From Bacteroidales bacterium (lineage in GTDB: Bacteria; Bacteroidota; Bacteroidia; Bacteroidales; UBA4417), in NCBI GenBank assembly GCA_038237165.1, contig JBBRYZ010000004.1, positions 1-58,243 on the forward strand: a DNA stretch of 58,243 nt. Direction: 5' to 3'. The notes beneath the pieces were generated by a model. That model saw only the letters and a list, made by a program, of their open reading frames with translations, ran no database searches and was not told the origin of the DNA. Of this stretch, positions 1 through 58,243 are shown piece after piece. A program made the position numbers and the translations under genes. Numbering within the stretch: the stretch's first letter is position 1; each line of letters begins with the position of its first letter.

Positions 1-82
1 AAATACTGTTTAATTTCTTGATTCCTCTGATAATTTTATCACAATAAATATTCTTGTTGATTAATTTATTTAAGTTTCGGTT

Positions 83-3000
83 TTACCGAATCAAACTAAC
101 AAACCCACGCCTTGTAATTGTTCCGGAATTTAATTCAGGTCCTTTCCTGTACCGCACTAAGTAACTGTAAGTACCTGCCTCACATGCTTTCCCATCAGCT
201 GTTCCATCCCAACCTTCTGACGGATTGTCAGTACTAAAGATCAGCTGTCCCCAGCGGTTAAAAACCATAAGTTTATAGGGTTCCAAAGTGTTGCGCTTTG
301 TAACCGGCCTGAAAATATCATTATGCCCGTTGTTATCCGGTGAAAATGCATTGGGCAACGTAAGAACCGGAAGATAATAATATAATTTTACGGCGGTATC
401 TCTGCATCCAACGTCACTGCTTGCAATAAGTGAAATGATATATTGACCTTCGTTGCCATATGTAATTTCAGGATTTGGCATAGCAGAAACCATGTTGTTT
501 CCAAAATCCCAGGAATAAGTTTTAGCACCGGTAGTGAGATTTTGAAAATAAAGCGTTCCCTTTCTGTTGCCCGAATCTTCGGTATACTCAAACGAGCAAT
601 CGGGTTTAGGCCTGACTGCAATAAGAGATGTCGTGGTATCTGCACATCCATATCCGTCAGTTGCCACAAGACTGACACTATAATCCACGGCCTTATCGAA
701 CACAATTAACGCAGGATTACCCGAATAAGATTGTCTGATTCTATCGGCAGGCATGATGTTCCAGCTGTATTGTGTAAGCGCGGTATCAGCTGCAATGCTA
801 CGATCAGTAAATAAGATGCCTGTTCCCTGGCAAGGAAATTCATTTGTAAAAGTAGCATGAGGAATCCTATGTATTTTTACTTGATGAATCACCGAATCCC
901 TGCAACCATATTGATTTACGACTAACAGTTTTACCGGAAACTGCCCTGTAGCACGAAATATCGCATCCGGTTGTGAAAGATTTAGATTTGCAGCAGTAAC
1001 GGGAGCGTTGCCAAAATCCCATTTCCGTGAAGCCAGGTCGATACCGGTTGAATTATCCGAAAGCAATATAGGTTGAGATTGGCAATTCCTGAACCATGAA
1101 AAGGAAGCTTCGGGGTAAGGGATAATCCTGATCCGTTTGCTAATTGATGTAACGCAGCCTTTATCCGTGGCAACTTTAAGGTTAACATCAAAATTACCTG
1201 CATCCCGAAAACTATAAACCACAAGGGTGTCATTTCCAGCATGAGAATTACCATCGCCCCAATCCCAGGTTCGTGAGATGACAGATCCCGTTTCAAGATG
1301 TGACTGATCTCTGAAAGAAAGGGGAATTCCCGGGCAGCTTGCCGGCTCACCTGTATTTGCAAAAGCAGCTCCGGCTGCTGGATTCACCACTATAGCGATG
1401 GCTGAAGTTCTGGTACCACATTCATTCGTAGTTGAAGAAACATAGATGGTATCGTTCCCGGTCATGTGCCAGCGGATGCTAATGTTACTTGCATCAGGCG
1501 AACCGATGATGTCGCCATTTTTAACACTCCAATGTATTTTTGAAAAAGATCCTGAAAGCTGGTACTGATTTGTCGCATTGTTACACACAGAGGATTCACC
1601 TAAAAACGGCGGAGCTATATAATCATAAATATAAGAGTTGAAAGAAACCGTATCCCCATCGCGACACTGGGGATTGCGGCCGAAAACAGACAAAGTGTAA
1701 TTACCGGGTATAGTTGATGAAGGAAACATCTGAAAAAGAGAGGTGTCGGGGGCATTAATTTTAAAATCCTTTGAAAAGCCTGGTCCTGATATATTCCATA
1801 GATATTGTTTGGCAAAAGGAATCGACAGTGTATTAAAACCGGTTAATTGCCCTGAGCAAATTGTTGCAGGACCGTTGATGTGACCTGATGACGGCCTGAG
1901 TTTGAGTGTTATTGGATTGGGAATAGAGTCATCGGTGATTAAATACCACCAGGTATTTACCGTGTTGGTGTCTCCTAATGATTTGTTATTTGTCCATCCC
2001 CATGAATGACAACCAGATGTCGGGATAGCAGGGTTGTACAGGCACCCATCGGTTATATTTCTGGTAGGGTTTTTATCAACCGGCAGTTTTGAGTCGTCCC
2101 AGTAAAGTTTGAGTTTAGTGACACCTGCTACAGGCAAAGGTCTTTGCAAATCGACTTTGAAGCCCCTTGGATTATCCTCCACATCATAAAGCGGAACATT
2201 GGAGAGACCATTCAAAAAGCTCATCCGGGTTTTAATCTGCGTTCCATTTTCGAGTGGAACACCATGCCCGTCTTTGCCATCCCAGGCGGGAAGCAATACG
2301 TTATACCCGGGATTGACCTTATACACGAGTTTTACATCTTCCGGACCCAATGAATTGAATGGAGGCACATCAATCATTAACTCAATGTTCCCTGCTTTAC
2401 TTACATCCGCCGCAAAAGTGACAACCGTATCACATTCAACATTTAAAAATTTAAAGTCATTCAACTTCCCGATATGTCCGGAAGGGAATACCGTTGAGTC
2501 CGGGTCGTTGAGAAAAATTCTGTATTCCGGCTTTACCGTGGCATTACCTGTGATTGACCTCCGGCTTTCGCTCCATATACCTGTATTTGTACAGCCCCAT
2601 TCATTGCTGTAAATATCCCATACGCCTCCAGCCATGCCGTTGCAATCGAAACGGGTAACAATACTGTCGTTTGTATAAATATAAAACAATGAATAGGATG
2701 CGCTCTTATCTGCTGTAACACTTCCCGAGCCCAATTGCCAGGCCTTGCTCCATAAACGTCCGGGTACAGGTTTGTTCCCATTTGCAACGGTAATATCAAT
2801 GTATTTAAATGTGCGGATCTGGTTTTTAACGAAAGGGGGAATCTGGAATTCAATATAGTAATCACCATTCATCAATGGATTGATTATCATTGGATTATAT
2901 CCGCCAGGATTTGAATTATTAATATCAGGACCTGATTCCGCTTCTGCCCTGGTATTGATAAAACCGGCGCCACCGGGAACAGCGGGAGGCATTGGTTGTA

Positions 3001-3388
3001 GATTAGTGCCCGATACAACATTTCCATCCGGATCTTTTACCTGGTAACATACATCTTTATAAATAGTTGTATCATAAGAATAGTCGATGATATTACCAAA
3101 ACCCAGGTAAATTTTCTCGCTTTTAAAATCGCTGACCCGGATATTTAAGCGATACTCTTCGGCACAGCCAACCAATGCAAACGGAATCCTGTATTCCGCC
3201 AGGTTTTGTAAAAGTACAAGCCTGCAAACTGAATTTAAAGGAGCGCTTTTTGGCTCCAGTTGTTTGGTGCCTTCGGCAAGCGTAATCACCTGAATACCAA
3301 GTAGGATAATTAACAGACAAGATAATAGAACTCTCCGCCTCGTTTGCCGGGGAAATACAGACAGACTGAATGCGGGTAAACGATTCAT
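83..3388 (-). CDS. T9SS type B CTD (gliding motility-associated C-terminal domain) protein with PKD repeats and a large uncharacterised N-terminal region
   Basis: Hydrophobic signal segment; WDWGDG/WDFGN PKD motifs; C-terminus LPNAFSPDNNGHNDIF...FNRWG...GWDG...GFVSLIR. Confidence 0.85.
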   Translation of the reverse strand: MNRLPAFSLSVFPRQTRRRVLLSCLLIILLGIQVITLAEGTKQLEPKSAPLNSVCRLVLLQNLAEYRIPFALVGCAEEYRLNIRVSDFKSEKIYLGFGNIIDYSYDTTIYKDVCYQVKDPDGNVVSGTNLQPMPPAVPGGAGFINTRAEAESGPDINNSNPGGYNPMIINPLMNGDYYIEFQIPPFVKNQIRTFKYIDITVANGNKPVPGRLWSKAWQLGSGSVTADKSASYSLFYIYTNDSIVTRFDCNGMAGGVWDIYSNEWGCTNTGIWSESRRSITGNATVKPEYRIFLNDPDSTVFPSGHIGKLNDFKFLNVECDTVVTFAADVSKAGNIELMIDVPPFNSLGPEDVKLVYKVNPGYNVLLPAWDGKDGHGVPLENGTQIKTRMSFLNGLSNVPLYDVEDNPRGFKVDLQRPLPVAGVTKLKLYWDDSKLPVDKNPTRNITDGCLYNPAIPTSGCHSWGWTNNKSLGDTNTVNTWWYLITDDSIPNPITLKLRPSSGHINGPATICSGQLTGFNTLSIPFAKQYLWNISGPGFSKDFKINAPDTSLFQMFPSSTIPGNYTLSVFGRNPQCRDGDTVSFNSYIYDYIAPPFLGESSVCNNATNQYQLSGSFSKIHWSVKNGDIIGSPDASNISIRWHMTGNDTIYVSSTTNECGTRTSAIAIVVNPAAGAAFANTGEPASCPGIPLSFRDQSHLETGSVISRTWDWGDGNSHAGNDTLVVYSFRDAGNFDVNLKVATDKGCVTSISKRIRIIPYPEASFSWFRNCQSQPILLSDNSTGIDLASRKWDFGNAPVTAANLNLSQPDAIFRATGQFPVKLLVVNQYGCRDSVIHQVKIHRIPHATFTNEFPCQGTGILFTDRSIAADTALTQYSWNIMPADRIRQSYSGNPALIVFDKAVDYSVSLVATDGYGCADTTTSLIAVRPKPDCSFEYTEDSGNRKGTLYFQNLTTGAKTYSWDFGNNMVSAMPNPEITYGNEGQYIISLIASSDVGCRDTAVKLYYYLPVLTLPNAFSPDNNGHNDIFRPVTKRNTLEPYKLMVFNRWGQLIFSTDNPSEGWDGTADGKACEAGTYSYLVRYRKGPELNSGTITRRGFVSLIR

Positions 3389-3570
3389 ATAAATGGATAA
3401 CTACTATTCTTCGATTAAAGTTCATCACGCACACACAATGTAATGTTTAATCCTTTATACAAATTTACCGGAATTTATTCACTTTTGCGGAAAGAAGTCT
3501 TTGTTCGCTATGGGTATTCCACAAAGGTAATTTGCGAATGGCAAAATTCTTCTTTCCCAATTCCATGTCA

Positions 3571-4158
3571 TTAGGAGATTTCAGTTACGAGCGCTGCGAG
3601 GTTTTCGACGCTTCTCACCTCCCCGGCAATCAAATTACCGAGATGGATATTTCCTATTCTCACCCTGACTAGTCGTAAGGTCGGGAATCCTGCGGCAGCG
3701 GTCATTTTGCGAACCTGCCGGAATTTCCCTTCTGTAAGAGTTATCGAAATCCAGCTTGTGGGTCCATGCCGTTCGTCCCTTATTTTTCGGGTGCGCGGCT
3801 CAAAACCGGGATCTTTCTCCAAACGGAAAACTTTGCATGGCTTCGTCTGATATTTCACGTCGCGAATTCCTATTTCAACACCTTGCCGCAGGTTTTCAAT
3901 GGCTTCATCGGTTATCAGTCCATCCACTTGTGAATAATATTCTTTCTCAATTTTACGGCTTCGGATATATTCGCTTAACTGTCCATCTGTAGTAAGCAGG
4001 AGGAGACCCTCGCTTTGCTCATCCAGCCTACCGATGGCCATAGTGCCTTCGGGAAAATCGTACAACGACCCTACTAATTTCTTTTTAGGCAGTTCGCATA
4101 CAAACTGACAGAGATAACCGTATGGTTTATGATGAATAAAATGGAAGTGTTCGGGCAT
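3571..4158 (-). CDS. rluE: 23S rRNA pseudouridine synthase, RluE-like (RsuA family)
   Basis: HKPYG, GRLDEQSEGLLLLT with the catalytic Asp, EGKFRQVRKMTAAAGFPTLRLVR. Confidence 0.85.
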   Translation of the reverse strand: MPEHFHFIHHKPYGYLCQFVCELPKKKLVGSLYDFPEGTMAIGRLDEQSEGLLLLTTDGQLSEYIRSRKIEKEYYSQVDGLITDEAIENLRQGVEIGIRDVKYQTKPCKVFRLEKDPGFEPRTRKIRDERHGPTSWISITLTEGKFRQVRKMTAAAGFPTLRLVRVRIGNIHLGNLIAGEVRSVENLAALVTEIS

Positions 4159-4204
4159 GCGGAAATGCTAAAATTGATGAATCATTATTTTCAAACACCA
4201 AATT

Positions 4205-4252
4205 AAAAAAAAGCGTTCATTATAACCTGTTGAAACAGGATAATGAACGCTT
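4205..4252 (-). terminator. Intrinsic terminator downstream of the HU gene
   Basis: AAGCGTTCATTAT (4211-4223) and ATAATGAACGCTT (4240-4252) form a 13-bp inverted repeat with an inner CCTGTT/AACAGG stem, followed by a T run on the minus strand. Confidence 0.8.
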
Positions 4253-4290
4253 AACTGTACCAACTGTAATAAAATCAGCCGGTTAAAAAC

Positions 4291-4560
4291 TTATAGATTG
4301 GAAGATAATTCTTTGCCGGCTTTAAATTTTGCAACTTTTTTAGCAGCAATTTGTAAAGCTTCACCTGTTTTAGGATTACGGCCTGTTCTGGCTTCCCTGG
4401 TTGCTACTGAAAATGAGCCAAAACCTAAGATTTCAACACGTTTTCCAGCTTTAAGTGTTCCGGCAATAGCTTCATGATAGCTATCGATTGCCTTTTTTGC
4501 TACTACTTTTGTGATTCCTGCAGCTTCAGCTACATGGTCAATTAATTCTGATTTGTTCAT
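4291..4560 (-). CDS. hup: HU family DNA-binding protein
   Basis: MNKSELI, GFGSF, RTGRNPKTGE, KFKAGKEL. Confidence 0.95.
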   Translation of the reverse strand: MNKSELIDHVAEAAGITKVVAKKAIDSYHEAIAGTLKAGKRVEILGFGSFSVATREARTGRNPKTGEALQIAAKKVAKFKAGKELSSNL

Positions 4561-4826
4561 AATTTGTTTTTTTTAAAATTGGTTGTTAATGAATTTATAA
4601 AAATGCAATTTGAAACGCTGAACAATACTAACAGTTGTTTTAATCAGATGTTTAAAAAAAAATGTATTTGTTCTCTTTTTTTGTGCAATTCGTATGCATG
4701 AGTCTGGCATTAGCCTAACAGGATGCTAAGGTAGTAAACAAAACGTCGTTTAGTACGAATAACGTACTTTTTTTGATTTTTCCCTTCAATCAGGATATTT
4801 TTACATCATTCTGAAATATAAGCACT

Positions 4827-5441
4827 TCACGACTTAAGTCCTGTAATTATAAAAACAGGAAACGTTTTTACCGTTTCATCAACATATGTTTTCGAAATTT
4901 CATAACATTGCTGATGCTTAACACTCTCAAAACCAATTGCTTTTATCTTGTTAGCCAGTTCATCCACATCAAATCCCATATGCCCGTTGAATCCTTCGCC
5001 ATGAAACGAACCATCTTCCGCATACAAATCAGCGACAGCAATAAAACCACCGGGATTTAGCAGGGAATAGAATTTAGCCAGCATGGCATCGATATCTTTT
5101 ACATGATGCATCACCATCTGTGAATAGATAATATCAAATTTGCCGTCAAAATCCTCGTGTTCCAGGTCAAAAAACAGAGGCTTCATGTTTGATATCTGGT
5201 TCTCCGCCACTTTTTCAACAGTAACTTGTGTCATCTCCCGCGAATTATCCATCAGCGTGATTTCGGAAAATTTATCTTTGAGGGCAAAACTTAACAAAGC
5301 CGTTCCAGAGCCATATTCCATGGCTTTCATTCCCGGGTGCAAGGGAATCATTGCAAGTAGCGCTTTGGCAACCGCCTCGGATCGTTCAATATAACGTTGA
5401 TTTTTATCCCAGTCACGGGCTTTGGCATCAAATTCACTCAT
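4827..5441 (-). CDS. Class I SAM-dependent methyltransferase
   Basis: EYGSGTA motif I; FDIIYSQMVMHHV; LNPGG. Confidence 0.85.
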   Translation of the reverse strand: MSEFDAKARDWDKNQRYIERSEAVAKALLAMIPLHPGMKAMEYGSGTALLSFALKDKFSEITLMDNSREMTQVTVEKVAENQISNMKPLFFDLEHEDFDGKFDIIYSQMVMHHVKDIDAMLAKFYSLLNPGGFIAVADLYAEDGSFHGEGFNGHMGFDVDELANKIKAIGFESVKHQQCYEISKTYVDETVKTFPVFIITGLKS

Positions 5442-5490
5442 AGTATAGTCAAAAGTTATTTGTGAAAAGGTAAACAGGAAAGTAATCTAT

Positions 5491-5598
5491 TTAATTACCG
5501 GAATTTTTTTCGAACTTCCGCAGCATCCACCTGATGGCAATAAAGGAAACTGCAATGATAAGTGGCCATGTGAGCAACCAGATTATTTGTGTTATCAT
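5491..5598 (-). CDS. 35-aa single-TM protein, putative cytochrome bd small subunit (CydS/CydX-like); not in the ORF track
   Basis: Manual translation MITQIIWLLTWPLIIAVSFIAIRWMLRKFEKNSGN*; ATG lies 32 bp after the cydB stop on the same strand; hydrophobic helix with a basic tail. Confidence 0.7.
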   Translation of the reverse strand: MITQIIWLLTWPLIIAVSFIAIRWMLRKFEKNSGN

Positions 5599-5630
5599 AA
5601 TTTAAATTTTTAGCGTTGAATTGAATCGTA

Positions 5631-6803
5631 CTAATACACATGAGTTTCGTTATGCAACTCGTCCATATCTATTTTCTTGTTGTCGATTGATCGCCAGGCA
5701 ACAAAGATGTATGCAATTACAAAAGGCACAAACAATGATACATAGCTCATAACCGTTAAAGTGTAATAACTGGACGAACTGTTTTGGATGGTAAGTGAAC
5801 TCTGCAAATCGAAGGTCGAAGGGTAGTAAGCGGTATTATTAAAACCAGCCAGCAGAAACAAAGCTAACACAGTTAGAACTGTTCCAATCCCGGCGCCCCA
5901 GATCCCTTTGGTACTGCATTTTTCGAAACAAGTGAGCGGACGAATAATTCCGAGTAGTACCAGAGCAACTCCGATTACAAAAAGCGCTGCAACCGCAGGC
6001 ATTTGGATCAGGTTATGCAGGTATTTGAAAGGCTCCATAAATACTTCACCGGTTTGCGGATTTACAGCAAACCCGGTTGAAAGCAACGTCCAAATCACAA
6101 AAGTGAGAAAGAAAAAGATAAAAGGAATGGCATTTATAAGCAGCTGTTTCTTAACTAGTTCCATCATTATGGCATGCTTTATCCGATTCATAAAATAGAG
6201 CAAGGCGAGAACACGCGAAAGAAATAAAACTGCCAGTCCGAGTGTAAGATTATGAAGGTTTAGAGCAGCTTCGAGTCCGTGTGCCGGACCGGTCCATTCC
6301 GAAATTATTGGCATTTTATCACCTGTAAGCCGGGTTATATTCATAAAGTTAACCGAGAATTGCGAACCTGTAAAAAAAGTGGCCACAGCAGTGCCGATAA
6401 GCAAAGGAGCCAGGATTCCATTCAACAGAAGGAAGGTTTCGTAGGTTCTTTTGCCAAGGAAATTACCGGCTTTACTCCGGTATTCGTAGGATACAGCCTG
6501 AATGATAAAGGCAAACAATATCACTATCCATACCCAGTATGCACCCCCAAAGCTGGTGGAATAAAACAAAGGAAAGGACGCAAAAAATGCTCCTCCAAAA
6601 GTTACCAGCGTGGTAAATGTGAACTCCCATTTGCGCCCCAGCAGGTTGATGAGTAAAGTGCGTTCGTCGTTGGTTTTCCCGATGGTGTAGATGAGTGTTT
6701 GTCCGCCCTGAACGAACATGAGGAAAACTAAATTGGCGCCCAGCAAGGATACAATGATCCACCAGTAGTGCTGCAATGTGATATATGAAAATGCTTCGAA
6801 CAT
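5631..6803 (-). CDS. cydB: Cytochrome bd ubiquinol oxidase subunit II
   Basis: Multi-TM protein; GRKWEFTFTTLVTFGGAFFASFP; follows cydA. Confidence 0.95.
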   Translation of the reverse strand: MFEAFSYITLQHYWWIIVSLLGANLVFLMFVQGGQTLIYTIGKTNDERTLLINLLGRKWEFTFTTLVTFGGAFFASFPLFYSTSFGGAYWVWIVILFAFIIQAVSYEYRSKAGNFLGKRTYETFLLLNGILAPLLIGTAVATFFTGSQFSVNFMNITRLTGDKMPIISEWTGPAHGLEAALNLHNLTLGLAVLFLSRVLALLYFMNRIKHAIMMELVKKQLLINAIPFIFFFLTFVIWTLLSTGFAVNPQTGEVFMEPFKYLHNLIQMPAVAALFVIGVALVLLGIIRPLTCFEKCSTKGIWGAGIGTVLTVLALFLLAGFNNTAYYPSTFDLQSSLTIQNSSSSYYTLTVMSYVSLFVPFVIAYIFVAWRSIDNKKIDMDELHNETHVY

Positions 6804-6821
6804 GATTCCTGGATTTTTAAA

Positions 6822-8396
6822 TTAATTATTCACTTCTGTTGTTTCGGTTGAAGGCTGAACTTCATCGGGACCTTTTTTAATCTGGGTTGTCATAATCTTG
6901 ATTTCGGCGATAAGCAAACCTGTAAAAATAACAAAGAACATCCAGAAAGTGATTTGTACCGAAGCCGGTTTAAGTTGCGAAACAGCGGCAATGGTTGGAA
7001 GAATATCCTGGATTACCCATGGTTGACGGCCTACTTCGGCAACAACCCAACCCAGTTCCGAGGCGATGTATGCCAGCGGAATACTCCACAAAGCTGTATA
7101 AAGGATGAACCGTTTTTTAGCAATTTTATCCTTTAAAGTTAACAGCAATACTACCAGGAATAAAAGTCCGAAATGGAAACCCAAACCTACCATAATCCTG
7201 AACGAATAAAAGGTAGTCGGAACGCTTGGAATCAGCTCCTGCATATTGCGACCAGCGTAATACCCATAGCCAAAATGTTTATAGTTTTCCTCAAATTTTA
7301 CCAGGGCTGTCTTTGCCAGGGTATCATTTCCGGCTTTTTTAGCATTTTTATAATCAGCCAGCGAAGTAATTGCAATCTTTCCTTTCTCGCTACGTTCCCT
7401 GAAGGAAATAATATTGCGTTCAGGATTGCCATACACTATATCACGGATACCGGGAACATAAGCGTTGGGATCGAGAAAAGCCATATACGACAACATGTTG
7501 GGAATCTCGAACATGAACCTGAAATTCTGTTTTTTGTGTGAAGATTCCCTAACATCTTCCTGTAAAATCCCGATGGCAACCAGAGGCGCATTCTGCCTTC
7601 CGATATAAAGATTTTCCATGGAAGCAAATTTCATAGGCTGGTATTTTGCCATATTCCGGGCTGAGCCGTCGCCGGTTAATATCACAAAAGCAGTGGTTAC
7701 CAATCCGAATGTGGCCGCCACAATAATGCTTCTTTTGGCAAATAAATGTTCGCGGTTTTTAAGTAAATACCATGCGCTTACACCCATTACGAAAACCGAA
7801 GCCATTACAAATCCTGACGAAATGGTGTGAAGAAATTTATTGATAGCAACAGGCGAAAACAGGACTTCCCAGAAATCAGCCATTTCGTTACGGGCAGTAT
7901 CGGGATTAAATTTCATACCAACCGGATTCTGCATCCATGCATTAGCAACCAATATCCATAGTGCCGATAAGTTTGAGCCGATTGCTACCAGCCAGGTCGA
8001 AAGCAGGTGAAATTTCTTGCTTACCTTATTCCAGCCAAAGAACATTACGGCAATAAAAGTGCTTTCGAGGAAAAATGCCATAATGCCTTCGATAGCCAGC
8101 GGAGCGCCGAAAATATCGCCGACAAACCAGGAATAGTTTGACCAGTTGGTTCCAAATTCGAATTCGAGGATAATGCCGGTTGCTACACCGATGGCGAAGT
8201 TGATCCCAAAAATTGTCATCCAGAATTTTGTAATTCGCTTCCATTCGGGATTGCCGGTTTTTACGTACAAGGTCTCCATGAAGGCAACAATAAAAGAAAG
8301 GCCTAGCGTGAGCGGCACAAACAACCAGTGATATAAGGCTGTGAGTGCGAATTGTGCCCTCGACCAATCAACGAGCGAAAAGTCAATATGTTCCAT
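6822..8396 (-). CDS. cydA: Cytochrome bd ubiquinol oxidase subunit I
   Basis: RAQFALTALYHWLFVP, FEFGTNWS, QPMKFASME Q-loop, EVGRQPW. Confidence 0.97.
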   Translation of the reverse strand: MEHIDFSLVDWSRAQFALTALYHWLFVPLTLGLSFIVAFMETLYVKTGNPEWKRITKFWMTIFGINFAIGVATGIILEFEFGTNWSNYSWFVGDIFGAPLAIEGIMAFFLESTFIAVMFFGWNKVSKKFHLLSTWLVAIGSNLSALWILVANAWMQNPVGMKFNPDTARNEMADFWEVLFSPVAINKFLHTISSGFVMASVFVMGVSAWYLLKNREHLFAKRSIIVAATFGLVTTAFVILTGDGSARNMAKYQPMKFASMENLYIGRQNAPLVAIGILQEDVRESSHKKQNFRFMFEIPNMLSYMAFLDPNAYVPGIRDIVYGNPERNIISFRERSEKGKIAITSLADYKNAKKAGNDTLAKTALVKFEENYKHFGYGYYAGRNMQELIPSVPTTFYSFRIMVGLGFHFGLLFLVVLLLTLKDKIAKKRFILYTALWSIPLAYIASELGWVVAEVGRQPWVIQDILPTIAAVSQLKPASVQITFWMFFVIFTGLLIAEIKIMTTQIKKGPDEVQPSTETTEVNN

Positions 8397-8421
8397 GTGA
8401 GAGGTATAAGGTTAATTTTTT

Positions 8422-8506
8422 GTTCAAGGGTTCAATGCTTCGCGTTCAAAGGTTCATTATTCCCAATTGTCGAATTGTCGAATTGTCGAATTATAAAATT
8501 ATCAAA
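8422..8506. repeat. Composite short tandem repeat (GTTCAAWGCTTCGC-type unit plus AATTGTCG 8-mers)
   Basis: gttcaatgcttcgcgttcaaaggttca followed by aattgtcg x3; same architecture at 12147-12263. Confidence 0.8.
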
Positions 8507-8507
8507 G

Positions 8508-8714
8508 TTACTTTGTAAGTTGTTCGATTACATGATTACTCCGTTCTTCGTCGGTCTTAAAATTCGTTTTCAGGAAATCGGGAAAGAAAAATAACTTTAA
8601 AACCAGGTAAAGGATGATCAACTTTATAATTATGATTGCCCATAACTTTTTACCCACGGTCATGCTTTTGAAACCCTGATAGTAAAACAGGTATATGTTA
8701 CGGAGGACTTGCAT
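8508..8714 (-). CDS. DUF4492 family small membrane protein
   Basis: FYYQGFKSMTVGKKLWAIIIIKL...FFFPDFL; typical position upstream of cydA in Bacteroidota. Confidence 0.85.
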   Translation of the reverse strand: MQVLRNIYLFYYQGFKSMTVGKKLWAIIIIKLIILYLVLKLFFFPDFLKTNFKTDEERSNHVIEQLTK

Positions 8715-8754
8715 GCTAAAAAAAGTACCTGAAGTTTAGTAAAGTTTGGAGTGC

Positions 8755-8762
8755 CAAAGTTA
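8755..8762 (-). promoter_or_regulatory. Bacteroidota housekeeping -7 promoter element for DUF4492-cydAB
   Basis: TAACTTTG on the minus strand matches TAnnTTTG, about 40 bp upstream of the ATG. Confidence 0.6.
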
Positions 8763-9079
8763 CTTCAAAAATTTATATCGGTACACTATAACAGACAGAA
8801 TGATTTATATCCTAAAATAATGAATTCTTTGATGCACTTTTAGCTGTATAATGAAAGACAACGGGACTATTGGTATCAACAACTAATCCATTATCCTGGC
8901 TGAAATGACATGGCTCAACAACATAAGCGCCAAAGGTTGAACCGGATAATAGTATTTGAAAATTCAGAAATTTTGAACCTGGCGAATCCTTATCCGCTTA
9001 AGACAAGAATCTCACAAACATTAAGAAAATCTGTTTCGGTTGGGGAAAATAGAGGATTGGAGTCCTTTAGTGACTGGAT

Positions 9080-9343
9080 TTATTTTGAATCAATACTCCC
9101 GGTTATGTCGCTTAACCCAATCTGGTTATCGTATAAATCGAGTACAGCGGATTCGTCGAGCAGAATAACGCGTTCAATCTTGTTATCAGCCTGACGGAAC
9201 CATATTTCGGCATAAAATCCAGAAAGTGTATATAAATGCACATTATAAAAAAGGTAAATCCGGCTAAGAACATGATGCCCTTTATCGAACAGCATTTCTA
9301 CCTGTCGAAAGATGGTAAGTTTCCTGAAATCGTCGCTTTTCAC
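9080..9343 (-). CDS. Small hypothetical protein
   Basis: 87-aa ORF with GTG start; YNVHLYTLSGFYAEIWF resembles a small Bacteroidota family; co-oriented with the upstream gene. Confidence 0.6.
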   Translation of the reverse strand: MKSDDFRKLTIFRQVEMLFDKGHHVLSRIYLFYNVHLYTLSGFYAEIWFRQADNKIERVILLDESAVLDLYDNQIGLSDITGSIDSK

Positions 9344-9394
9344 CGTATTTAATCTTTATTTTAAGCGAAAAAATGTTATAAGGTCACCTGTTTG

Positions 9395-10114
9395 TTATTT
9401 TCGCTCAACTTCAATAATGTATTTGCGTTGAAGCGATTGCAGTTTTGAGAGATCGGCCTTACGATCGTAAATACGCACAAGCTCAACAATGCCTGGCTTA
9501 TTGTAAATGGCAGCCTGGGCAGCATCGTAAGTTTTATAATCAAAATTATTTCGAATCGCGATGGTAGCTTTTTCAAATTCATCCCAGGTCATAAACAACG
9601 GCACCCGGATGTAGTAGGTAAACTCTTTATCGGCATCTTTATAAACGCCATCAGCCAATACTTCCAGATCGAAAAACCGGCGTATTTTAATCAGGCTCTG
9701 ATAAGGTTTCACCGTTTTGACCGGCTGAAATTTCACATCCACTAGTTTGTAATGATTGATCAACTCCGGCAACTGGTTATAGTCCTGCATATTGACTCTT
9801 ATTGTCGTAGCCGGTTCATTATACAATACAATAGTGCTAAGAGCAGCGTCAAACTCAATATGATGATCACGTTTGATATGCATTGTCATACGGATAAAAT
9901 CATCTTCGTGGCAAACATCAAAATTTTTGATCACCATAAAAACAGATTTTGGCTTTTGCTCCCTGGCTGTGGTTGGAACAAAATATTCCTCGTAAAATCC
10001 GGGATAGGGATCAAGACTTTCGAGAAGCAGTTCAGAATAAGGATGATCTGAAGCTAACGAAGCAAGTTTTTCTCTCTTTAAGAGATAACCTAACGATTGT
10101 AAATTCTCTGTCAT
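9395..10114 (-). CDS. Hypothetical protein
   Basis: 239-aa ORF with ATG start and normal composition; no family recognised. Confidence 0.7.
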   Translation of the reverse strand: MTENLQSLGYLLKREKLASLASDHPYSELLLESLDPYPGFYEEYFVPTTAREQKPKSVFMVIKNFDVCHEDDFIRMTMHIKRDHHIEFDAALSTIVLYNEPATTIRVNMQDYNQLPELINHYKLVDVKFQPVKTVKPYQSLIKIRRFFDLEVLADGVYKDADKEFTYYIRVPLFMTWDEFEKATIAIRNNFDYKTYDAAQAAIYNKPGIVELVRIYDRKADLSKLQSLQRKYIIEVERK

Positions 10115-10291
10115 AGCACTGCGTTTAGTTTTTCAGCAAGATTGATTTATCCTGAACCTGATGTTAATCCGGATCCTGATCCGGTATATTGAACATCCTG
10201 TTCCTGATTAACAAAAATATAAATTTTAAAAGGGAAAAACAAGTATACTTCTAAAAAGCTATAATAATTCGGCCTTTAACCTATCTGTTTT

Positions 10292-10392
10292 GCCACAGAT
10301 TTCACAAGTTTTCACAGATTTAGAACTGCTTTCAGCAGTTTTTAAAACAAAAACAAGCAATAATTTTTTCTAATAAATCTGAGTAATGTGTT
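10292..10392. repeat. Degenerate CACAGATT repeat element
   Basis: gccacagatttcacaagttttcacagatt ... aatctgagtaatgtg; related to 26943-27053. Confidence 0.55.
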
Positions 10393-10539
10393 ACAAGCTA
10401 TCCTCTTTTATAGCATTGACGGTGCTGATTAGGTAAAAAAGCTTTATGTGACAGCAAACAGTGCGGAAGTCAGAGGTTTAACAAAACAGTCAACAATTTT
10501 GTTAATTTTACCGCCTCATTTACTCTTAAAAAAATTATT

Positions 10540-11259
10540 TTGAAAAAGCATATTCCAAATTTCATAACTACTTTAAACCTTTTCAGCGGCTGCATCGGGA
10601 TTATTGTAGCCTTCCAGTCGCGTATTGAGTATGCTGCATACTTTATTGTAATTGCAGCGCTTTTCGATTTTATGGATGGCATGGCTGCCAGGCTACTGCA
10701 CGTAAAGAGCGAAATAGGAAAAGAACTTGATTCCCTGGCCGATGTGGTTTCGTTCGGGGTTTTGCCGGGAATTATTATCTACCAGCTTATGGTTGCAAGC
10801 CCCAATACTCCTGAAGCGGGTTCGTTTCTGAGTGTTTTTTCGCTAATCGCTTTTATCATCCCTGTTCTGTCGGCAGTACGATTAGCCAAATTTAATCTTG
10901 ATACGCGCCAGACCACCTCATTTATCGGACTGCCAGTACCGGCCAATGCGCTTTTTCTTGGATCGCTGCCACTTATAAAAATGCAGGCGGGATACAGTGA
11001 TTCACTTTCGTGGCTTACTGCAATAACCGATAATTATTATATTCTTGCAATTATTGCAATAAGTATGAGTTTACTACTGGTTTCGAAGATTCCCCTGATT
11101 TCATTAAAATTCCAAAACCTGAAATTTGCCGAAAACAAACCCCAGTTTATTCTTGTAGCATTTTCAGTAATCGCTTTTTTACTGGTTACATTTACGGCTA
11201 TTCCACTTATTATACTGGCGTATATTCTGCTTTCGCTGATATTTAAACCGGCATCATGA
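10540..11259 (+). CDS. pssA: CDP-alcohol phosphatidyltransferase, probable phosphatidylserine synthase
   Basis: DFMDGMAAR...GKELDSLADVVSFGVLP; RLAKFN; FIGLPVPA. Confidence 0.85.
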   Translation: MKKHIPNFITTLNLFSGCIGIIVAFQSRIEYAAYFIVIAALFDFMDGMAARLLHVKSEIGKELDSLADVVSFGVLPGIIIYQLMVASPNTPEAGSFLSVFSLIAFIIPVLSAVRLAKFNLDTRQTTSFIGLPVPANALFLGSLPLIKMQAGYSDSLSWLTAITDNYYILAIIAISMSLLLVSKIPLISLKFQNLKFAENKPQFILVAFSVIAFLLVTFTAIPLIILAYILLSLIFKPAS

Positions 11260-11366
11260 AAGCTATTAGGACATAGACACCTTGTAAAAAACGAAATTCG
11301 AGAATCTGATATCGCCGGAAGATTGAAATTGTTGTTTGTTGAAACAGGAAGTTGACCAAAGACCGC

Positions 11367-12092
11367 TTATCTTCGCAGTTCGAAATTGCTTCCAAGGTAA
11401 ACTTTACGTACTTGTTCGTCGGCAGCCAGTTCTTCGGCTGTGCCCGATTTTAGCACCGAACCTTCGAAAAGGAGGTAAGCCCGGTCGGTGATATTTAAGG
11501 TTTCGTGTACATTATGATCGGTGATGAGAATACCGATATTTTTAGCCTTAAGTTTCACAACAATATTCTGAATATCTTCAACAGCAATAGGATCGACACC
11601 GGCAAAAGGCTCATCGAGCAAAATAAATTTTGGATCAGTTGCCAGCGCCCGTGCAATTTCGGTACGGCGGCGTTCACCTCCCGAAAGCTGAATTCCCATA
11701 CTTTTACGTACCTGATGTAATCCGAACTCATCGATAAGGGATTCCAGCTTTTCAGCCTGTTCCTTTTTATTCAGTTTTGTAAATTCGAGCACTGCCTTTA
11801 TGTTATCTTCAACGGAAAGTTTACGGAAAACCGAAGCTTCCTGAGCAAGGTATCCAATTCCGATCTGTGCTCTGCGGAATACCGGCTCATTGGTTATATC
11901 GCGATCATCAAGGAAGACTTTTCCCTGCAGAGGTTTGATAAGACCTACAATAATATAAAATGAAGTGGTTTTGCCGGCACCATTCGGACCAAGCAGCCCG
12001 ACTATTTCTCCTTGTTCAACCTTGATTGATACATGGTTAACAACAGTGCGCTGACGGTATTTTTTAACTAAATCTTCGGTACGTAATATCAT
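11367..12092 (-). CDS. lptB: LPS export ABC transporter ATP-binding protein
   Basis: [41 protein letters not shown]; start moved to the ATG at 12092. Confidence 0.95.
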
Positions 12093-12146
12093 TTTGATCC
12101 GTTGAGCCGGTAAAGGTAGTAAAATTAGTTTGAAGAGGTTTGAAGG

Positions 12147-12263
12147 GTTCAAAGCTTCGCGTTCGATGCTTCGCGTTCAATGCTTCGCGTTCAAAGGTTC
12201 AATTGTCCTAATTGCCACATTATCACATTGTCACATTGCCACATTGTCGAATTGCCAAATTAT
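12147..12263. repeat. Composite tandem repeat: 14-mer x3.5 then about 8 degenerate 8-mers
   Basis: gttcaaagcttcgc gttcgatgcttcgc gttcaatgcttcgc gttcaaa, then acattatc acattgtc acattgcc acattgtc gaattgcc. Confidence 0.85.
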
Positions 12264-12275
12264 TTATCATTCTAT

Positions 12276-14756
12276 CTAGAAATCAAAATTCATTGAAAAC
12301 ATCAATCCGAATTTTTTAGTATTGGGGTGATCGTTGTAAGAAAGTCGCCATACACCGTCAATCCGAAGGAAACGGAAAATATTTTCGATACCAACGCCTG
12401 CTTCCATGTATGGTTTGGTGATAAAGTAAGCGCCTGTTGGTAATTGATTATACGATTGATTATCGGCTGAGGTAGCGCCATATGTACCTTTAAACTGAAC
12501 CACTTCGCGCCATTTCAGCTTACGCATCACCGGAATGCGGTTCAGGAACAAGCCTTCCATATGATAAATCAGGTGATAGGAAACATATTCATCAGCAATA
12601 AACTCGTAATAGTTCATGAGGTTAAATGCATAATCATCATGATAAAAAGTTTCGTTTCCAGGCAATATTTTCATCAATGGGAATGGCAGTTTGCCCCATA
12701 CTTTTCCGCCTTCGATATTGTATTTCAGCCAGCCAGCCGACAGGAAACTGAACCATTGCGAAACATTGGCAGTTACGCTACTGTATTTATACTCACCATT
12801 AAACACATCTTTAATTCCGCGCGCATATTGCAGGTTGAATATAGGGAAAGGCGTACTTACTACAGTACGCTCGAACTCTCCTGCCAATTGCTTTTCGCGA
12901 AAACCATAATGCAAGCCAAAAGCCAGTTCGGTAGTGGTTAAATGCTTGGTGGGCACATAATCCAGCACAATAGAACCATTAATCGTGGAAATCTGTCTTT
13001 TGGTTACTGTAATGGTATTTGAAAACCCGGTAAACCATTCGTGTTTGTAGGATGCCTTGTATTGGGTAACCAAGGTAAGTTTATCCTGGGGATTCCGGCG
13101 AAAAAGCGAATTAAGGATAAAATCCTGCCTGAAAGCATTATTTGACATTCCCAATTGCTCCACATCATACTTATAGGAAGCGCTCAGTACGCGATCGGGA
13201 ACCTTGCCCAGCATGTACATAAAACCTGCGCTGTACTTGAATTTTTCATCGCGTGCTCCGTATGCAACATAGCCATTGAGCATCAACCGTGTTGAAAAAT
13301 CATTGCTGGTGCGTCCCCCTATTCTGAAACGGCTGCCTTCAGTCTGGTTATAACTGTAGGTTGAGGAATAAGGCCCCCATTCAAAATTGCCTTTTACATA
13401 ATATCCGGTAACTAACATTTTGATAATGTCAACATAGGTTCTGAAAAGAGGCATCTGTTTCAGCGTATCGCTAAGGCGATAAATCGAAGCTTCACGGTGC
13501 GTAAGCTCTTCAGGTCGCGATTTTTTCCAGAATTCGTCATTTTTAAGGTTAGCATCTTCCAATACTATGATATTGCTGGGCATAGAGTAGATTTTTTCAT
13601 CGCGCACAGGCGCAAAATCATACCCGGAATACATCACAGTGCGCGTACCAAAAAAGCCCATGGTAATTTTGGAATCTACTATTACATTAAAATCGGCGAT
13701 AACCTGTTCGCGGTTGAGCATCCATTGTCCGTTGTTTGTTAAGCCGAATTCCTGTGATATCATCATGTCATTCACAAAGTTGAGATTAACATCTCCTGCC
13801 ATCCGCATTTCCAGTTTTTTAACGGCATAGGTAGTATCATGTATCCACATGTTGCCTGTAAATGCAAGTTCCTGCTTGCGCCGAGGCTTGAACATCACAT
13901 TATAGCACCAGTTGTTGTCAATAAAAGTTGAATCGATAAGGTAATATTTGTAATACAACAGACCCATGTTAGAAATTGGGCTGACAAAATTCTTTTGAAA
14001 AAGGCTGATGAAATTGTCATAGATTTTAATATCCTGAGCCATATTACCTACAAACTGCGACATAGTCGGGTTTTCGACACCCGATATCTGCGTGGCTTTA
14101 ATAATCTCCTTCCTTTCCCTTGGTGTCTTTCGGAAATACAAATCCGAGAAAGCTTCAGAAATCATCACCGGAAGGTATACTTTTCCGTTTACTACGCTGG
14201 TATCGATCTGATTAAAAATAAATTTGAACGGCTCGAGTACGCGACGGTTTTGAAATTTCTCGCTGAGATTATTTACATCAAACTGCATTTTAGTGTATGC
14301 CTGGCAATGAAAGGATTCTATTTTATCAGGATCATTCTGAGGTTTGTGATCTATTATTTTTCGCAGCAACACCTCGGCAGGATTCTCTCCTGGTCGGATA
14401 ACTACTCCTGATAATTCATATCTTTCGGGCTGCAATCGTATGTCGACAGTCTGAAAACGGTTGCGCTGTATCGCGATATTACTGGTAACAAAACCAATAT
14501 AAGAAGCAACAATTGTATCGGTTGCTTTGCGCGATTCAAGAGAAAATTTACCATCAAAGCCTGTAGTTGTGCCGATCTGAGTATTTTTAAAATATACGCT
14601 GACAAATGGCAGTGTATCACCGGTTTGTGCATCCCGGACGATTCCCATGATTTTTGTCAGATCTTGGGCATTACTATGCATTGAGAAGCCTGATGCTAAA
14701 AAGAGCAAAAGGGAAATACGACTGATTATATATTTTACTGAAAATATTCTATTCAT
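12276..14756 (-). CDS. Outer-membrane protein with carboxypeptidase-regulatory-like N domain and DUF5686 barrel
   Basis: Signal peptide; GIVRDAQTGDTLPFVSV..GTTTGFDGKF..SYIGF; C-terminal PYMEAGVGIENIF...FDF; start set to the ATG at 14756. Confidence 0.8.
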   Translation of the reverse strand: MNRIFSVKYIISRISLLLFLASGFSMHSNAQDLTKIMGIVRDAQTGDTLPFVSVYFKNTQIGTTTGFDGKFSLESRKATDTIVASYIGFVTSNIAIQRNRFQTVDIRLQPERYELSGVVIRPGENPAEVLLRKIIDHKPQNDPDKIESFHCQAYTKMQFDVNNLSEKFQNRRVLEPFKFIFNQIDTSVVNGKVYLPVMISEAFSDLYFRKTPRERKEIIKATQISGVENPTMSQFVGNMAQDIKIYDNFISLFQKNFVSPISNMGLLYYKYYLIDSTFIDNNWCYNVMFKPRRKQELAFTGNMWIHDTTYAVKKLEMRMAGDVNLNFVNDMMISQEFGLTNNGQWMLNREQVIADFNVIVDSKITMGFFGTRTVMYSGYDFAPVRDEKIYSMPSNIIVLEDANLKNDEFWKKSRPEELTHREASIYRLSDTLKQMPLFRTYVDIIKMLVTGYYVKGNFEWGPYSSTYSYNQTEGSRFRIGGRTSNDFSTRLMLNGYVAYGARDEKFKYSAGFMYMLGKVPDRVLSASYKYDVEQLGMSNNAFRQDFILNSLFRRNPQDKLTLVTQYKASYKHEWFTGFSNTITVTKRQISTINGSIVLDYVPTKHLTTTELAFGLHYGFREKQLAGEFERTVVSTPFPIFNLQYARGIKDVFNGEYKYSSVTANVSQWFSFLSAGWLKYNIEGGKVWGKLPFPLMKILPGNETFYHDDYAFNLMNYYEFIADEYVSYHLIYHMEGLFLNRIPVMRKLKWREVVQFKGTYGATSADNQSYNQLPTGAYFITKPYMEAGVGIENIFRFLRIDGVWRLSYNDHPNTKKFGLMFSMNFDF

Positions 14757-14921
14757 ACGTTTAAGTCCGGTCAAAAGCCATGCCACAATTATTAATAAGA
14801 CAGTCAACTGGCCTGGAACAGGTTATAAAGCTCTGAAATACAATTCAATAACTGACTTTCCCGTTCGAGGGCTCAGTACCTGGAAGTGATAAATCCCGAC
14901 ATTCCAACAGATATCCTGCTT

Positions 14922-15263
14922 TTAGCTCTGCAAATCATCCCAAAATTCGACGGCTCTTCGCATATGAGGAACAACTATAGTTCCGCCAACGAGGGTTGCT
15001 ATTCCGAAAACTTCAAAAAGTTCTTCTTCCGAAACATTATTTTCCTTGCATTGCAACAGGTGATATTTAACACAATCGTCGCAACGCAAAACCATAGAAG
15101 CAACAAGTCCCATTAGCTCCTTGGTCTTTACAGGCAATGCTCCGTCAGTATATGCGTTGGTATCTACATTGAAAATACGTTTCACTACCTTATTATCAAC
15201 CGAAAGAATGCGATCATTCATCTTGCTTCGGTATTCATTGAACTGTTCCAGTTTTTCGCCCAT
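14922..15263 (-). CDS. Carboxymuconolactone decarboxylase / AhpD-like family protein
   Basis: GALPVKTKELMGL...RCDDCVKYH (CxxC-x3-H). Confidence 0.85.
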   Translation of the reverse strand: MGEKLEQFNEYRSKMNDRILSVDNKVVKRIFNVDTNAYTDGALPVKTKELMGLVASMVLRCDDCVKYHLLQCKENNVSEEELFEVFGIATLVGGTIVVPHMRRAVEFWDDLQS

Positions 15264-15476
15264 TTTTACTGCTTGTGTGTATTGATTAATAAGAAATTAC
15301 CCTAATAGTAATAGCTGTCAGGTTTTAAGATAATCCGGAATTAGTTAAATCATAGAAAGCTAGCTCTGATTATTGAGTTCTGAGTGCAAAGATAGAAAGA
15401 AAATGGAGGCTGTGGATTTCTCCACATGGTGCTATAGAGCCCGCAATGTTAAATTTTCAGAATATGAGGAGATGGA

Positions 15477-15549
15477 TCCCGATAGCTATCGGGACGGAAG
15501 ACGGAAGTCGGAAGACAGAAGTCGGAAGTCAGAAGACGGAAGTCAGAAG
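15477..15549. repeat. 18-bp perfect palindrome followed by a heptamer tandem array
   Basis: TCCCGATAGCTATCGGGA (15477-15494), then about 8 copies of C(G/A)GAAG(A/T). Confidence 0.85.
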
Positions 15550-15559
15550 AAAAGGGTTT

Positions 15560-16357
15560 TTAATAACTCCCTTTCGATGCGGTGCCGGTAATTATAGCAA
15601 CACTGGCTCCGCAACCGAGGCGGTTTGCGCCTGCATTGATCATGGCAATTGCCTGATCGTATGTTTTGATACCTCCGCTTGCTTTCACACCCATTTTGGA
15701 GCCAACAATCCGACGCATCAAAGCGATATCTGGAACCGTTGCGCCGCTTCCGGCAAAACCGGTGCTGGTTTTCACAAAGTCGGCATCAGCCTTTTTGGCA
15801 ATTTCGCAGGCAATTATTTTTTCGGCTTCTGTCAGCAAACCTGTTTCGAGGATCACTTTTAAAACAGTTGTGCTTCTGCAAGCTCTTTTTATTGCCCTGA
15901 TATCTTCTTCAACCAGTTTCAGATTACCTGATTTCAATGCGCCAACATTAATCACCATATCCAGTTCAGTGGCACCGCTTGCAATGGCACTCCGGGCTTC
16001 GAAAGCTTTGCTTCGCGTGTCCATTCCGCCTAAGGGAAATCCAATAACCGAGCATATCTCTATACCTGTGCCTCGGAGTTTTTTTGCTACAAAAGGAACC
16101 CACGATGAATTAACACAAACGGATTTGAATTTATAGACAACGGCTTCGTTACAGAGTTGCTCAAACTGCGATTCTACAGCTTCGGGTTTTAAAAGGGTGT
16201 GATCAATATATCCTGCAAGTTCGGTTTGCGACATACGGTTTGTGGCAGGCTGAAACTGTGACTTAGCCTGATCGCCGACTCCCTGCGATGCTGTCTTTTC
16301 ATTAAGCCGTTGCAGAACTTCTTTGGTAATTTTATCGATTAATTCATTCTTTTCCAT
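15560..16357 (-). CDS. deoC: Deoxyribose-phosphate aldolase with N-terminal encapsulation peptide
   Basis: IDHTLLKP, ELDMVIN, DFVKTSTGF (Schiff-base Lys), GVKASGGI; extra N-terminal helix ELIDKITKEVLQRL plus a linker. Confidence 0.93.
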   Translation of the reverse strand: MEKNELIDKITKEVLQRLNEKTASQGVGDQAKSQFQPATNRMSQTELAGYIDHTLLKPEAVESQFEQLCNEAVVYKFKSVCVNSSWVPFVAKKLRGTGIEICSVIGFPLGGMDTRSKAFEARSAIASGATELDMVINVGALKSGNLKLVEEDIRAIKRACRSTTVLKVILETGLLTEAEKIIACEIAKKADADFVKTSTGFAGSGATVPDIALMRRIVGSKMGVKASGGIKTYDQAIAMINAGANRLGCGASVAIITGTASKGSY

Positions 16358-16358
16358 C

Positions 16359-16829
16359 TTACTTTCCTTCTCTTTCTATTGACATCATTTTATTTATACG
16401 TGGCCAGTGCCTGCCGCCTTCGAACCTGGTTTTAAGCCACAAAGCGGCCATTACACAAATATCTTCAGGTTTATGCTGTGCAGTACCCATGGTGAGGACA
16501 TTGGCATTATTGTGTTCGCGGCTGTTAACAATGGTTTGCTCACTCCAGCAAAGCGCTGCACGAATACCATGAATTTTGTTACAAACCATGGAAGAACCAA
16601 TTCCGGCGGCATCGAGCATTATTCCGCGGTCGCAATCGCCGCTTACTACTTTGCGGCAAACAGCCTGTGCAAAATCAGGATAATCAACTTTTTCCTTGCT
16701 GTTGAATGTACCGACATCAACCACAGTATAACCGACGGTGCGAAGGTATGCCCTGAGCAATTCCTTCGTATCAAAAGAACCATGATCGGCGCCTATGGCA
16801 ATTTTCCTAACCTGGTCGGCAGTATTCAT
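16359..16829 (-). CDS. rpiB: RpiB/LacA/LacB family sugar-phosphate isomerase
   Basis: GADHG, DYPDFA, SREHNNAN, FEGGRH; start set to the ATG at 16829. Confidence 0.85.
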   Translation of the reverse strand: MNTADQVRKIAIGADHGSFDTKELLRAYLRTVGYTVVDVGTFNSKEKVDYPDFAQAVCRKVVSGDCDRGIMLDAAGIGSSMVCNKIHGIRAALCWSEQTIVNSREHNNANVLTMGTAQHKPEDICVMAALWLKTRFEGGRHWPRINKMMSIEREGK

Positions 16830-16903
16830 TAAATATCCTTTTTTTGAATTCCTTAAATTATACCTGTAAATCCGGTTTCTCATGTGATTTTCCGCCTGCA
16901 AAA

Positions 16904-17173
16904 TTACACCGTTATCTGATCCACAATACCGGCAATCACAGCTTTTATTGTAAAAGTTTCAGGTTCTTCGAGAATCATCCTTGCTGAACCGCCTTCTTCG
17001 AGGACCAGAACAGTATTTCCAATGCCCGCCTGAACGGTATCCACAGCCAGGAATGACGGACCTTTCGGTTGCCCGGAAGGATCCACAGGCTGTACGATCA
17101 GGATCTTCCTGGAATCGTATCCTTTTTCCTTTACAGTGGAAACTACATTGCCAATTATCTTTGCAAGAATCAT
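16904..17173 (-). CDS. BMC vertex pentamer (BMC-P, EutN/CcmL family)
   Basis: MILAKIIGNVVSTVK...AVDTVQAGIG...IAGIVD. Confidence 0.92.
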   Translation of the reverse strand: MILAKIIGNVVSTVKEKGYDSRKILIVQPVDPSGQPKGPSFLAVDTVQAGIGNTVLVLEEGGSARMILEEPETFTIKAVIAGIVDQITV

Positions 17174-17445
17174 TTTTTGCCCTCCACTAAAATTGTATCT
17201 ACAATACCTACTATAGCTGCATCACAAGGATTCATGGTGAATTCGAGTACGCGGCCGGCTTCTTTGCTGGTTTCGTAATAAATGAGATCGCCAACCCCAG
17301 CTTGAATGGTATCAAATGCAACAATAGGATCGCCGACTTTATTCAACTTTTCATCCAGAGGTTGCACCAGCATAAGTTTGATCCCTTCGAAGGATTCCAC
17401 TTTATGAGTACTGACGACCCTGCCGGTTATTTTGCCTAGTTTCAT
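17170..17445 (-). CDS. BMC vertex pentamer (BMC-P, EutN/CcmL family)
   Basis: MKLGKITGRVVSTHK...AFDTIQAGVGD...DAAIVGIVD. Confidence 0.92.
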   Translation of the reverse strand: MKLGKITGRVVSTHKVESFEGIKLMLVQPLDEKLNKVGDPIVAFDTIQAGVGDLIYYETSKEAGRVLEFTMNPCDAAIVGIVDTILVEGKK

Positions 17446-17452
17446 TTTTTAT

Positions 17453-17623
17453 TAGTTAATGGAAAATGGGGAAATAGTTAATAGTTAACAGAAAATGGTT
17501 AATAGTTCTTTGGTGTTGCATTAACAATGCTCTTTATTTCCAATCCTGTTATTTGCTTTTTTGATATCTGCTGAAATAAAACTTAAATGCAGACTTTTTT
17601 CTTTTAACTTTTAACTATTAACT
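17453..17623. repeat. Heptamer tracts in inverted orientation inside the BMC operon
   Basis: tagttaa/tggaaaa/tggttaa units at about 17453-17507; complementary ttaactt ttaacta ttaact at about 17604-17623. Confidence 0.6.
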
Positions 17624-17631
17624 CTTCCTTC

Positions 17632-19047
17632 CTAGATAATCCTGAAATAATCCACAAGCGTACACCGTCTTTCCCTTGTAAACGTCCTTGCGCGGGTGAC
17701 ACCTTCGCCGGTTGGACTGGCGATTGTAAACGAAGCAAAGCCTGCGCCGCCATGGCCAAGGCCTGCATAGCTGGGGCCGTTTTTTATAAATAATGAGCAG
17801 TTCATCACTTTAGCCATTTTGCTGAGTTTGGCAATATTCATCGAGTGCATGATTGCTGTATGCCGGAAGCCATGCTCTACTTCAACGGCAAGATCGATGG
17901 CAGTATCAACATCTTTAACTCTCACCAAAGGCATAACCGGCATAAGTTGCTCTGTCCAGAGCAAAGGATGTTCCCTTCCGACCTCGCAAAGCAACAGTCT
18001 GGTTGACGGTGGAACTGTTAGTCCGATCTGGGATGCAATGAAATCAGCATTTTTGCCTACAAAACTCTTATTGGCGGCACCTTCCTTTCCGGGACCACCG
18101 GGATCGGCAATCACGAGTTCGGTGATCTTTTTTATCTGATCCTCGTTAAGTTCGTAAGCGCCATTTTTTTTCATTTCTTCTTTAAGCCTGTCGGCGACGG
18201 AAGCAACTACGATGATTTCTTTTTCGCAGATGCAGATCACGTTGTTATCAAAGCTGGCTCCATCAACTATATGTTTTCCTGCTTTTGCCAAATCGGCTGT
18301 TTCATCCACCACACAGGGAGGATTTCCCGGACCGGCAGCAATTGCTTTTTTACCGCTGTTCATGGCAACTTTTACAACAGCCGGTCCTCCGGTTACAACC
18401 AGAATGGCAATTTTGGGATGTGCCATCAGGGTTTTTGCCGATTCGATGGTAGGATCGGAAATACAACAAACCAGGTTTGAAGGACCACCACATTCGGTAA
18501 TGGCTTTATTCATCAAGCTGACCAGAAAAGCTGAGCACTTTTTAGCAGCCGGATGTGGATTGAAAACTACAGAATTACCTCCGGCTATCATTCCAATGGC
18601 GTTGCTGATAATAGATACCGTTGGATTTGTGCTTGGCGTAATGGCACCAATTACACCGTAAGGAGCTCTTTCGACCAGCGTCAGCCCGTTATCATCCGAA
18701 AAGGCTTCAGGAATAACGTCTTCAGTACCGGGAGTTTTAGCTATTCCCAGCTCATTTTTAATAACTTTATCTTCCCAACGGCCCATACCGGTTTCTTCCC
18801 AGGCCATTTTCGATATAATTTCTTTATTGGTAAAGCAGACTTTCCTGATATTTTCGATGATATCTTTGCGTTTTTCCAACGTAAGCAAACCCAACTCCCT
18901 GAATGCCACAGCAGCGGCATCAATGGCCGATTGAATATCGGAAAATACACCTGTAGTTTTGCTTTCGTTATCCTTGGGCAGGTTCAGATCCATGCCGTTT
19001 ATAACTTCTTCTATGATCTGCCTGACACTTTTTTCCAGATTGTCCAT
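17632..19047 (-). CDS. CoA-acylating aldehyde dehydrogenase (EutE/PduP family) with encapsulation peptide
   Basis: PSTNPT, TGGPAVV, AGPGNPP, SFDNNVICICEKE, TIASPTGEG; N-terminal helix LEKSVRQIIEEVINGM. Confidence 0.93.
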   Translation of the reverse strand: MDNLEKSVRQIIEEVINGMDLNLPKDNESKTTGVFSDIQSAIDAAAVAFRELGLLTLEKRKDIIENIRKVCFTNKEIISKMAWEETGMGRWEDKVIKNELGIAKTPGTEDVIPEAFSDDNGLTLVERAPYGVIGAITPSTNPTVSIISNAIGMIAGGNSVVFNPHPAAKKCSAFLVSLMNKAITECGGPSNLVCCISDPTIESAKTLMAHPKIAILVVTGGPAVVKVAMNSGKKAIAAGPGNPPCVVDETADLAKAGKHIVDGASFDNNVICICEKEIIVVASVADRLKEEMKKNGAYELNEDQIKKITELVIADPGGPGKEGAANKSFVGKNADFIASQIGLTVPPSTRLLLCEVGREHPLLWTEQLMPVMPLVRVKDVDTAIDLAVEVEHGFRHTAIMHSMNIAKLSKMAKVMNCSLFIKNGPSYAGLGHGGAGFASFTIASPTGEGVTRARTFTRERRCTLVDYFRII

Positions 19048-19056
19048 ATTTATAAG

Positions 19057-19611
19057 TTATTGCATGAAATAAGGCTTTGTTTCTATATGCGGTTGCGGAA
19101 TAAGGGTGGCCATACATAACTGGTTTTTCGATTTTGCCTTTGCGGTGCCCGCTTCCATCGCAGCCTGAACAGCGTCAAGGCTTCCAATCATTTTCACATA
19201 CGATTTGCCGCCGAATCCGATGGCCAGCCTCACTTCAATAATTTTAACCCCTCCTACCTTGGCTGCCGTATCAGCTGCTTCGATACCCGAAACAACCGAC
19301 AGCGTTTCTATGATTCCGATCGCATTCCATTCGTCAGTGATAATTATTTTACCTATTGCAACCAACGCCTCCGGATGTATCATAGGGAGAAACAAACTAT
19401 CTACAATAAGTTGCTTGCCGGTTTCATAGCCCTTGTTAAACGAATATTCAACCGAAGCCACATCGCCGCTGAATACAATCAGGTATTTGCCGGGGCACAT
19501 GGTTCTTGCTTCGATAATTTTAACAGGCGCAACTTTTACCATTTCGTCCAGCGCCAGAATGCCAATGGCTATGCTGCTGAATTCCAATGCTCCCAACGCG
19601 ATTATTTCCAC
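19057..19611 (-). CDS. BMC-T single-layer trimer, PduT-like
   Basis: Tandem BMC domains; MCPGKY pore Cys; IRLAIGFGGKS-type second domain (EVRLAIGFGGKS). Confidence 0.88.
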   Translation of the reverse strand: MEIIALGALEFSSIAIGILALDEMVKVAPVKIIEARTMCPGKYLIVFSGDVASVEYSFNKGYETGKQLIVDSLFLPMIHPEALVAIGKIIITDEWNAIGIIETLSVVSGIEAADTAAKVGGVKIIEVRLAIGFGGKSYVKMIGSLDAVQAAMEAGTAKAKSKNQLCMATLIPQPHIETKPYFMQ

Positions 19612-19620
19612 ACTATACCT

Positions 19621-19908
19621 CTACTTCCTGTAAACAACTGTATCGTTTTCATCAATCATGTCGATAATACCGACAATCAAAGCATCCACCGGCTTGCTGA
19701 CGGTGAGAAGCGTTTCCCGTGCCGGGCTGCCTTCGGTAACCATGACAATTTCGCCGTTAGCGGCACCGATAATATCAAGTGCAACAATGTAATCGCCTTT
19801 CTGTGTCCCGTACTGATCGGTTTTATCAACCAAAAGATAGCGCGAACCTGCCATACCATCATTAATGGTGCTGCTTACGATGGTTCCTACTACTTTAGCC
19901 AGTATCAT
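19621..19908 (-). CDS. BMC vertex pentamer (BMC-P, EutN/CcmL family)
   Basis: MILAKVVGTIVSS...ALDIIGAANGE...VDALIVGIID. Confidence 0.92.
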   Translation of the reverse strand: MILAKVVGTIVSSTINDGMAGSRYLLVDKTDQYGTQKGDYIVALDIIGAANGEIVMVTEGSPARETLLTVSKPVDALIVGIIDMIDENDTVVYRK

Positions 19909-19911
19909 AAC

Positions 19912-20208
19912 CTAACTGTTTTTCCGATAAGTATATTCGCCATCCTTTTCGATATTATCGACAATAGCAATGATGGCTGAATCGGATGGCTTGCCTTCGG
20001 TAACTCCCGTCATCCGGGCGCTGCTGCCTGAAACATAGAAAACTATTTCGCCAATTCCGGCACCCACGCTATCCATTGAAACAACAAAGTCATTCTTCCC
20101 TTTCATGGTCACCGGATCGATTTTTTCGACAAGTAAAAATCTGATCCCTTCAATTTTCGGGGATTTATGACTTGAAACTACGGTTCCTACTACCCTTGCC
20201 AATATCAT
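19912..20208 (-). CDS. BMC vertex pentamer (BMC-P, EutN/CcmL family)
   Basis: MILARVVGTVVSSHK...DSVGAGIGE...SGSSAR...DSAIIAIVD. Confidence 0.93.
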   Translation of the reverse strand: MILARVVGTVVSSHKSPKIEGIRFLLVEKIDPVTMKGKNDFVVSMDSVGAGIGEIVFYVSGSSARMTGVTEGKPSDSAIIAIVDNIEKDGEYTYRKNS

Positions 20209-20289
20209 GATGATTCCGGTTAATGATTTATTCTTCCGGCTACAGTTTAAGCTGCGCCGTTGGATTAGACTGTTGTACTTACAGACAAA

Positions 20290-20592
20290 TTATTTCTTTG
20301 CATTTCCTCTGCCAAGTGGCAAAGCACTGTCAACATTAGCGTGTGGCCTTGGAATAATATGCGATGAGATTATTTCACCTACTTTTTGTGCAGCCTGAAC
20401 ACCGGCATCCACAGCGGCTTTAACCGAAGCAACATCACCACGTACGATGGCAGTTACATAACCTCCACCGATTCTTTCGAAGCCTATCAATTCGACTTTT
20501 GCAGCTTTAACCATTGCATCCGAAGCTTCAACCATTGCAGCAAAGCCTTTGGTTTCTATCATTCCCAGTGCATCTGAAGTATTGTCATTCAT
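20290..20592 (-). CDS. BMC-H shell hexamer (EutM/PduA family)
   Basis: [33 protein letters not shown]. Confidence 0.95.
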
Positions 20593-20624
20593 AATTTTAT
20601 ATCTTTTAGATTTGTGATTACTGA

Positions 20625-21245
20625 TTAATATTCTTCCCTGCCAGTGATTTCGGCCAGGCGTTTTTCAACAATTTTCTTAGCTTCCAGAACTTCGGCTTCG
20701 TCGCCGGCGATATATACCCTTCCGAATTTCCCAAATCCTACTACCTCAATGATGTTGATATGAGCGGTTTTTTCGGCTTCGTTTGCAGCATAATATGCAT
20801 ATCCGGCAGGCTCAACTTCCAATACAAACAAGGTATCGCCTTTCAGGATCATATTGCCGTGGCGGGTTCTGTTGATTAACTGAGCATGATGATCCTCCAC
20901 GTTCTTTATCAGCTGGCTGGTAAGAATCCTGGGTTTGATGCGGTCGGTTTCCGATTTTTCGATAGTTCTTAGCACCGTTTCCCCGGCCACGCGTGTGTCG
21001 CCCTGGCTGTCGGAGTGAACTTCGAGCATACCATAAGCCCGTTCAACAATCTGCATACCGGGAGTTACATTGGTTGCCTTAAGGGCGATATCGGTAAGTG
21101 TATTGATTTCGATGCCCGGCGCAATTTCGATAATGCAGCAAGCCTGTCCGCTCACCGGCAGGTAACCTTTCGAAACGGTGGATAAATAAGAAGCCATCTG
21201 CAATTGCAGGGAATCAATAAAAATATAGGTTCTGAGGTCTATCAT
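20625..21245 (-). CDS. BMC-T permuted double-stacking trimer (CcmP-like, BMC-Tdp)
   Basis: [48 protein letters not shown]. Confidence 0.85.
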
Positions 21246-21247
21246 GG

Positions 21248-21556
21248 TTATTTGCCTTTTTTAGGTTGTTTCACACTCAATGGAAGCGCGCTATCCACAT
21301 TCGGATGAGGTCTGGGTATGATGTGGGTAGATATAATTTCGCCCACTTTTTGTGCGGCCTGTACACCGGCATCTACAGCGGCTCTAACTGCTGCTACATC
21401 GCCACGGACAATAGCGGTAACATAACCACCGCCAATCTTTTCGAAGCCGATAAGTTCGACCTTAGCAGCTTTTACCATGGCGTCAGAAGCCTCGACCATG
21501 GCTACGAATCCTTTGGTTTCAATCATCCCAAGGGCGCTCATTTCATCATTTGCCAT
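21248..21556 (-). CDS. BMC-H shell hexamer (EutM/PduA family)
   Basis: [33 protein letters not shown]; near-duplicate of 20290-20592. Confidence 0.95.
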
Positions 21557-21689
21557 AATTTGTTTTATTAATAGTTTTCAGATCGTACGGTTGCTCCCCA
21601 TAATATCGATCATTCTATTTGTATAACTGATGTACCAGAGGAACTCTAAATTTCTACATTTAATAAATCGCAACCTGAAATATGTAAGT

Positions 21690-21725
21690 TGCAACCATTT
21701 GCATATAATTCTTGCTGCAAATATA
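21690..21725 (-). promoter_or_regulatory. BMC operon promoter (-7 element) with a downstream LacI-like operator
   Basis: TATATTTG on the minus strand at 21718-21725; dyad TGCAACCATTTGCA at 21690-21703. Confidence 0.55.
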
Positions 21726-22378
21726 TCTCTTTTTTAATCGCTGCAACTTTTTTTATGTCACCAATGGCCTGTGCCGTCCAGGTGGTTTAGTATTCAAAAT
21801 CAAGATGATTGCAAAGCTGGAAAGCCAAATCCGAATGGAACCAATGCGGATTTTAGTCCGAAATTAAAAAAAATATTTAAAATGCTGATTGTTTTGATTT
21901 TAATTTTACTTTTGCACGCTTTTTGAATCAACTGCCTGTAAATTTGGAAACTGTTAATCAGAGCATTTGATATTTACAAAAAATGCCGGATCAGGCTAAA
22001 AAAAATGCTATTAAGTACTTTTTTGCTAAATATTAATCTGTCATAAAAATTTTAACCGGTTGTTTTAGTGCTTGTTATATGACTTGCTTTAAAATAATTT
22101 CGTTGTTGTTAGATTTTTTTTCGGATAAACGTCAAAATTGTATTAACTTTACTTAACACATTGGCAATCGACAATTATCTGACACACTGTCAGTAGATTT
22201 TTACCATGATCAAAATTCTTTTGCATCAGGGATAACGGGAAGCCAACAAACAAAGATCTAGGTGAGACAATTTTAATTTAAAAGTGCAGTCTATTTCCCG
22301 TTAATTAATTTAATCAGGATCAACACCGTCATAACATGCATCTTAAATTGATGCTTATACATGAATAATGCTCGTGGA

Positions 22379-24586
22379 ATGAAAAAGAATGATGAATTCA
22401 AAGATTATCCTTTGCAAACCGTACTTAAAAAGATATTCGGCTTTGAAAATTTTAAAGGAAATCAGGAACCAATAATACGTAATTTACTTGCCGGCAACGA
22501 TACTTTTGTAATCATGCCTACCGGCGGTGGCAAATCGATGTGCTACCAGTTGCCGGCCATGATTCTGCCTGGTACTGCGATAGTTATATCTCCTCTTATC
22601 TCGCTGATGAAAAACCAGGTGGATGCCATGCGTCAATTTGGCGCTGATATAGGCATTGCTCATGTACTGAACTCATCTCTTTCGAAAAACGAGATTACTC
22701 AGGTAAAGGCAGATTTAACGAACGGAGTAACAAAATTGCTGTATGTCGCACCTGAGTCACTTACAAAGGAGGAAAACATAGCTTTTTTCAGAGACATAAA
22801 GATTTCGTTTTATGCCATTGATGAGGCGCACTGTATTTCGGAATGGGGACATGATTTCAGACCTGAATACCGGAGACTGCGTCCGATAATTGATGCCATA
22901 GGACAAGATGTGCCTGTGCTTGCATTAACAGCAACTGCAACGCCAAAAGTTCAGCAGGATATTTTAAAGAGCCTCGGCATGCAGGAAGCCGCACTTTACA
23001 AATCATCGTTCAACCGCTCAAACCTTTATTATGAAGTGCGACAGAAAAATGATGATGTAAATAAAGAAGTGATTCGTTTCATTAAGATGCATATGGGCAA
23101 ATCAGGTATTATTTATTGCCTGAGCCGCCGACAAGTGGAAGAGCTTTCGGAAACCCTGGTTGTAAACGGAATTAAAGCTTTGCCCTACCATGCAGGTCTC
23201 GATTCGGCGGTACGTGTCGAAAACCAGGATAAATTCCTGATGGAAGAATCGGATGTGATAGTTGCTACTATTGCTTTCGGGATGGGAATTGATAAGCCGG
23301 ACGTGCGTTTCGTGATACATTACGACATGCCTAAGAGCCTCGAAGGCTACTACCAGGAAACAGGCCGCTCGGGCCGTGATGACGGAGAAGGAATCTGCCT
23401 GGCATTTTACGCTTACGAGGATATAGAGAAACTTGAAAAATTCAGCAAGAATAAAGGCGTTGCCGAACAGGAAATTGCCAATCAACTGCTGATGGAAGTG
23501 GTATCTTTTGCCGAATCAGCCATGTGCCGCCGCAAGCAACTGCTGCACTATTTTGGCGAAGTTTATTCTGAGGATAATTGCGGAAACTGCGATAACTGTC
23601 TGCACCCAAAAACTCTGATCGACGGACGTGAATACGTTGATCTCGCCCTGGAAGCCGTGCTGGCTACTAAACAACTCTGCAAAGCCAAGCATATCGTAAA
23701 TATTATGATAGGCAAGGTTTCGTCGAACATCAAATCTTACAAACATAATGAGCTCGATATTTTCGGCAAGGGAATGGAAGAAAGCGAGCATTTCTGGGAT
23801 GGAGTGCTGAGGCAGATGCTGATCGAAAGGCTTGTTGTAAAAGACATTGAGAATTACGGTATTCTCAAGATCACTCCCGAAGGGCAGAAGTTTCTGAAAA
23901 AGCCTTATGCTGTAATGGTGGCTAAAGATACCGATCCCGAGGAAGGAGAGGACGACGAAATGATGGCCGGAGGCGGAGCACGCACCAGCACAACCGATAA
24001 AACACTTTTTTCACTTTTAAAAGATCTCCGCAAGGAAATTGCACGCAAAGAAAGTCTGCCACCATTTGTTATTTTCCAGGATCCATCGCTCGAAGATATG
24101 GCGATACAGTATCCTATCACAATGGACGAATTACAGCGCATCACAGGCGTAGGAGCGGGAAAAGCGCAAAAATACGGAAAGCCATTTCTGGAACTTATTG
24201 CTTCGTATGTCGAAGAGAATGAGATTATCCGCCCGATGGATATGGTGGTGAAATCGGTGGTTAACAAGTCGGGGCTTAAAGTATATATCATTACTAATAT
24301 AGACCGCAAAATTTCGCTCGAAGACATTGCCACTGCAAAAAACCTTACTTCCGACGAACTGTTGACCGAGGTTGAAAGCATTGTAGATTCGGGCACAAAA
24401 ATTGACCTTTCCTATTACCTGAAGGAAACCATCGATCCATACCATATGGAGGAGATCATTGAGTATTTTATGGAGGCTGAAACTGATTCTGTTGAGCAGG
24501 CGTTGAGAGATCTGGGCGAAAATGAGTTTACAGAGGAGGAAATCAGACTGGTGCGCATTAAATACATTTCGGAAGTTGGCAATTAA
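22379..24586 (+). CDS. recQ: ATP-dependent DNA helicase RecQ (Bacteroidota type, with RQC and HRDC domains)
   Basis: MPTGGGKS, DEAHCISEWGHDFRP, YYQETGRSGRD, CRR...CGNCDNC; alternative start at 22361. Confidence 0.95.
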   Translation: MKKNDEFKDYPLQTVLKKIFGFENFKGNQEPIIRNLLAGNDTFVIMPTGGGKSMCYQLPAMILPGTAIVISPLISLMKNQVDAMRQFGADIGIAHVLNSSLSKNEITQVKADLTNGVTKLLYVAPESLTKEENIAFFRDIKISFYAIDEAHCISEWGHDFRPEYRRLRPIIDAIGQDVPVLALTATATPKVQQDILKSLGMQEAALYKSSFNRSNLYYEVRQKNDDVNKEVIRFIKMHMGKSGIIYCLSRRQVEELSETLVVNGIKALPYHAGLDSAVRVENQDKFLMEESDVIVATIAFGMGIDKPDVRFVIHYDMPKSLEGYYQETGRSGRDDGEGICLAFYAYEDIEKLEKFSKNKGVAEQEIANQLLMEVVSFAESAMCRRKQLLHYFGEVYSEDNCGNCDNCLHPKTLIDGREYVDLALEAVLATKQLCKAKHIVNIMIGKVSSNIKSYKHNELDIFGKGMEESEHFWDGVLRQMLIERLVVKDIENYGILKITPEGQKFLKKPYAVMVAKDTDPEEGEDDEMMAGGGARTSTTDKTLFSLLKDLRKEIARKESLPPFVIFQDPSLEDMAIQYPITMDELQRITGVGAGKAQKYGKPFLELIASYVEENEIIRPMDMVVKSVVNKSGLKVYIITNIDRKISLEDIATAKNLTSDELLTEVESIVDSGTKIDLSYYLKETIDPYHMEEIIEYFMEAETDSVEQALRDLGENEFTEEEIRLVRIKYISEVGN

Positions 24587-24680
24587 TTCACTGACTAATA
24601 CGTGTTTTTTTTAACTTCGCAACCTGGTTCATATTTTATGGATCAGGTTGTTCTTATAATAATCCCGATACTTCAAAAAA

Positions 24681-25397
24681 ATGACAGAAGAAATCAACAA
24701 CGAAAAAACTCCTGCCACTGAGCAGAATGTAAGTTCTTACGAAAAAACCGCCGCTGAAAATGACATGGCTGTTCCGGCAACAAACAAGATAAACCCGGTA
24801 ATGCTTGGATTAAACCTGGCAGCACTTGTTGGTGTGATCATACTGTTTATCCTCTATTTTACTGGATCAGGGAATAAAAGTACTTCAATATCGGGAGCCG
24901 TTGGCAAAGCCGGTAAAGGAGCTCTTTCAGTAGCGTTTGTGAACAACGACAGCATTTTAAGCCATTACGAACTTGTTAAAAAAATGCGTGCTGACCTGCA
25001 AGCCAAAGGCAAACGGCTCGAAGGAGAAGTAGCTTCGCAACAGCAGGCTTTTGAAAAAGATGCCGCTTATTTTCAGGATCAGGTGAAGAAGAAAGCCATA
25101 ACCGACCAGAGTGCACAGGAAATTTATGGTCAGCTGCAACAAAATCAGCAAAAAATTTATGCTCTGCGCGACAAGTATGCAGCCGAACTTCAACAAAGTG
25201 AAATGGATATGAACGTGGCCCTGATCGACTCGGTTATGAATTTCCTCAAGCGTTACAACGATAAGTACAAATTCGATTATATTCTTGGATTTACCAAAGG
25301 CGGAAATATCCTATTTGCAAACGATACGCTGGATGTAACCAATGATGTGATAAAAGAGCTGAATGCCGCTTATCTTTCGAAGCATGGCGACAAATAA
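24681..25397 (+). CDS. OmpH/Skp family chaperone with N-terminal membrane anchor
   Basis: VAFVNNDSIL, coiled-coil body, FDYIL..ILFAN..DVTNDVIKELN. Confidence 0.85.
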   Translation: MTEEINNEKTPATEQNVSSYEKTAAENDMAVPATNKINPVMLGLNLAALVGVIILFILYFTGSGNKSTSISGAVGKAGKGALSVAFVNNDSILSHYELVKKMRADLQAKGKRLEGEVASQQQAFEKDAAYFQDQVKKKAITDQSAQEIYGQLQQNQQKIYALRDKYAAELQQSEMDMNVALIDSVMNFLKRYNDKYKFDYILGFTKGGNILFANDTLDVTNDVIKELNAAYLSKHGDK

Positions 25398-25468
25398 AAA
25401 AACCTGTTTCGGTTTACAAATTTAAGTGCTATTTCACCATCAGTCATTAATTACTGAGTAATTTTACC

Positions 25469-25999
25469 ATGAAAAACTGGGTTTTTATTGTTTGTATCGC
25501 GTTGCTTTCGGCATCGTGCAACAGCGTTTTAAGCTCCCAACCCATGGGCACTCTGAGTGCAAAGAAAATGACAGATGTATTGGTTGACATACAGCTAACA
25601 GAGGCGACCCTGAAAATTGCGAATGATTCGATATTACGTATTTCCGATACTACTGAACTGCGCAACCGTTATGCCGAAGTTTTCAAAAAAAATGATGTGG
25701 ATCCGGATAATTTCAATACCAGCCTCAACTATTACCTGGTGCATATCGAAGAGCTGGATCAAATATATGTGGAAGTGATTAATCGTCTTACAGCGCTGGA
25801 AGCTTCTTTAGTTCCGAAAATCAACCCTGATGCCAACAGGAGGTACATGGGTATTACCGATCCTAATAATACATGGCAACGGGCAATGAATAAAGCCAAT
25901 CAGCCACTTGAATTTCAGTACTTCGACGGTTCTAAATATTCATTTACGTCGGATGAAAGACCCGCATATCACGGGCCAGGAAAAATAATTGAACGATAA
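25469..25999 (+). CDS. Lipoprotein, DUF4296-like
   Basis: Lipobox LSASC; KKMTDVLVDIQLTEA...VFKK...FNTSLNYY...IYVEVINRL. Confidence 0.75.
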   Translation: MKNWVFIVCIALLSASCNSVLSSQPMGTLSAKKMTDVLVDIQLTEATLKIANDSILRISDTTELRNRYAEVFKKNDVDPDNFNTSLNYYLVHIEELDQIYVEVINRLTALEASLVPKINPDANRRYMGITDPNNTWQRAMNKANQPLEFQYFDGSKYSFTSDERPAYHGPGKIIER

Positions 26000-26004
26000 T
26001 AATT

Positions 26005-26037
26005 AAAACGCCCGGAAAAATATTCCGGGCGTTTTTT
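26005..26037. terminator. Bidirectional intrinsic terminator
   Basis: AAAACGCCCGGAA and TTCCGGGCGTTTT between convergent genes. Confidence 0.88.
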
Positions 26038-26153
26038 ATTCGGTCAAAAGTATGCGTGAAACAATCAGGATTAATTCTTATTTATAAGTTCAAATCATAA
26101 ATAGCTATATTCCAAAAATGATTCGGTTATATTGGAATTAAAAATTTGCCGGT

Positions 26154-26582
26154 TTATTGTTTGTTGGCGGTAGCGTCGTGTGAATCAAAATTAGCGCCGG
26201 CAGTAATTGAAAAAGTCCAGTTCATGATGGTTTCGTCTGAATTAGCAAATTTACCATTCCCATCTACTTTCCAGTTATTACTCATTGTCTGGGATGAGAC
26301 AACTAACTGGGATGAAGTAACTATACCTTTTGCACTAATGCTATTTGAGCCTGAATTTCCAAAATTCCCGAGTATCACCTGGCTGGAGTTGTTCGGATCT
26401 TTGGTAATAGTTACAATATAACTCTGATTTTCAGTACTTTTAGTGGTTTCATAAAACTGCCATTGTCCAATATACGGATCACGAGGGTCGCCATTGGTTG
26501 TATTGTCAACAGGTTCGCAGGCCGATATCAATAAAATGGTTAATGCTGCTAAAAAGACGGAGAAATTAATTACAGTTTTCAT
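26154..26582 (-). CDS. Hypothetical lipoprotein
   Basis: Lipobox LISAC followed by acidic residues; DPRDPYIGQW; beta-rich; start set to the ATG at 26582. Confidence 0.75.
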   Translation of the reverse strand: MKTVINFSVFLAALTILLISACEPVDNTTNGDPRDPYIGQWQFYETTKSTENQSYIVTITKDPNNSSQVILGNFGNSGSNSISAKGIVTSSQLVVSSQTMSNNWKVDGNGKFANSDETIMNWTFSITAGANFDSHDATANKQ

Positions 26583-26669
26583 AGGTATAAGTTTTTGACT
26601 GTGCCGCAAAATTAAGATTTACTTTTATGTAATTGCTATAAAAGATATCACATTTGTCTGGCTAATAAA

Positions 26670-26785
26670 TATAGCGTCCCAAAAGGGACTTTGTTCAATT
26701 TTGTATTATTTTTCTATCAATATTTTGCCCCTACAGGGCAGTCCCGATAGATTATTTGCACCAGCAAATAGCTATTGGTAGAAAT
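26670..26785. repeat. Degenerate REP-like hairpin cluster
   Basis: gtcccaaaagggac and gcccctacagggc hairpins; flanking tttctatcaata ... tattggtagaaa inverted repeat. Confidence 0.5.
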
Positions 26786-26942
26786 AAAAGCAACATTTTT
26801 CAGCTGTGTTTCCTTCAAAAATATTCAGGAGCAATAATTGTACCGTTGATATGTGTATGCATTTAAATTTTCAACTTGCTATTCCCAAAATTCTATCATG
26901 GTAACTATTCAGCTTGGTCAATGCAATGATGGATAAATACAA

Positions 26943-27053
26943 GCCACAGATTACGCTGATTACACAGATAATAATAAATGCCTTAGGGCTGTTTTTGTTA
27001 TGAAAGTTGCTGAAAAAAGTTCTAGATCTGTGCAAATCCGTGAAATCTGTGGC
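26943..27053. repeat. MITE-like element bounded by inverted CACAGATT arrays
   Basis: GCCACAGATT...AATCTGTGGC perfect 10-bp ends, each with three 9-10-mer subunits. Confidence 0.7.
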
Positions 27054-27107
27054 AAAATTTATTATTCAAGTGCTGATTAGTTACCCACCATGAAATAATA
27101 CTTAGGT

Positions 27108-28553
27108 TTAAGCATGGCTGCAATCGCATATTTTTTCGGTGTTCTGAATAAAGAAACGCTTTGCATCTTTTGGGAATTCGTGACTGCATGGACCGGAAAT
27201 GCAACCACCTTCGCAGGCCATAACTTCGATCAACTGGCTTTCTGCTGATTTAGCTTTTGCATAGGACGAAAGCAATCTCATCTGTTTCCTATCCAATCCA
27301 TTAAACACTTTTGAGGAAATGGTTATGCCAGCAACTGACTCCACTGCTGCCGCAACACCTCCCGAGAGGCAATAATTCCGCGAATGTTGATCCACACTTT
27401 CGTTAAGCGGCCGGTTTTCACATTCTACAACTGAAATTCCCCAAGCGTTGAAAAGGCAAGCCAGTTCTTCGAAAGTCATTACCCAGTCAATATCAGGATT
27501 ATTGCGACCCTCGTTTCTTTTAGCAATACAGGGACCAATAAAAACCACCGGTCCGGAAGGAAATTGTGCCTTGCACATCTTTGCAGAAATAGCCATAGGC
27601 GAAGGCGTATCTGATACATACGGCAGAATTTCAGGTATATGTTTTTGTGCCGCCATCACCCACGAAGGGCAGCAGGAAGTTGTCATAAACGCCTGCCCCG
27701 AATCCAGTTTATGAATAAGCTCTTCCGATTCGAGCCGGGTTGTGATTGAGGCACCTTCGGCAACTTCGGCCACATGAGTAAATCCAAGTTTGTATAAAGC
27801 GTCCAATACGGCTCCCGGTTCAGCCCTGAATTGTCCGAATATGGAAGGTGCAACTATTGCCGTTATTGGCTTCCTTTGTTTTAGCCTGGCCATGATTTCG
27901 AACAATTCTGTTGTTTCAAAAATCGATCCGAAAGGACAAGCATTCACACATTTTCCGCAAAGGATACATTTTTCCGCGTTAATCTTTTCAATTCCATTTT
28001 CATCCTTCGAAATAGCACCTACCGGGCATGATTCCTCACAGGGAACCGGCATGTAAATTATGGAATGGTACGGACACAAATCCTTGCAGATACCGCAATT
28101 CACACAAGTTGAAGGATCAATTATTGCCTTGCCTTCGCTGGTGCGTGAAATCGCTTTTTTAGGACAATTGTTCATACAGGACTGTGCAACACAGCCTTTG
28201 CATAAGTTGGTTATCACATAATTTGCTTTTACGCACGAGGTGCAAGCTTCGTCAACCACGGTGAGGAAACCAGCAGGCCGGTCTTTCCTGTTTATCGTCT
28301 TCTCAGCATAAAATGCAAGCGAGTCGAGTTCATCAATTTCATCTTCCCGTCCAAAACCAAGGATAGCCATTATTTTATACTTTACAACAGCTCTCATTTT
28401 ATAAACACAGCAACGTTCGTGTCCGCTCAACCGCCTGCTTATCTCCAAAGGAATGCGATCAATTTGCTCAAAAAGCTGATCATCTTTATATAATTCGGCC
28501 ATGCGGGTTATTAAATCGCGGCGGATTATCATCACATTATTTACAAATGCCAT
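27108..28553 (-). CDS. Monomeric [FeFe] hydrogenase, group B-like, with ferredoxin-type 4Fe-4S domains
   Basis: H-cluster motifs TTSCCPSW, GPCIAKRNE, EVMACEGGCISGP; CVNCGICKDLCP and CILCGKCVNACP. Confidence 0.9.
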   Translation of the reverse strand: MAFVNNVMIIRRDLITRMAELYKDDQLFEQIDRIPLEISRRLSGHERCCVYKMRAVVKYKIMAILGFGREDEIDELDSLAFYAEKTINRKDRPAGFLTVVDEACTSCVKANYVITNLCKGCVAQSCMNNCPKKAISRTSEGKAIIDPSTCVNCGICKDLCPYHSIIYMPVPCEESCPVGAISKDENGIEKINAEKCILCGKCVNACPFGSIFETTELFEIMARLKQRKPITAIVAPSIFGQFRAEPGAVLDALYKLGFTHVAEVAEGASITTRLESEELIHKLDSGQAFMTTSCCPSWVMAAQKHIPEILPYVSDTPSPMAISAKMCKAQFPSGPVVFIGPCIAKRNEGRNNPDIDWVMTFEELACLFNAWGISVVECENRPLNESVDQHSRNYCLSGGVAAAVESVAGITISSKVFNGLDRKQMRLLSSYAKAKSAESQLIEVMACEGGCISGPCSHEFPKDAKRFFIQNTEKICDCSHA

Positions 28554-28650
28554 AAAACAGTTTTATTTTGCAAAATGAGAAGTAGATGAAAACCAGATTT
28601 TAGTGTTTGGTTATTGACAGCGAACTCAAATTTCTAAAATCAGATCATAA

Positions 28651-28696
28651 CCTGTCCCATCCGTAACCGATATTACAGTTTGGGGAAAGGGACAGG
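28651..28696 (-). other. Intergenic stem-loop between adhE and the hydrogenase gene
   Basis: CCTGTCCC ... GGGACAGG 8-bp GC-rich arms about 30 bp after the adhE stop; no clear U tract. Confidence 0.5.
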
Positions 28697-28727
28697 AATG
28701 AGATTAAAAAGTATTTAAAGGAGAGTT

Positions 28728-31379
28728 TTAAGCCAGACCTTCGTAAGCTCTGGTGAACATTTCCTTTATTTCGAGAATGGATGGATAGCGTGGATTGGCA
28801 CCTGTACATTGATCGTCGAAAGCATTTTCCGAAAGCTGATCGAGACGTGCATAAAATTCCTTTTCAGGAACACCCGCATCCTTTATAGAAGCCGGAATAC
28901 CAACAGCCGCCTTTAGTTTATCAATGGCAGCAATAAGTCCTACCACTTTTTCTTCAGGAGTTGCTCCCTGAATACCCAGATAATCAGCCAGGCGGGCATA
29001 GCGGTAAATGGCATCGGGATATTTGTATTGAGGGAACGTAGCCTGTTTTCGTGGTGAGTTGGTGGCATTGAAGCGAATAACTTCATTAATAAGCAATGCG
29101 TTGGCAAGCCCATGAGGAACGTGAAATTCAGAACCCAGCTTGTGAGCCATGGAATGACATACACCCAGGAACGCATTTGCAAAAGCAATGCCGGCAATGG
29201 TGGCGGCGTAATGTATTTTTTCTCTGGCTTTCTGATTGCCACTTCCTTCGGTAACAGAGGCTTCGAGGTATTTGAAAATCAATCTGGCAGCTTCGAGCGC
29301 GTAAGGATTTGTGAACTCGGTTGCAAAAACCGAAGCCAGCGCCTCAACGGCATGGGTAAGTGCATCAACTCCTGACCAGGCGGCAAGTTTGGCAGGCATA
29401 GTCAGTACAAATTCAGGGTCGATAATGGCCATATTAGGCGTAAGCGAATAATCGGCGATTGGATATTTAATACCGGTTTTTTCATCCGTAACAACGGCAA
29501 AAGGAGTTACCTCGGAACCGGTGCCTGATGTGGTGGGAATAGCTACCATCATTGCCTTTTTGCCCAAAGCGGGAAACGCATAAATACGTTTGCGGATATC
29601 CATAAACCGAAGCGCAAGACCTTCGAACTCCATTTCGGGATGCTCGTACATAAGCCACATAATTTTAGCAGCATCCATTGCCGATCCGCCGCCGAGGGCA
29701 ATAATTACATCCGGCTGGAACGGACACATACGGGCCAGCCCTTTGCGGACATTGGCAAGCGTAGGATCAGGTTCTACTTCATAAAACACATTGGATTCGA
29801 TGTTCAGATTGTTAAGATACCTGACAACTTTTTCGCAATATCCGAGGTCGTAAATTGGTTTGTCAGTAACAATAAATGCTTTTTTCTTTCCTGCCAGATC
29901 CTGCAATGCTATTGGCAGTGAGCCTGTTTTGAAATAGATTTTTTCGGGCATACGAAGCCAAAGCATGTTTTCTCTCCTTTCGGCGTTGGTTTTTATATTT
30001 ATCAGATGTTTTATTCCTACGTTTTCGCTCACTGAATTCCCGCCCCACGATCCACATCCTAAGGTAAGCGATGGTTCCAGCCTGAAGTTATAAATATCGC
30101 CAATGGCTCCCTGCGAAGCCGGCATGTTGATCAGCAACCTTCCTGTTTTGATCAGCGAGCTGAACGATTCGATGCGATCGGTATTTTTAGGATCGGTGTA
30201 TAAAACCGAGGTATGGCCAATGCCTCCGAATTTCACCAACTGAGTTGCCAGGTATTCGGCTTCGCGGAAATCGCCTGCTTTGTATAACGCCAGGATGGGC
30301 GAAAGCTTTTCGTAACTAAAAGGCTCGGATACGCTTATTTCAGTGGCTTCGCCGATAAGCACCTTGGTGTTTTCGGGCACAGTTATGCCAGCCATTAAAG
30401 CGATATTAAAGGCTGATTGTCCTACGATGGCTGAATTTAAATGTGCATTCACGATCATTGTTTTGCCCACTTTTTCCTTTTCGTCAGCATTGAGGATATA
30501 TGCCTTATTATCGAGCAGGAGTTGTTTCACCTTATCGTAAACACTTGCTACAACCACCAGCGATTGCTCTGAAGCGCAGATCATACCGTTATCAAATGTT
30601 TTTGACATCAGAACCGAGCTTACCGCCATTTTCAGATTCGCGGTTTCGTCGATAATGGCAGGAGTATTTCCAGCACCCACGCCAATGGCCGGAACGCCGG
30701 ATGAATATGCCGCTTTTACCATTCCGGGGCCTCCTGTTGCCAGGATAAGGTTTAGATCCCGGTGATGCATAAGGTATTGCGAAGCCTCCACAGTGGGCAA
30801 ATCTATCCAGCCGATAATACCTTCGGGCGCACCGGCTTCTACAGCGGCATTAAGTACAATGCGGGCGGCTTCGATAGTTGATTTTGCAGCCCGGGGATGC
30901 GGCGAAAAAATAATGCCATTCCGAGTTTTTAAGGTGATGAGCGCTTTAAAAATTGCGGTAGAAGTTGGATTTGTGGTTGGCACAATGCCGGCTATTACTC
31001 CAATAGGCTCCGCATATTTCCTTATTCCGAATGTAAGATCCTCCTCGATCAGGCCAACCGTTTTTTCATCTTTATACTTGTTGTAAATGTATTCGGAAGC
31101 AAATTGATTTTTGATAACCTTGTCTTCAATTACGCCCATTCCGGTTTCTTCAACCGCCATCCTGGCAAGTTTAATCCTGTTCTGCGCTGCGGCAAAAGCG
31201 GCTTTCTGAAATATATGGTCAACTTGTTGCTGAGTGAAGGTGCGGTATATTTTCTGTGCATTTACAACTTTTTGAATTGTAGCTTCGATTACCGAAAACC
31301 TGTTTCCAATATTGATTTCCGCACTTACAGCTATGCCTTCGGTCTGCACTCCGGGTTCTTTCCTTGTTGATGTTTTCAT
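28728..31379 (-). CDS. adhE: Bifunctional acetaldehyde-CoA/alcohol dehydrogenase
   Basis: ALDH domain (PTTNPT, GVGAGN, CASEQ), linker AERRENM, Fe-ADH domain (GGGSAMD, DALTHAVE, HSMAHKLG..PHG). Confidence 0.97.
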   Translation of the reverse strand: MKTSTRKEPGVQTEGIAVSAEINIGNRFSVIEATIQKVVNAQKIYRTFTQQQVDHIFQKAAFAAAQNRIKLARMAVEETGMGVIEDKVIKNQFASEYIYNKYKDEKTVGLIEEDLTFGIRKYAEPIGVIAGIVPTTNPTSTAIFKALITLKTRNGIIFSPHPRAAKSTIEAARIVLNAAVEAGAPEGIIGWIDLPTVEASQYLMHHRDLNLILATGGPGMVKAAYSSGVPAIGVGAGNTPAIIDETANLKMAVSSVLMSKTFDNGMICASEQSLVVVASVYDKVKQLLLDNKAYILNADEKEKVGKTMIVNAHLNSAIVGQSAFNIALMAGITVPENTKVLIGEATEISVSEPFSYEKLSPILALYKAGDFREAEYLATQLVKFGGIGHTSVLYTDPKNTDRIESFSSLIKTGRLLINMPASQGAIGDIYNFRLEPSLTLGCGSWGGNSVSENVGIKHLINIKTNAERRENMLWLRMPEKIYFKTGSLPIALQDLAGKKKAFIVTDKPIYDLGYCEKVVRYLNNLNIESNVFYEVEPDPTLANVRKGLARMCPFQPDVIIALGGGSAMDAAKIMWLMYEHPEMEFEGLALRFMDIRKRIYAFPALGKKAMMVAIPTTSGTGSEVTPFAVVTDEKTGIKYPIADYSLTPNMAIIDPEFVLTMPAKLAAWSGVDALTHAVEALASVFATEFTNPYALEAARLIFKYLEASVTEGSGNQKAREKIHYAATIAGIAFANAFLGVCHSMAHKLGSEFHVPHGLANALLINEVIRFNATNSPRKQATFPQYKYPDAIYRYARLADYLGIQGATPEEKVVGLIAAIDKLKAAVGIPASIKDAGVPEKEFYARLDQLSENAFDDQCTGANPRYPSILEIKEMFTRAYEGLA

Positions 31380-31399
31380 TGTAGTTCTATATTTTAAAA

Positions 31400-31666
31400 T
31401 TAGCTTACTGTTTGTTTTTCGAGCGAATACAGGTATTCTATTATTTTTTCCTGCGATGCCTGTGGAATCAGTTTCCCGTCGATTTCCACATAAGGCGGCA
31501 TGGGTTTACTTTTCAGCAAATCGCATCCTAAGCATACGGCGGCTTCCACATATACTTTATCTTTCAGGTCTTCGGGAAGATGATCCTTGATGTCCTTAAG
31601 TTCATGATTTCCCATTACATAGCATTGAGTTCCAACGCAGATTTTCAATTTTAACTTCTTTTCCAT
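31400..31666 (-). CDS. Thioredoxin-like [2Fe-2S] ferredoxin (NuoE-like)
   Basis: ICVGTQC...CLGC...PPYVEIDG. Confidence 0.8.
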   Translation of the reverse strand: MEKKLKLKICVGTQCYVMGNHELKDIKDHLPEDLKDKVYVEAAVCLGCDLLKSKPMPPYVEIDGKLIPQASQEKIIEYLYSLEKQTVS

Positions 31667-31677
31667 TTTCGTAATTT

Positions 31678-32865
31678 TTACAGGTATTGTACTTTAACTT
31701 GTTTCAGAAATTTTTCTTCGAGTATGCATATGATTTTTTTAATGACATTCCTTCGTATTTCCAATTCAACAGGCAGGTTAGGATCCTGGTGCGCAACATT
31801 TACGCAAGTGCCTACCAGAAAATGAATTACGTCGGCATTCATCATATAGTTAATAATGGAAGCTGCCGGTCCTTCGATGGGAATATCCTGATTTTGAAGG
31901 GTTTTAAGTATCTGGCAAACTTTATCAAGGGTCAGGATTCCTTCGGTTACCAGATCAATCCCATCCATTTTAAAAGCCGGCGGAAGGCCGTAAATCATTT
32001 TGTCCATCGGCTCGGGTACTATCTCCCTGTTTAATTCGCGGGAGATAATTCTGGCTGTTGTACCTCCGCAAAGAATTTTAGTTCCTTTAAACTCATTTAC
32101 TGAATTAGCCAGAAATTTATCCTTAGCCTCAGTAAATGGCGGGCCTGAGCATAACAGGAGTTGGCGGGGTTTCCGGCGAAAGAATACGGCACAGCTTGCA
32201 TCGTCCTGTAGTTTATAAATATCATTTTGCGAAGCCTTTTTCACTACCGCTTTCGCCAAATCGCTGGCTGAAACTATCAGAGAAGCGGCGTTTTTTCTGA
32301 TCACAAAATCCTGCAGATTTTTATTCCCCCAGCCAAATGGCATACCGGCATTTCCTATTCCGGACTGAGTAATACCATCGCTAACCATTACCAGCCGGTC
32401 GTTTTCGAGAAGATTAAAGTTGGAAACATCCAGTTCGTTCATCTTGCCCGAATTGTTAAGCTGCATGGTTTCACGTTCCGGATTAATGATTTCGCCATTG
32501 CGTTCAATAAAAAAGGAAGGATTTCCGTATTCAATTACCGTTGTATCTCCTTCAAAATCAACATCTACAATAGTAAATGTTGAATAGCTGATTCCCCTAA
32601 TGCTATCAATGGGAAGTGTATCCATAATCCATTTGGCGGATTTAATTATGGGCTCGTGATGCAGACGGAAATTTAAAGCCATGCTGGCGGTGAGCGACGA
32701 TAGCACATTCGCTTTTATGCCGCTGCCCAGTCCATCGGATAATACTGCGACATAGCGGTTTTCGCCGGATACTTTTTTTGAAAGGAATGTATCGCCACAA
32801 ACCACTTTGTTGTTCTTATTCAACTGGTAAGCGCCAATTTCGATAATCAGATCATTTTCAGCCAT
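31678..32865 (-). CDS. SpoIIE/PP2C-family Ser/Thr phosphatase, HfsC-like
   Basis: CGDTF, LSDGLGSG, VSDGITQSG, QDDAS; C-terminal CGGTTA...EGILTL domain. Confidence 0.9.
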   Translation of the reverse strand: MAENDLIIEIGAYQLNKNNKVVCGDTFLSKKVSGENRYVAVLSDGLGSGIKANVLSSLTASMALNFRLHHEPIIKSAKWIMDTLPIDSIRGISYSTFTIVDVDFEGDTTVIEYGNPSFFIERNGEIINPERETMQLNNSGKMNELDVSNFNLLENDRLVMVSDGITQSGIGNAGMPFGWGNKNLQDFVIRKNAASLIVSASDLAKAVVKKASQNDIYKLQDDASCAVFFRRKPRQLLLCSGPPFTEAKDKFLANSVNEFKGTKILCGGTTARIISRELNREIVPEPMDKMIYGLPPAFKMDGIDLVTEGILTLDKVCQILKTLQNQDIPIEGPAASIINYMMNADVIHFLVGTCVNVAHQDPNLPVELEIRRNVIKKIICILEEKFLKQVKVQYL

Positions 32866-32866
32866 T

Positions 32867-34594
32867 TCAGTTGTCTAATTCGTTTGCAGCTTCCGGTCCT
32901 TCGGATTCAATAATAGTGTTGAGCATGGATTCGGTATAGGATGCATTTTCGCCCAGAAGAAAGGCAATTTTCTGAACCACAGCCATATTTTGGTGAATTA
33001 CATCTTTAACCGAACTTTTTATCATGGCATTGCGGACTTCGGGTTCGCGAATATTCTGTATTACCCCGCAAACGATTTTGCCGGGTTGTATGGTTACGAT
33101 GGAAACATGCAGCATCAGCCCATTGTCACGAATGGTGTGTTCTATCATTTCCTCGCCGGTGCGGAGTACGGAAGTGAACATTTTATAAAATGGTATAAGT
33201 TTGCGCAAATCAGCTTTTTCGAGGCTGTTATCCAGTTCATAAAGGGATTGAACTTCGCCACCCAGTATTTCAGCGAATTTTTTGTTCGAATCGATTACTT
33301 TGAGGTTTTCGTCAGCAATTACAACGCCGTAAGGTATTTTTTTGAGAAGCACCGATGCCTTTCCGTGAGCCACTTTACGGGTATATGAAACACACATCAT
33401 GCGTTCAGCTTTGCCTTCGACCATTGCTTTTGCAAAATCGCGGCAGTTATCGTATCCGCATCCGCCACAGTTTAGTTCATCACTTGTGTCGAACTTGCCA
33501 GCTGCATGCAAGGCAGAGGTTATTTCATCAGGGGTTATTTGCTGATGCAAAAGAGGATGAATCTGTTCGAAACTGGCAGATAACTCCATGGTATATGGGA
33601 GTCCTGGTATGGTAGGCTTCAGGTTGCGGGTTGCTTCGAGTACTTTCTGGCGTTTCAGAGCGGCCGAAGCTGAGCTTGTTGTTCCGGGACCTTTGATGCA
33701 GCCGCCTTCACAAGCCAGGAGCTCTAGAAAAATCTTCTCATCGGTTTTCCAATCATTCAGATCAGTAAGCACATCTTTAATATGATTGATACCCGAAAAC
33801 GACATATAGGATAAATCGGTAATCTCTGCCTTGGTTTTAAGGTTGGCAATCATTCCTCCATCCACCGGAAAGAAATTTCCTTTTCCTGCAGGATAAGGGA
33901 TAAAGGCCTTGTCCACTGAAGTTTTTATATTCTGCCAGCCTGGAAGCTCAGTTTCCAGCCAATCATTCAGATCGCGGAAAGTAAGCACAACATCTGTGAA
34001 TCCATGGTCGAGTTCAGTCTTTTTGGCAATGCAGGGGCCAAAAAAAGCAATCTTTATATCAGACCCATACATCTCCTGCAGCATTTGGGCATGAGCCTGC
34101 ATAGGTGATACAATCGGAATAAGGTGTGATTTAAGTTCTGGATAATAACGGCAGATAAATTGTACTACCGAAGGGCAACATGAAGAAATAAATATACCAT
34201 TCGTCTGATTTTCAATCCACTCTGCAGTTTGTCTGGATACAATTTCGGCACCCAAAGCTGTTTCCGAAACTCCAAAGAAGCCAAGCCTGGAAAATATTCC
34301 GGAAAGTTGTGTTGCATTCATGCCCGGAAATTCGCTCACCCACGAAGGTGCCACACACGCGATAACTTTTGCACCACTGCCGAGGTATCTGTGTAATTCA
34401 GGCATATCATCACGCACTGTTTTGGCACCTACCGGGCAAACCTGTACACAATGACCACAAAATATACATTGTTCGGGGATGATGGATGCACTGCCGTCTT
34501 CAATCTTAATTGCCTTAACAGGGCACTGGCGTATGCATTTGTAACAATCCTGGCAATTGTTTTTTTCGGTATAAATAGGTTGCAGACGATTCAT
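32867..34594 (-). CDS. Group C putative sensory [FeFe] hydrogenase with FeS and PAS-like domains (HfsB/HydS-like)
   Basis: CQDCYKCIRQCP, SSCCPSVV, GPCIAKKTE, ELLACEGGCIKGP, LNCGGCGYDNC, C-terminal PAS-like IPYGVVIADENLKV. Confidence 0.9.
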   Translation of the reverse strand: MNRLQPIYTEKNNCQDCYKCIRQCPVKAIKIEDGSASIIPEQCIFCGHCVQVCPVGAKTVRDDMPELHRYLGSGAKVIACVAPSWVSEFPGMNATQLSGIFSRLGFFGVSETALGAEIVSRQTAEWIENQTNGIFISSCCPSVVQFICRYYPELKSHLIPIVSPMQAHAQMLQEMYGSDIKIAFFGPCIAKKTELDHGFTDVVLTFRDLNDWLETELPGWQNIKTSVDKAFIPYPAGKGNFFPVDGGMIANLKTKAEITDLSYMSFSGINHIKDVLTDLNDWKTDEKIFLELLACEGGCIKGPGTTSSASAALKRQKVLEATRNLKPTIPGLPYTMELSASFEQIHPLLHQQITPDEITSALHAAGKFDTSDELNCGGCGYDNCRDFAKAMVEGKAERMMCVSYTRKVAHGKASVLLKKIPYGVVIADENLKVIDSNKKFAEILGGEVQSLYELDNSLEKADLRKLIPFYKMFTSVLRTGEEMIEHTIRDNGLMLHVSIVTIQPGKIVCGVIQNIREPEVRNAMIKSSVKDVIHQNMAVVQKIAFLLGENASYTESMLNTIIESEGPEAANELDN

Positions 34595-34626
34595 GGCAGA
34601 GTTGTTATCAGCGAAAGCGTAAATAG

Positions 34627-34923
34627 TTAAAGTCCGAAATGAAAGCGCAATACTTTTTCGAGTTTTGCCGGATCAACTTCGCTGTACATAATGTCGTCGA
34701 TTTCAATATTCGGGCCGGTAATACATTGGTCAATACAAAGATGACCGGCAAAATCCACCTTGTCAGTAACTTTATTCACTTTCAGAAAGCGTTCGATATA
34801 CTCCAGGTTTGTTTCTTTGGCTTTTGAAAAGCATGAACTTCCGAGGCAAATCCTGATCTTATGAACGGTTGCTTTCGTTTCGGTTTTCTGCTGAATGGTT
34901 TGAAGGTTGCTTTGAGTGTTCAT
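34627..34923 (-). CDS. Thioredoxin-like [2Fe-2S] ferredoxin, HfsA-like
   Basis: ICLGSSCFSK...GHLCIDQCITGPNIEID; start 34923 or 34956. Confidence 0.85.
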   Translation of the reverse strand: MNTQSNLQTIQQKTETKATVHKIRICLGSSCFSKAKETNLEYIERFLKVNKVTDKVDFAGHLCIDQCITGPNIEIDDIMYSEVDPAKLEKVLRFHFGL

Positions 34924-34959
34924 TGTCTTTGAAATTTGATGATCAATTAAGATCATCTA

Positions 34960-34977
34960 TTGTTATTTGATTAACAA
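34960..34977. promoter_or_regulatory. Rex-type operator
   Basis: TTGTTATTTGATTAACAA, one mismatch from TTGTTAA-N4-TTAACAA; the dyad extends to TATTGTTA/TAACAATA. Confidence 0.65.
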
Positions 34978-34980
34978 TAA

Positions 34981-34996
34981 GACAAGTAACATGCCA
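34981..34996 (-). promoter_or_regulatory. Sigma54 (-24/-12) promoter of the hfs-adhE operon
   Basis: Minus strand TGGCATGTTACTTGTC against TGGCACG-N4-TTGCW; spacing is correct, -12 reads GT instead of GC; adjacent bEBP gene. Confidence 0.75.
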
Positions 34997-35003
34997 TGAA
35001 TTA

Positions 35004-35016
35004 CAACTATCTGATT
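35004..35016 (-). promoter_or_regulatory. IHF-type bending site
   Basis: AATCAGATAGTTG matches WATCAR-N4-TTR, between the enhancer boxes and the -24 element. Confidence 0.45.
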
Positions 35017-35169
35017 GAGTAATTTTTATATAGAAGAAAAGTGGTTTATAGAATGGAATTCATCAATTAAATAATTGAAATAGTAATATCATTCCACTGA
35101 AAGAGAGTAACAAACTTTTAAGCAATGCTTTATGATGATTTTTTAACATGAAAAAGGTCGGGATAAAAA

Positions 35170-35246
35170 CTTAAATTGTCCTGAGTCAGGACAATTTAAG
35201 ATATTTTTAACTGTTCGAAAACAGGACAGTGTTCAGTTTCAGTACA
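35170..35246. promoter_or_regulatory. Three TGT-N11-ACA enhancer (UAS) boxes
   Basis: TGTCCTGAGTCAGGACA 35177-35193 (inside a 15-bp-arm perfect dyad), TGTTCGAAAACAGGACA 35212-35228, TGTTCAGTTTCAGTACA 35230-35246. Confidence 0.7.
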
Positions 35247-35251
35247 GTTGT

Positions 35252-37177
35252 TCAGGAATTGAAAGTTGAAACGTGCAGCAGATCATACCTTTTCATTTTC
35301 TGGTAGAGCGTATTCCTGCTTATTCCAAGGGATTCTGCTGATTTTGAAATATTATTCTGAAAATGTGCTATCGTGCGAATAATATTATTTTTCTCATGTT
35401 CATCCAGGCTCCTTATTTCTTCTTTGTCCGGATGTGGAAGCTGAGGTTGCGCTATTCTGGAAGAGCCCTGTGGCGCCAAATGTAAAATACTGTTCTTATC
35501 AAGATTACCTTTGAGTATCACGGCTCGTTCCATCAGGTTTTCGAGTTCACGGATATTCCCAGGCCAGTTGTATTGCACAAGAGCCTCAACGAGGTCGGGC
35601 TTAAGTTCGGGAATGGGAATATCGAAGCGGGCAGCATTCCGTTTCAGAAAATGATGCATAAGCGGAAGAATATCCTCCCTGCGATCGCGAAGCGGCGGTA
35701 TCACTACCTCGAATACATTGAGCCGGTAATACAAATCGAGTCGGAATTTACCTGCCTTTACTTCGTCTTCAAGATTCTTGTTGGTTGCAGCGATAATTCT
35801 CACATTAACCGGCACCGGATTATTGCCTCCGACGCGGATAACGGCTTTTTCCTGAATGGCGCGCAGAAGTTTCACCTGCATTTCGAGGGGCATTTCGCCA
35901 ATTTCGTCCAGGAAGAGTGTTCCTTTATCGGCAAGTTCAAATTTACCGGTTTTCCCTCCTTTTTTTGCCCCGGTAAAAGCACCATCGGCATACCCGAACA
36001 ATTCGCTTTCGATGAGTGATTCGGAAATTGCGCCACAATTGATGGCAACAAAAGGACGGTCGCGCCTGGGGCCGGCATGATGAATACTTTGAGCTATGAT
36101 CTCCTTTCCGGTTCCCGATTCGCCGCTGATCAAAACTGAGGAATGATTTTTTGCGATTGTTTTTGAGTATCGAATTAACTCAGTGGTTTGTTTGCTTTCG
36201 CCGATAAAATCAGTAAATGAATACCTTGTACTATATTCAGTGTACTTATTGATCATTTTTAAAATACCACTGATTTCCCTGAACGACAGCAGGTAGCCAA
36301 GGATTTCTTCCTCTTTGGTTTTGATAAGAAAGGCATTGAACAGAAACCGATCTTTAACTTTTGAAATGCTGAAACGGTTTTCTTCGTCAGAATAGGTTTC
36401 ATTTTGAAGAATGATTTCTTTAACCTGAAACCAGTCGGGAAAAATATGCTCAATTGGTTTGTCGATTAAATCGAGCCGCCGTGTATTTATGGAACGGCAT
36501 GCAGTATCGTTAACCCAAAGGATATGATCGTTCAGATTTATCGCGAAGAGCCCGTATGTGAGGTTATTCATCATCGAAAAAGCGAACTGATTTGAGCTGT
36601 GTAACTGTTTCTGTATATTGATATTGTTGATGTGGTATTCTATAGTTGCAACGGCAGCTACCACCATGCCAAGGGTATGCGGATGAACAAGTTCGCTTTT
36701 TCCAGTAAGATTCAGAACGCCGATAATGTTTTTAGATGCATCATGAATAGGTGCAGCCGAGCAGGTCCATTGATGGAAAATCGTGATAAAATGCTCATTG
36801 GCAGTAATCTGAATAGGACAATTTTCGGACAAGGCGGTTCCTACAGCATTGGTTCCTGCATTTTTTTCGTCCATATAAGCTCCCAAAACCAGGTTATGCC
36901 TTGCAGCTTCATCCAGCGGCTCAGTATCTCCGGCCATTTCGATAATCCGGCCATTTTTATCCGTGAGTATAATGATGAAACCGGAGTTTTTCAGGAAGTC
37001 GTATAAATCCTCAATGATAGGGGAAGTAATCTCGATAAGATCAGCGTTTTCCTTAAGCAGCTTCCGTATCTGAGGCGCTGTACTAAATCGTGTGTGATCA
37101 ACACCATCTTTGGCGATCCCGAATTCCTTACTTCTTTTATGCGACTGTTTAATGATCTCTTTGTGATTCCTGTCCAT
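35252..37177 (-). CDS. Sigma54-dependent transcriptional activator, AcoR-type (GAF-PAS-AAA+-Fis HTH)
   Basis: GAF motif GTNAVGTAL..EHF..WTCSAAPI; GESGTGKE, GAFTGA, LFLDE, DLYYRLN; HTH LGISRNTLY; start set to the ATG at 37177. Confidence 0.92.
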   Translation of the reverse strand: MDRNHKEIIKQSHKRSKEFGIAKDGVDHTRFSTAPQIRKLLKENADLIEITSPIIEDLYDFLKNSGFIIILTDKNGRIIEMAGDTEPLDEAARHNLVLGAYMDEKNAGTNAVGTALSENCPIQITANEHFITIFHQWTCSAAPIHDASKNIIGVLNLTGKSELVHPHTLGMVVAAVATIEYHINNINIQKQLHSSNQFAFSMMNNLTYGLFAINLNDHILWVNDTACRSINTRRLDLIDKPIEHIFPDWFQVKEIILQNETYSDEENRFSISKVKDRFLFNAFLIKTKEEEILGYLLSFREISGILKMINKYTEYSTRYSFTDFIGESKQTTELIRYSKTIAKNHSSVLISGESGTGKEIIAQSIHHAGPRRDRPFVAINCGAISESLIESELFGYADGAFTGAKKGGKTGKFELADKGTLFLDEIGEMPLEMQVKLLRAIQEKAVIRVGGNNPVPVNVRIIAATNKNLEDEVKAGKFRLDLYYRLNVFEVVIPPLRDRREDILPLMHHFLKRNAARFDIPIPELKPDLVEALVQYNWPGNIRELENLMERAVILKGNLDKNSILHLAPQGSSRIAQPQLPHPDKEEIRSLDEHEKNNIIRTIAHFQNNISKSAESLGISRNTLYQKMKRYDLLHVSTFNS

Positions 37178-37202
37178 TAAGTAGTTGTGATAAATTAAAG
37201 TG

Positions 37203-37210
37203 CAAAGGTA
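37203..37210 (-). promoter_or_regulatory. Housekeeping -7 element for the activator gene
   Basis: TACCTTTG on the minus strand, 25 bp upstream of ATG 37177. Confidence 0.55.
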
Positions 37211-37532
37211 AGTGGTTTTCGCTGGTCTCCAATCTGCAACTGTCACCACATTTCTCAAACAGATATGTAATTGCCAGAACTAATGAGATGTAACATATTG
37301 AATATCATAGTATTCGTTTATTAGCCCAAACTTGTTCCCAGGCGAATCAAAATCAATAAAATTGCCCAGTAAAGAAATTGAGATTCGAGTGTAAATATTT
37401 ATTTTAAGATTATTCCAAATAGCCTATTACAAATTGGTAAAATAGCTATTAACTTATACATTTCATTACTTGGCCGGCTCTATCCTAACTACATTTTTCT
37501 GATTATCAGATATCTACTACTAACGAGGAACT

Positions 37533-40500
37533 ATGATACAAGCTCTACTCAACCTGCTCAGGGTGGCTATGTCGTTAAGGCATTTGCTACCTGTATTCTT
37601 GTTTACACTTGGAAGCCTGAATCTTCACGCACAATGCCCCCCTACTGTTACTGCCGTTCCATCGTCATCAAGCCAGGAAACCACAGCTTCAACAGCTACA
37701 ATTTGCTCAGGCGATTCGGTACAGATGAATGCTGCTCCATCAACGGGTACAACATGGCAATGGTATAAAGACGGGGTACTTATATCCGGGGCAACAAAAA
37801 GTACATACTACGGCATGGACAATGCCAATTATACGGTCAGGGTCGGAGGTTGCGGATCCCAGTCCCAAATTTTTCACATTACACTCAAACCACTGCCTAT
37901 ATTATCTATTATTCCTTCCTCGAAGGCTTTATGTGATGGCCAGGATGTCACGCTTTTTGTGAATGCAGGAGCTAATGTTGGCTGGGTTTGGATAAACCCA
38001 AATCCAAGTTCTATATATCTCACGAACATTAATCCAGTGACCCCAAATGTTACTACCACTACTACCTTTCAGGTTGTGGGTGGAAGCACCATTACCGGAT
38101 GTGCCAAAACAGATGCTGTTACCATAGTAGTATATCCTATTTTAGTACCGGCAGGTATACAATCAGATGCCCAGATTTGCCCGGGCGCAACACCTCCTTT
38201 AATTACATCGACGCCACCATCAGGCAGCAGCGGAGTATATACCTACCAATGGCAGAGCAGTACAACAAGCGCTACAACCGGGTTCACCGATATTCCAGGG
38301 GCAACTTCTCCTACTTATCAGCCGGGGCCAACTTTGGTTACAACGTGGTACAGGTTAGCAACAATCTCAGCACCTTGCGACCCTGAGAATTCGAATGCTG
38401 TTATTGTCAAGATAAATCCATTTCCAATCTTAACCAGTCCGCCACCGAAAGCAATTTGTTCAGGTAACAATGTTAACTATCAACCTACGAGCAATGTAGG
38501 AGGAACTACATATAAATGGACTGCATCAGTTACATCAGGAACTGTTACCGGTTTTTCACCAACAGGTACTGGTAAAATTAATGACGTTTTATCATTATCT
38601 GCGGGATCTACAACTCCTGGAAAAGTAACGTATGTTATAACTCCTTTTGGTCCGGCGCCTGCAAGTTGCCCCGGCACTCCAAAGAACCTTGTTGTTACTG
38701 TAAATCCAATTCCATTAGTAACTAACTCTCCTCTTTCGCAGGATATTTGTGCGGGAACATTTACCACTCCAATTATTTTACAATCCAACTTAGCCGGCAC
38801 ATCATTTACCTGGACTGCAACTGCCACACCAGGAATTAGCGGTTACCTGGCTTCAGGATCTGGGGATATAGCATCAAGGCAGATTTTTAGTTCGTTGCTT
38901 GTTGCCGGCACCGTAAAATATACCATAACACCTCACGGTCCGTCTCCTGCCAGTTGCGATGGGCCTTCAGTTGTATATACAGTTAATGTTAATCCTTCTC
39001 CCAGTATTACGAATAATCCTATGCAGCAAACCATTTGTACAGGAGATAAAACAACCGCTGTAACACTTACATCAAATGTAGTCTCAACCACATTTACCTG
39101 GACTGCTTCAGCAGTTCCTGCAAGTGTTTCGGGATACCAGGCAAGCGGCACAAGCATAATCCCTGCTCAAACTATAACAAATCCATCCAATGTTCCCGGA
39201 TTAGTAACCTACCATATTATTCCAAGCGGAAGTTTAAACGGATGCCCCGGAGTTCCAAGCGATTATGTAATAACCGTTAATCCTAAACCTATCGCAACTG
39301 CAACTCCCCCGGTTTTAACAATCTGTTCGGGTGATAAAACCAATATAGCTTTATCATCAACAGTTGCCGGAACAACATTTAACTGGATAGCCAGTTCACC
39401 TTTTGTAATATCAGGATTCAGCGATGGAAGTGGCTCTTCAATTAACCAAACTCTGTCAAATAATACGAATACCCCGCATGATGTAACTTATGTTATAATT
39501 CCTACTGCAAACGGATGTGTCGGAGATCCGATAAATGTTGTTGTTACCGTTAACCCGGAAATGGATCTGACTGTTGTTCCTCCGGTTACTTGTTCGGGTA
39601 ATAATGTGGATATTAATCTCGTTGGTAATATGCCAGGAATTGCATTTTCGTGGACTGCTTTTCCGGTTGGCAATGTTACCGGATATACCGATGGAACAGG
39701 ATCAACTATTTCACAAACTCTTGTGAATCATGACGATGTTACACGCACGGTTGTATATTCTGTAACAATGTCAAAATACGGCTGTGACGATGGGCCAAAT
39801 AATTTTACGGTTACAGTTTCCCCTGATCCCAGGGTGACGAATAATCCACTTAAAACGACCCAATGTTCAGGTGATGTATTTAACCTGGCATTGACTTCAA
39901 ATGTCGCCGGAGCTACTTTTACCTGGACTGCCAATGGCACTTCGGGAATTTCCGGTTTTGTATCAGGCGGCGGAAGCACTATTAATCATTTGCTTCAAAA
40001 CAGCTCTAATGCACCGGGAACAGTAGTTTATACAATTACTCCCAGTGCCAACGGGTGTGCAGGAACACCTGTAAATTATGTAGTAACGGTAAACCCTATT
40101 CCAACAGTCAATCTTAGTCCTGCCAGCCAGGCTATATGTTCAGGAAGTTCCACCTTGCCGGTTACTCTTTCATCGCCGGTTGCCGGAACAACATTTACAT
40201 GGACGGCTTCACCATCGGGATCCGGCATCTCGAGTTATACAGCTTCAGGATCTGCCATAATCCCTTCCCAGGTAATTAACAGTACATTATCAGTTCAGGG
40301 TGCAGTAACCTATAAGGTAACGCCTTCGTTTTCAGGATGCACAGGCCCAACTGCCAATCATATTGTAACTATAAATCCAATACCACAGGTTATTAACGCA
40401 CCTATGTCGCAAACCATTTGTTCAGGAGCTACTTCTGCAAATGTTAACTTACTTTCGAATGTTGCAGGCACAACCTTTACCTGGATAGCAACAGCATCAT

Positions 40501-43500
40501 CAACATCTGTAACAGGTTTCACAGCCAGTGGCGGAAATACAATTCCTGCTCAAACTATTTTTAATTATTCAACCACAGTTGAAAGTGTATCATACCAGGT
40601 TATTCCAACTTCCAATTTCGGGCCAAACTGCCCGGGACCTATTGCCACTTACACAATTAATGTTCAGCCTCTTCCGTCAATTAGCAGCAACCTGAGTACT
40701 TCTGTATGCAGCGGACAATCTCTTAATTATTCGATAACCAGCAATCTTGCCGGAACAACGTTTACCTGGACGAGGGCAACAGTGTCCGGAATCAGTAATC
40801 CAACAGCTTCCGGTTCAACATCGGCCATAAGCGAAACCCTGATTAATACTACCAATTTTGATATTGACGTTGAGTATATTTTAACACCAACCGGACAAGC
40901 ACTTACATTTTGCACAGGGAATTCCGAATCCCTCATTGTAAAAGTTAAAGCATTACCACAAGTTAATGCAGGCCCGGATCTCACCATACCTTACGGAACT
41001 TTTACCACTTTAAACGGATCAGCAAGCGGTGGAACCGGTGCGCTGACCGCCACCTGGACACCTGGTACTTACATAGGTTCAGGAATTAACACTCTTACAC
41101 CTCAGACCATCAACCTTAATATTACCAGGACCTATACCCTGACAGTAAATGATGCTGCAGGTTGTTCAGCTAATGATCAGGCGACAGTTTTTGTAAATGG
41201 AAGCCCACTGTCAGTAGCCCCTACAGCCAACCCTTCAACTGTCTGTGTTGGTGAATCATCAGTGCTTGACCCACATGCAACCGGAGGATCAGGTACATAT
41301 ACTTACCTGTGGACTTCAATGCCTGCAGGGTTTACCTCAACTGCAACAAACCCCAGTGTTACGCCATTAGTTACAACAGTTTATACAGTTACAGCCAATG
41401 ATGGTTTTAATTCAGTTTCAGCTTCTGTAACAGTTACTGTAAATCCTTTGCCGACAAAATATATACTCACAGGAGGAGGAAGCTATTGTTTAGGTGGATC
41501 AGGAGTTGTTGTCGGGTTAGCCGGATCAGAGTCAGGCGTAAATTATCAATTATATAACAACGGAAATCCTGTGGGCACTCCCATACTTGGAAACGGAGCC
41601 CCGGTGAGTTTCGGCAACCAGACTGCTGCAGGAATATATACTGCAAGAGCAACACGGATTTCGACAAGTTGTTCTCAGGACATGGGAAGCAGTGTTTTAG
41701 TTTCAATTAATCCTCTTCCGGTTCCCGATGCCGGCCTCGACCAGATTATTACTTACGGAACAAATACAACCTTGTTCGGGACATCAACAGCAGGAACCGG
41801 ACCATACAATTATGCATGGGAGCCTTCTGCATTTATTGTATCAGGACAAAATACTTTTTCGCCAACTACAACAAATGTTTATTCAAACATAACTTATACA
41901 CTTAATGTAACTGATAGTAAAGGCTGCACCGGATCCGATCAGGTGGCTGTTTCACTCAGTGGCAGTGCAATTAATATAGTAGCTGTATCCGGGCCCGATG
42001 AAATTTGTGCTGACTCTTCCCTGGCACAATTAAAGGCAGTTGTTACAGGCGGAACAGGGATTTATACCTATTCCTGGACAAGCAACCCTCCCGGCAGCCC
42101 GGTATGGACATCAACGGATCAGAACCCAATAGTATCACCTGATGTTACAACTACTTATACTGTTACTGTGAGTGACGGTTTTAATTCAGCAGTTGCATCA
42201 GCCAATATCCTGGTGCATCCGCTGCCATTATTGTATAGCATAACCGGAGGAGGCCCTTACTGTTTCGCAGGCTCAGGAGCTAACATTGGTTTAAGCGGAT
42301 CGGAGCCATTTACCAATTATCAATTATACAGAGGTGGTGTAGCAGATGGACCACCTGTAACCGGCAACGGCTCACCTATAAGTTTCGGTAACCGGACTGC
42401 ATCATTCACCTATACGGTTGTGGCAACCAAAAATATCACCGGATGCACTGAGAAAATGAATGGAAGTACAACGGTAACAATAGTACCGCCACCAACTCAA
42501 TATGTTGTAACCGGAGGAGGTTCATATCCTTTTGGCGGACCCGGGAGAGAAATCGGTTTAATGCATGGCGATAACGGAATTAGTTATCAGTTATATTATA
42601 ATAATACACCTATCGGAACTCCGATAACAGGTGCTGGCACCAGTATTAATTTTGGCTACCAGACCCAGGCCGGGACCTACACTGTTGTTGGAACAGACCC
42701 TGTAACAGGTTGCACAGCCGATATGTCAGGAAGTGTCAATATCACTATTCTGCCACTTCCTGTAATTTACAGTGTTACAGGTGGTGGAATGATCTGCCTC
42801 GGCGAGCCCGGATTACAAGTTGGACTTACAGGTTCAGAGGGTGGAATAGATTATCAGATTTTATTAAATGGATTACCTTTTGGGCCGGTCGTTCCCGGAA
42901 CAAATAGTCCTTTAGATTGGAGCCCTATCAGCACTTCAGGTTTATTCGAAGTACGTGCCGTTAATCCAATTACCGGCATAACTCAAATGATGAACGACAG
43001 TGCAGTAATAATTGTTAACCCAGCACTTACTATATTTTCCGTTGATCCAATTGGATCTCAATGTCCGGGCACTATTATACGTCTCAATGGCTCTGAAGCA
43101 GGCAACATGTATTTCCTGATGCTGAACGGAATTGTAATTGACACCATTGTAGGAACCGGAGCTGTAGGCTTCCTCGATTTCGGACCACAAACCATAAATG
43201 GCACGTACACGATCAGTGCTGTGAACATGACTACCGGCTGTAAGGCCATGATGAATGGAAGCACATATATTAGTATAGCCCCTAAGATTTTTACAGTTAT
43301 TCCAGCCGGAATTCTTTGTCCGGGGCAGGATATTATCCTTGATGGATCAGAACCAGGTGTAAATTATCAACTCCGGTGGAACGGAACATTTGACCTGGGT
43401 GCTCCGGTAGCAGGTACAGGATTATCAATCATTGTAGGCACTGTAGGGCTTCCAGGAATCTATTCGGTGATAGCTACCAATGCAACAACGAATTGCGTAT

Positions 43501-46500
43501 CATACATGAATGACAGCGCTACTTTATACCCGGATCCAACTGTATATACCATTGTACCTGATGGTCCTGCCTGCGAAGGTGATATTATAGGGCTGAATGG
43601 TTCAGAGTTAGGAGTTGATTATGTTTTGTTACTTGATAATGCAATACATCTTGATACGATTTCGGGAACAGGATTACCAATCAGTTTCGGACCACAGATG
43701 ACTGCAGGAAACTATACAGTACTTGCAATTAACCAGACTACCTACTGTATATTCCCCATGGCTGGAACAACAGTTATGAATGACAGCCCGATACAATACT
43801 CTGTTCAACCGGCAGGAATACAATGTGTCGGTAATATAATTTCTCTTTCTGGGTCACAACCAGGCATTACTTACCAGCTAATGCTTGACGGACTTTACAA
43901 TATGGGTGCACCCGTTGCAGGTACCGGCAGCGCTATCAGTTTCGGAGCACAAAATCTTACCGGTGCTTATACCGTAAGAGCTGTAAATGACCTGAGCGGA
44001 TGTAATTCAATTATGGCTGACAGCACTATTTTTCAGCCCCTTCCGGTTGCATTTACTGTTACCCCGTCAGGAAGTTATTGTGCAGGAGTTTCAATTGGCC
44101 TCAACGGAACACAATTAAATACTAACTATATTCTTGTCCTTGACGGCTCAATACATCTTGACACCATCGCAGGTAACGGAAGTTCTATTGATTTTGGTCC
44201 ACAGACAACAGCAGGAACATATTCAATTGTGGCATACAACACAGCCACATTCTGCTCAAATACAATGAATGGCAGTCCAATAATTAAAGCAACACCGGTA
44301 CAATTTAATATTACTCCTGCAGGAAGTACATGTGCAGGTGGCAACATTGGTCTCGACACTTCAGAAATCGGTGCATCGTATCAGCTTCGCCTGAACGGAA
44401 TCATTAATATAGGCTCAGCTGTAGCAGGTACAGGATCAGCAATTAGTTTTGGCGCACAGACTGTACCTGGTATTTACACAGCAATAGCAACCAATCCTAA
44501 TGGCTGTAGCGCAATAATGATTGGAAGCGTATTAGTAAATCCAAATCCTGTTGCTTACAACATTACTCCGGACGCAATACGTTGCCCGGGTACTGAAATT
44601 GGAATTGACGGATCGGAAACGGGCATAAGTTATATGCTTGTTCTCGATGGCGCAATTCATCTTGATACACTTGCAGGGACCAGTTCTGCATTATCTTTTG
44701 GAATACAGACCACATCAGGAACCTATTCAATAATTGCTTTCAATGATATTACGCTATGCCAGAAGTTGATGAACGGCAATACAATAATAAATCCGGCTCC
44801 GATTGCTTACAATCTTACACCAGCCGGCATCAATTGCGTTGGCACTGTAATCGGGCTTGATAATTCAGAAACAGGAGTATCCTATCAGTTACGTTTGAAC
44901 GGATCAACAAACATCGGATTACCTGTTGCAGGAACAGGTTCAGCAATCAGTTTCGGAGTTCAGACTATACCGGGCACTTACACTGTTGAGGCCTCAGGCA
45001 GCAACGGATGTACAAATATGATGAGCAACAGTGTTGTAATAAACCCTGGTCCTACTGTTTTCACTCAACTTCCGGCAGGCAGTCAATGCCCGGGTACTGT
45101 TATTTCACTAAACGGATCTCAAACCGGAATTAAATATGTATTGGTACGTGACGGGATTTTCTTTTCAGATACATTGACAGGTACCGGTTCAGTTATTAGT
45201 TTTGGAAAACAATCCATCACCGGCACATACACAATTGTAGCATTTTCGGCAGTAACATCATGCCCCGCTGTAATGAACAGCAATACAACTATTTTGGTTG
45301 GGCCTACAGCTTTCAATGTAACTCCGGCAGGTATTATCTGCGCCGGAAGCACGATTGGTCTTGATGGCTCCGACCTGGGAATAACTTACCAGCTGCGTCG
45401 CGATGGCATTAGCAATATAGGTGCACCAGTTGATGGAACAGGATCGGCAATCACTTTCGGAGCAATAAATACTCCGGGAACTTATACCATTATTGGTACA
45501 AGCACCTTGAATAGCTGTGCTACCATTATGAACGGAAATGCAGTGCTGCAACCTATCCCGGTAGTCTATTCCATTACTTCACCAGGGATTCAATGTGCAG
45601 GAACTTCAATCATATTGAATGGATCGCAAACTGGTGTTGATTATGTTCTGGTTCTGGATAACACTTTTAATATAGACACTATCGCCGGTACAGGAACTAT
45701 GATCGATTTCGGACCACAGTCCGTAACCGGAAATTATACTGTTGTAGCCATAAGCGGAACAAGCAGTTGCCGGACATTAATGAACGGCTCGACCAAGATC
45801 ATGGCCTACCCTACTGCTTTCCATACAACACCTTCCGGACTTACCTGTGAATCTGCAATTGTCGGCCTTAATGGTTCAGAAGCCGGTGTTAATTATGTAC
45901 TTTATAAATATGGAATAAGTACCGGTATCTCAATAGCCGGAACAGGAAATGCAATAAGTTTTGGAAAATTATTCCTCGGTATTTATACAATAAAAGCTGT
46001 TAATCAGACCTCCAATTGCAGTATTTTCATGACTGGCACAATTGAAATAAGCAATCCCGCAGTTGTTAAAGCAGGCCTGGATGAAACCATTTGTACTACC
46101 GGGACAGCAGATCTGAACGCTATAGTTACCAACAACAACGGAGTTGCCACATGGACGACCAGTGGTGACGGAACTTTTAATGATGTTAATTCGCTGACAG
46201 CTATATATACCCCGGGAACAATTGACAAGGCTGCAGGTATTGCGTACCTTGTGCTTACTACGAAAGGATCGGCAGGTTGCGCAACAACTTCTGCAACCGA
46301 TACGGTGGAACTGACAATAAATCAACTTACAACTGCTGATGCAGGTGGCGATATTGATGTTTGCACAGCAGGCGGATATACCATAAAAGGTGCCTCGGCA
46401 GTGCATTATAACGCTGTAAGCTGGACATCGTCAGGCTCCGGAACTTTTGCCAACGCCAATACAATTGCTCCTACTTACACTCCTTCAGCCTACGACATTG

Positions 46501-49500
46501 CGGCTGGTTCAGTTTTATTAACCATGAATGTTACCGGTACAGCACCATGCTCCAACAATGCAAGTGATGTTATTACAATGAATTTCCACCCGACTGTTAC
46601 TGTATATGCAGGGCCTGACGCAACCATTAATTACGGCAGTCTTTTCAATGCTTCTGATGCTTCAGTTCAGAATTCAACTGCAGTAAAATGGACAACTACC
46701 GGAAGCGGGACATTCAATAACAATGCAATGGTAAATGCTACCTATACTCCAAGCATTGCCGATTTTGCTCAAGGATCAGTAGTTCTTTCTCTAGCCGGAA
46801 TCAACAATGCTTCATGTGCACCGGTTATCGATAATCTTACATTAACCCTGACAAATTTATGGAATGTTGAATTTGCCTGGGGTGCAACCTGTGATTCTCA
46901 GTCGGTTGAATTCACTGTAAACGCTAAAATTACCAATGCATTTGCAATTGGCAAATGGTTCTGGGATTTTGGGGATGGTACAACCTCGTCACTCATGAAC
47001 CCGACCCACCTTTTCCCTAATGCAGGTGCGTATAAGGTTATACTTACTGCTACTGATATAAACGGATTTGAAAGTATAACTTCACACTCTCTGTATATTT
47101 CGGAGTTTCCGGTTGCTCTCTTTAGCAGCAGTATTCCTAACTGCTCCAATGAAATGGTAAATTTCAACGACCTTTCGCATACCCTTTACGGCTATGTTGC
47201 AGAATGGAAATGGAATTATGGTGACGGCTCAGCCAATGACACCATTCAGTTCCCTGACCAGCCCAATGTTTCGCATCTTTATAATGCAGCCGGAACATTT
47301 AATGTTACTCTGTCAATCACCAATTCATTCGGATGTACAACAGCTACAACACTTCCGGTAGATGTAATCGAAGCCCCGATAGCTAATTTCCAGAATGTGG
47401 ATTATTGCTCAGGTCTTGAAACTTCCTTCCGTGATGCTTCCTATGCCAACGGCCCGGGGAATACTGTTCAATACTGGTGGAATTTCGGTGATCCCGCCAC
47501 AGGAATCGACAATTATTCGGATAAAAAGGATGCTACCCATATCTTTAGCGCAACGGGAACTTACCAGGTAACGCATGTAGTCCGCAATTTCAATAACTGC
47601 ACCGATACTATTGTAAAAAAGGTTGTTATACTTGATCAGATTCCTGTTGACTTTGTTCACGGTTTCACATGCCTTGACGGCAAAGCCAGTTTCGGGCCCG
47701 ATACAACGGTAATGAACACTTTAGCAATCACCAACTGGGAATGGAATTTCGGTGATGGCACTATCAACAACCAGCAGAATACCAGTCACGTATATACTCA
47801 GCCAGGCACCTACGAGGTAAAGCTCACGATAATTGACACCTCAGGTTGCAAGGCTTCGAAAACACATACTGTAGTTGTTAACAAGCTTCCGGTAGTGCTG
47901 TTCAATACTTCGCAACAGCCATGTATTAACGCACCCATACATTTTGATGATGTATCGAATACTTATGCAGGTCATATTATAAAATGGAACTGGGATTTCG
48001 GTGACGGTAATTCACAGCAGATCCTTAACCCTGCAAATCCGGATACAGATCATACCTATTCTGCATCAGGAACATTTATTGTAACACTCACCATTACATC
48101 AAGTGACAGCTGCACTGCTGTAAGCCAGCAATCGATTGTAATTAATCCTGCCCCCGTTGCAAACTTTGATTATACAAATGCATGCCAGGCGACCCAGGTA
48201 CAATTTAACGACCTCACACAGACAAGCGGTGCAGGCATGATAACCTCATGGACCTGGAATTTTGGCGACGGCGCTTCAGGAATCAAAAATACTTCAATAC
48301 TTCAAAATCCCACACATTACTATGTTAAAACCGGCGTTTATCAAGTGTCGCTCACGATTACTACCGTAAACGGATGCTCCTCAACATATGTAAAAACGGT
48401 TAAAATTACAGCAGCGCCTTTCGTTGATTTCAATTATGACAAACGTTGTGCTGAAGCTGTAATACAGTTTTCGCCCACAGCAGGAGTTATTGCTGCCGGA
48501 GTTGCAAAATGGGAATGGTCGTTTGGCGACGGATCAACCTCCGCAAACATCACTCCTCAGCATACCTATAACGCGTCAGGTAATTTTGTTATAAGTTTAA
48601 TTATAACGAATACAACAGGCTGTCAGAGTTCGGTTGCGCACAGCATAAATGTTCTGCCAGTGCCGACTTCCAAATTCAGCACTGATGAATCGTCATGCTC
48701 GCAGCACAAGGTTGCATTCATAAATCAGTCAACTGATCCCGCAGGAAGCATTGTACGTTGGGAATATAATTTCGGCGATGGAACAAATGCCATCGTTAAC
48801 TATCCGGGAAATCCCAATGTTGTGCACACCTACGCTACAGCCGGAACTTTTGTTGCAAGCCTCACCGTTGTTACCGAAAACAGTTGTTCAGCCACCACAT
48901 CGCAGAATATCCAGATTTTGCCAAATCCATTGGCCAATTTCAGCACAAGCGCTTCCTGCCTGGGATCTGCTGTACAGTTCAGTGATCTGTCGCAGGGTAA
49001 GGTGAAATCATGGGCATGGGATTTCGGCGATCAGGGCTCAGGAGCAAATAACACCTCCACACAGCAAAATCCATCACACACGTATCTTCAGGCAGGCAAT
49101 TTCACAATTACCCTTCGCGTTGAAAATGCCAACGGATGCACTGATACTTATACCCGTATCCTTGGTATTTCGGACAAGCCTGCTACTGATTTCAGCTATA
49201 ACAATGGCTGTGCTTCCGATACCGTACGTTTCAACAGTTCTGCGTATGTGGATGTTGCCTCAACTTCCACATATTTATGGAACTTTGGGGACAACAGCAC
49301 CTCGGTTGTTGCCAATCCATACCATTTATACGCTGCTCCGGGAATGTATATTGTTTCCCTTACACTAACGAATAAGAACGGCTGTACCAATGTTAAAACC
49401 CGTAAAGTACAGGTTACTACTGCTCCTACTGCTATGTTTACTCACTCATCTTTGTCATGCTCAGGTACAGCCGTTCTTTTTACTGACTTCTCATCCACAA

Positions 49501-52500
49501 CCAGCGGAACAGTGGAATCTTGGAACTGGAATTTTGATGAAGGCGCCTCACTCACTGTTAACGCACCCGAAAATCCCAATGTAACTCACACCTTTGCTGT
49601 TGATGGCTTCTACGGGGTAACTTTAACCATCCGAACATCTACAGGTTGTTATGCAAGCTACACTTCCACCATAAAAATCAAAGCTGCACCTGCAACTGAA
49701 TTCACCTATATAAATGGGTGCAACAATACACCAACCCAGTTCACCGATCATACCCAAAGCGCAGGTGGTTATGCCATATCAGGCAGAAGCTGGAATTTTG
49801 GCGATCCTGCTTCAGGAATAAGCAACAGTTCAACACTTCAGAATCCTCAGCATACCTTTAGCAGACAGGGAACTTATAATGTAACTCTTACAACTGAAAA
49901 CAGCGAGGGTTGCACAAGTTCGGTAACTCACACCATCATCATCAACCCTGTTAAAGATTTAAACTTCACTCAATCAATATCCTGCGAAGGCACAGCTTCA
50001 ACTTTCAGTGTTGATACAACCGTTATTGGCAAAGCGAATATTTTGGCATACCAATGGAATTTTGGTGATGGTTCGCCTACTTCTACTCTTGCCCATCCTA
50101 GCCATTTATTTCCGAATTCAGGAAATTACAATGTTACACTCACTATAACCCAGCTATCAGGATGCCAGAGCAATGTTTCGAAAAATGTAACCATTCATCA
50201 TCCGCCTGTAGTTCAGTTTACAAGCAATGGTAACTGCGCAGCTAATCAGATAGATTTCAGGGATATGAGTTACAGCTCCGATGGCGAAAAAATGGTTAGC
50301 TGGGCATGGGATTTCGGTGTAACAAATACAACTGCCGATACTTCATCTTTAAAGAATCCTTCATTCAGTTATGCTGCTGCTGGAACTTTTAATGTTAAAC
50401 TAAATGTTACAACTGCATCGGGATGCACTGCCGAAAAAATTATTCAGGTTGTGGTTATTGCCGCGCCAACAGCACTTTTCAGCTCTGTTGCCGAACCTTG
50501 CCACAATGGATCTGTATTGTTTATGGATAAATCCTTCAGCACACAGACGATGATTACCGGATGGAAATGGGAGTTTGCACCTGGTATTTATTCCACCTTT
50601 CAAAACCCGGTTCATGTGTTCGGTGATGCCGACAGCAGCTACAATGTAAAATTAACGGTAACTACAGCCAACGGTTGCACAAATACGGTAATACAGAAAG
50701 TGAGTATTCCTTCGCCGATGAAGGTTGCCATTAATTATACACAGGCATGCTTTGGCGAAACCACTTGGTTTTCATCTACACTTGTTGAACCGGCAGGAGG
50801 CACTATTACATCGTATAAATGGTATTTCGGCGATGCCGCAAGCGGATATAAGAATGAATCAAAACTTGCAAATCCGGAGCATACTTTCAGTAAGCCAGGC
50901 ACTTATGTGATATCACTACAGGCAATTGACCTGAATAATTGCAGTACTACCCGGCTTATAAGTATAACCGTAGATGCGCTGCCAAAATCGGCATTCAGCT
51001 ACAGCGGTGGAAATTGCGACAGCCTTGTAAAATTCAAGGACATGACCGCAGGTGTTAAAATAATACGCTGGATATGGAAATTTGGCGATGGCAAGAGCAA
51101 AATTATTGTTGCACCCTATAACCAGAATGTTACTCACTATTATGCATACCCGGGTATTTATGAAGCTACTCTTATTACTGAAAGTGAAGCGGGATGCCAT
51201 GATACCGTTACAAATATCGTCCGCAGAACTCCATGTATGAAAGCCGCATTTGCAATAAAAAGCCCGGTTGTTTGCCAGAAACGCAGTATGGAATTTACCG
51301 AAACCAGCGAATGTGAAGCGCCTATAGCAAGCTGGCAATGGTTCTTTGGCGACGGCACATCGCAAACTTTTACTTCTCCACAACCGGTTGTTCAGCATAC
51401 CTATGCCACTGCAGGAAGCTACAATGTAAAAATGGTTGTAGCTACACAAATGGTAGGCGGTCTGGCAACGGATACAGCCAGAAGCCAGGTAGCGGTAAAC
51501 CCGGCTGCCAAAGCAGCGTACGCATTTCAGGATGCCTGTTCAGGTAACACTACAGCTTTCGACAATCTTTCGCAGAACAACAACACTACCATTAAAAGCT
51601 ACCAATGGAACTTTGGCAATTCAGGTTCAGCAAGTGACACTGCTGCTGCTGTAAATCCAAAATACAGCTATAAACTGGCAGGAGAATACAACGTAAAACT
51701 GGTTGTTACCAATACACTCGGATGTACAGATACTATTGCGAAAAAGGTTACCATTTTTGCCAGTCCAGCTGCCGACTTTACATGGAACACCGCTTGTGAA
51801 GCAAAGCCTGTACATTTCTCCGACAATTCTGAAGCCGCATCCGCAGCCATAACCAACTGGAACTGGAAATTCAGCAGTGAAGCACAGATTCTTGATGCAT
51901 CGACGAAGAAAAGCTGCAACGTTAGTTTCGCCCATGCAGGTACATATGATGCCAACCTGAAAGTTACTGACCGCAACGGATGCTCAACACTCGTTGCCAA
52001 GCAGATAACCATAAAGCCATCCCCTGTGGCCGCATTCAATATAGCCGACAATTACGAAAACAAGCAGGGCCAGGTAGCTATCAGTAACGGAACAATCAAC
52101 GGTACGGAATATGAGTGGAATTTTGGCAACGGAAAAACTTCAACGGCAGAAGCTCCGATAGTTACTTTTGACAGGGAAGGACATTATACTATACAACTTA
52201 TTGCATGGAATGGCCCGAGTTGTGCCGATACGTTGACAATGGCTTACAATCTGATGTTCAAAGGGCTTTATGTGCCCAATGCCCTGAACCCCGGAAATAT
52301 GGATCCTGAGGTCGCTGTTTTCAGGCCAAAAGGCTCAAACCTGAAATCATACCTGGTTGAGATATACGACAGATGGGGCAACCTACTTTGGAGTTCAACC
52401 AAGATCGACAGCAAAGGATCACCGGTGGAATCATGGGATGGAACATTGCATGGTAAAGTTCTTAAAGAGGATGTATATGTATGGATGATCGCGGCACAGT

Positions 52501-52592
52501 TCAACGATGGTGAAGTTTGGGATGGAACAAATGCCGGCAATAATCAAAACCTGCCACAGAAGAAATCCGGCACGGTTACATTAATACGCTAA
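37533..52592 (+). CDS. Giant T9SS-secreted repeat surface protein (PKD-like, Ig-like and PKD arrays, type B CTD)
   Basis: Signal peptide ending LHA-QC; 9 ICSG-type repeats, 16 GSE-G-YQL repeats, 3 WTTSG-GTF repeats, 21 WxFGD PKD repeats; CTD YVPNALNP...YDRWG...WDG...GTVTLIR. Confidence 0.92.
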   Translation: MIQALLNLLRVAMSLRHLLPVFLFTLGSLNLHAQCPPTVTAVPSSSSQETTASTATICSGDSVQMNAAPSTGTTWQWYKDGVLISGATKSTYYGMDNANYTVRVGGCGSQSQIFHITLKPLPILSIIPSSKALCDGQDVTLFVNAGANVGWVWINPNPSSIYLTNINPVTPNVTTTTTFQVVGGSTITGCAKTDAVTIVVYPILVPAGIQSDAQICPGATPPLITSTPPSGSSGVYTYQWQSSTTSATTGFTDIPGATSPTYQPGPTLVTTWYRLATISAPCDPENSNAVIVKINPFPILTSPPPKAICSGNNVNYQPTSNVGGTTYKWTASVTSGTVTGFSPTGTGKINDVLSLSAGSTTPGKVTYVITPFGPAPASCPGTPKNLVVTVNPIPLVTNSPLSQDICAGTFTTPIILQSNLAGTSFTWTATATPGISGYLASGSGDIASRQIFSSLLVAGTVKYTITPHGPSPASCDGPSVVYTVNVNPSPSITNNPMQQTICTGDKTTAVTLTSNVVSTTFTWTASAVPASVSGYQASGTSIIPAQTITNPSNVPGLVTYHIIPSGSLNGCPGVPSDYVITVNPKPIATATPPVLTICSGDKTNIALSSTVAGTTFNWIASSPFVISGFSDGSGSSINQTLSNNTNTPHDVTYVIIPTANGCVGDPINVVVTVNPEMDLTVVPPVTCSGNNVDINLVGNMPGIAFSWTAFPVGNVTGYTDGTGSTISQTLVNHDDVTRTVVYSVTMSKYGCDDGPNNFTVTVSPDPRVTNNPLKTTQCSGDVFNLALTSNVAGATFTWTANGTSGISGFVSGGGSTINHLLQNSSNAPGTVVYTITPSANGCAGTPVNYVVTVNPIPTVNLSPASQAICSGSSTLPVTLSSPVAGTTFTWTASPSGSGISSYTASGSAIIPSQVINSTLSVQGAVTYKVTPSFSGCTGPTANHIVTINPIPQVINAPMSQTICSGATSANVNLLSNVAGTTFTWIATASSTSVTGFTASGGNTIPAQTIFNYSTTVESVSYQVIPTSNFGPNCPGPIATYTINVQPLPSISSNLSTSVCSGQSLNYSITSNLAGTTFTWTRATVSGISNPTASGSTSAISETLINTTNFDIDVEYILTPTGQALTFCTGNSESLIVKVKALPQVNAGPDLTIPYGTFTTLNGSASGGTGALTATWTPGTYIGSGINTLTPQTINLNITRTYTLTVNDAAGCSANDQATVFVNGSPLSVAPTANPSTVCVGESSVLDPHATGGSGTYTYLWTSMPAGFTSTATNPSVTPLVTTVYTVTANDGFNSVSASVTVTVNPLPTKYILTGGGSYCLGGSGVVVGLAGSESGVNYQLYNNGNPVGTPILGNGAPVSFGNQTAAGIYTARATRISTSCSQDMGSSVLVSINPLPVPDAGLDQIITYGTNTTLFGTSTAGTGPYNYAWEPSAFIVSGQNTFSPTTTNVYSNITYTLNVTDSKGCTGSDQVAVSLSGSAINIVAVSGPDEICADSSLAQLKAVVTGGTGIYTYSWTSNPPGSPVWTSTDQNPIVSPDVTTTYTVTVSDGFNSAVASANILVHPLPLLYSITGGGPYCFAGSGANIGLSGSEPFTNYQLYRGGVADGPPVTGNGSPISFGNRTASFTYTVVATKNITGCTEKMNGSTTVTIVPPPTQYVVTGGGSYPFGGPGREIGLMHGDNGISYQLYYNNTPIGTPITGAGTSINFGYQTQAGTYTVVGTDPVTGCTADMSGSVNITILPLPVIYSVTGGGMICLGEPGLQVGLTGSEGGIDYQILLNGLPFGPVVPGTNSPLDWSPISTSGLFEVRAVNPITGITQMMNDSAVIIVNPALTIFSVDPIGSQCPGTIIRLNGSEAGNMYFLMLNGIVIDTIVGTGAVGFLDFGPQTINGTYTISAVNMTTGCKAMMNGSTYISIAPKIFTVIPAGILCPGQDIILDGSEPGVNYQLRWNGTFDLGAPVAGTGLSIIVGTVGLPGIYSVIATNATTNCVSYMNDSATLYPDPTVYTIVPDGPACEGDIIGLNGSELGVDYVLLLDNAIHLDTISGTGLPISFGPQMTAGNYTVLAINQTTYCIFPMAGTTVMNDSPIQYSVQPAGIQCVGNIISLSGSQPGITYQLMLDGLYNMGAPVAGTGSAISFGAQNLTGAYTVRAVNDLSGCNSIMADSTIFQPLPVAFTVTPSGSYCAGVSIGLNGTQLNTNYILVLDGSIHLDTIAGNGSSIDFGPQTTAGTYSIVAYNTATFCSNTMNGSPIIKATPVQFNITPAGSTCAGGNIGLDTSEIGASYQLRLNGIINIGSAVAGTGSAISFGAQTVPGIYTAIATNPNGCSAIMIGSVLVNPNPVAYNITPDAIRCPGTEIGIDGSETGISYMLVLDGAIHLDTLAGTSSALSFGIQTTSGTYSIIAFNDITLCQKLMNGNTIINPAPIAYNLTPAGINCVGTVIGLDNSETGVSYQLRLNGSTNIGLPVAGTGSAISFGVQTIPGTYTVEASGSNGCTNMMSNSVVINPGPTVFTQLPAGSQCPGTVISLNGSQTGIKYVLVRDGIFFSDTLTGTGSVISFGKQSITGTYTIVAFSAVTSCPAVMNSNTTILVGPTAFNVTPAGIICAGSTIGLDGSDLGITYQLRRDGISNIGAPVDGTGSAITFGAINTPGTYTIIGTSTLNSCATIMNGNAVLQPIPVVYSITSPGIQCAGTSIILNGSQTGVDYVLVLDNTFNIDTIAGTGTMIDFGPQSVTGNYTVVAISGTSSCRTLMNGSTKIMAYPTAFHTTPSGLTCESAIVGLNGSEAGVNYVLYKYGISTGISIAGTGNAISFGKLFLGIYTIKAVNQTSNCSIFMTGTIEISNPAVVKAGLDETICTTGTADLNAIVTNNNGVATWTTSGDGTFNDVNSLTAIYTPGTIDKAAGIAYLVLTTKGSAGCATTSATDTVELTINQLTTADAGGDIDVCTAGGYTIKGASAVHYNAVSWTSSGSGTFANANTIAPTYTPSAYDIAAGSVLLTMNVTGTAPCSNNASDVITMNFHPTVTVYAGPDATINYGSLFNASDASVQNSTAVKWTTTGSGTFNNNAMVNATYTPSIADFAQGSVVLSLAGINNASCAPVIDNLTLTLTNLWNVEFAWGATCDSQSVEFTVNAKITNAFAIGKWFWDFGDGTTSSLMNPTHLFPNAGAYKVILTATDINGFESITSHSLYISEFPVALFSSSIPNCSNEMVNFNDLSHTLYGYVAEWKWNYGDGSANDTIQFPDQPNVSHLYNAAGTFNVTLSITNSFGCTTATTLPVDVIEAPIANFQNVDYCSGLETSFRDASYANGPGNTVQYWWNFGDPATGIDNYSDKKDATHIFSATGTYQVTHVVRNFNNCTDTIVKKVVILDQIPVDFVHGFTCLDGKASFGPDTTVMNTLAITNWEWNFGDGTINNQQNTSHVYTQPGTYEVKLTIIDTSGCKASKTHTVVVNKLPVVLFNTSQQPCINAPIHFDDVSNTYAGHIIKWNWDFGDGNSQQILNPANPDTDHTYSASGTFIVTLTITSSDSCTAVSQQSIVINPAPVANFDYTNACQATQVQFNDLTQTSGAGMITSWTWNFGDGASGIKNTSILQNPTHYYVKTGVYQVSLTITTVNGCSSTYVKTVKITAAPFVDFNYDKRCAEAVIQFSPTAGVIAAGVAKWEWSFGDGSTSANITPQHTYNASGNFVISLIITNTTGCQSSVAHSINVLPVPTSKFSTDESSCSQHKVAFINQSTDPAGSIVRWEYNFGDGTNAIVNYPGNPNVVHTYATAGTFVASLTVVTENSCSATTSQNIQILPNPLANFSTSASCLGSAVQFSDLSQGKVKSWAWDFGDQGSGANNTSTQQNPSHTYLQAGNFTITLRVENANGCTDTYTRILGISDKPATDFSYNNGCASDTVRFNSSAYVDVASTSTYLWNFGDNSTSVVANPYHLYAAPGMYIVSLTLTNKNGCTNVKTRKVQVTTAPTAMFTHSSLSCSGTAVLFTDFSSTTSGTVESWNWNFDEGASLTVNAPENPNVTHTFAVDGFYGVTLTIRTSTGCYASYTSTIKIKAAPATEFTYINGCNNTPTQFTDHTQSAGGYAISGRSWNFGDPASGISNSSTLQNPQHTFSRQGTYNVTLTTENSEGCTSSVTHTIIINPVKDLNFTQSISCEGTASTFSVDTTVIGKANILAYQWNFGDGSPTSTLAHPSHLFPNSGNYNVTLTITQLSGCQSNVSKNVTIHHPPVVQFTSNGNCAANQIDFRDMSYSSDGEKMVSWAWDFGVTNTTADTSSLKNPSFSYAAAGTFNVKLNVTTASGCTAEKIIQVVVIAAPTALFSSVAEPCHNGSVLFMDKSFSTQTMITGWKWEFAPGIYSTFQNPVHVFGDADSSYNVKLTVTTANGCTNTVIQKVSIPSPMKVAINYTQACFGETTWFSSTLVEPAGGTITSYKWYFGDAASGYKNESKLANPEHTFSKPGTYVISLQAIDLNNCSTTRLISITVDALPKSAFSYSGGNCDSLVKFKDMTAGVKIIRWIWKFGDGKSKIIVAPYNQNVTHYYAYPGIYEATLITESEAGCHDTVTNIVRRTPCMKAAFAIKSPVVCQKRSMEFTETSECEAPIASWQWFFGDGTSQTFTSPQPVVQHTYATAGSYNVKMVVATQMVGGLATDTARSQVAVNPAAKAAYAFQDACSGNTTAFDNLSQNNNTTIKSYQWNFGNSGSASDTAAAVNPKYSYKLAGEYNVKLVVTNTLGCTDTIAKKVTIFASPAADFTWNTACEAKPVHFSDNSEAASAAITNWNWKFSSEAQILDASTKKSCNVSFAHAGTYDANLKVTDRNGCSTLVAKQITIKPSPVAAFNIADNYENKQGQVAISNGTINGTEYEWNFGNGKTSTAEAPIVTFDREGHYTIQLIAWNGPSCADTLTMAYNLMFKGLYVPNALNPGNMDPEVAVFRPKGSNLKSYLVEIYDRWGNLLWSSTKIDSKGSPVESWDGTLHGKVLKEDVYVWMIAAQFNDGEVWDGTNAGNNQNLPQKKSGTVTLIR

Positions 52593-52672
52593 CGAATGTA
52601 AGAATACTTATTTGAAATTATTACCACTCGCACCCTAAACCTGCAACCGGTAAAAAAATAAAGCACAACACA

Positions 52673-53800
52673 ATGAAAAATATCAGTTCAATTAAAGCCG
52701 GGGTGTACCAGTTAGTTCTGATACTTGTTTTTACAGCAGTATGTGGCCAGCTCAAAGCACAGGATCCCAGCTTTTCGCAGTTTTATAATAACCCCATTTA
52801 TTATAATCCTGGTTATATCGGGCTGAATGCCGGAATGCGTGCCCGCTTTAACTACCGTGATCAGTGGACTGGGTTGCCGGTTGATTTCAAAACCTACAAT
52901 TTTTCGATGGATATGGCCGAACGCAATATTCCCGGATCGGGTGGACTTGGATTACTGGTTTCGTCGGACAAGGCAGGTACCGGAATGATAAAATCAAACA
53001 GCGTGGGGATTGGCACAGCAGCGCGCATTCCCCTCTATGAAAATATGATAGCCCAGATGGGATTTATGGTTTCGTATGTGCAAAAAACGGTAAACTGGGA
53101 TGATATGGTTTTCACTGATCAACTCCATGCCCGTTATGGTAATATTTATCAATCGGCTTTTGAGGCACCTTCCTCTAATCATGTATCTTACCCTGATTTC
53201 TCCGTAGGGGGAGTGTATCGCTTTGTTGAATCGGGTTCGATGTTCTCAAGCATACAGGGCACATTTGGAGCTGCCGTGCATCATGTTTTTACTCCCAATG
53301 AATCTTTTTTAGGACTTGATTCTCCTTTGCCCCGCAAACTTGTGATCACCGGCGACCTTGTGCTTGATATGGATCAGGGCGGCGGGCGTTCATCATCTTA
53401 TCGCTCATACAAAAAAGGCAGTGGCGGATTTAAATTCAATCCCGCGTTTGAATATGAGAAGCAAGCTGATTTTTCAACCATGACTATAGGTATGAATATC
53501 CTGAAATCATCCATCTACTTCGGGGTTTGGTTACGCAACCAGGATTTCAACTTTTTCGAAGCAAAGGATGCTATATTTCAAGTAGGATTTAATGCGCCCT
53601 GGAGTAAAAGCTCGCGTGTAAAAGTAATGTATACCTATGATTACCTTATTACAGATTTTCGTACCGCAGGCCGTGCTTCACATGAAATTTCACTGGTTTT
53701 CGAATTCGACGAATTCAGCCTTTTCAATGGAAATTCAGGTGGATCTTTCCCGGCTAACAGGGGAAGAAATGCAAAAGCAATGGAGTGCACGCCGTTCTAA
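52673..53800 (+). CDS. PorP/SprF family T9SS outer-membrane protein
   Basis: AQDPSFSQFY..P...NPG, NYRDQW, YTYDY, SHEISL; directly follows a type B CTD gene. Confidence 0.92.
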   Translation: MKNISSIKAGVYQLVLILVFTAVCGQLKAQDPSFSQFYNNPIYYNPGYIGLNAGMRARFNYRDQWTGLPVDFKTYNFSMDMAERNIPGSGGLGLLVSSDKAGTGMIKSNSVGIGTAARIPLYENMIAQMGFMVSYVQKTVNWDDMVFTDQLHARYGNIYQSAFEAPSSNHVSYPDFSVGGVYRFVESGSMFSSIQGTFGAAVHHVFTPNESFLGLDSPLPRKLVITGDLVLDMDQGGGRSSSYRSYKKGSGGFKFNPAFEYEKQADFSTMTIGMNILKSSIYFGVWLRNQDFNFFEAKDAIFQVGFNAPWSKSSRVKVMYTYDYLITDFRTAGRASHEISLVFEFDEFSLFNGNSGGSFPANRGRNAKAMECTPF

Positions 53801-53832
53801 GTTCATGCTTATTTTTTCATATTTACTTTTAT

Positions 53833-53862
53833 AAAACCTGCTTTTAATGGCAGGTTTTTTTT
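53833..53862 (+). terminator. Intrinsic terminator
   Basis: AAAACCTGC and GCAGGTTTT followed by a T run. Confidence 0.85.
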
Positions 53863-53865
53863 ATT

Positions 53866-53905
53866 TCACCTCACCCCCTTCCCCTCTCCTGAATGAGAGG
53901 GGTGA
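53866..53905. repeat. REP-like GC-rich hairpin
   Basis: tcacctcacccccttCCCCTCTCctgaatGAGAGGGGtga. Confidence 0.5.
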
Positions 53906-53948
53906 CTCTACAATCAAGATTTACTATTATTGAGGAAAAGCTAAATCA

Positions 53949-54830
53949 CTAAAACTCATATCCAAATCTTTTCAATTGGTTGGCATCTTCGCGCCAGTCG
54001 CTGCTTACTTTCAGGCTAAGTTCCAGATAGACTTTCTTATCGATAAAAGCTTCAATATCTTTACGGGCAAGTGTTCCAAGCTTTTTAATGGCTTCACCTT
54101 TGTGTCCCAGAATTATTGCTTTCTGAGTATCGCGTTCCACGAAAATGGTGGCGCCTATTACTACAATTTCGGGCTTTTCCTTGTACGAATCCACCACAAC
54201 TTCTGCTGAGTAAGGAATTTCCTGTTGATAAAGCAGGAATATCTTTTCGCGTATCATTTCGGATATAAAAAACCGGAGGGGTCGGTCGCTGAGTTCATCG
54301 TCTTTAGGGAAATAAGGATCGTTTTCGGGCAGTAACCGCAGGACTTCGGAAGTAATTTTGTCGGTATTAAAATTCAGTTTGGCCGAAATGGGTATTACTT
54401 TGGCATCCACAAATTTTTCCTGCCAGAATTTTATCTTAGCCTCCATCTCAGCAGGCGTTATTGTATCCACTTTATTGATCAGGAATAAAAGTGGTTTGCC
54501 GGAAGCTTTTATTTTTTCGATCACTTCTTCGTCAAAACTACTCTCACCGGCCTCTGCCATATATATGAAAACATCGGCATCCTGCAGGGCTGTATGCACA
54601 AATTTCATCATCGATTCGTGAAGTTTGTAATGTGGCCTTACGATGCCCGGAGTATCGGAATATACGATCTGGTAATCTTCGCCATTCACAATTCCGAGGA
54701 TGCGATGACGGGTGGTTTGAGCTTTTGGAGTAATTATGGAGAGCTTCTCGCCCATCAACATATTCATCAGGGTGGACTTTCCTACGTTAGGATGCCCGAT
54801 AATGTTGACAAAGCCGGCTTTATGAGTCAT
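53949..54830 (-). CDS. era: GTPase Era
   Basis: GHPNVGKST, QTTR, DTPG, NKVD, KH domain with QEIPYS and ILGHKG. Confidence 0.97.
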   Translation of the reverse strand: MTHKAGFVNIIGHPNVGKSTLMNMLMGEKLSIITPKAQTTRHRILGIVNGEDYQIVYSDTPGIVRPHYKLHESMMKFVHTALQDADVFIYMAEAGESSFDEEVIEKIKASGKPLLFLINKVDTITPAEMEAKIKFWQEKFVDAKVIPISAKLNFNTDKITSEVLRLLPENDPYFPKDDELSDRPLRFFISEMIREKIFLLYQQEIPYSAEVVVDSYKEKPEIVVIGATIFVERDTQKAIILGHKGEAIKKLGTLARKDIEAFIDKKVYLELSLKVSSDWREDANQLKRFGYEF

Positions 54831-54875
54831 AAAAATAAATTTGCGTAAAAATTAGGATTACAAAGAAACAAAATA

Positions 54876-54883
54876 TACTTTTG
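54876..54883 (+). promoter_or_regulatory. -7 promoter element for tRNA-Met
   Basis: TACTTTTG about 40 bp upstream of the tRNA. Confidence 0.6.
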
Positions 54884-54922
54884 CACTCCCAATTAAGACG
54901 TTCTTTTCTTACAAAAATATAT

Positions 54923-54994
<72 letters not shown>

Positions 54995-54999
54995 CTACG

Positions 55000-55035
55000 A
55001 AGCCTTGATGCGCAGCATCAGGGCTTTTATTTTTT
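55000..55035 (+). terminator. tRNA terminator
   Basis: AAGCCTTGATGC and GCATCAGGGCTT followed by a T-rich run. Confidence 0.8.
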
Positions 55036-55172
55036 CAGAACCGCTGCAAACTTGTTTGCAAAGCGGGAATGGAAAAATAAAAGACCCAGGCGAACGAAGT
55101 GAGACTGAGGCTTCGTTGTTAAGCCCTCCCCTTTTCAGGATCATAAAATAATCATGTCCTGCATATATCTGA

Positions 55173-55469
55173 TTATTTCCCTCTTGTGTATTCTACCTTT
55201 GGCTCCGCCGCCATTAATAAATCTGCCTCCTTTACATTTAGCTCCCCCTTAAACGCCCTCTGGCTTAGCGAACCATACAAATTCTCCAGCTCCTGTAAAC
55301 TGCTTTGGTATTGAGCTTTCAGGGCTTCGGTTTTTTCTACAGTTTGGGCGATTTAGGTTTGTAGTTCAGATGGAGGGAATAGAATTGGCAATGGTTTTAT
55401 ATCATTAATATTCAATCCTGCCTTAACGGCAGCTCTGTTTTTCTTCTGAATAACGTTATTGCCATCTTG
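55173..55469 (-). pseudogene. hsdS: 3' remnant of a type I restriction-modification specificity subunit
   Basis: Manual translation ...AAVKAGLNINDIKPLPILFPPSELQT*IAQTVEKTEALKAQYQSSLQELENLYGSLSQRAFKGEL...; in-frame TAA at 55353-55355; no start codon for the fragment. Confidence 0.8.
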
Positions 55470-55487
55470 TTATCAGACAATGAAGCC

Positions 55488-57794
55488 TTATGGGTTCTGA
55501 ATTTTCAATACCTGATCCAATTTCCCAACCAGATCATCTGCATTCCTCTTTGAAAATACAAGAGGCGGCTTGATCTTCAATACATTATGCAAAGGACCAT
55601 CAGTACTCAAAAGGAATCCGAGGTCTTTCATTTTTTCTACTATACTATCAATTTCCGGAACTGCGGGTTCAAGCGCATAGTGATCTCTGACTAACTCGAC
55701 GCCAACAAAAAGTCCTGCCCCTCTCACATCTCCAATCATACGATGTTTGGACTTCAGCATTAAGAGCTTTTCCAGCAGGTAATTGCCGGTAATAAAAGCA
55801 TTTTGCTGCAATTCTTCTTCCTCAATAACTTTCAGAACTGCCAGGCCAGCAGCCATTGATACCGGGTTGCCGCCAAAAGTATTGAAGTATTCCATTCCGT
55901 TATTGAAAGCATCAGCCAGTTCCTGCGTAATAACCACAGCAGCTAATGGATGCCCGTTCCCTATGGGTTTGCCTAATACTACAATATCTGGTTCAACATC
56001 CTGTAGTTCGAAACCCCAGAATTTGGAACCAACGCGACCAAAACCAACCTGAACTTCATCAGCAATGCAGATTCCCCCAGCTTCTCTAACATAACGGTAA
56101 ACTTCTTTCAGGTATCCGGGCGGTAACGGAATTTGCCCGCCTACTCCCAGAAGGGTTTCACAAATAAAGGCAGCAATGCTTGTATTTTTATCTTTTAAAT
56201 CTTGTATGATCCGCTGAACATCTCCCGCATATTTTACACCCGCAGATGAATCACTATAACGGTATTCGCCACGATAAAGATCAGGATTTATTGCCTTATG
56301 TATAAATGGCTTCTTTCCCGAACCTCCTTTCCCATCGAACTTGTAAGGGCTCATTTCCATGGCAACGGTTGAAGTCCCATGGTAAGCATGGTCGAGAACA
56401 ATAATATCCTTCTTTTGGGTAAAATGCCTGCTTATGCGAATGGCCAGATCATTTGCCTCACTTCCGCTGTTAGTGAAAAAGCATACTTTTAGCTTCGAAG
56501 GCAAAGTTGCAGTAAGTTTTTCGGCATATTCAACCAGGTTATCATGAAGGTAACGGGTATTGGTATTTAGTGTTGATATCTGTTTCTTCATTGCATTCAC
56601 CACCGTCGGATGGCAATGTCCCACATGACTGACATTATTCACACAATCTACAAAAGTATTTCCCCGGTCATCGTATAAATACTGAAGAGCGCCTTTAATT
56701 ATTTTCAAGTGATTATCATAACCAATGCTGAGGTTGCGACTGATATGCTCGTTTCGCCTGCTTTCAAGGTGTTGAAGTTCTAAGTCAATACCAAACACGG
56801 ATGACATCCCACAGGCAATTCTGAAATCATTATGAGCCCGGAGTGGATTGATACCGATCAGTTTGAAAAGCAAATCCCAGGCATTGTTCTCTGTGATGAA
56901 ATGATGCTCATTTTCACTGTCATGAGCGGCTTGGTATGCAGAGTGGGTTACGCTTATGCAAAGGCGCCCCGCAATCAGATAATACATGACCGATAACTCT
57001 TTTTCAGTTAGCGGATATTGTTCGTGGTATCCTTTGATGACAAGCGAAGCCGCTTTTATAACATCCTGCTGATTGAACATGGCATAGGTGCAGGCTATTG
57101 CCAGGTTGTTCACAAGCTCACTGTAAACTATATCACCGAAATCAATAAGCCCGGTAACTTTGTTTCCATTCACCAATACATTGTAGTCGTTGGCATCCGA
57201 ATGGATATAGGCTTTACGCAACTTTGGCATTATAGGAATAACCTCTTCCCGGAACTGCATTACAAAATAAGAAGCTATTCTTCTTTTCTCATGATCAAGG
57301 ATATAGGAAAGATTGGATTCGACATCCATAGTATTAGCAATATCCCACTCATAATGACGATGCAAAGCAGGATGGCTATAATGCTGAAGTGCTTTGTCCA
57401 TAGCTCCCAGAAACGATCCGAGCGAATAAAACAACTCATCAGGGTATGTTGGTACTTCCACCCAAAATGTTCCTTCCAGGAAAGTCAGAATTCTCAGATA
57501 GTAGTTTGCGTCGTCAACATTAATAGTTGTAATCTGGTTGCCGGAATTGTTTTTCAGGTATTGCGAAAATCCATCCGAAACAATTGAAACCGCCAGATAT
57601 TGGAGCATTTCCACCTGTGCATCAAGGAAAAAGAGCCCATGTTTGTCATTAGCAACTTTACAGATGAACATTTTGCCATCGGAAGTACTAATAACAAAAT
57701 TTAGTTCATCGTATCCGTTCAGCGCGTTTACGGATCCTGAAATCCCGTAATGTCCGGCTGCTATTTCAGCAATTTTTTCTTCTGTAAAAAACAT
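55488..57794 (-). CDS. Fusion of an APH/choline-kinase-like phosphotransferase and a class III PLP enzyme (hydroxylysine kinase / phospho-lyase-like)
   Basis: Kinase motifs HSDANDYN and IDFGD; PLP domain [42 protein letters not shown]. Confidence 0.88.
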
Positions 57795-57811
57795 ATTTGG
57801 AGTTTTTCAGA

Positions 57812-58243
57812 TTAATCTTTCCAGATCACAGCCTGTGTTGGTTTTAAAGGACTTTCTCCTACCAGGATTTTTTTGCCGGCGGGAATTTTCAGATCGACAA
57901 TATTGTCGGTGTAATTTACTCCAACCATAAATCCATCACGCCATTCTACATAAACTCCTTTTGGAAGGTCTTCAATTTCAACACCGGCTTTTTGGTAAAC
58001 CTTGCGTACCAATTCATGTTCAAATCTGCCATCCTTTGATACAACTCCGATAAAAGTTACGGTACCTTTCCCAAGTTTTCGGGTTGTTGCTGCTGCTTTT
58101 CCGGCGTAATACTGGTCGCTGTAAGTAGCTAATACTTCAGTACCTGATTGTGGCTTAAGTATTTCACTCCAGCAACTCCATCCGTACTCCAATCCGCCTG
58201 ATTTAACTTTACCGGTAACATCAGCAGGCAACATATCAAAAAA
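57812..58243 (-). CDS. C-terminal part of a GH42-type beta-galactosidase (runs off the window)
   Basis: WSEIL..EVLATYSDQYYAGKAAAT..GKGTVTFIG resembles the GH42 trimerisation region; frame is open to the window edge. Confidence 0.65.
   Translation of the reverse strand, partial: FFDMLPADVTGKVKSGGLEYGWSCWSEILKPQSGTEVLATYSDQYYAGKAAATTRKLGKGTVTFIGVVSKDGRFEHELVRKVYQKAGVEIEDLPKGVYVEWRDGFMVGVNYTDNIVDLKIPAGKKILVGESPLKPTQAVIWKD

Follow-up and report, generated by a model that had tools for sequence, protein, structure and literature searches.

A probable SPU metabolosome operon of minimal form, lacking a PduS/MNdh gene, in a Bacteroidales bacterium

Eleven contiguous, intact ORFs occupy positions 21556..15560 on the minus strand of the window, the whole 58,243-nucleotide stretch of a Bacteroidales bacterium (contig JBBRYZ010000004.1) analysed here. 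Pfam and NCBIfam profiles, with E-values that rule out a chance origin of the matches, assign them to two BMC-H, a CcmP-like BMC-T(dp), a PduT-like BMC-T(s), four BMC-P, an acylating aldehyde dehydrogenase (AldDH), an RpiB-like protein (RPI) and deoxyribose-phosphate aldolase (DERA), the same eight shell genes and three enzymes that an initial annotation had read from the DNA. For loci of sugar-phosphate-utilising (SPU) bacterial microcompartments (BMC), protein organelles proposed to degrade deoxyribose phosphate derived from DNA, Dwyer 2024 requires at least three BMC-P genes (the triplet) with clustered BMC-H/T (PF00936) and BMC-P (PF03319); here two BMC-H, two BMC-T and four BMC-P lie inside 6 kb. 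The gene order is kept for all eleven genes in seven (L014, L016-L021) of the eight Bacteroidota loci whose flanks are complete, across protein identities of 50-97%; the eighth, L015, has ten of the eleven, a separate H1 match being absent. The nearest locus, in a Lentimicrobiaceae MAG (DERA identity 86%), and the T9SS, DUF5686 and DUF4296 genes also present in the window mark the host as a member of the Bacteroidota, as first proposed. A candidate Bacteroidota-type -7 promoter box (TAnnTTTG; 21718..21725, minus strand), a consensus match only, lies 169 nt before the first gene and is preceded by an A-rich run. Six of eight upstream regions (the window, L014, L016, L017, L019 and L021) have such a box, at distances of 83-179 nt from the first shell gene; it was not found in those of L018 and L020. 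An Rfam search of 14500-22600 gave no match, and no regulator gene was found in the operon.

The two shell hexamer proteins, H1 (21248..21556, minus strand as for every gene of the operon; 102 aa; PF00936, E 1e-30) and H2 (20290..20592; 100 aa; PF00936, E 3.2e-31), are identical at 83 of 100 aligned residues. The tandem BMC protein encoded at 20625..21245 (206 aa) is weak in Pfam (1.1e-05) and scores 280.5 bits (E 8e-84) with the NCBIfam CcmP model, which points to a CcmP-like double-stacking trimer, BMC-T(dp); among solved structures it is closest to 5v76 (E 4.2e-69) and to CcmP (5lsr/4ht5; E 1.8e-66). All 19 aligned rows share the V-E-R pore stretch of this protein, a putative gate. Vertex positions would be filled by four BMC-P pentamer proteins of the EutN/CcmL family, P1 (19912..20208; 98 aa; PF03319, E 9.1e-24), P2 (19621..19908; 95 aa; E 1.3e-24), P3 (17170..17445; 91 aa; E 4.1e-26) and P4 (16904..17173; 89 aa; E 1.5e-24), which share 35-49% mutual identity. 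The remaining shell gene, at 19057..19611, encodes the PduT-like trimer BMC-T(s) (184 aa; two PF00936 domains, 1.4e-38; PduT model, E 4e-34). Its CPGK Fe-S pore motif, residues 39-42, aligns to the PduT Cys, as seen against the solved relatives 3nwg and PduT (3pac/3n79), and a CP(G/S)K pore motif is what defines BMC-T(SE) according to Sutter et al. (PNAS 2024, PMC11626177). The Fe-S cysteine is kept in the window and lost in the sister loci L018-L021. No satellite shell genes were found elsewhere in the genome, the shell genes being confined to the operon locus.

Three enzymes accompany the shell. DERA (15560..16357; 265 aa; PF01791, deoC type), the signature enzyme common to all SPU loci, scores 279.8 bits with TIGR00126 (cut-off 117.3), matches solved DERAs (8qps, E 1.4e-77) with about 60% identity, and is the sole DeoC in the genome. 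Its residues D133, K167 and K196 do not vary among 17 aligned rows and are the same in solved DERAs; by motif, and not by alignment to the E. coli chain, they correspond to the catalytic D102/K167/K201 of the E. coli enzyme (Dwyer 2024, PMC11585597). The alignment with solved DERAs starts at residue 46, leaving an N-terminal extension of 45 residues, in which the AlphaFold2 model places a helix (3-24) and a disordered stretch (21-39) before a barrel with pLDDT >90. This predicted helix-linker-barrel layout fits an encapsulation peptide, an extension missing from DERAs outside microcompartments. The CoA-acylating AldDH (17632..19047; 471 aa; Aldedh; NCBIfam PRK15398, 677 bits, cut-off 403) has its nearest solved relatives among BMC aldehyde dehydrogenases (5jfl, E 8.6e-150; 4c3s), with the Cys of the FDNN..C..EKE stretch aligned. 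Its N-terminal amphipathic helix (muH 0.70) is matched by none of 2000 shuffles; the N-terminal helices of both DERA and AldDH are amphipathic and conserved among relatives, and Dwyer 2024 places the AldDH encapsulation peptide at the N-terminus in all SPU subtypes except SPU6. The third enzyme, the RPI (LacAB_rpiB PF02502, E 1.8e-47), is encoded at 16359..16901, where the start may be TTG 16901, ATG 16883 or ATG 16829. Compared with solved RpiB 3ph3, its Cys-Gly-Thr reads Asp-Ala-Ala. Asp occupies the catalytic Cys site in 16 of 16 BMC-linked RPIs, and the other RpiB of this genome, on contig C10, has Cys; Dwyer 2024 states the Cys-to-Asp change for all SPU RPIs. With its short, basic N-terminus, the RPI does not show a typical encapsulation helix. 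In the Bacteroidales locus L021, the RPI is fused in frame to DERA, which agrees with the published DERA-RPI complex.

As the initial annotation had pointed out, the operon encodes neither an alcohol dehydrogenase nor PduL nor an acetate kinase, and the intergenic gaps are too small for a gene of any of the three. PduL (PF06130) had no match in the genome (88.85% complete, 276 contigs), in any of eight other Bacteroidota hosts, or in any of 45 genomes from the genus, among which 26 reach a completeness of 90% or more. A PduS/MNdh orthologue was likewise not found in the genome, a PduS query giving weak or RnfC-ordered matches only. Strong matches to the same query arose in three of the eight Bacteroidota relatives (E 1e-43 to 9e-50) and were rejected as PduS, since the RnfC_N part lies upstream, in the domain order of RnfC. 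No gene separates P2 from BMC-T(s) in the window, no PduS gene adjoins the latter, and the PduS homologue is missing from all eight related Bacteroidota loci as well. In related SPU loci of Spirochaetota, Atribacterota and Lentisphaerota, the PduT-like gene adjoins a PduS homologue. The PduS gene seems to have been lost in the Bacteroidota clade, and PduS-less SPU2/3 loci may already have been catalogued. The only complete Fe-ADH of the genome is a bifunctional AdhE (window 28728-31379), 7 kb from the operon and beside a hydrogenase, whose N-terminus is unlike an encapsulation peptide; a second Fe-ADH, encoded on the short contig C263, is truncated N-terminally and so is missing the region in which a targeting peptide would lie. 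Cytosolic partners besides AdhE are Pta, encoded on C80, and AckA, on C46. With that caveat for C263, the search recovered no encapsulated PduL or alcohol dehydrogenase, and, judged from sequence, the recycling gap is real in this organism. Incomplete cores have been described before (Axen 2014), Dwyer 2024 proposes that acetyl-CoA exits through BMC-T(dp) in SPU types without PTAC, and Sutter et al. (PNAS 2024, PMC11626177) report loci with neither NAD+ system, the mechanism there being given as undetermined. In the window, the Fe-S cysteine of the PduT-like protein has been retained without the usual partner, an observation that the SPU model leaves unexplained.

Comparison with known systems places the locus closest to SPU2/SPU3 (Axen 2014; Sutter 2021, PMC8217296; Dwyer 2024, PMC11585597). 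Shared with these subtypes, as they are described, are the N-terminal extension of DERA, the Cys-to-Asp change of the RpiB-like protein, an acylating AldDH with N-terminal encapsulation peptide, the absence of PTAC, at least three BMC-P, a BMC-T(s) and a CcmP-like BMC-T(dp); the RPI-DERA fusion of sister locus L021 is also reported for SPU3. The window differs in the short RPI N-terminus and in having no PduS homologue, which Dwyer 2024 lists for all subtypes but SPU6. The initial annotation, which typed the locus as SPU, considered this class little characterised by experiment. That understates what is in print: the SPU6 DERA of Chloroflexi bacterium GWB2_54_36 is active on deoxyribose 5-phosphate and forms a DERA-RPI complex (Dwyer, Sutter and Kerfeld 2024, PMC11585597), these being the only SPU enzymes assayed according to that paper. 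SPU6, as described there, resembles the window in its DERA-RPI-AldDH core, in the absence of PduS, PTAC and AlcDH, in the presence of BMC-T(dp), in the retained DERA catalytic residues and in an RPI with Asp. It differs in having a C-terminal rather than N-terminal AldDH peptide, a DERA extension of about 70 residues against about 45, one BMC-H where the window has two plus a PduT-like BMC-T(s), a BMC-T(dp) from a different clade, and a regulator of the GntR type where the window operon has none; Chloroflexota loci also form a separate branch on the DERA tree. The window BMC-T(s), with its CP(G/S)K pore motif, resembles part of the NAD+ regeneration module of MNdh (PduS) and BMC-T(SE) (PMC11626177), but MNdh was found in neither locus nor genome, and since no MNdh gene stands beside BMC-T(s), the window has only the shell half of that module. 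Canonical Pdu/Eut systems share the shell of BMC-H, BMC-T and BMC-P, an aldehyde-generating signature enzyme and an encapsulated acylating AldDH with N-terminal targeting helix; unlike them, the window is without PduL/PTAC, alcohol dehydrogenase, B12 enzymes and a PduB/EutL-type trimer, and has the carboxysome-like CcmP-type trimer instead. The best match of the window BMC-T(dp), 5v76, is deposited as 'Microcompartments protein' and is presumably a Haliangium ochraceum protein; the next, 5v74, is named HO-5816. H. ochraceum locus L040 also has DERA, RPI, AldDH, PduS and TPI near shell genes, but differs in gene order and content and sits on a distant branch of the DERA tree.

Read from its genes, the locus has every sequence feature by which the published SPU class is recognised, including predicted N-terminal encapsulation helices and the Cys-to-Asp change, and we consider it likely that this stretch is one operon for an SPU2/SPU3-like metabolosome in a minimal form without PduS/MNdh. 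Deoxyribose 5-phosphate would enter the shell via BMC-H pores lined by Lys/Arg or via a gated CcmP-like trimer, and encapsulated DERA, tagged by its N-terminal amphipathic helix and partnered by the RpiB-like protein, would split it into acetaldehyde and glyceraldehyde 3-phosphate, the latter leaving the shell. Encapsulated AldDH would trap the acetaldehyde as acetyl-CoA, yielding NADH. Since the locus lacks PduL, alcohol dehydrogenase and PduS/MNdh, and the genome search recovered none with a recognisable shell address, NAD+/NADH and CoA/acetyl-CoA would have to cross the shell, most plausibly via the CcmP-like BMC-T(dp); passage of NAD(H) and CoA esters by that route is a published hypothesis. 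In the cytosol, Pta-AckA, AdhE and the [FeFe] hydrogenase would then handle them. A point against this reading is that neither a canonical phosphopentomutase (TIGR01696) nor a pyrimidine-nucleoside phosphorylase (TIGR02644) was found in the genome, which leaves no obvious supply of deoxyribose 5-phosphate; the eight Bacteroidota relatives have no TIGR01696 match above the cut-off, and a Bacteroides control genome has DeoC and no DeoB match.

The distribution of DERA bears on the substrate. Shell genes occur in 22 of 45 genomes of the genus; counted by species, roughly half carry the operon, at a site that is conserved. No intact ordinary-type DERA was found in any of the 22, and 20 of them have the BMC-type DERA only (about 280 bits); among the 23 shell-negative genomes, 22 have an ordinary-type DERA (160-193 bits). 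Encapsulated DERA appears to stand in for cytosolic DERA, and the pattern lends support to deoxyribose 5-phosphate as the substrate, although it may reflect few evolutionary events. A second DERA is present in 4 of 15 other SPU hosts, and the operon flanks differ among other Bacteroidota.

One alternative is that cofactors are recycled inside the shell after all, by a PduL, alcohol dehydrogenase or MNdh that bears an encapsulation peptide, is encoded at a satellite position and escaped the draft assembly. The incomplete, fragmented assembly and the truncated Fe-ADH of C263 leave room for this, the retained CPGK would make sense given an MNdh, and MNdh/BMC-T(SE) modules are reported in satellite loci of some BMC types (PMC11626177). 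Against it stand the uniform absence of PduL across the genus and the other Bacteroidota hosts, the RnfC order of the strong PduS-query matches in relatives, the confinement of shell genes to the operon and the AdhE N-terminus, so that we regard hidden recycling enzymes as unlikely. A second alternative is that the main physiological substrate is not deoxyribose 5-phosphate: the RPI might be an active isomerase for another sugar phosphate, the compartment processing a different or additional compound. Its pocket residues D33, H124, N125, R158 and R162 (window numbering) are invariant in 17 of 17 rows (16 BMC-linked RPIs and the genome's own RpiB, the exceptions in the pocket being the Cys and the neighbouring Thr), more conservation than a pure scaffold would need; DeoB and pyrimidine-nucleoside phosphorylase were not found in the host, and Dwyer 2024 leaves the RPI role open with mention of other sugar phosphates. 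This seems improbable given a DERA far over its equivalog cut-off and close to solved enzymes, an SPU6 DERA active on deoxyribose 5-phosphate beside an RPI with negligible ribose-5-phosphate isomerase activity (Dwyer 2024, PMC11585597), and BMC-positive species without ordinary DERA, as fits the same job done inside the shell.

That the operon is a horizontally acquired relic, unexpressed or no longer forming a functional shell, we hold to be very unlikely. Patchy distribution in the genus, differing flanks, the apparent loss of PduS, and the loss of the Fe-S cysteine in L018-L021 could all be read that way; yet the eleven ORFs are all intact with catalytic and targeting residues kept, gene order persists across the related loci, and loss of function in a genome with a single DERA would remove the pathway.

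The locus is a further example of a described system, and the question of its missing cofactor recycling has been raised in earlier publications (Axen 2014; Sutter et al. PNAS 2024). What the present locus adds is modest: an apparent loss of PduS in a Bacteroidota clade, a conserved site for the operon within the genus, and the absence from the species that bear it of the ordinary cytosolic DERA seen in congeners without the operon.

Reading of ORFs together with Pfam and NCBIfam profiles places 11 ORFs, all intact and tightly packed, in the operon at 21556..15560 (- strand). From the first gene to the last, all on the minus strand, these encode BMC-H 1 (21248-21556, PF00936), a CcmP-like tandem BMC protein (20625-21245; CcmP model, 280.5 bits, E 8e-84), BMC-H 2 (20290-20592, PF00936), BMC-P 1 and BMC-P 2 (19912-20208 and 19621-19908, both PF03319), a PduT-like tandem BMC protein with two PF00936 domains (19057-19611), an aldehyde dehydrogenase (AldDH, 17632-19047; PRK15398, 677 bits), BMC-P 3 and BMC-P 4 (17170-17445 and 16904-17173, both PF03319), an RpiB-family protein (RPI, 16359-16901; PF02502) and a deoC-type aldolase (DERA, 15560-16357; TIGR00126, 279.8 bits against a cut-off of 117.3). 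The two BMC-H proteins are identical at 83 of 100 aligned residues, and pairwise identity among the four BMC-P paralogues is 35-49%. With all 11 genes matched by Pfam/NCBIfam, the gene inventory of the initial annotation proved exact, and its reading of a complete sugar-phosphate-utilising (SPU) operon was right in substance. Judged from its gene content, the locus is a genuine and complete SPU-type microcompartment operon in a minimal, PduS-less form, and SPU-type BMC operon is the proper annotation label for what is an ordinary locus.

SPU compartments are among the most widespread microcompartment types, and to our knowledge no native one has been studied. The class received its name in 2014, its members being described as metabolosomes "with an incomplete core" (PMC4207490); the catalogue had grown by 2021 to more than 280 loci from 26 phyla in seven subtypes (PMC8217296), and Dwyer, Sutter and Kerfeld curated 206 loci in 2024 (PMC11585597). 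As the main text of the latter describes it, DERA is the universal SPU signature enzyme and bears an N-terminal extension, an SPU6 DERA acts on deoxyribose 5-phosphate, and AldDH peptides are N-terminal in all but SPU6 (PMC11585597). Measured against that description, every feature of the present locus fits except PduS. The DERA extension is 45 residues long, and solved DERAs match the protein from residue 46 onward only, at about 60% identity. In an AlphaFold2 model (mean pLDDT 86.6), residues 3-24 form a helix, 21-39 are disordered and the barrel is modelled with confidence; the helix sequence is kept in 17/17 aligned SPU DERAs, across which D133, K167 and K196 are invariant. Among solved structures, AldDH is closest to 5jfl (E 8.6e-150) and 4c3s, both BMC acylating enzymes, to which the Cys of its catalytic stretch aligns; its N-terminal helix is amphipathic and conserved.

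The RpiB-like protein follows the published pattern as well. According to the same main text, all SPU RPIs have Asp for the catalytic Cys, the RPI tested had negligible isomerase activity yet formed a complex with DERA, and RPI-DERA fusions occur in SPU3 loci (PMC11585597). Asp-Ala-Ala stands in our RPI where the solved RpiB 3ph3 reads Cys-Gly-Thr; the Asp is found in 16/16 BMC-linked copies and the Cys in the second RpiB of the same genome (contig C10), while the remaining pocket residues are invariant. Prediction of a DERA-RPI complex from two alignments (A1 and A2) scored 0.11 against a mark of 0.32 and was counted neither for nor against such a complex. RPI and DERA share one 438-aa frame in a Bacteroidales MAG locus (L021, 9467-10780, + strand), where the linker between the domains is the DERA targeting helix, an architecture shared with the SPU3 chimera of a Verrucomicrobia bacterium. 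The RPI N-terminus in Bacteroidota is short and basic, with a net charge of +7 over the first 30 residues (16829-16901, - strand, and equivalents in L014-L020), and PduS-bearing loci of Spirochaetota and Atribacterota carry a conserved encapsulation-like helix at this end; the position of the true RPI start codon is uncertain. The two PduS-less Spirochaetales loci (L031 and L032) are also without the helix.

The initial annotation had further claimed that the recycling enzymes are missing, and this stands: PduL, alcohol dehydrogenase and acetate kinase, and also PduS, are absent from the locus, and PF06130 (PduL) has no match in the organism's own genome (4.22 Mb, 276 contigs, 88.85% complete), where shell genes are confined to this operon. 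By profile search, PduL is likewise absent from 8/8 other Bacteroidota hosts and 45/45 genomes of the genus. With a PduS query taken from locus L023 (Spirochaetota), the own genome gave only matches at E 2.5e-4 and 3.9e-4, too weak to be accepted as PduS orthologues, and the strong matches to the query in 3/8 Bacteroidota hosts have the domain order of RnfC. Pta, AckA and AdhE are present in the genome and of ordinary type; AdhE was considered as an encapsulated alcohol dehydrogenase and rejected, its N-terminus not being targeting-like. An Fe-ADH encoded on contig C263 is truncated and lacks its N-terminus.

Two shell trimers bear on how cofactors might be handled. The CcmP-like protein matches 5v76 and the CcmP structures 5lsr/4ht5, and a Glu-Arg pair in its pore stretch, which we take to have a gating role, is kept in 19/19 aligned rows. 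In the SPU survey, as its main text has it, the BMC-T(dp) proteins of SPU2 and SPU3 are CcmP-like, a BMC-T(dp) is typical of subtypes without PTAC and could offer acetyl-CoA a way out, and a PduS homologue occurs in every subtype except SPU6 (PMC11585597). Sutter et al. (PNAS 2024) showed NAD+ regeneration by PduS (MNdh) together with a PduT-like trimer bearing CP(G/S)K; the trimer cysteine is conserved only beside MNdh, with a co-occurrence that is strict "but not vice versa", and the means by which loci lacking both NAD+ systems regenerate NAD+ "has yet to be determined" (PMC11626177). The initial annotation read the gap correctly and overrated novelty: biochemical characterisation of the class exists, and the missing cofactor recycling is a recognised open question.

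The PduT-like protein of the operon has a CPGK motif, whose Cys aligns with the one that binds Fe-S in PduT. Our alignment of this pore motif comprises 27 rows, 9 from PduS-bearing loci and 18 from loci without a PduS match in the fetched stretch. The Cys is present in 9/9 of the former; among the 18 it is retained only in the window and in the Bacteroidota loci L014-L017, Ser-Ser replaces Cys-Pro in the PduS-less Bacteroidota loci L018-L021 (e.g. L018 5746-6294), and the other nine have other residues at the Cys position, some of these stretches ending at a contig edge. The rows, which are kin and not independent events, repeat the published Cys/MNdh rule and appear to add a decay series to it.

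The relatives of the operon suggest how this form may have arisen. The nearest related locus lies in a Lentimicrobiaceae MAG (DERA 86% identical, CcmP-like protein up to 97%), and among 80 loci fetched with DERA all 11 genes recur in the same order in seven from Bacteroidota (L014, L016-L021), with 10/11 in L015 and a fragment at a contig end in L027. Three loci from Spirochaetota and Atribacterota (L023, L026, L030) have the same order except that a PduS homologue separates the second BMC-P gene from the PduT-like one; L026 additionally has a TPI. By tblastn, PduS of the L023 type matched 9/80 loci and none of L014-L021. On a DERA tree of 81 sequences, a clade with support of 95 unites the ten Bacteroidota rows with a Victivallales locus that bears PduS, and the Atribacterota and Spirochaetota loci adjoin it; for this reason loss of PduS in Bacteroidota is the simplest reading of the sequences, a tentative one since the tree was built with FastTree and rooted at the midpoint.

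Within the genus, shell genes occur in 22 of 45 genomes (12 of the 26 that are at least 90% complete), and DERA in 44, with one match each except in G432 and in two score classes. Of the 22 shell-positive genomes, 20 have the BMC-type DERA (about 280 bits) alone and none an intact ordinary-type enzyme, the exceptions being G434, with no DERA, and G435, with a fragment at a contig end. Ordinary-type DERA (160-193 bits) is found in 22 of the 23 shell-negative genomes, and the BMC type only in G439, which is 64% complete. The second, lower-scoring deoC match of G432 (contig C206, locus L105 1983-2306) has an internal stop and lies near a contig end; it represents either an ordinary deoC in decay or a contaminant (contamination of this genome is 6%). 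In shell-negative G415, the gene order runs ABC ATPase, DUF5686, CMD, SIS/CBS gene, RecQ, OmpH and DUF4296, followed by a 142-aa gene, a thioredoxin-like T9SS gene and ordinary deoC. Our operon occupies the place of the SIS/CBS gene, between CMD and RecQ, and no deoC follows the window homologue (26154-26609) of the 142-aa gene. Among 15 other SPU hosts, BMC-type DERA is alone in 11 (including 7/8 Bacteroidota) and accompanied by a second copy in four. The pattern, which may rest on few events, argues that the encapsulated DERA fulfils the function of its cytosolic counterpart, and this supports deoxyribose 5-phosphate as the substrate. On the supply side of this compound, canonical phosphopentomutase (TIGR01696) and pyrimidine-nucleoside phosphorylase were not found in the own genome. 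None of the eight Bacteroidota SPU hosts (L014-L021) had phosphopentomutase above the cut-off, one of four hosts from other phyla has it, and a Bacteroides control genome is also without a DeoB match.

At the level of the phylum, BMC-domain genes are present in 78/401 sampled genomes, of which the 77 besides the window's own are labelled "same phylum" only; no matching genome is labelled "same class", the same-order families f2-f6 gave matches in 0/7 genomes, and none was found in the large families f7 (0/21) and f8 (0/28). Literature searches and look-ups in main texts yielded no statement on SPU loci in Bacteroidota or on displacement of a cytosolic DERA, nor did that of Dwyer 2024 yield any mention of the reciprocal DERA pattern (PMC11585597). 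We regard as modestly new the lineage-level loss of PduS with the Cys kept, the conserved insertion site, and the reciprocity of encapsulated and ordinary DERA in one genus.

The operon is flanked by housekeeping genes that vary from one Bacteroidota locus to another. Two downstream genes were considered as candidate cargo or regulators, a TetR gene that follows DERA in L015-L017 and a CMD/AhpD-like gene at 14922-15263 (- strand) of the window. Neither is conserved with the operon, and a congener without the compartment has the CMD/AhpD-like gene in the same chromosomal position (74% identity); therefore neither was counted as a member. The CMD/AhpD-like protein has a CxxC motif, its gene lies 297 bp downstream of DERA, and it is missing after DERA in L014. 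In 6/8 regions examined, a TAnnTTTG box precedes the first gene by 83-179 nt; a GTTGCA box that recurs ahead of the operon in the window was dropped, as it is not conserved in relatives. A consensus scan for sigma-70 promoters and terminators did no better than shuffles (19 promoter-like sites vs 16.8 expected, 5 terminator-like vs 8.0), and no Rfam family matched within 14500-22600 at E up to 1. Among the sequencing runs listed for the stretch were 20 DNA runs, only one of which covers most of it, and no RNA run.

Elsewhere, the window holds genes for T9SS cargo, PorP/SprF, DUF5686 and DUF4296. A single ORF of 5019 aa (37533-52592, + strand), presumably coding for a giant surface protein of the T9SS, precedes the gene of a PorP/SprF type IX secretion membrane protein (52673-53800, + strand). 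Cytochrome bd oxidase subunits I and II (5631-8396, - strand), which may serve oxygen detoxification, lie in an otherwise fermentative-looking genome with hydrogenases and AdhE. About 6-16 kb from the operon, a possible redox-sensing fermentation cluster (27108-37258, - strand) contains a monomeric [FeFe] hydrogenase (27108-28553) adjoined by bifunctional AdhE (28728-31379), a SpoIIE-type phosphatase (31678-32865), a second, sensory-type [FeFe]-hydrogenase-like protein with extra Fe-S domains (32867-34594) and a GAF/sigma-54 activator (35252-37258), all on the minus strand.

The genus offers a clean natural comparison between genomes with the operon at one conserved site and no ordinary DERA, and genomes with ordinary DERA and no operon. 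Species pairs, or transfer of the compact operon, could be used to test acetaldehyde protection, the passage of cofactors through the shell and the role of the RpiB-like protein. A broader proposal, which we offer as a possibility with the odds against it, is that the SPU compartment of this Bacteroidia lineage is a naturally minimal metabolosome that has lost all internal enzymes of cofactor recycling (PduS/MNdh lost, PduL and AlcDH absent), that its encapsulated DERA is the cell's whole deoxyribose-phosphate catabolism, replacing the cytosolic one, and that the order of decay is recorded in the loci. MNdh and the Cys-bearing trimer would both be present at the outset (Spirochaetota, Atribacterota, Lentisphaerota), MNdh would then be lost with the Cys retained (window, L014-L017), and the Cys would finally be lost too (L018-L021). 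If this proposal is true, a metabolosome can run on exchange of NAD(H) and CoA via a CcmP-like gated trimer alone, and the orphan Fe-S trimer would either be in the course of being lost or have a role independent of its partner.

What the first reader, a model, noticed from the sequence alone, without database searches (positions are those of the whole stretch)
27108..34923. adhE embedded inside an hfs-like H2-sensing operon with a group B hydrogenase
The co-oriented gene order is 2Fe-2S protein, PAS-containing group C hydrogenase, PP2C phosphatase, second 2Fe-2S protein, adhE, catalytic hydrogenase; gaps are 1-32 bp as far as adhE. hfsABCD is known from Thermoanaerobacterium, where loss of hfsB raises ethanol yield, but adhE is not part of that operon. 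Here the H2 sensor and both electron sinks appear co-transcribed, suggesting an H2-versus-ethanol switch in Bacteroidota (inference). I do not know of this architecture being described.
Basis: partly seen in the sequence, partly recalled or inferred. Interest (0 to 1): 0.85.

Follow-up and report, generated by a model that had tools for sequence, protein, structure and literature searches.

The report
Hydrogen-sensor operon carrying adhE, Lentimicrobiaceae
A sediment Bacteroidales bacterium keeps its only ethanol-forming enzyme gene inside an operon with a putative hydrogen sensor and a hydrogen-producing enzyme, a grouping already described in the rumen bacterium Ruminococcus albus but wired here to a different kind of promoter.

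Summary
On the minus strand lie, in order, a thioredoxin-like 2Fe-2S protein, a PAS-type HydS hydrogenase, an HfsC-type PP2C phosphatase, a second small 2Fe-2S protein, AdhE and a group B [FeFe] hydrogenase. Gaps are 32, 1, 11, 20 and 174 bp.

The novelty claim does not hold as stated. Ruminococcus albus 7 carries the same gene set in another order (rex-adhE-kinase-fdx-fdx-hydS-PP2C-hydA2). That cluster is published as an H2-responsive eight-gene unit (PMC6776011). A 2026 preprint reports hydS, PP2C and an alcohol dehydrogenase together in Kiritimatiellia.

What I did not find in print is the regulation:
- an adjacent GAF-PAS sigma-54 activator;
- three TGT-N11-ACA sites, a -24/-12 promoter and a Rex-like operator, conserved in 7 orthologous loci;
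- a HydS that keeps the proton-relay cysteine.

In the genus, all 7 full-length adhE genes found in 45 genomes sit in this operon. Elsewhere in the order, fdx88-adhE-hydB stands alone behind the same promoter type.

Expression could not be tested, and H2 sensing is inferred. Verdict: new variant of a known kind, of moderate interest.

The parts
35252..37258 (-). Sigma-54 enhancer-binding protein, 668 aa: GAF, PAS, AAA+ sigma-54 interaction domain and Fis-type HTH. It has no receiver domain.
   Evidence: Sigma54_activat 236 bits, AAA_lid_14, HTH_8, GAF 33.4 bits, PAS below cut-off; best NCBIfam models are PrdR and DhaR, both below cut-off. It lies next to the operon in 8 of the 9 verified loci that carry the embedded adhE; the ninth, G056, is cut by a contig end. 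It is also adjacent in G011, G018 and G034, which lack adhE.
35230..35246 (-). Putative activator site 1, TGTACTGAAACTGAACA (TGT-N11-ACA). It begins 6 nt after the activator's stop codon.
   Evidence: Conserved position in G000, G049, G057, G058, G003, G010 and G031. The motif type matches the TGT-N10-12-ACA sites reported for AdhR-type activators (PMC6615313).
35212..35228 (-). Putative activator site 2, TGTCCTGTTTTCGAACA, 18 bp after the start of site 1.
   Evidence: The tandem pattern of sites 1 and 2 occurs once in the window and in 0 of 100 shuffles. Among the 137 loci held, it occurs only at the orthologous places of 8 genomes.
35177..35193 (-). Putative activator site 3, TGTCCTGACTCAGGACA. 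It forms the core of a 14-bp stem followed by TTTTTAT, so it may also terminate the activator gene.
   Evidence: (terminator-like 35200..35170). The stem sequence TGTCC...GGACA is kept in 7 loci while the surrounding spacer diverges.
34982..34996 (-). Sigma-54 type -24/-12 promoter, TGGCATGTTACTTGT.
   Evidence: it is the only match in the window, though 50 of 100 shuffles also give at least one match, so the count alone proves nothing. TGGCA[CT]-N5-TTG[CT] stands at the same place in G049, G057, G058, G003 and G010, TGGTAC-N5-TTGG in G031, and TGGCAC-N5-TTGC in L045. rpoN is present in the genome.
34960..34977 (-). Rex-operator-like palindrome, TTGTTAATCAAATAACAA, starting 5 nt after the promoter match.
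   Evidence: Genome-wide, 16 sites match at 13 or more of 14 specified positions, and 15 of the 16 are intergenic. Neighbours include nuoE/hydC-like, mmdA, rubrerythrin, mutase, AOR-like and citE genes. One rex gene lies on contig C18. The Rex consensus itself is recalled, not taken from a call.
34627..34956 (-). Thioredoxin-like [2Fe-2S] protein (HfsA-like), 109 aa. The start may instead be the ATG at 34923.
   Evidence: PF01257 33.8 bits against 24.8. Orthologues precede HydS in most loci.
32867..34594 (-). HydS/HfsB-type putative sensory [FeFe] hydrogenase, 575 aa: two N-terminal 4Fe-4S motifs, H-domain, Cx2Cx4Cx16C, PAS. Cys139 is kept at the CpI C299 position.
   Evidence: R. albus HydS is 33% identical over 97% of the length.
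31678..32865 (-). HfsC-type PP2C phosphatase (residues 1-230) fused to a conserved alpha/beta C-terminal domain (about residues 231-395) with no known family.
   Evidence: SpoIIE. (invariant D25, D44, D163, D221, D222). (pLDDT 83.8; SpoIIE and RsbX folds, E down to 4e-14). for the C-terminal domain: no Pfam hit, pLDDT 89.3, and no PDB match at E <= 0.001.
31400..31666 (-). Second small 2Fe-2S-like protein (fdx88), 88 aa. In relatives without adhE it directly precedes the group B hydrogenase gene.
   Evidence: sub-threshold matches, four Cys. (fdx88-hydB adjacency in G011, G034 and many other loci).
28728..31379 (-). AdhE, bifunctional acetaldehyde-CoA/alcohol dehydrogenase, 883 aa. It is the only full-length adhE found in the genome.
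   Evidence: NF010378 1378.6 bits against 951..
28651..28696 (-). Stem-loop in the 174-bp adhE-hydB spacer (CCTGTCCC...GGGACAGG), a possible attenuator or RNA-stability element.
   Evidence: A comparable strong hairpin is present in G049, G057, G058, G003 and G010. A T-run follows it in G003 and G058, and after a different hairpin in L045. There is no spacer hairpin in G031, where the gap is 16 bp.
27108..28553 (-). Group B (B1) monomeric [FeFe] hydrogenase (HfsD-like), 481 aa. H-cluster motifs TSCCP, GPC and MACEGGC are intact.
   Evidence: TIGR04105 483.6 bits against 450.. Next-best genome hits are at most about 27% identical, apart from HydS at 33%.

Best explanation
This is a sigma-54-dependent fermentation operon of a Lentimicrobiaceae bacterium. 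It joins an hfs-type hydrogen-sensor module (2Fe-2S protein, PAS-HydS, HfsC phosphatase) to an effector module (small 2Fe-2S protein, AdhE, ferredoxin-dependent group B hydrogenase).

Proposed working:
1. The neighbouring GAF-PAS activator binds three TGT-N11-ACA sites and fires the -24/-12 promoter.
2. Rex, encoded elsewhere in the genome, sits on an operator just downstream of the promoter and releases when NADH rises.
3. One transcript runs through fdx-hydS-pp2c-fdx88-adhE. It passes a conserved stem-loop into hydB, possibly at a reduced level.
4. AdhE then disposes of NADH as ethanol, and HydB disposes of reduced ferredoxin as H2. By analogy with R. albus 7, this is the mode used when H2 is high and the bifurcating HydABC route becomes unfavourable.
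5. HydS reads H2 at its H-cluster and passes the state through its C-terminal [4Fe-4S] cluster and PAS domain to the PP2C. The phosphatase resets an unidentified phosphoprotein that feeds back on the operon or on AdhE.

Shown here: gene content, order, and conservation of the cis elements. Inferred: every binding event, co-transcription, H2 sensing, and the direction of regulation.
For: Gene identities.

Conserved architecture, activator included.

Cis elements:
- Three TGT-N11-ACA sites stand at fixed spacings of 18 and 35 bp, followed by TGGCA[CT]-N5-TTG[CT] and a Rex-like palindrome, in 7 orthologous loci.
- The tandem-site pattern occurs once in the window against 0 of 100 shuffles. In the loci held, it occurs only at orthologous places.
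- rpoN and rex are both present.
- The Rex-like motif is intergenic at 15 of 16 genome sites, next to redox and fermentation genes.

Literature precedent for the activator:
- AdhR, a GAF-PAS sigma-54 activator with three activator sites, drives alcohol dehydrogenase genes in C. beijerinckii (PMC7017808, passages).
- The TGT-N10-12-ACA motif class is reported for such activators (PMC6615313, passages).

Precedent for the module: the R. albus 7 cluster is co-regulated by H2 level (PMC6776011).

Linkage:
- All 7 full-length adhE genes found in 45 genomes of the genus lie between fdx88 and hydB of this operon.
- In a sample of 301 genomes of the order, 8 have full-length adhE. Six of those 8 have hydrogenase or sensor genes beside it, and a seventh has the activator beside it.

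Unfused state: G236 carries fdx88-adhE-hydB behind the same three-site, sigma-54 and Rex-like promoter. Its activator and its rex-fdx-HydS-PP2C genes lie about 180 kb away. This points to one regulon and a sensor that acts in trans.

Supporting context: a HydABC-type cluster and HydG are present.
Against: - There are no expression data. No RNA run holds the stretch, so co-transcription and H2 response are untested.
- The -12 element in the window reads TTGT, not TTGC. A single promoter match is expected by chance in half of the shuffles.
- Site 3 plus its T-run looks like an ordinary terminator of the activator gene.
- HydS keeps the proton-relay cysteine. Loss of that cysteine is one of the arguments used in print for a sensory rather than catalytic role (PMC8163306 and PMC8924675).
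- No Ser/Thr kinase gene like the one in the R. albus cluster was found in the genome with that query, and no PP2C substrate is identified.
- The stem-loop, followed by a T-run in some relatives, could uncouple hydB from the operon.
- In T. saccharolyticum, whole-operon and single-gene hfs deletions gave conflicting phenotypes (PMC5707799). The sensor model is therefore not settled even in the best-studied system.
Confidence: 0.6

Rival explanations
1. There is no sensing. The operon encodes a catalytic Hfs-type hydrogenase system (HydS and HydB with their 2Fe-2S partners) co-expressed with AdhE simply as two electron sinks. HydS, which keeps the proton-relay cysteine, is a working enzyme. The PP2C has a structural or maturation role.
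For: - Cys139 stands at the CpI C299 position, and S319 and E282 equivalents are kept.
- hfs was first described as the main H2-producing hydrogenase locus of T. saccharolyticum. Deleting it lowers hydrogenase activity (PMC5707799 passages; PMC8924675).
Against: - The Cx2Cx4Cx16C cluster (80 of 80) and the PAS region accompany a PP2C-linked HydS throughout, and the catalytic Asp residues of the PP2C are invariant.
- E279 and R286 equivalents are replaced by Q and N. M353 is replaced by G and M497 by L.
- G236 keeps HydS-PP2C next to rex and away from any hydrogenase partner.
- In R. albus the homologous cluster responds to H2 level.
Confidence: 0.15
2. HydS and PP2C act after translation on AdhE rather than on transcription. 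The phosphatase, encoded two genes upstream, sets the phosphorylation state and hence the activity of AdhE according to H2.
For: - In T. saccharolyticum, changes in adhE transcript could not explain all changes in ADH/ALDH activity after hfs deletions (PMC5707799 passage).
- adhE lies beside HfsC-type loci in several phyla and in several orders of genes.
Against: - No kinase partner was found, and no phosphosite is known from any call.
- Many HfsC loci have no adhE nearby: 69 of the best 80.
- G236 separates the two modules by about 180 kb.
Confidence: 0.12
3. The adjacency carries little regulatory meaning. adhE (with fdx88 and hydB) landed behind the sensor genes by rearrangement, and adhE and/or hydB are transcribed from their own promoters.
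For: - There is a 174-bp spacer with a strong hairpin before hydB, and terminator-like T-runs follow the hairpin in G003 and G058, and a different hairpin in L045.
- The distribution is patchy: 7 of 45 genomes of the genus.
- The generic promoter scan lists many sigma-70-like matches, 40 found against 28.5 expected.
Against: - The fdx88-adhE gap is 20 bp in the window and short in all orthologues.
- The order is kept down to 62% HydS identity and across families.
- G031 has only 16 bp between adhE and hydB.
- The standalone trio in G236 uses the same promoter type as the fused operon.
- adhE-sensor linkage recurs independently.
Confidence: 0.1

Closest known systems
Ruminococcus albus 7 pRUMAL01 cluster rex-adhE-phosphotransferase-fdx-fdx-hydS-SpoIIE-hydA2 (Zheng 2014, not held; Greening 2019, PMC6776011)
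   Same: - The enzyme and sensor parts are the same: AdhE (59% identical), two small 2Fe-2S proteins, PAS-HydS (33% over 97%), an HfsC-type PP2C (32%), and a roughly 480-aa monomeric hydrogenase that also passes TIGR04105 (577 bits).
- All genes are co-oriented.
- Both genomes also hold a HydABC-type enzyme (for this genome).
   Different: - adhE is the second gene in R. albus and the fifth here.
- R. albus has rex and a kinase-like gene in the cluster. Here rex is on another contig, only a Rex-like operator is present, and no kinase homologue was found.
- Here a sigma-54 activator, three activator sites and a -24/-12 promoter are present.
- The phylum is Bacteroidota, not Bacillota.
- The cluster is chromosomal among T9SS genes rather than on a megaplasmid.
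- H2-responsive expression is shown for R. albus only.
hfsABCD of Thermoanaerobacterium saccharolyticum (Shaw 2009, recalled; Eminoglu 2017, PMC5707799)
   Same: - The four-part core is the same: small 2Fe-2S protein, PAS-hydrogenase HfsB, PP2C HfsC and group B hydrogenase HfsD.
- There is a functional link to ethanol: hfsA or hfsB deletions raise adhE transcript two- to threefold.
   Different: - adhE is elsewhere in that genome, so the link acts in trans.
- Here fdx88 and adhE sit between the phosphatase and the hydrogenase.
- No sigma-54 control is reported in the passages I read.
- I held no hfs sequences, so identities were not measured.
SigL/AdhR control of adhA1 and adhA2 in Clostridium beijerinckii (PMC7017808; regulon reconstruction PMC6615313)
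   Same: - The activator has GAF, PAS, AAA+ and HTH domains.
- It has three upstream sites of the TGT-N10-12-ACA class and a -24/-12 promoter.
- The target is an alcohol dehydrogenase gene.
- The authors propose interplay with Rex.
   Different: - The target here is a six-gene operon that includes hydrogenases and a phosphatase.
- The phylum differs.
- Orthology to AdhR is untested, because no AdhR sequence was in hand.
- Binding is shown there and only inferred here.
Group C (M2f) putative sensory [FeFe] hydrogenases such as TmHydS (PMC8163306, PMC8924675)
   Same: - The domain order is the same, with the Cx2Cx4Cx16C motif.
- M353 is replaced by Gly, as in TmHydS.
- A PAS region is present.
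   Different: - The cysteine that starts the proton path (CpI C299) is present here and in all 13 Bacteroidales-clade sequences of alignment A4.
- It is Ala in the other 22 sequences of A4, and in 64 of 80 PP2C-linked HydS overall.

Membership tests
hfs-type operon (hfsABCD) | First gene encodes a small thioredoxin-like 2Fe-2S protein | tested here: met
   PF01257, 33.8 bits against 24.8.
hfs-type operon (hfsABCD) | HfsB: a hydrogenase with N-terminal 4Fe-4S motifs, an H-domain and a C-terminal Fe-S motif plus PAS | tested here: met
   Fer4, Fe_hyd_lg_C and PF04060. Exact Cx2Cx4Cx16C motif. PAS is sub-threshold in Pfam and supported by the Atlas.
hfs-type operon (hfsABCD) | HfsC: a SpoIIE/PP2C phosphatase immediately after the sensor gene | tested here: met
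   1-bp gap. SpoIIE 47.7 bits. PP2C fold at E 4e-14. Invariant metal-binding Asp residues.
hfs-type operon (hfsABCD) | HfsD: a group B [FeFe] hydrogenase as the last gene | tested here: met
   TIGR04105, 483.6 bits against 450. TsHfsD is called group B in PMC8924675.
hfs-type operon (hfsABCD) | Four contiguous genes with no metabolic enzyme between them | tested here: not met
   fdx88 and adhE lie between the phosphatase and the hydrogenase.
[quoted passage not shown] | The four H-cluster-binding cysteines are present | tested here: met
   C140, C188, C295 and C299 (own numbering) are invariant in 35 sequences.
[quoted passage not shown] | The proton-relay cysteine (CpI C299) is not conserved | tested here: not met
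   SSCCP, with Cys139 aligned to CpI C299.
[quoted passage not shown] | The methionines framing the 2Fe subsite (M353, M497) are replaced | tested here: met
   GPC (Gly) and ELLAC (Leu).
[quoted passage not shown] | Placement in group C by HydDB or by phylogeny | not testable with these tools
   HydDB is not on hand. No NCBIfam model specific to group C matched.
[quoted passage not shown] | H2-dependent signalling | not testable with these tools
   Needs biochemistry or genetics.
R. albus-type adhE-hydS-hydA2 cluster | adhE, HydS, PP2C and a monomeric hydrogenase co-oriented in one cluster | tested here: met
R. albus-type adhE-hydS-hydA2 cluster | rex gene inside the cluster | tested here: not met
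   The only rex is on contig C18. The window has only a Rex-like operator.
R. albus-type adhE-hydS-hydA2 cluster | Kinase-like (phosphotransferase) gene inside the cluster | tested here: not met
   tblastn with the R. albus protein found nothing in the genome at E <= 1e-5. The genome is 88.85% complete.
R. albus-type adhE-hydS-hydA2 cluster | Co-regulation by H2 level | not testable with these tools
   No RNA holder listed.
Sigma-54 / AdhR-type regulon | Activator with GAF, PAS, AAA+ and HTH domains next to the target | tested here: met
   Adjacency is conserved.
Sigma-54 / AdhR-type regulon | Conserved -24/-12 element, with rpoN in the genome | tested here: met
   In the window the -12 element reads TTGT.
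Sigma-54 / AdhR-type regulon | Several TGT-N10-12-ACA sites upstream of the promoter | tested here: met
   Three sites at fixed spacing in 7 loci, and also in G011 and G236.
Sigma-54 / AdhR-type regulon | Sequence orthology to C. beijerinckii AdhR | not tested
   No AdhR sequence was held. The best NCBIfam models (PrdR, DhaR) are below cut-off.
AdhE (bifunctional acetaldehyde-CoA/alcohol dehydrogenase) | Full-length match to the equivalog model above its cut-off | tested here: met
   NF010378, 1378.6 bits against 951, covering residues 28-881.

The most novel reading that the evidence does not exclude
The operon is a three-input decision point found so far only in a Bacteroidales clade.
- H2 is read by a HydS that kept its proton-relay cysteine and so turns over fast enough to track H2.
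- NADH is read by Rex.
- A third signal is read by the GAF-PAS domains of a receiver-less sigma-54 activator.

The HfsC phosphatase would act directly on that activator. This would make it a case of Ser/Thr dephosphorylation controlling a bacterial enhancer-binding protein. The uncharacterised alpha/beta C-terminal domain of HfsC would be the docking or sensing part. The fused operon would then be a self-amplifying loop that commits the cell to ethanol plus ferredoxin-driven H2.
Probability: 0.12. Interest if true: 0.7.

Novelty: new variant of a known kind. Interest (0 to 1): 0.45.

Why it matters
Hydrogen partial pressure decides whether fermenters make acetate or more reduced products, and so shapes carbon flow to methanogens and sulfate reducers in sediments and guts. 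How bacteria sense H2 through [FeFe] sensor hydrogenases is still called putative in the literature I read.

This locus adds three usable things.
- It shows that the sensor-AdhE-hydrogenase grouping known from one Firmicute recurs in Bacteroidales and several other phyla, in different gene orders. That is comparative support for a real functional link.
- It gives a clearly delimited promoter (three activator sites, a -24/-12 element and a Rex-like box). It also gives a natural pair of fused and unfused states, this window and G236, that can be tested directly.
- It identifies a clade of sensors that retain the proton-relay cysteine. These are a natural counterpart to the engineered variants studied in TamHydS.

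It does not open a new category of system.

Tried and rejected
Expression. The look-up of sequencing runs listed no RNA holder. The only near-complete holder is a sediment metagenome run that may be the source of this DNA. I therefore laid no reads and make no claim on expression.

Binding. Complex prediction on HydS plus PP2C, using alignments A4 and A3, gave no verdict (score 0.00). It counts neither for nor against binding.

C-terminal domain of the phosphatase.
- Pfam at E <= 10 found nothing.
- The Atlas found only unnamed clusters.
- Foldseek against the PDB found no match at E <= 0.001. The best was the methylglyoxal synthase fold at E 0.013 and TM 0.40.
- I considered an STAS-like or kinase-like domain and dropped both for lack of any match.

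Generic scans. The sigma-70 promoter and terminator scan is close to shuffle expectation for terminators (12 found against 11.3). It was used only for the hairpin after the activator gene.

Papers.
- Zheng et al. 2014 (PMC4248817) is not held. I know it only through citing passages.
- Supplementary files were not opened. Table S7 of PMC6776011 and the datasets of PMC12578642 may hold gene lists or neighbourhoods that bear on prior description.
- For a described Bacteroidota or sigma-54 version I ran the searches. I saw none in the listings or in the passages I read. This covers the held library only.

HydDB classification could not be run.

Full report
WHAT IS THERE

Six co-oriented genes occupy window 34956..27108 on the minus strand:
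- a 109-aa thioredoxin-like 2Fe-2S protein;
- a 575-aa hydrogenase with Fer4, Fe_hyd_lg_C and PF04060 domains;
- a 395-aa SpoIIE/PP2C phosphatase;
- an 88-aa four-cysteine protein with only sub-threshold 2Fe-2S similarity;
- an 883-aa AdhE (NF010378, 1378.6 bits against 951);
- a 481-aa hydrogenase that passes the group B1 model TIGR04105 (483.6 against 450).

The gaps are 32, 1, 11, 20 and 174 bp.

Directly upstream on the same strand lies a 668-aa sigma-54 activator with GAF, PAS, AAA+ and HTH domains (35252..37258). On the far side is a divergent 5019-aa PKD-repeat gene followed by PorP/SprF, which fits Bacteroidota. The nearest named relative is an uncultured Lentimicrobiaceae MAG.

THE SENSOR GENE

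The 575-aa protein has the group C layout:
- two N-terminal 4Fe-4S motifs;
- the four H-cluster cysteines;
- an exact Cx2Cx4Cx16C motif;
- a C-terminal region that Pfam scores as PAS only below its cut-off (E 0.0013 and 0.0039), but whose nearest Atlas clusters (0.93-0.98) carry PAS families.

R. albus HydS aligns at 33% identity over 97% of its length.

One defining trait is not met. The cysteine that starts the proton path in group A enzymes (CpI C299) is said not to be conserved in sensory subclasses (PMC8163306; PMC8924675). Here it is present.
- The motif reads SSCCP, with Cys139 aligned to C299.
- Among 80 PP2C-linked HydS that I extracted, this position is Ala in 64 and Cys in 5.
- In alignment A4 it is Cys in 13 of 35 sequences. 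All 13 come from the Bacteroidales clade around the window.
- The S319 and E282 equivalents are kept. E279 and R286 are replaced by Q and N.
- M353 is Gly and M497 is Leu.

THE PHOSPHATASE

Residues 1-230 model as a PP2C (pLDDT 83.8; SpoIIE, RsbX and related folds at E down to 4e-14). The metal-binding aspartates are invariant.

Residues 231-395 form a separate alpha/beta domain. It is conserved across phyla and modelled with confidence (pLDDT 89.3). It has no Pfam family, no named Atlas cluster and no PDB match at E <= 0.001.

CONSERVATION AND DISTRIBUTION

Within the genus, which is the only genus of its family in the collection (45 genomes):
- The orthologous phosphatase (72-95% identical) occurs in G049, G057, G058, G003 and G010.
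- Each of those five loci has the full order: activator, fdx, HydS, PP2C, fdx88, AdhE, HydB.
- G056 has the same order but is cut by a contig end inside the phosphatase gene.
- Full-length adhE was found in exactly these 7 of 45 genomes, and nowhere else in them.
- So every adhE found in the genus sits in this operon.

Other relatives:
- G031, from another family of the order, and the Bacteroidales MAG in L045 share the embedded order.
- G011 and G034 have the operon without adhE, so fdx88 directly precedes hydB.
- G011 and L045 carry an iron alcohol dehydrogenase gene right after the activator.

Across public genomes:
- At least 596 HfsC-type loci were detected.
- Of the best 80, 11 have a full-length co-oriented adhE within 10 kb. 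Two have it embedded, seven upstream and two downstream.
- These 11 come from Bacteroidales, gut Alphaproteobacteria MAGs, Victivallaceae, Planctomycetaceae, Terracidiphilus and a rumen bacterium.

In an even sample of 301 genomes of the order, 8 have full-length adhE. Their contexts are as follows:
- 2 have the embedded order (the window and G031);
- 2 have fdx88-adhE-hydB, or adhE-hydB cut by a contig end, without sensor genes (G236 and G105);
- 2 have rex-adhE-HydS-PP2C as in R. albus (G287 and G239);
- 1 has rex and the activator next to adhE (G070);
- 1 has none of these neighbours (G061).

THE PROMOTER REGION

Between the activator's stop codon and the first operon gene I find the following elements.
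- Three TGT-N11-ACA sites lie at 35246-35230, 35228-35212 and 35193-35177. Their starts are 18 and 35 bp apart.
- TGGCATGTTACTTGT lies at 34996-34982.
- The palindrome TTGTTAATCAAATAACAA lies at 34977-34960.

The same three elements, with the same site spacing, stand in G049, G057, G058, G003, G010 and G031. The rest of the spacer has diverged.

The tandem pattern of sites 1 and 2 occurs once in the 58-kb window and in none of 100 shuffles. In the 137 loci held, it occurs only at the orthologous places of 8 genomes. The single promoter match on its own is not significant, since 50 of 100 shuffles give at least one. Position and conservation carry the argument.

Site 3 is also the stem of a terminator-like hairpin followed by a T-run, so it may serve both purposes.

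The genome has one rpoN and one rex. The Rex-like motif matches at 13 or more of 14 specified positions at 16 genome sites. Fifteen of these are intergenic, and their neighbours include nuoE/hydC-like, methylmalonyl-CoA decarboxylase and mutase, rubrerythrin, AOR-like and citrate lyase genes. The Rex consensus that I used is recalled.

From the literature:
- AdhR of C. beijerinckii is a GAF-PAS sigma-54 activator with three upstream sites. It drives two alcohol dehydrogenase genes, and its authors discuss interplay with Rex (PMC7017808, passages).
- AdhR-type sites are of the TGT-N10-12-ACA class, and some clostridial activators carry hydrogenase-like N-terminal domains (PMC6615313, passages).

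FUSED AND UNFUSED STATES

In G236 the trio fdx88-adhE-hydB stands alone, with divergent genes upstream. It sits behind three TGT-N11-ACA sites at the same 18- and 35-bp spacing, a TGGCATGTTAATTGA promoter and a Rex-like palindrome. That genome's activator orthologue and its rex-fdx-HydS-PP2C unit lie about 180 kb away on the same contig.

The window therefore looks like a fusion of two units of one regulon, a sensor unit and an effector unit. In the unfused state the sensor must act in trans.

THE LAST GENE

The 174-bp spacer before hydB holds a stem-loop (28696-28651).
- Comparable strong hairpins occur in G049, G057, G058, G003 and G010.
- A T-run follows the hairpin in G003 and G058.
- L045 has a different hairpin, also followed by a T-run.
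- G031 has only 16 bp between the two genes.

Coupling of hydB to the operon is therefore less certain than coupling of adhE, and may be attenuated.

CONTEXT IN THE GENOME

Contig C18 carries the following:
- a nuoE-nuoF-hydA cluster, which is group A and HydABC-like;
- a hydrogenase-histidine kinase fusion;
- rex;
- a Rex-like box;
- a divergent second fdx-HydS-PP2C module. A phosphatase of this paralogous type (about 45-49% identical to the window's) turned up in most of the 45 genomes searched.

HydG is present, and HydF is split over two contig ends. The organism thus has the same enzyme set as R. albus 7: a bifurcating-type hydrogenase, a monomeric ferredoxin-type hydrogenase, AdhE and sensors.

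COMPARISON WITH WHAT IS KNOWN

R. albus 7 pRUMAL01 is annotated rex, adhE, phosphotransferase, two 2Fe-2S proteins, HydS, SpoIIE phosphatase and a 478-aa hydrogenase. That hydrogenase scores 577 bits on TIGR04105, although the paper calls it group A1.

PMC6776011 reports this as an eight-gene cluster down 111-fold in co-culture with a hydrogen consumer. It proposes direct H2 sensing by the co-transcribed sensor. A 2026 preprint notes hydS with a PP2C and an alcohol dehydrogenase in Kiritimatiellia. In T. saccharolyticum, adhE is a candidate target of hfs acting in trans.

The grouping of sensor, AdhE and hydrogenase is therefore known. I did not find the following described (searches; held library only; supplements not seen):
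- the Bacteroidales form with adhE between the phosphatase and the hydrogenase;
- sigma-54/activator control of such an operon;
- the cysteine-retaining sensor clade.

MECHANISM AND VERDICT

The best-supported reading is a sigma-54 operon, gated by Rex, that co-expresses the sensor pair with the two sinks used when H2 is high. AdhE handles NADH and HydB handles reduced ferredoxin. HydS and PP2C feed back on an unidentified phosphoprotein. I give this 0.6.

Gene content and cis-element conservation are shown. Binding, co-transcription, H2 sensing and the sign of regulation are inferred. Expression could not be examined, and the complex prediction gave no verdict.

This is a new variant of a known kind, with interest about 0.45.

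Noticed in passing
window 31681-32175 (-), residues 231-395 of the phosphatase: HfsC-type phosphatases carry a conserved C-terminal alpha/beta domain of about 165 aa, with GPP, CGGTT, TEG and AHQDP motifs. It has no Pfam family and no PDB match at E <= 0.001, although the model is confident (pLDDT 89.3). It is conserved from Bacteroidota to Spirochaetota, Acidobacteriota and Planctomycetota.
   Followed up: partly
window 34178-34180 (-), HydS Cys139: A Bacteroidales clade of PP2C-linked HydS keeps the proton-relay cysteine (SSCCP). Most relatives have Ala (SSACP): 64 of 80 extracted, and 22 of 35 in alignment A4.
   Followed up: partly
G000 contig C18, locus L126 6592-8613 (-): A 673-aa fusion of an [FeFe] hydrogenase H-domain with a histidine kinase lies next to a HydABC-like cluster, another histidine kinase and rex. 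With HydS and HydS2, this gives the genome three candidate H2 sensors.
   Followed up: partly
G000 contig C18, locus L126 13137-16809 (+): A second fdx-HydS2-PP2C2 module (phosphatase 48% identical) lies divergent from the HydABC-like cluster, with a Rex-like box between them. A phosphatase of this paralogous type turned up in most of the 45 genomes of the genus that were searched.
   Followed up: partly
L138 (G236:C6) 6721-11700 and L144: fdx88-adhE-hydB stands as a separate three-gene unit behind the same three-site, sigma-54 and Rex-like promoter. The activator and rex-fdx-HydS-PP2C lie about 180 kb away. This is the unfused state of the window's operon.
   Followed up: partly
window 28651-28696 (-) and orthologous spacers: The hairpins between adhE and hydB in several genomes share arm sequences (CTGTYCC...GGRACAG). 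These resemble the half-sites of the activator sites but with a much longer loop. It is not clear whether this is more than a terminator or stabiliser.
   Followed up: no
L029 11835-13268 (R. albus 7 pRUMAL01): R. albus HydA2, called group A1 in PMC6776011, scores 577 bits on the NCBIfam group B1 model TIGR04105 (cut-off 450) and only 158 bits on the group A model.
   Followed up: no
window 37533-52592 (+) and 52673-53800 (+): A 5019-aa protein made almost wholly of PKD-type repeats (at least 30 matched stretches), followed by a PorP/SprF gene. It is probably a giant type IX secretion cargo.
   Followed up: no
window 17632-19047 (-): A separate 471-aa aldehyde dehydrogenase, 31% identical to the N-terminal half of AdhE. 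Its context was not examined.
   Followed up: no
G000 genome, 16 sites (for example C18:34997, C33:26759, C40:28087, C100:10435): A candidate Rex regulon. Rex-like palindromes are intergenic at 15 of 16 sites, next to hydC-like, mmdA, methylmalonyl-CoA mutase, rubrerythrin, AOR-like and citrate lyase genes.
   Followed up: partly
G000 C73:1-624 and C9:6-350: The HydF maturase gene is split across two contig ends, so those two contigs are probably neighbours.
   Followed up: no
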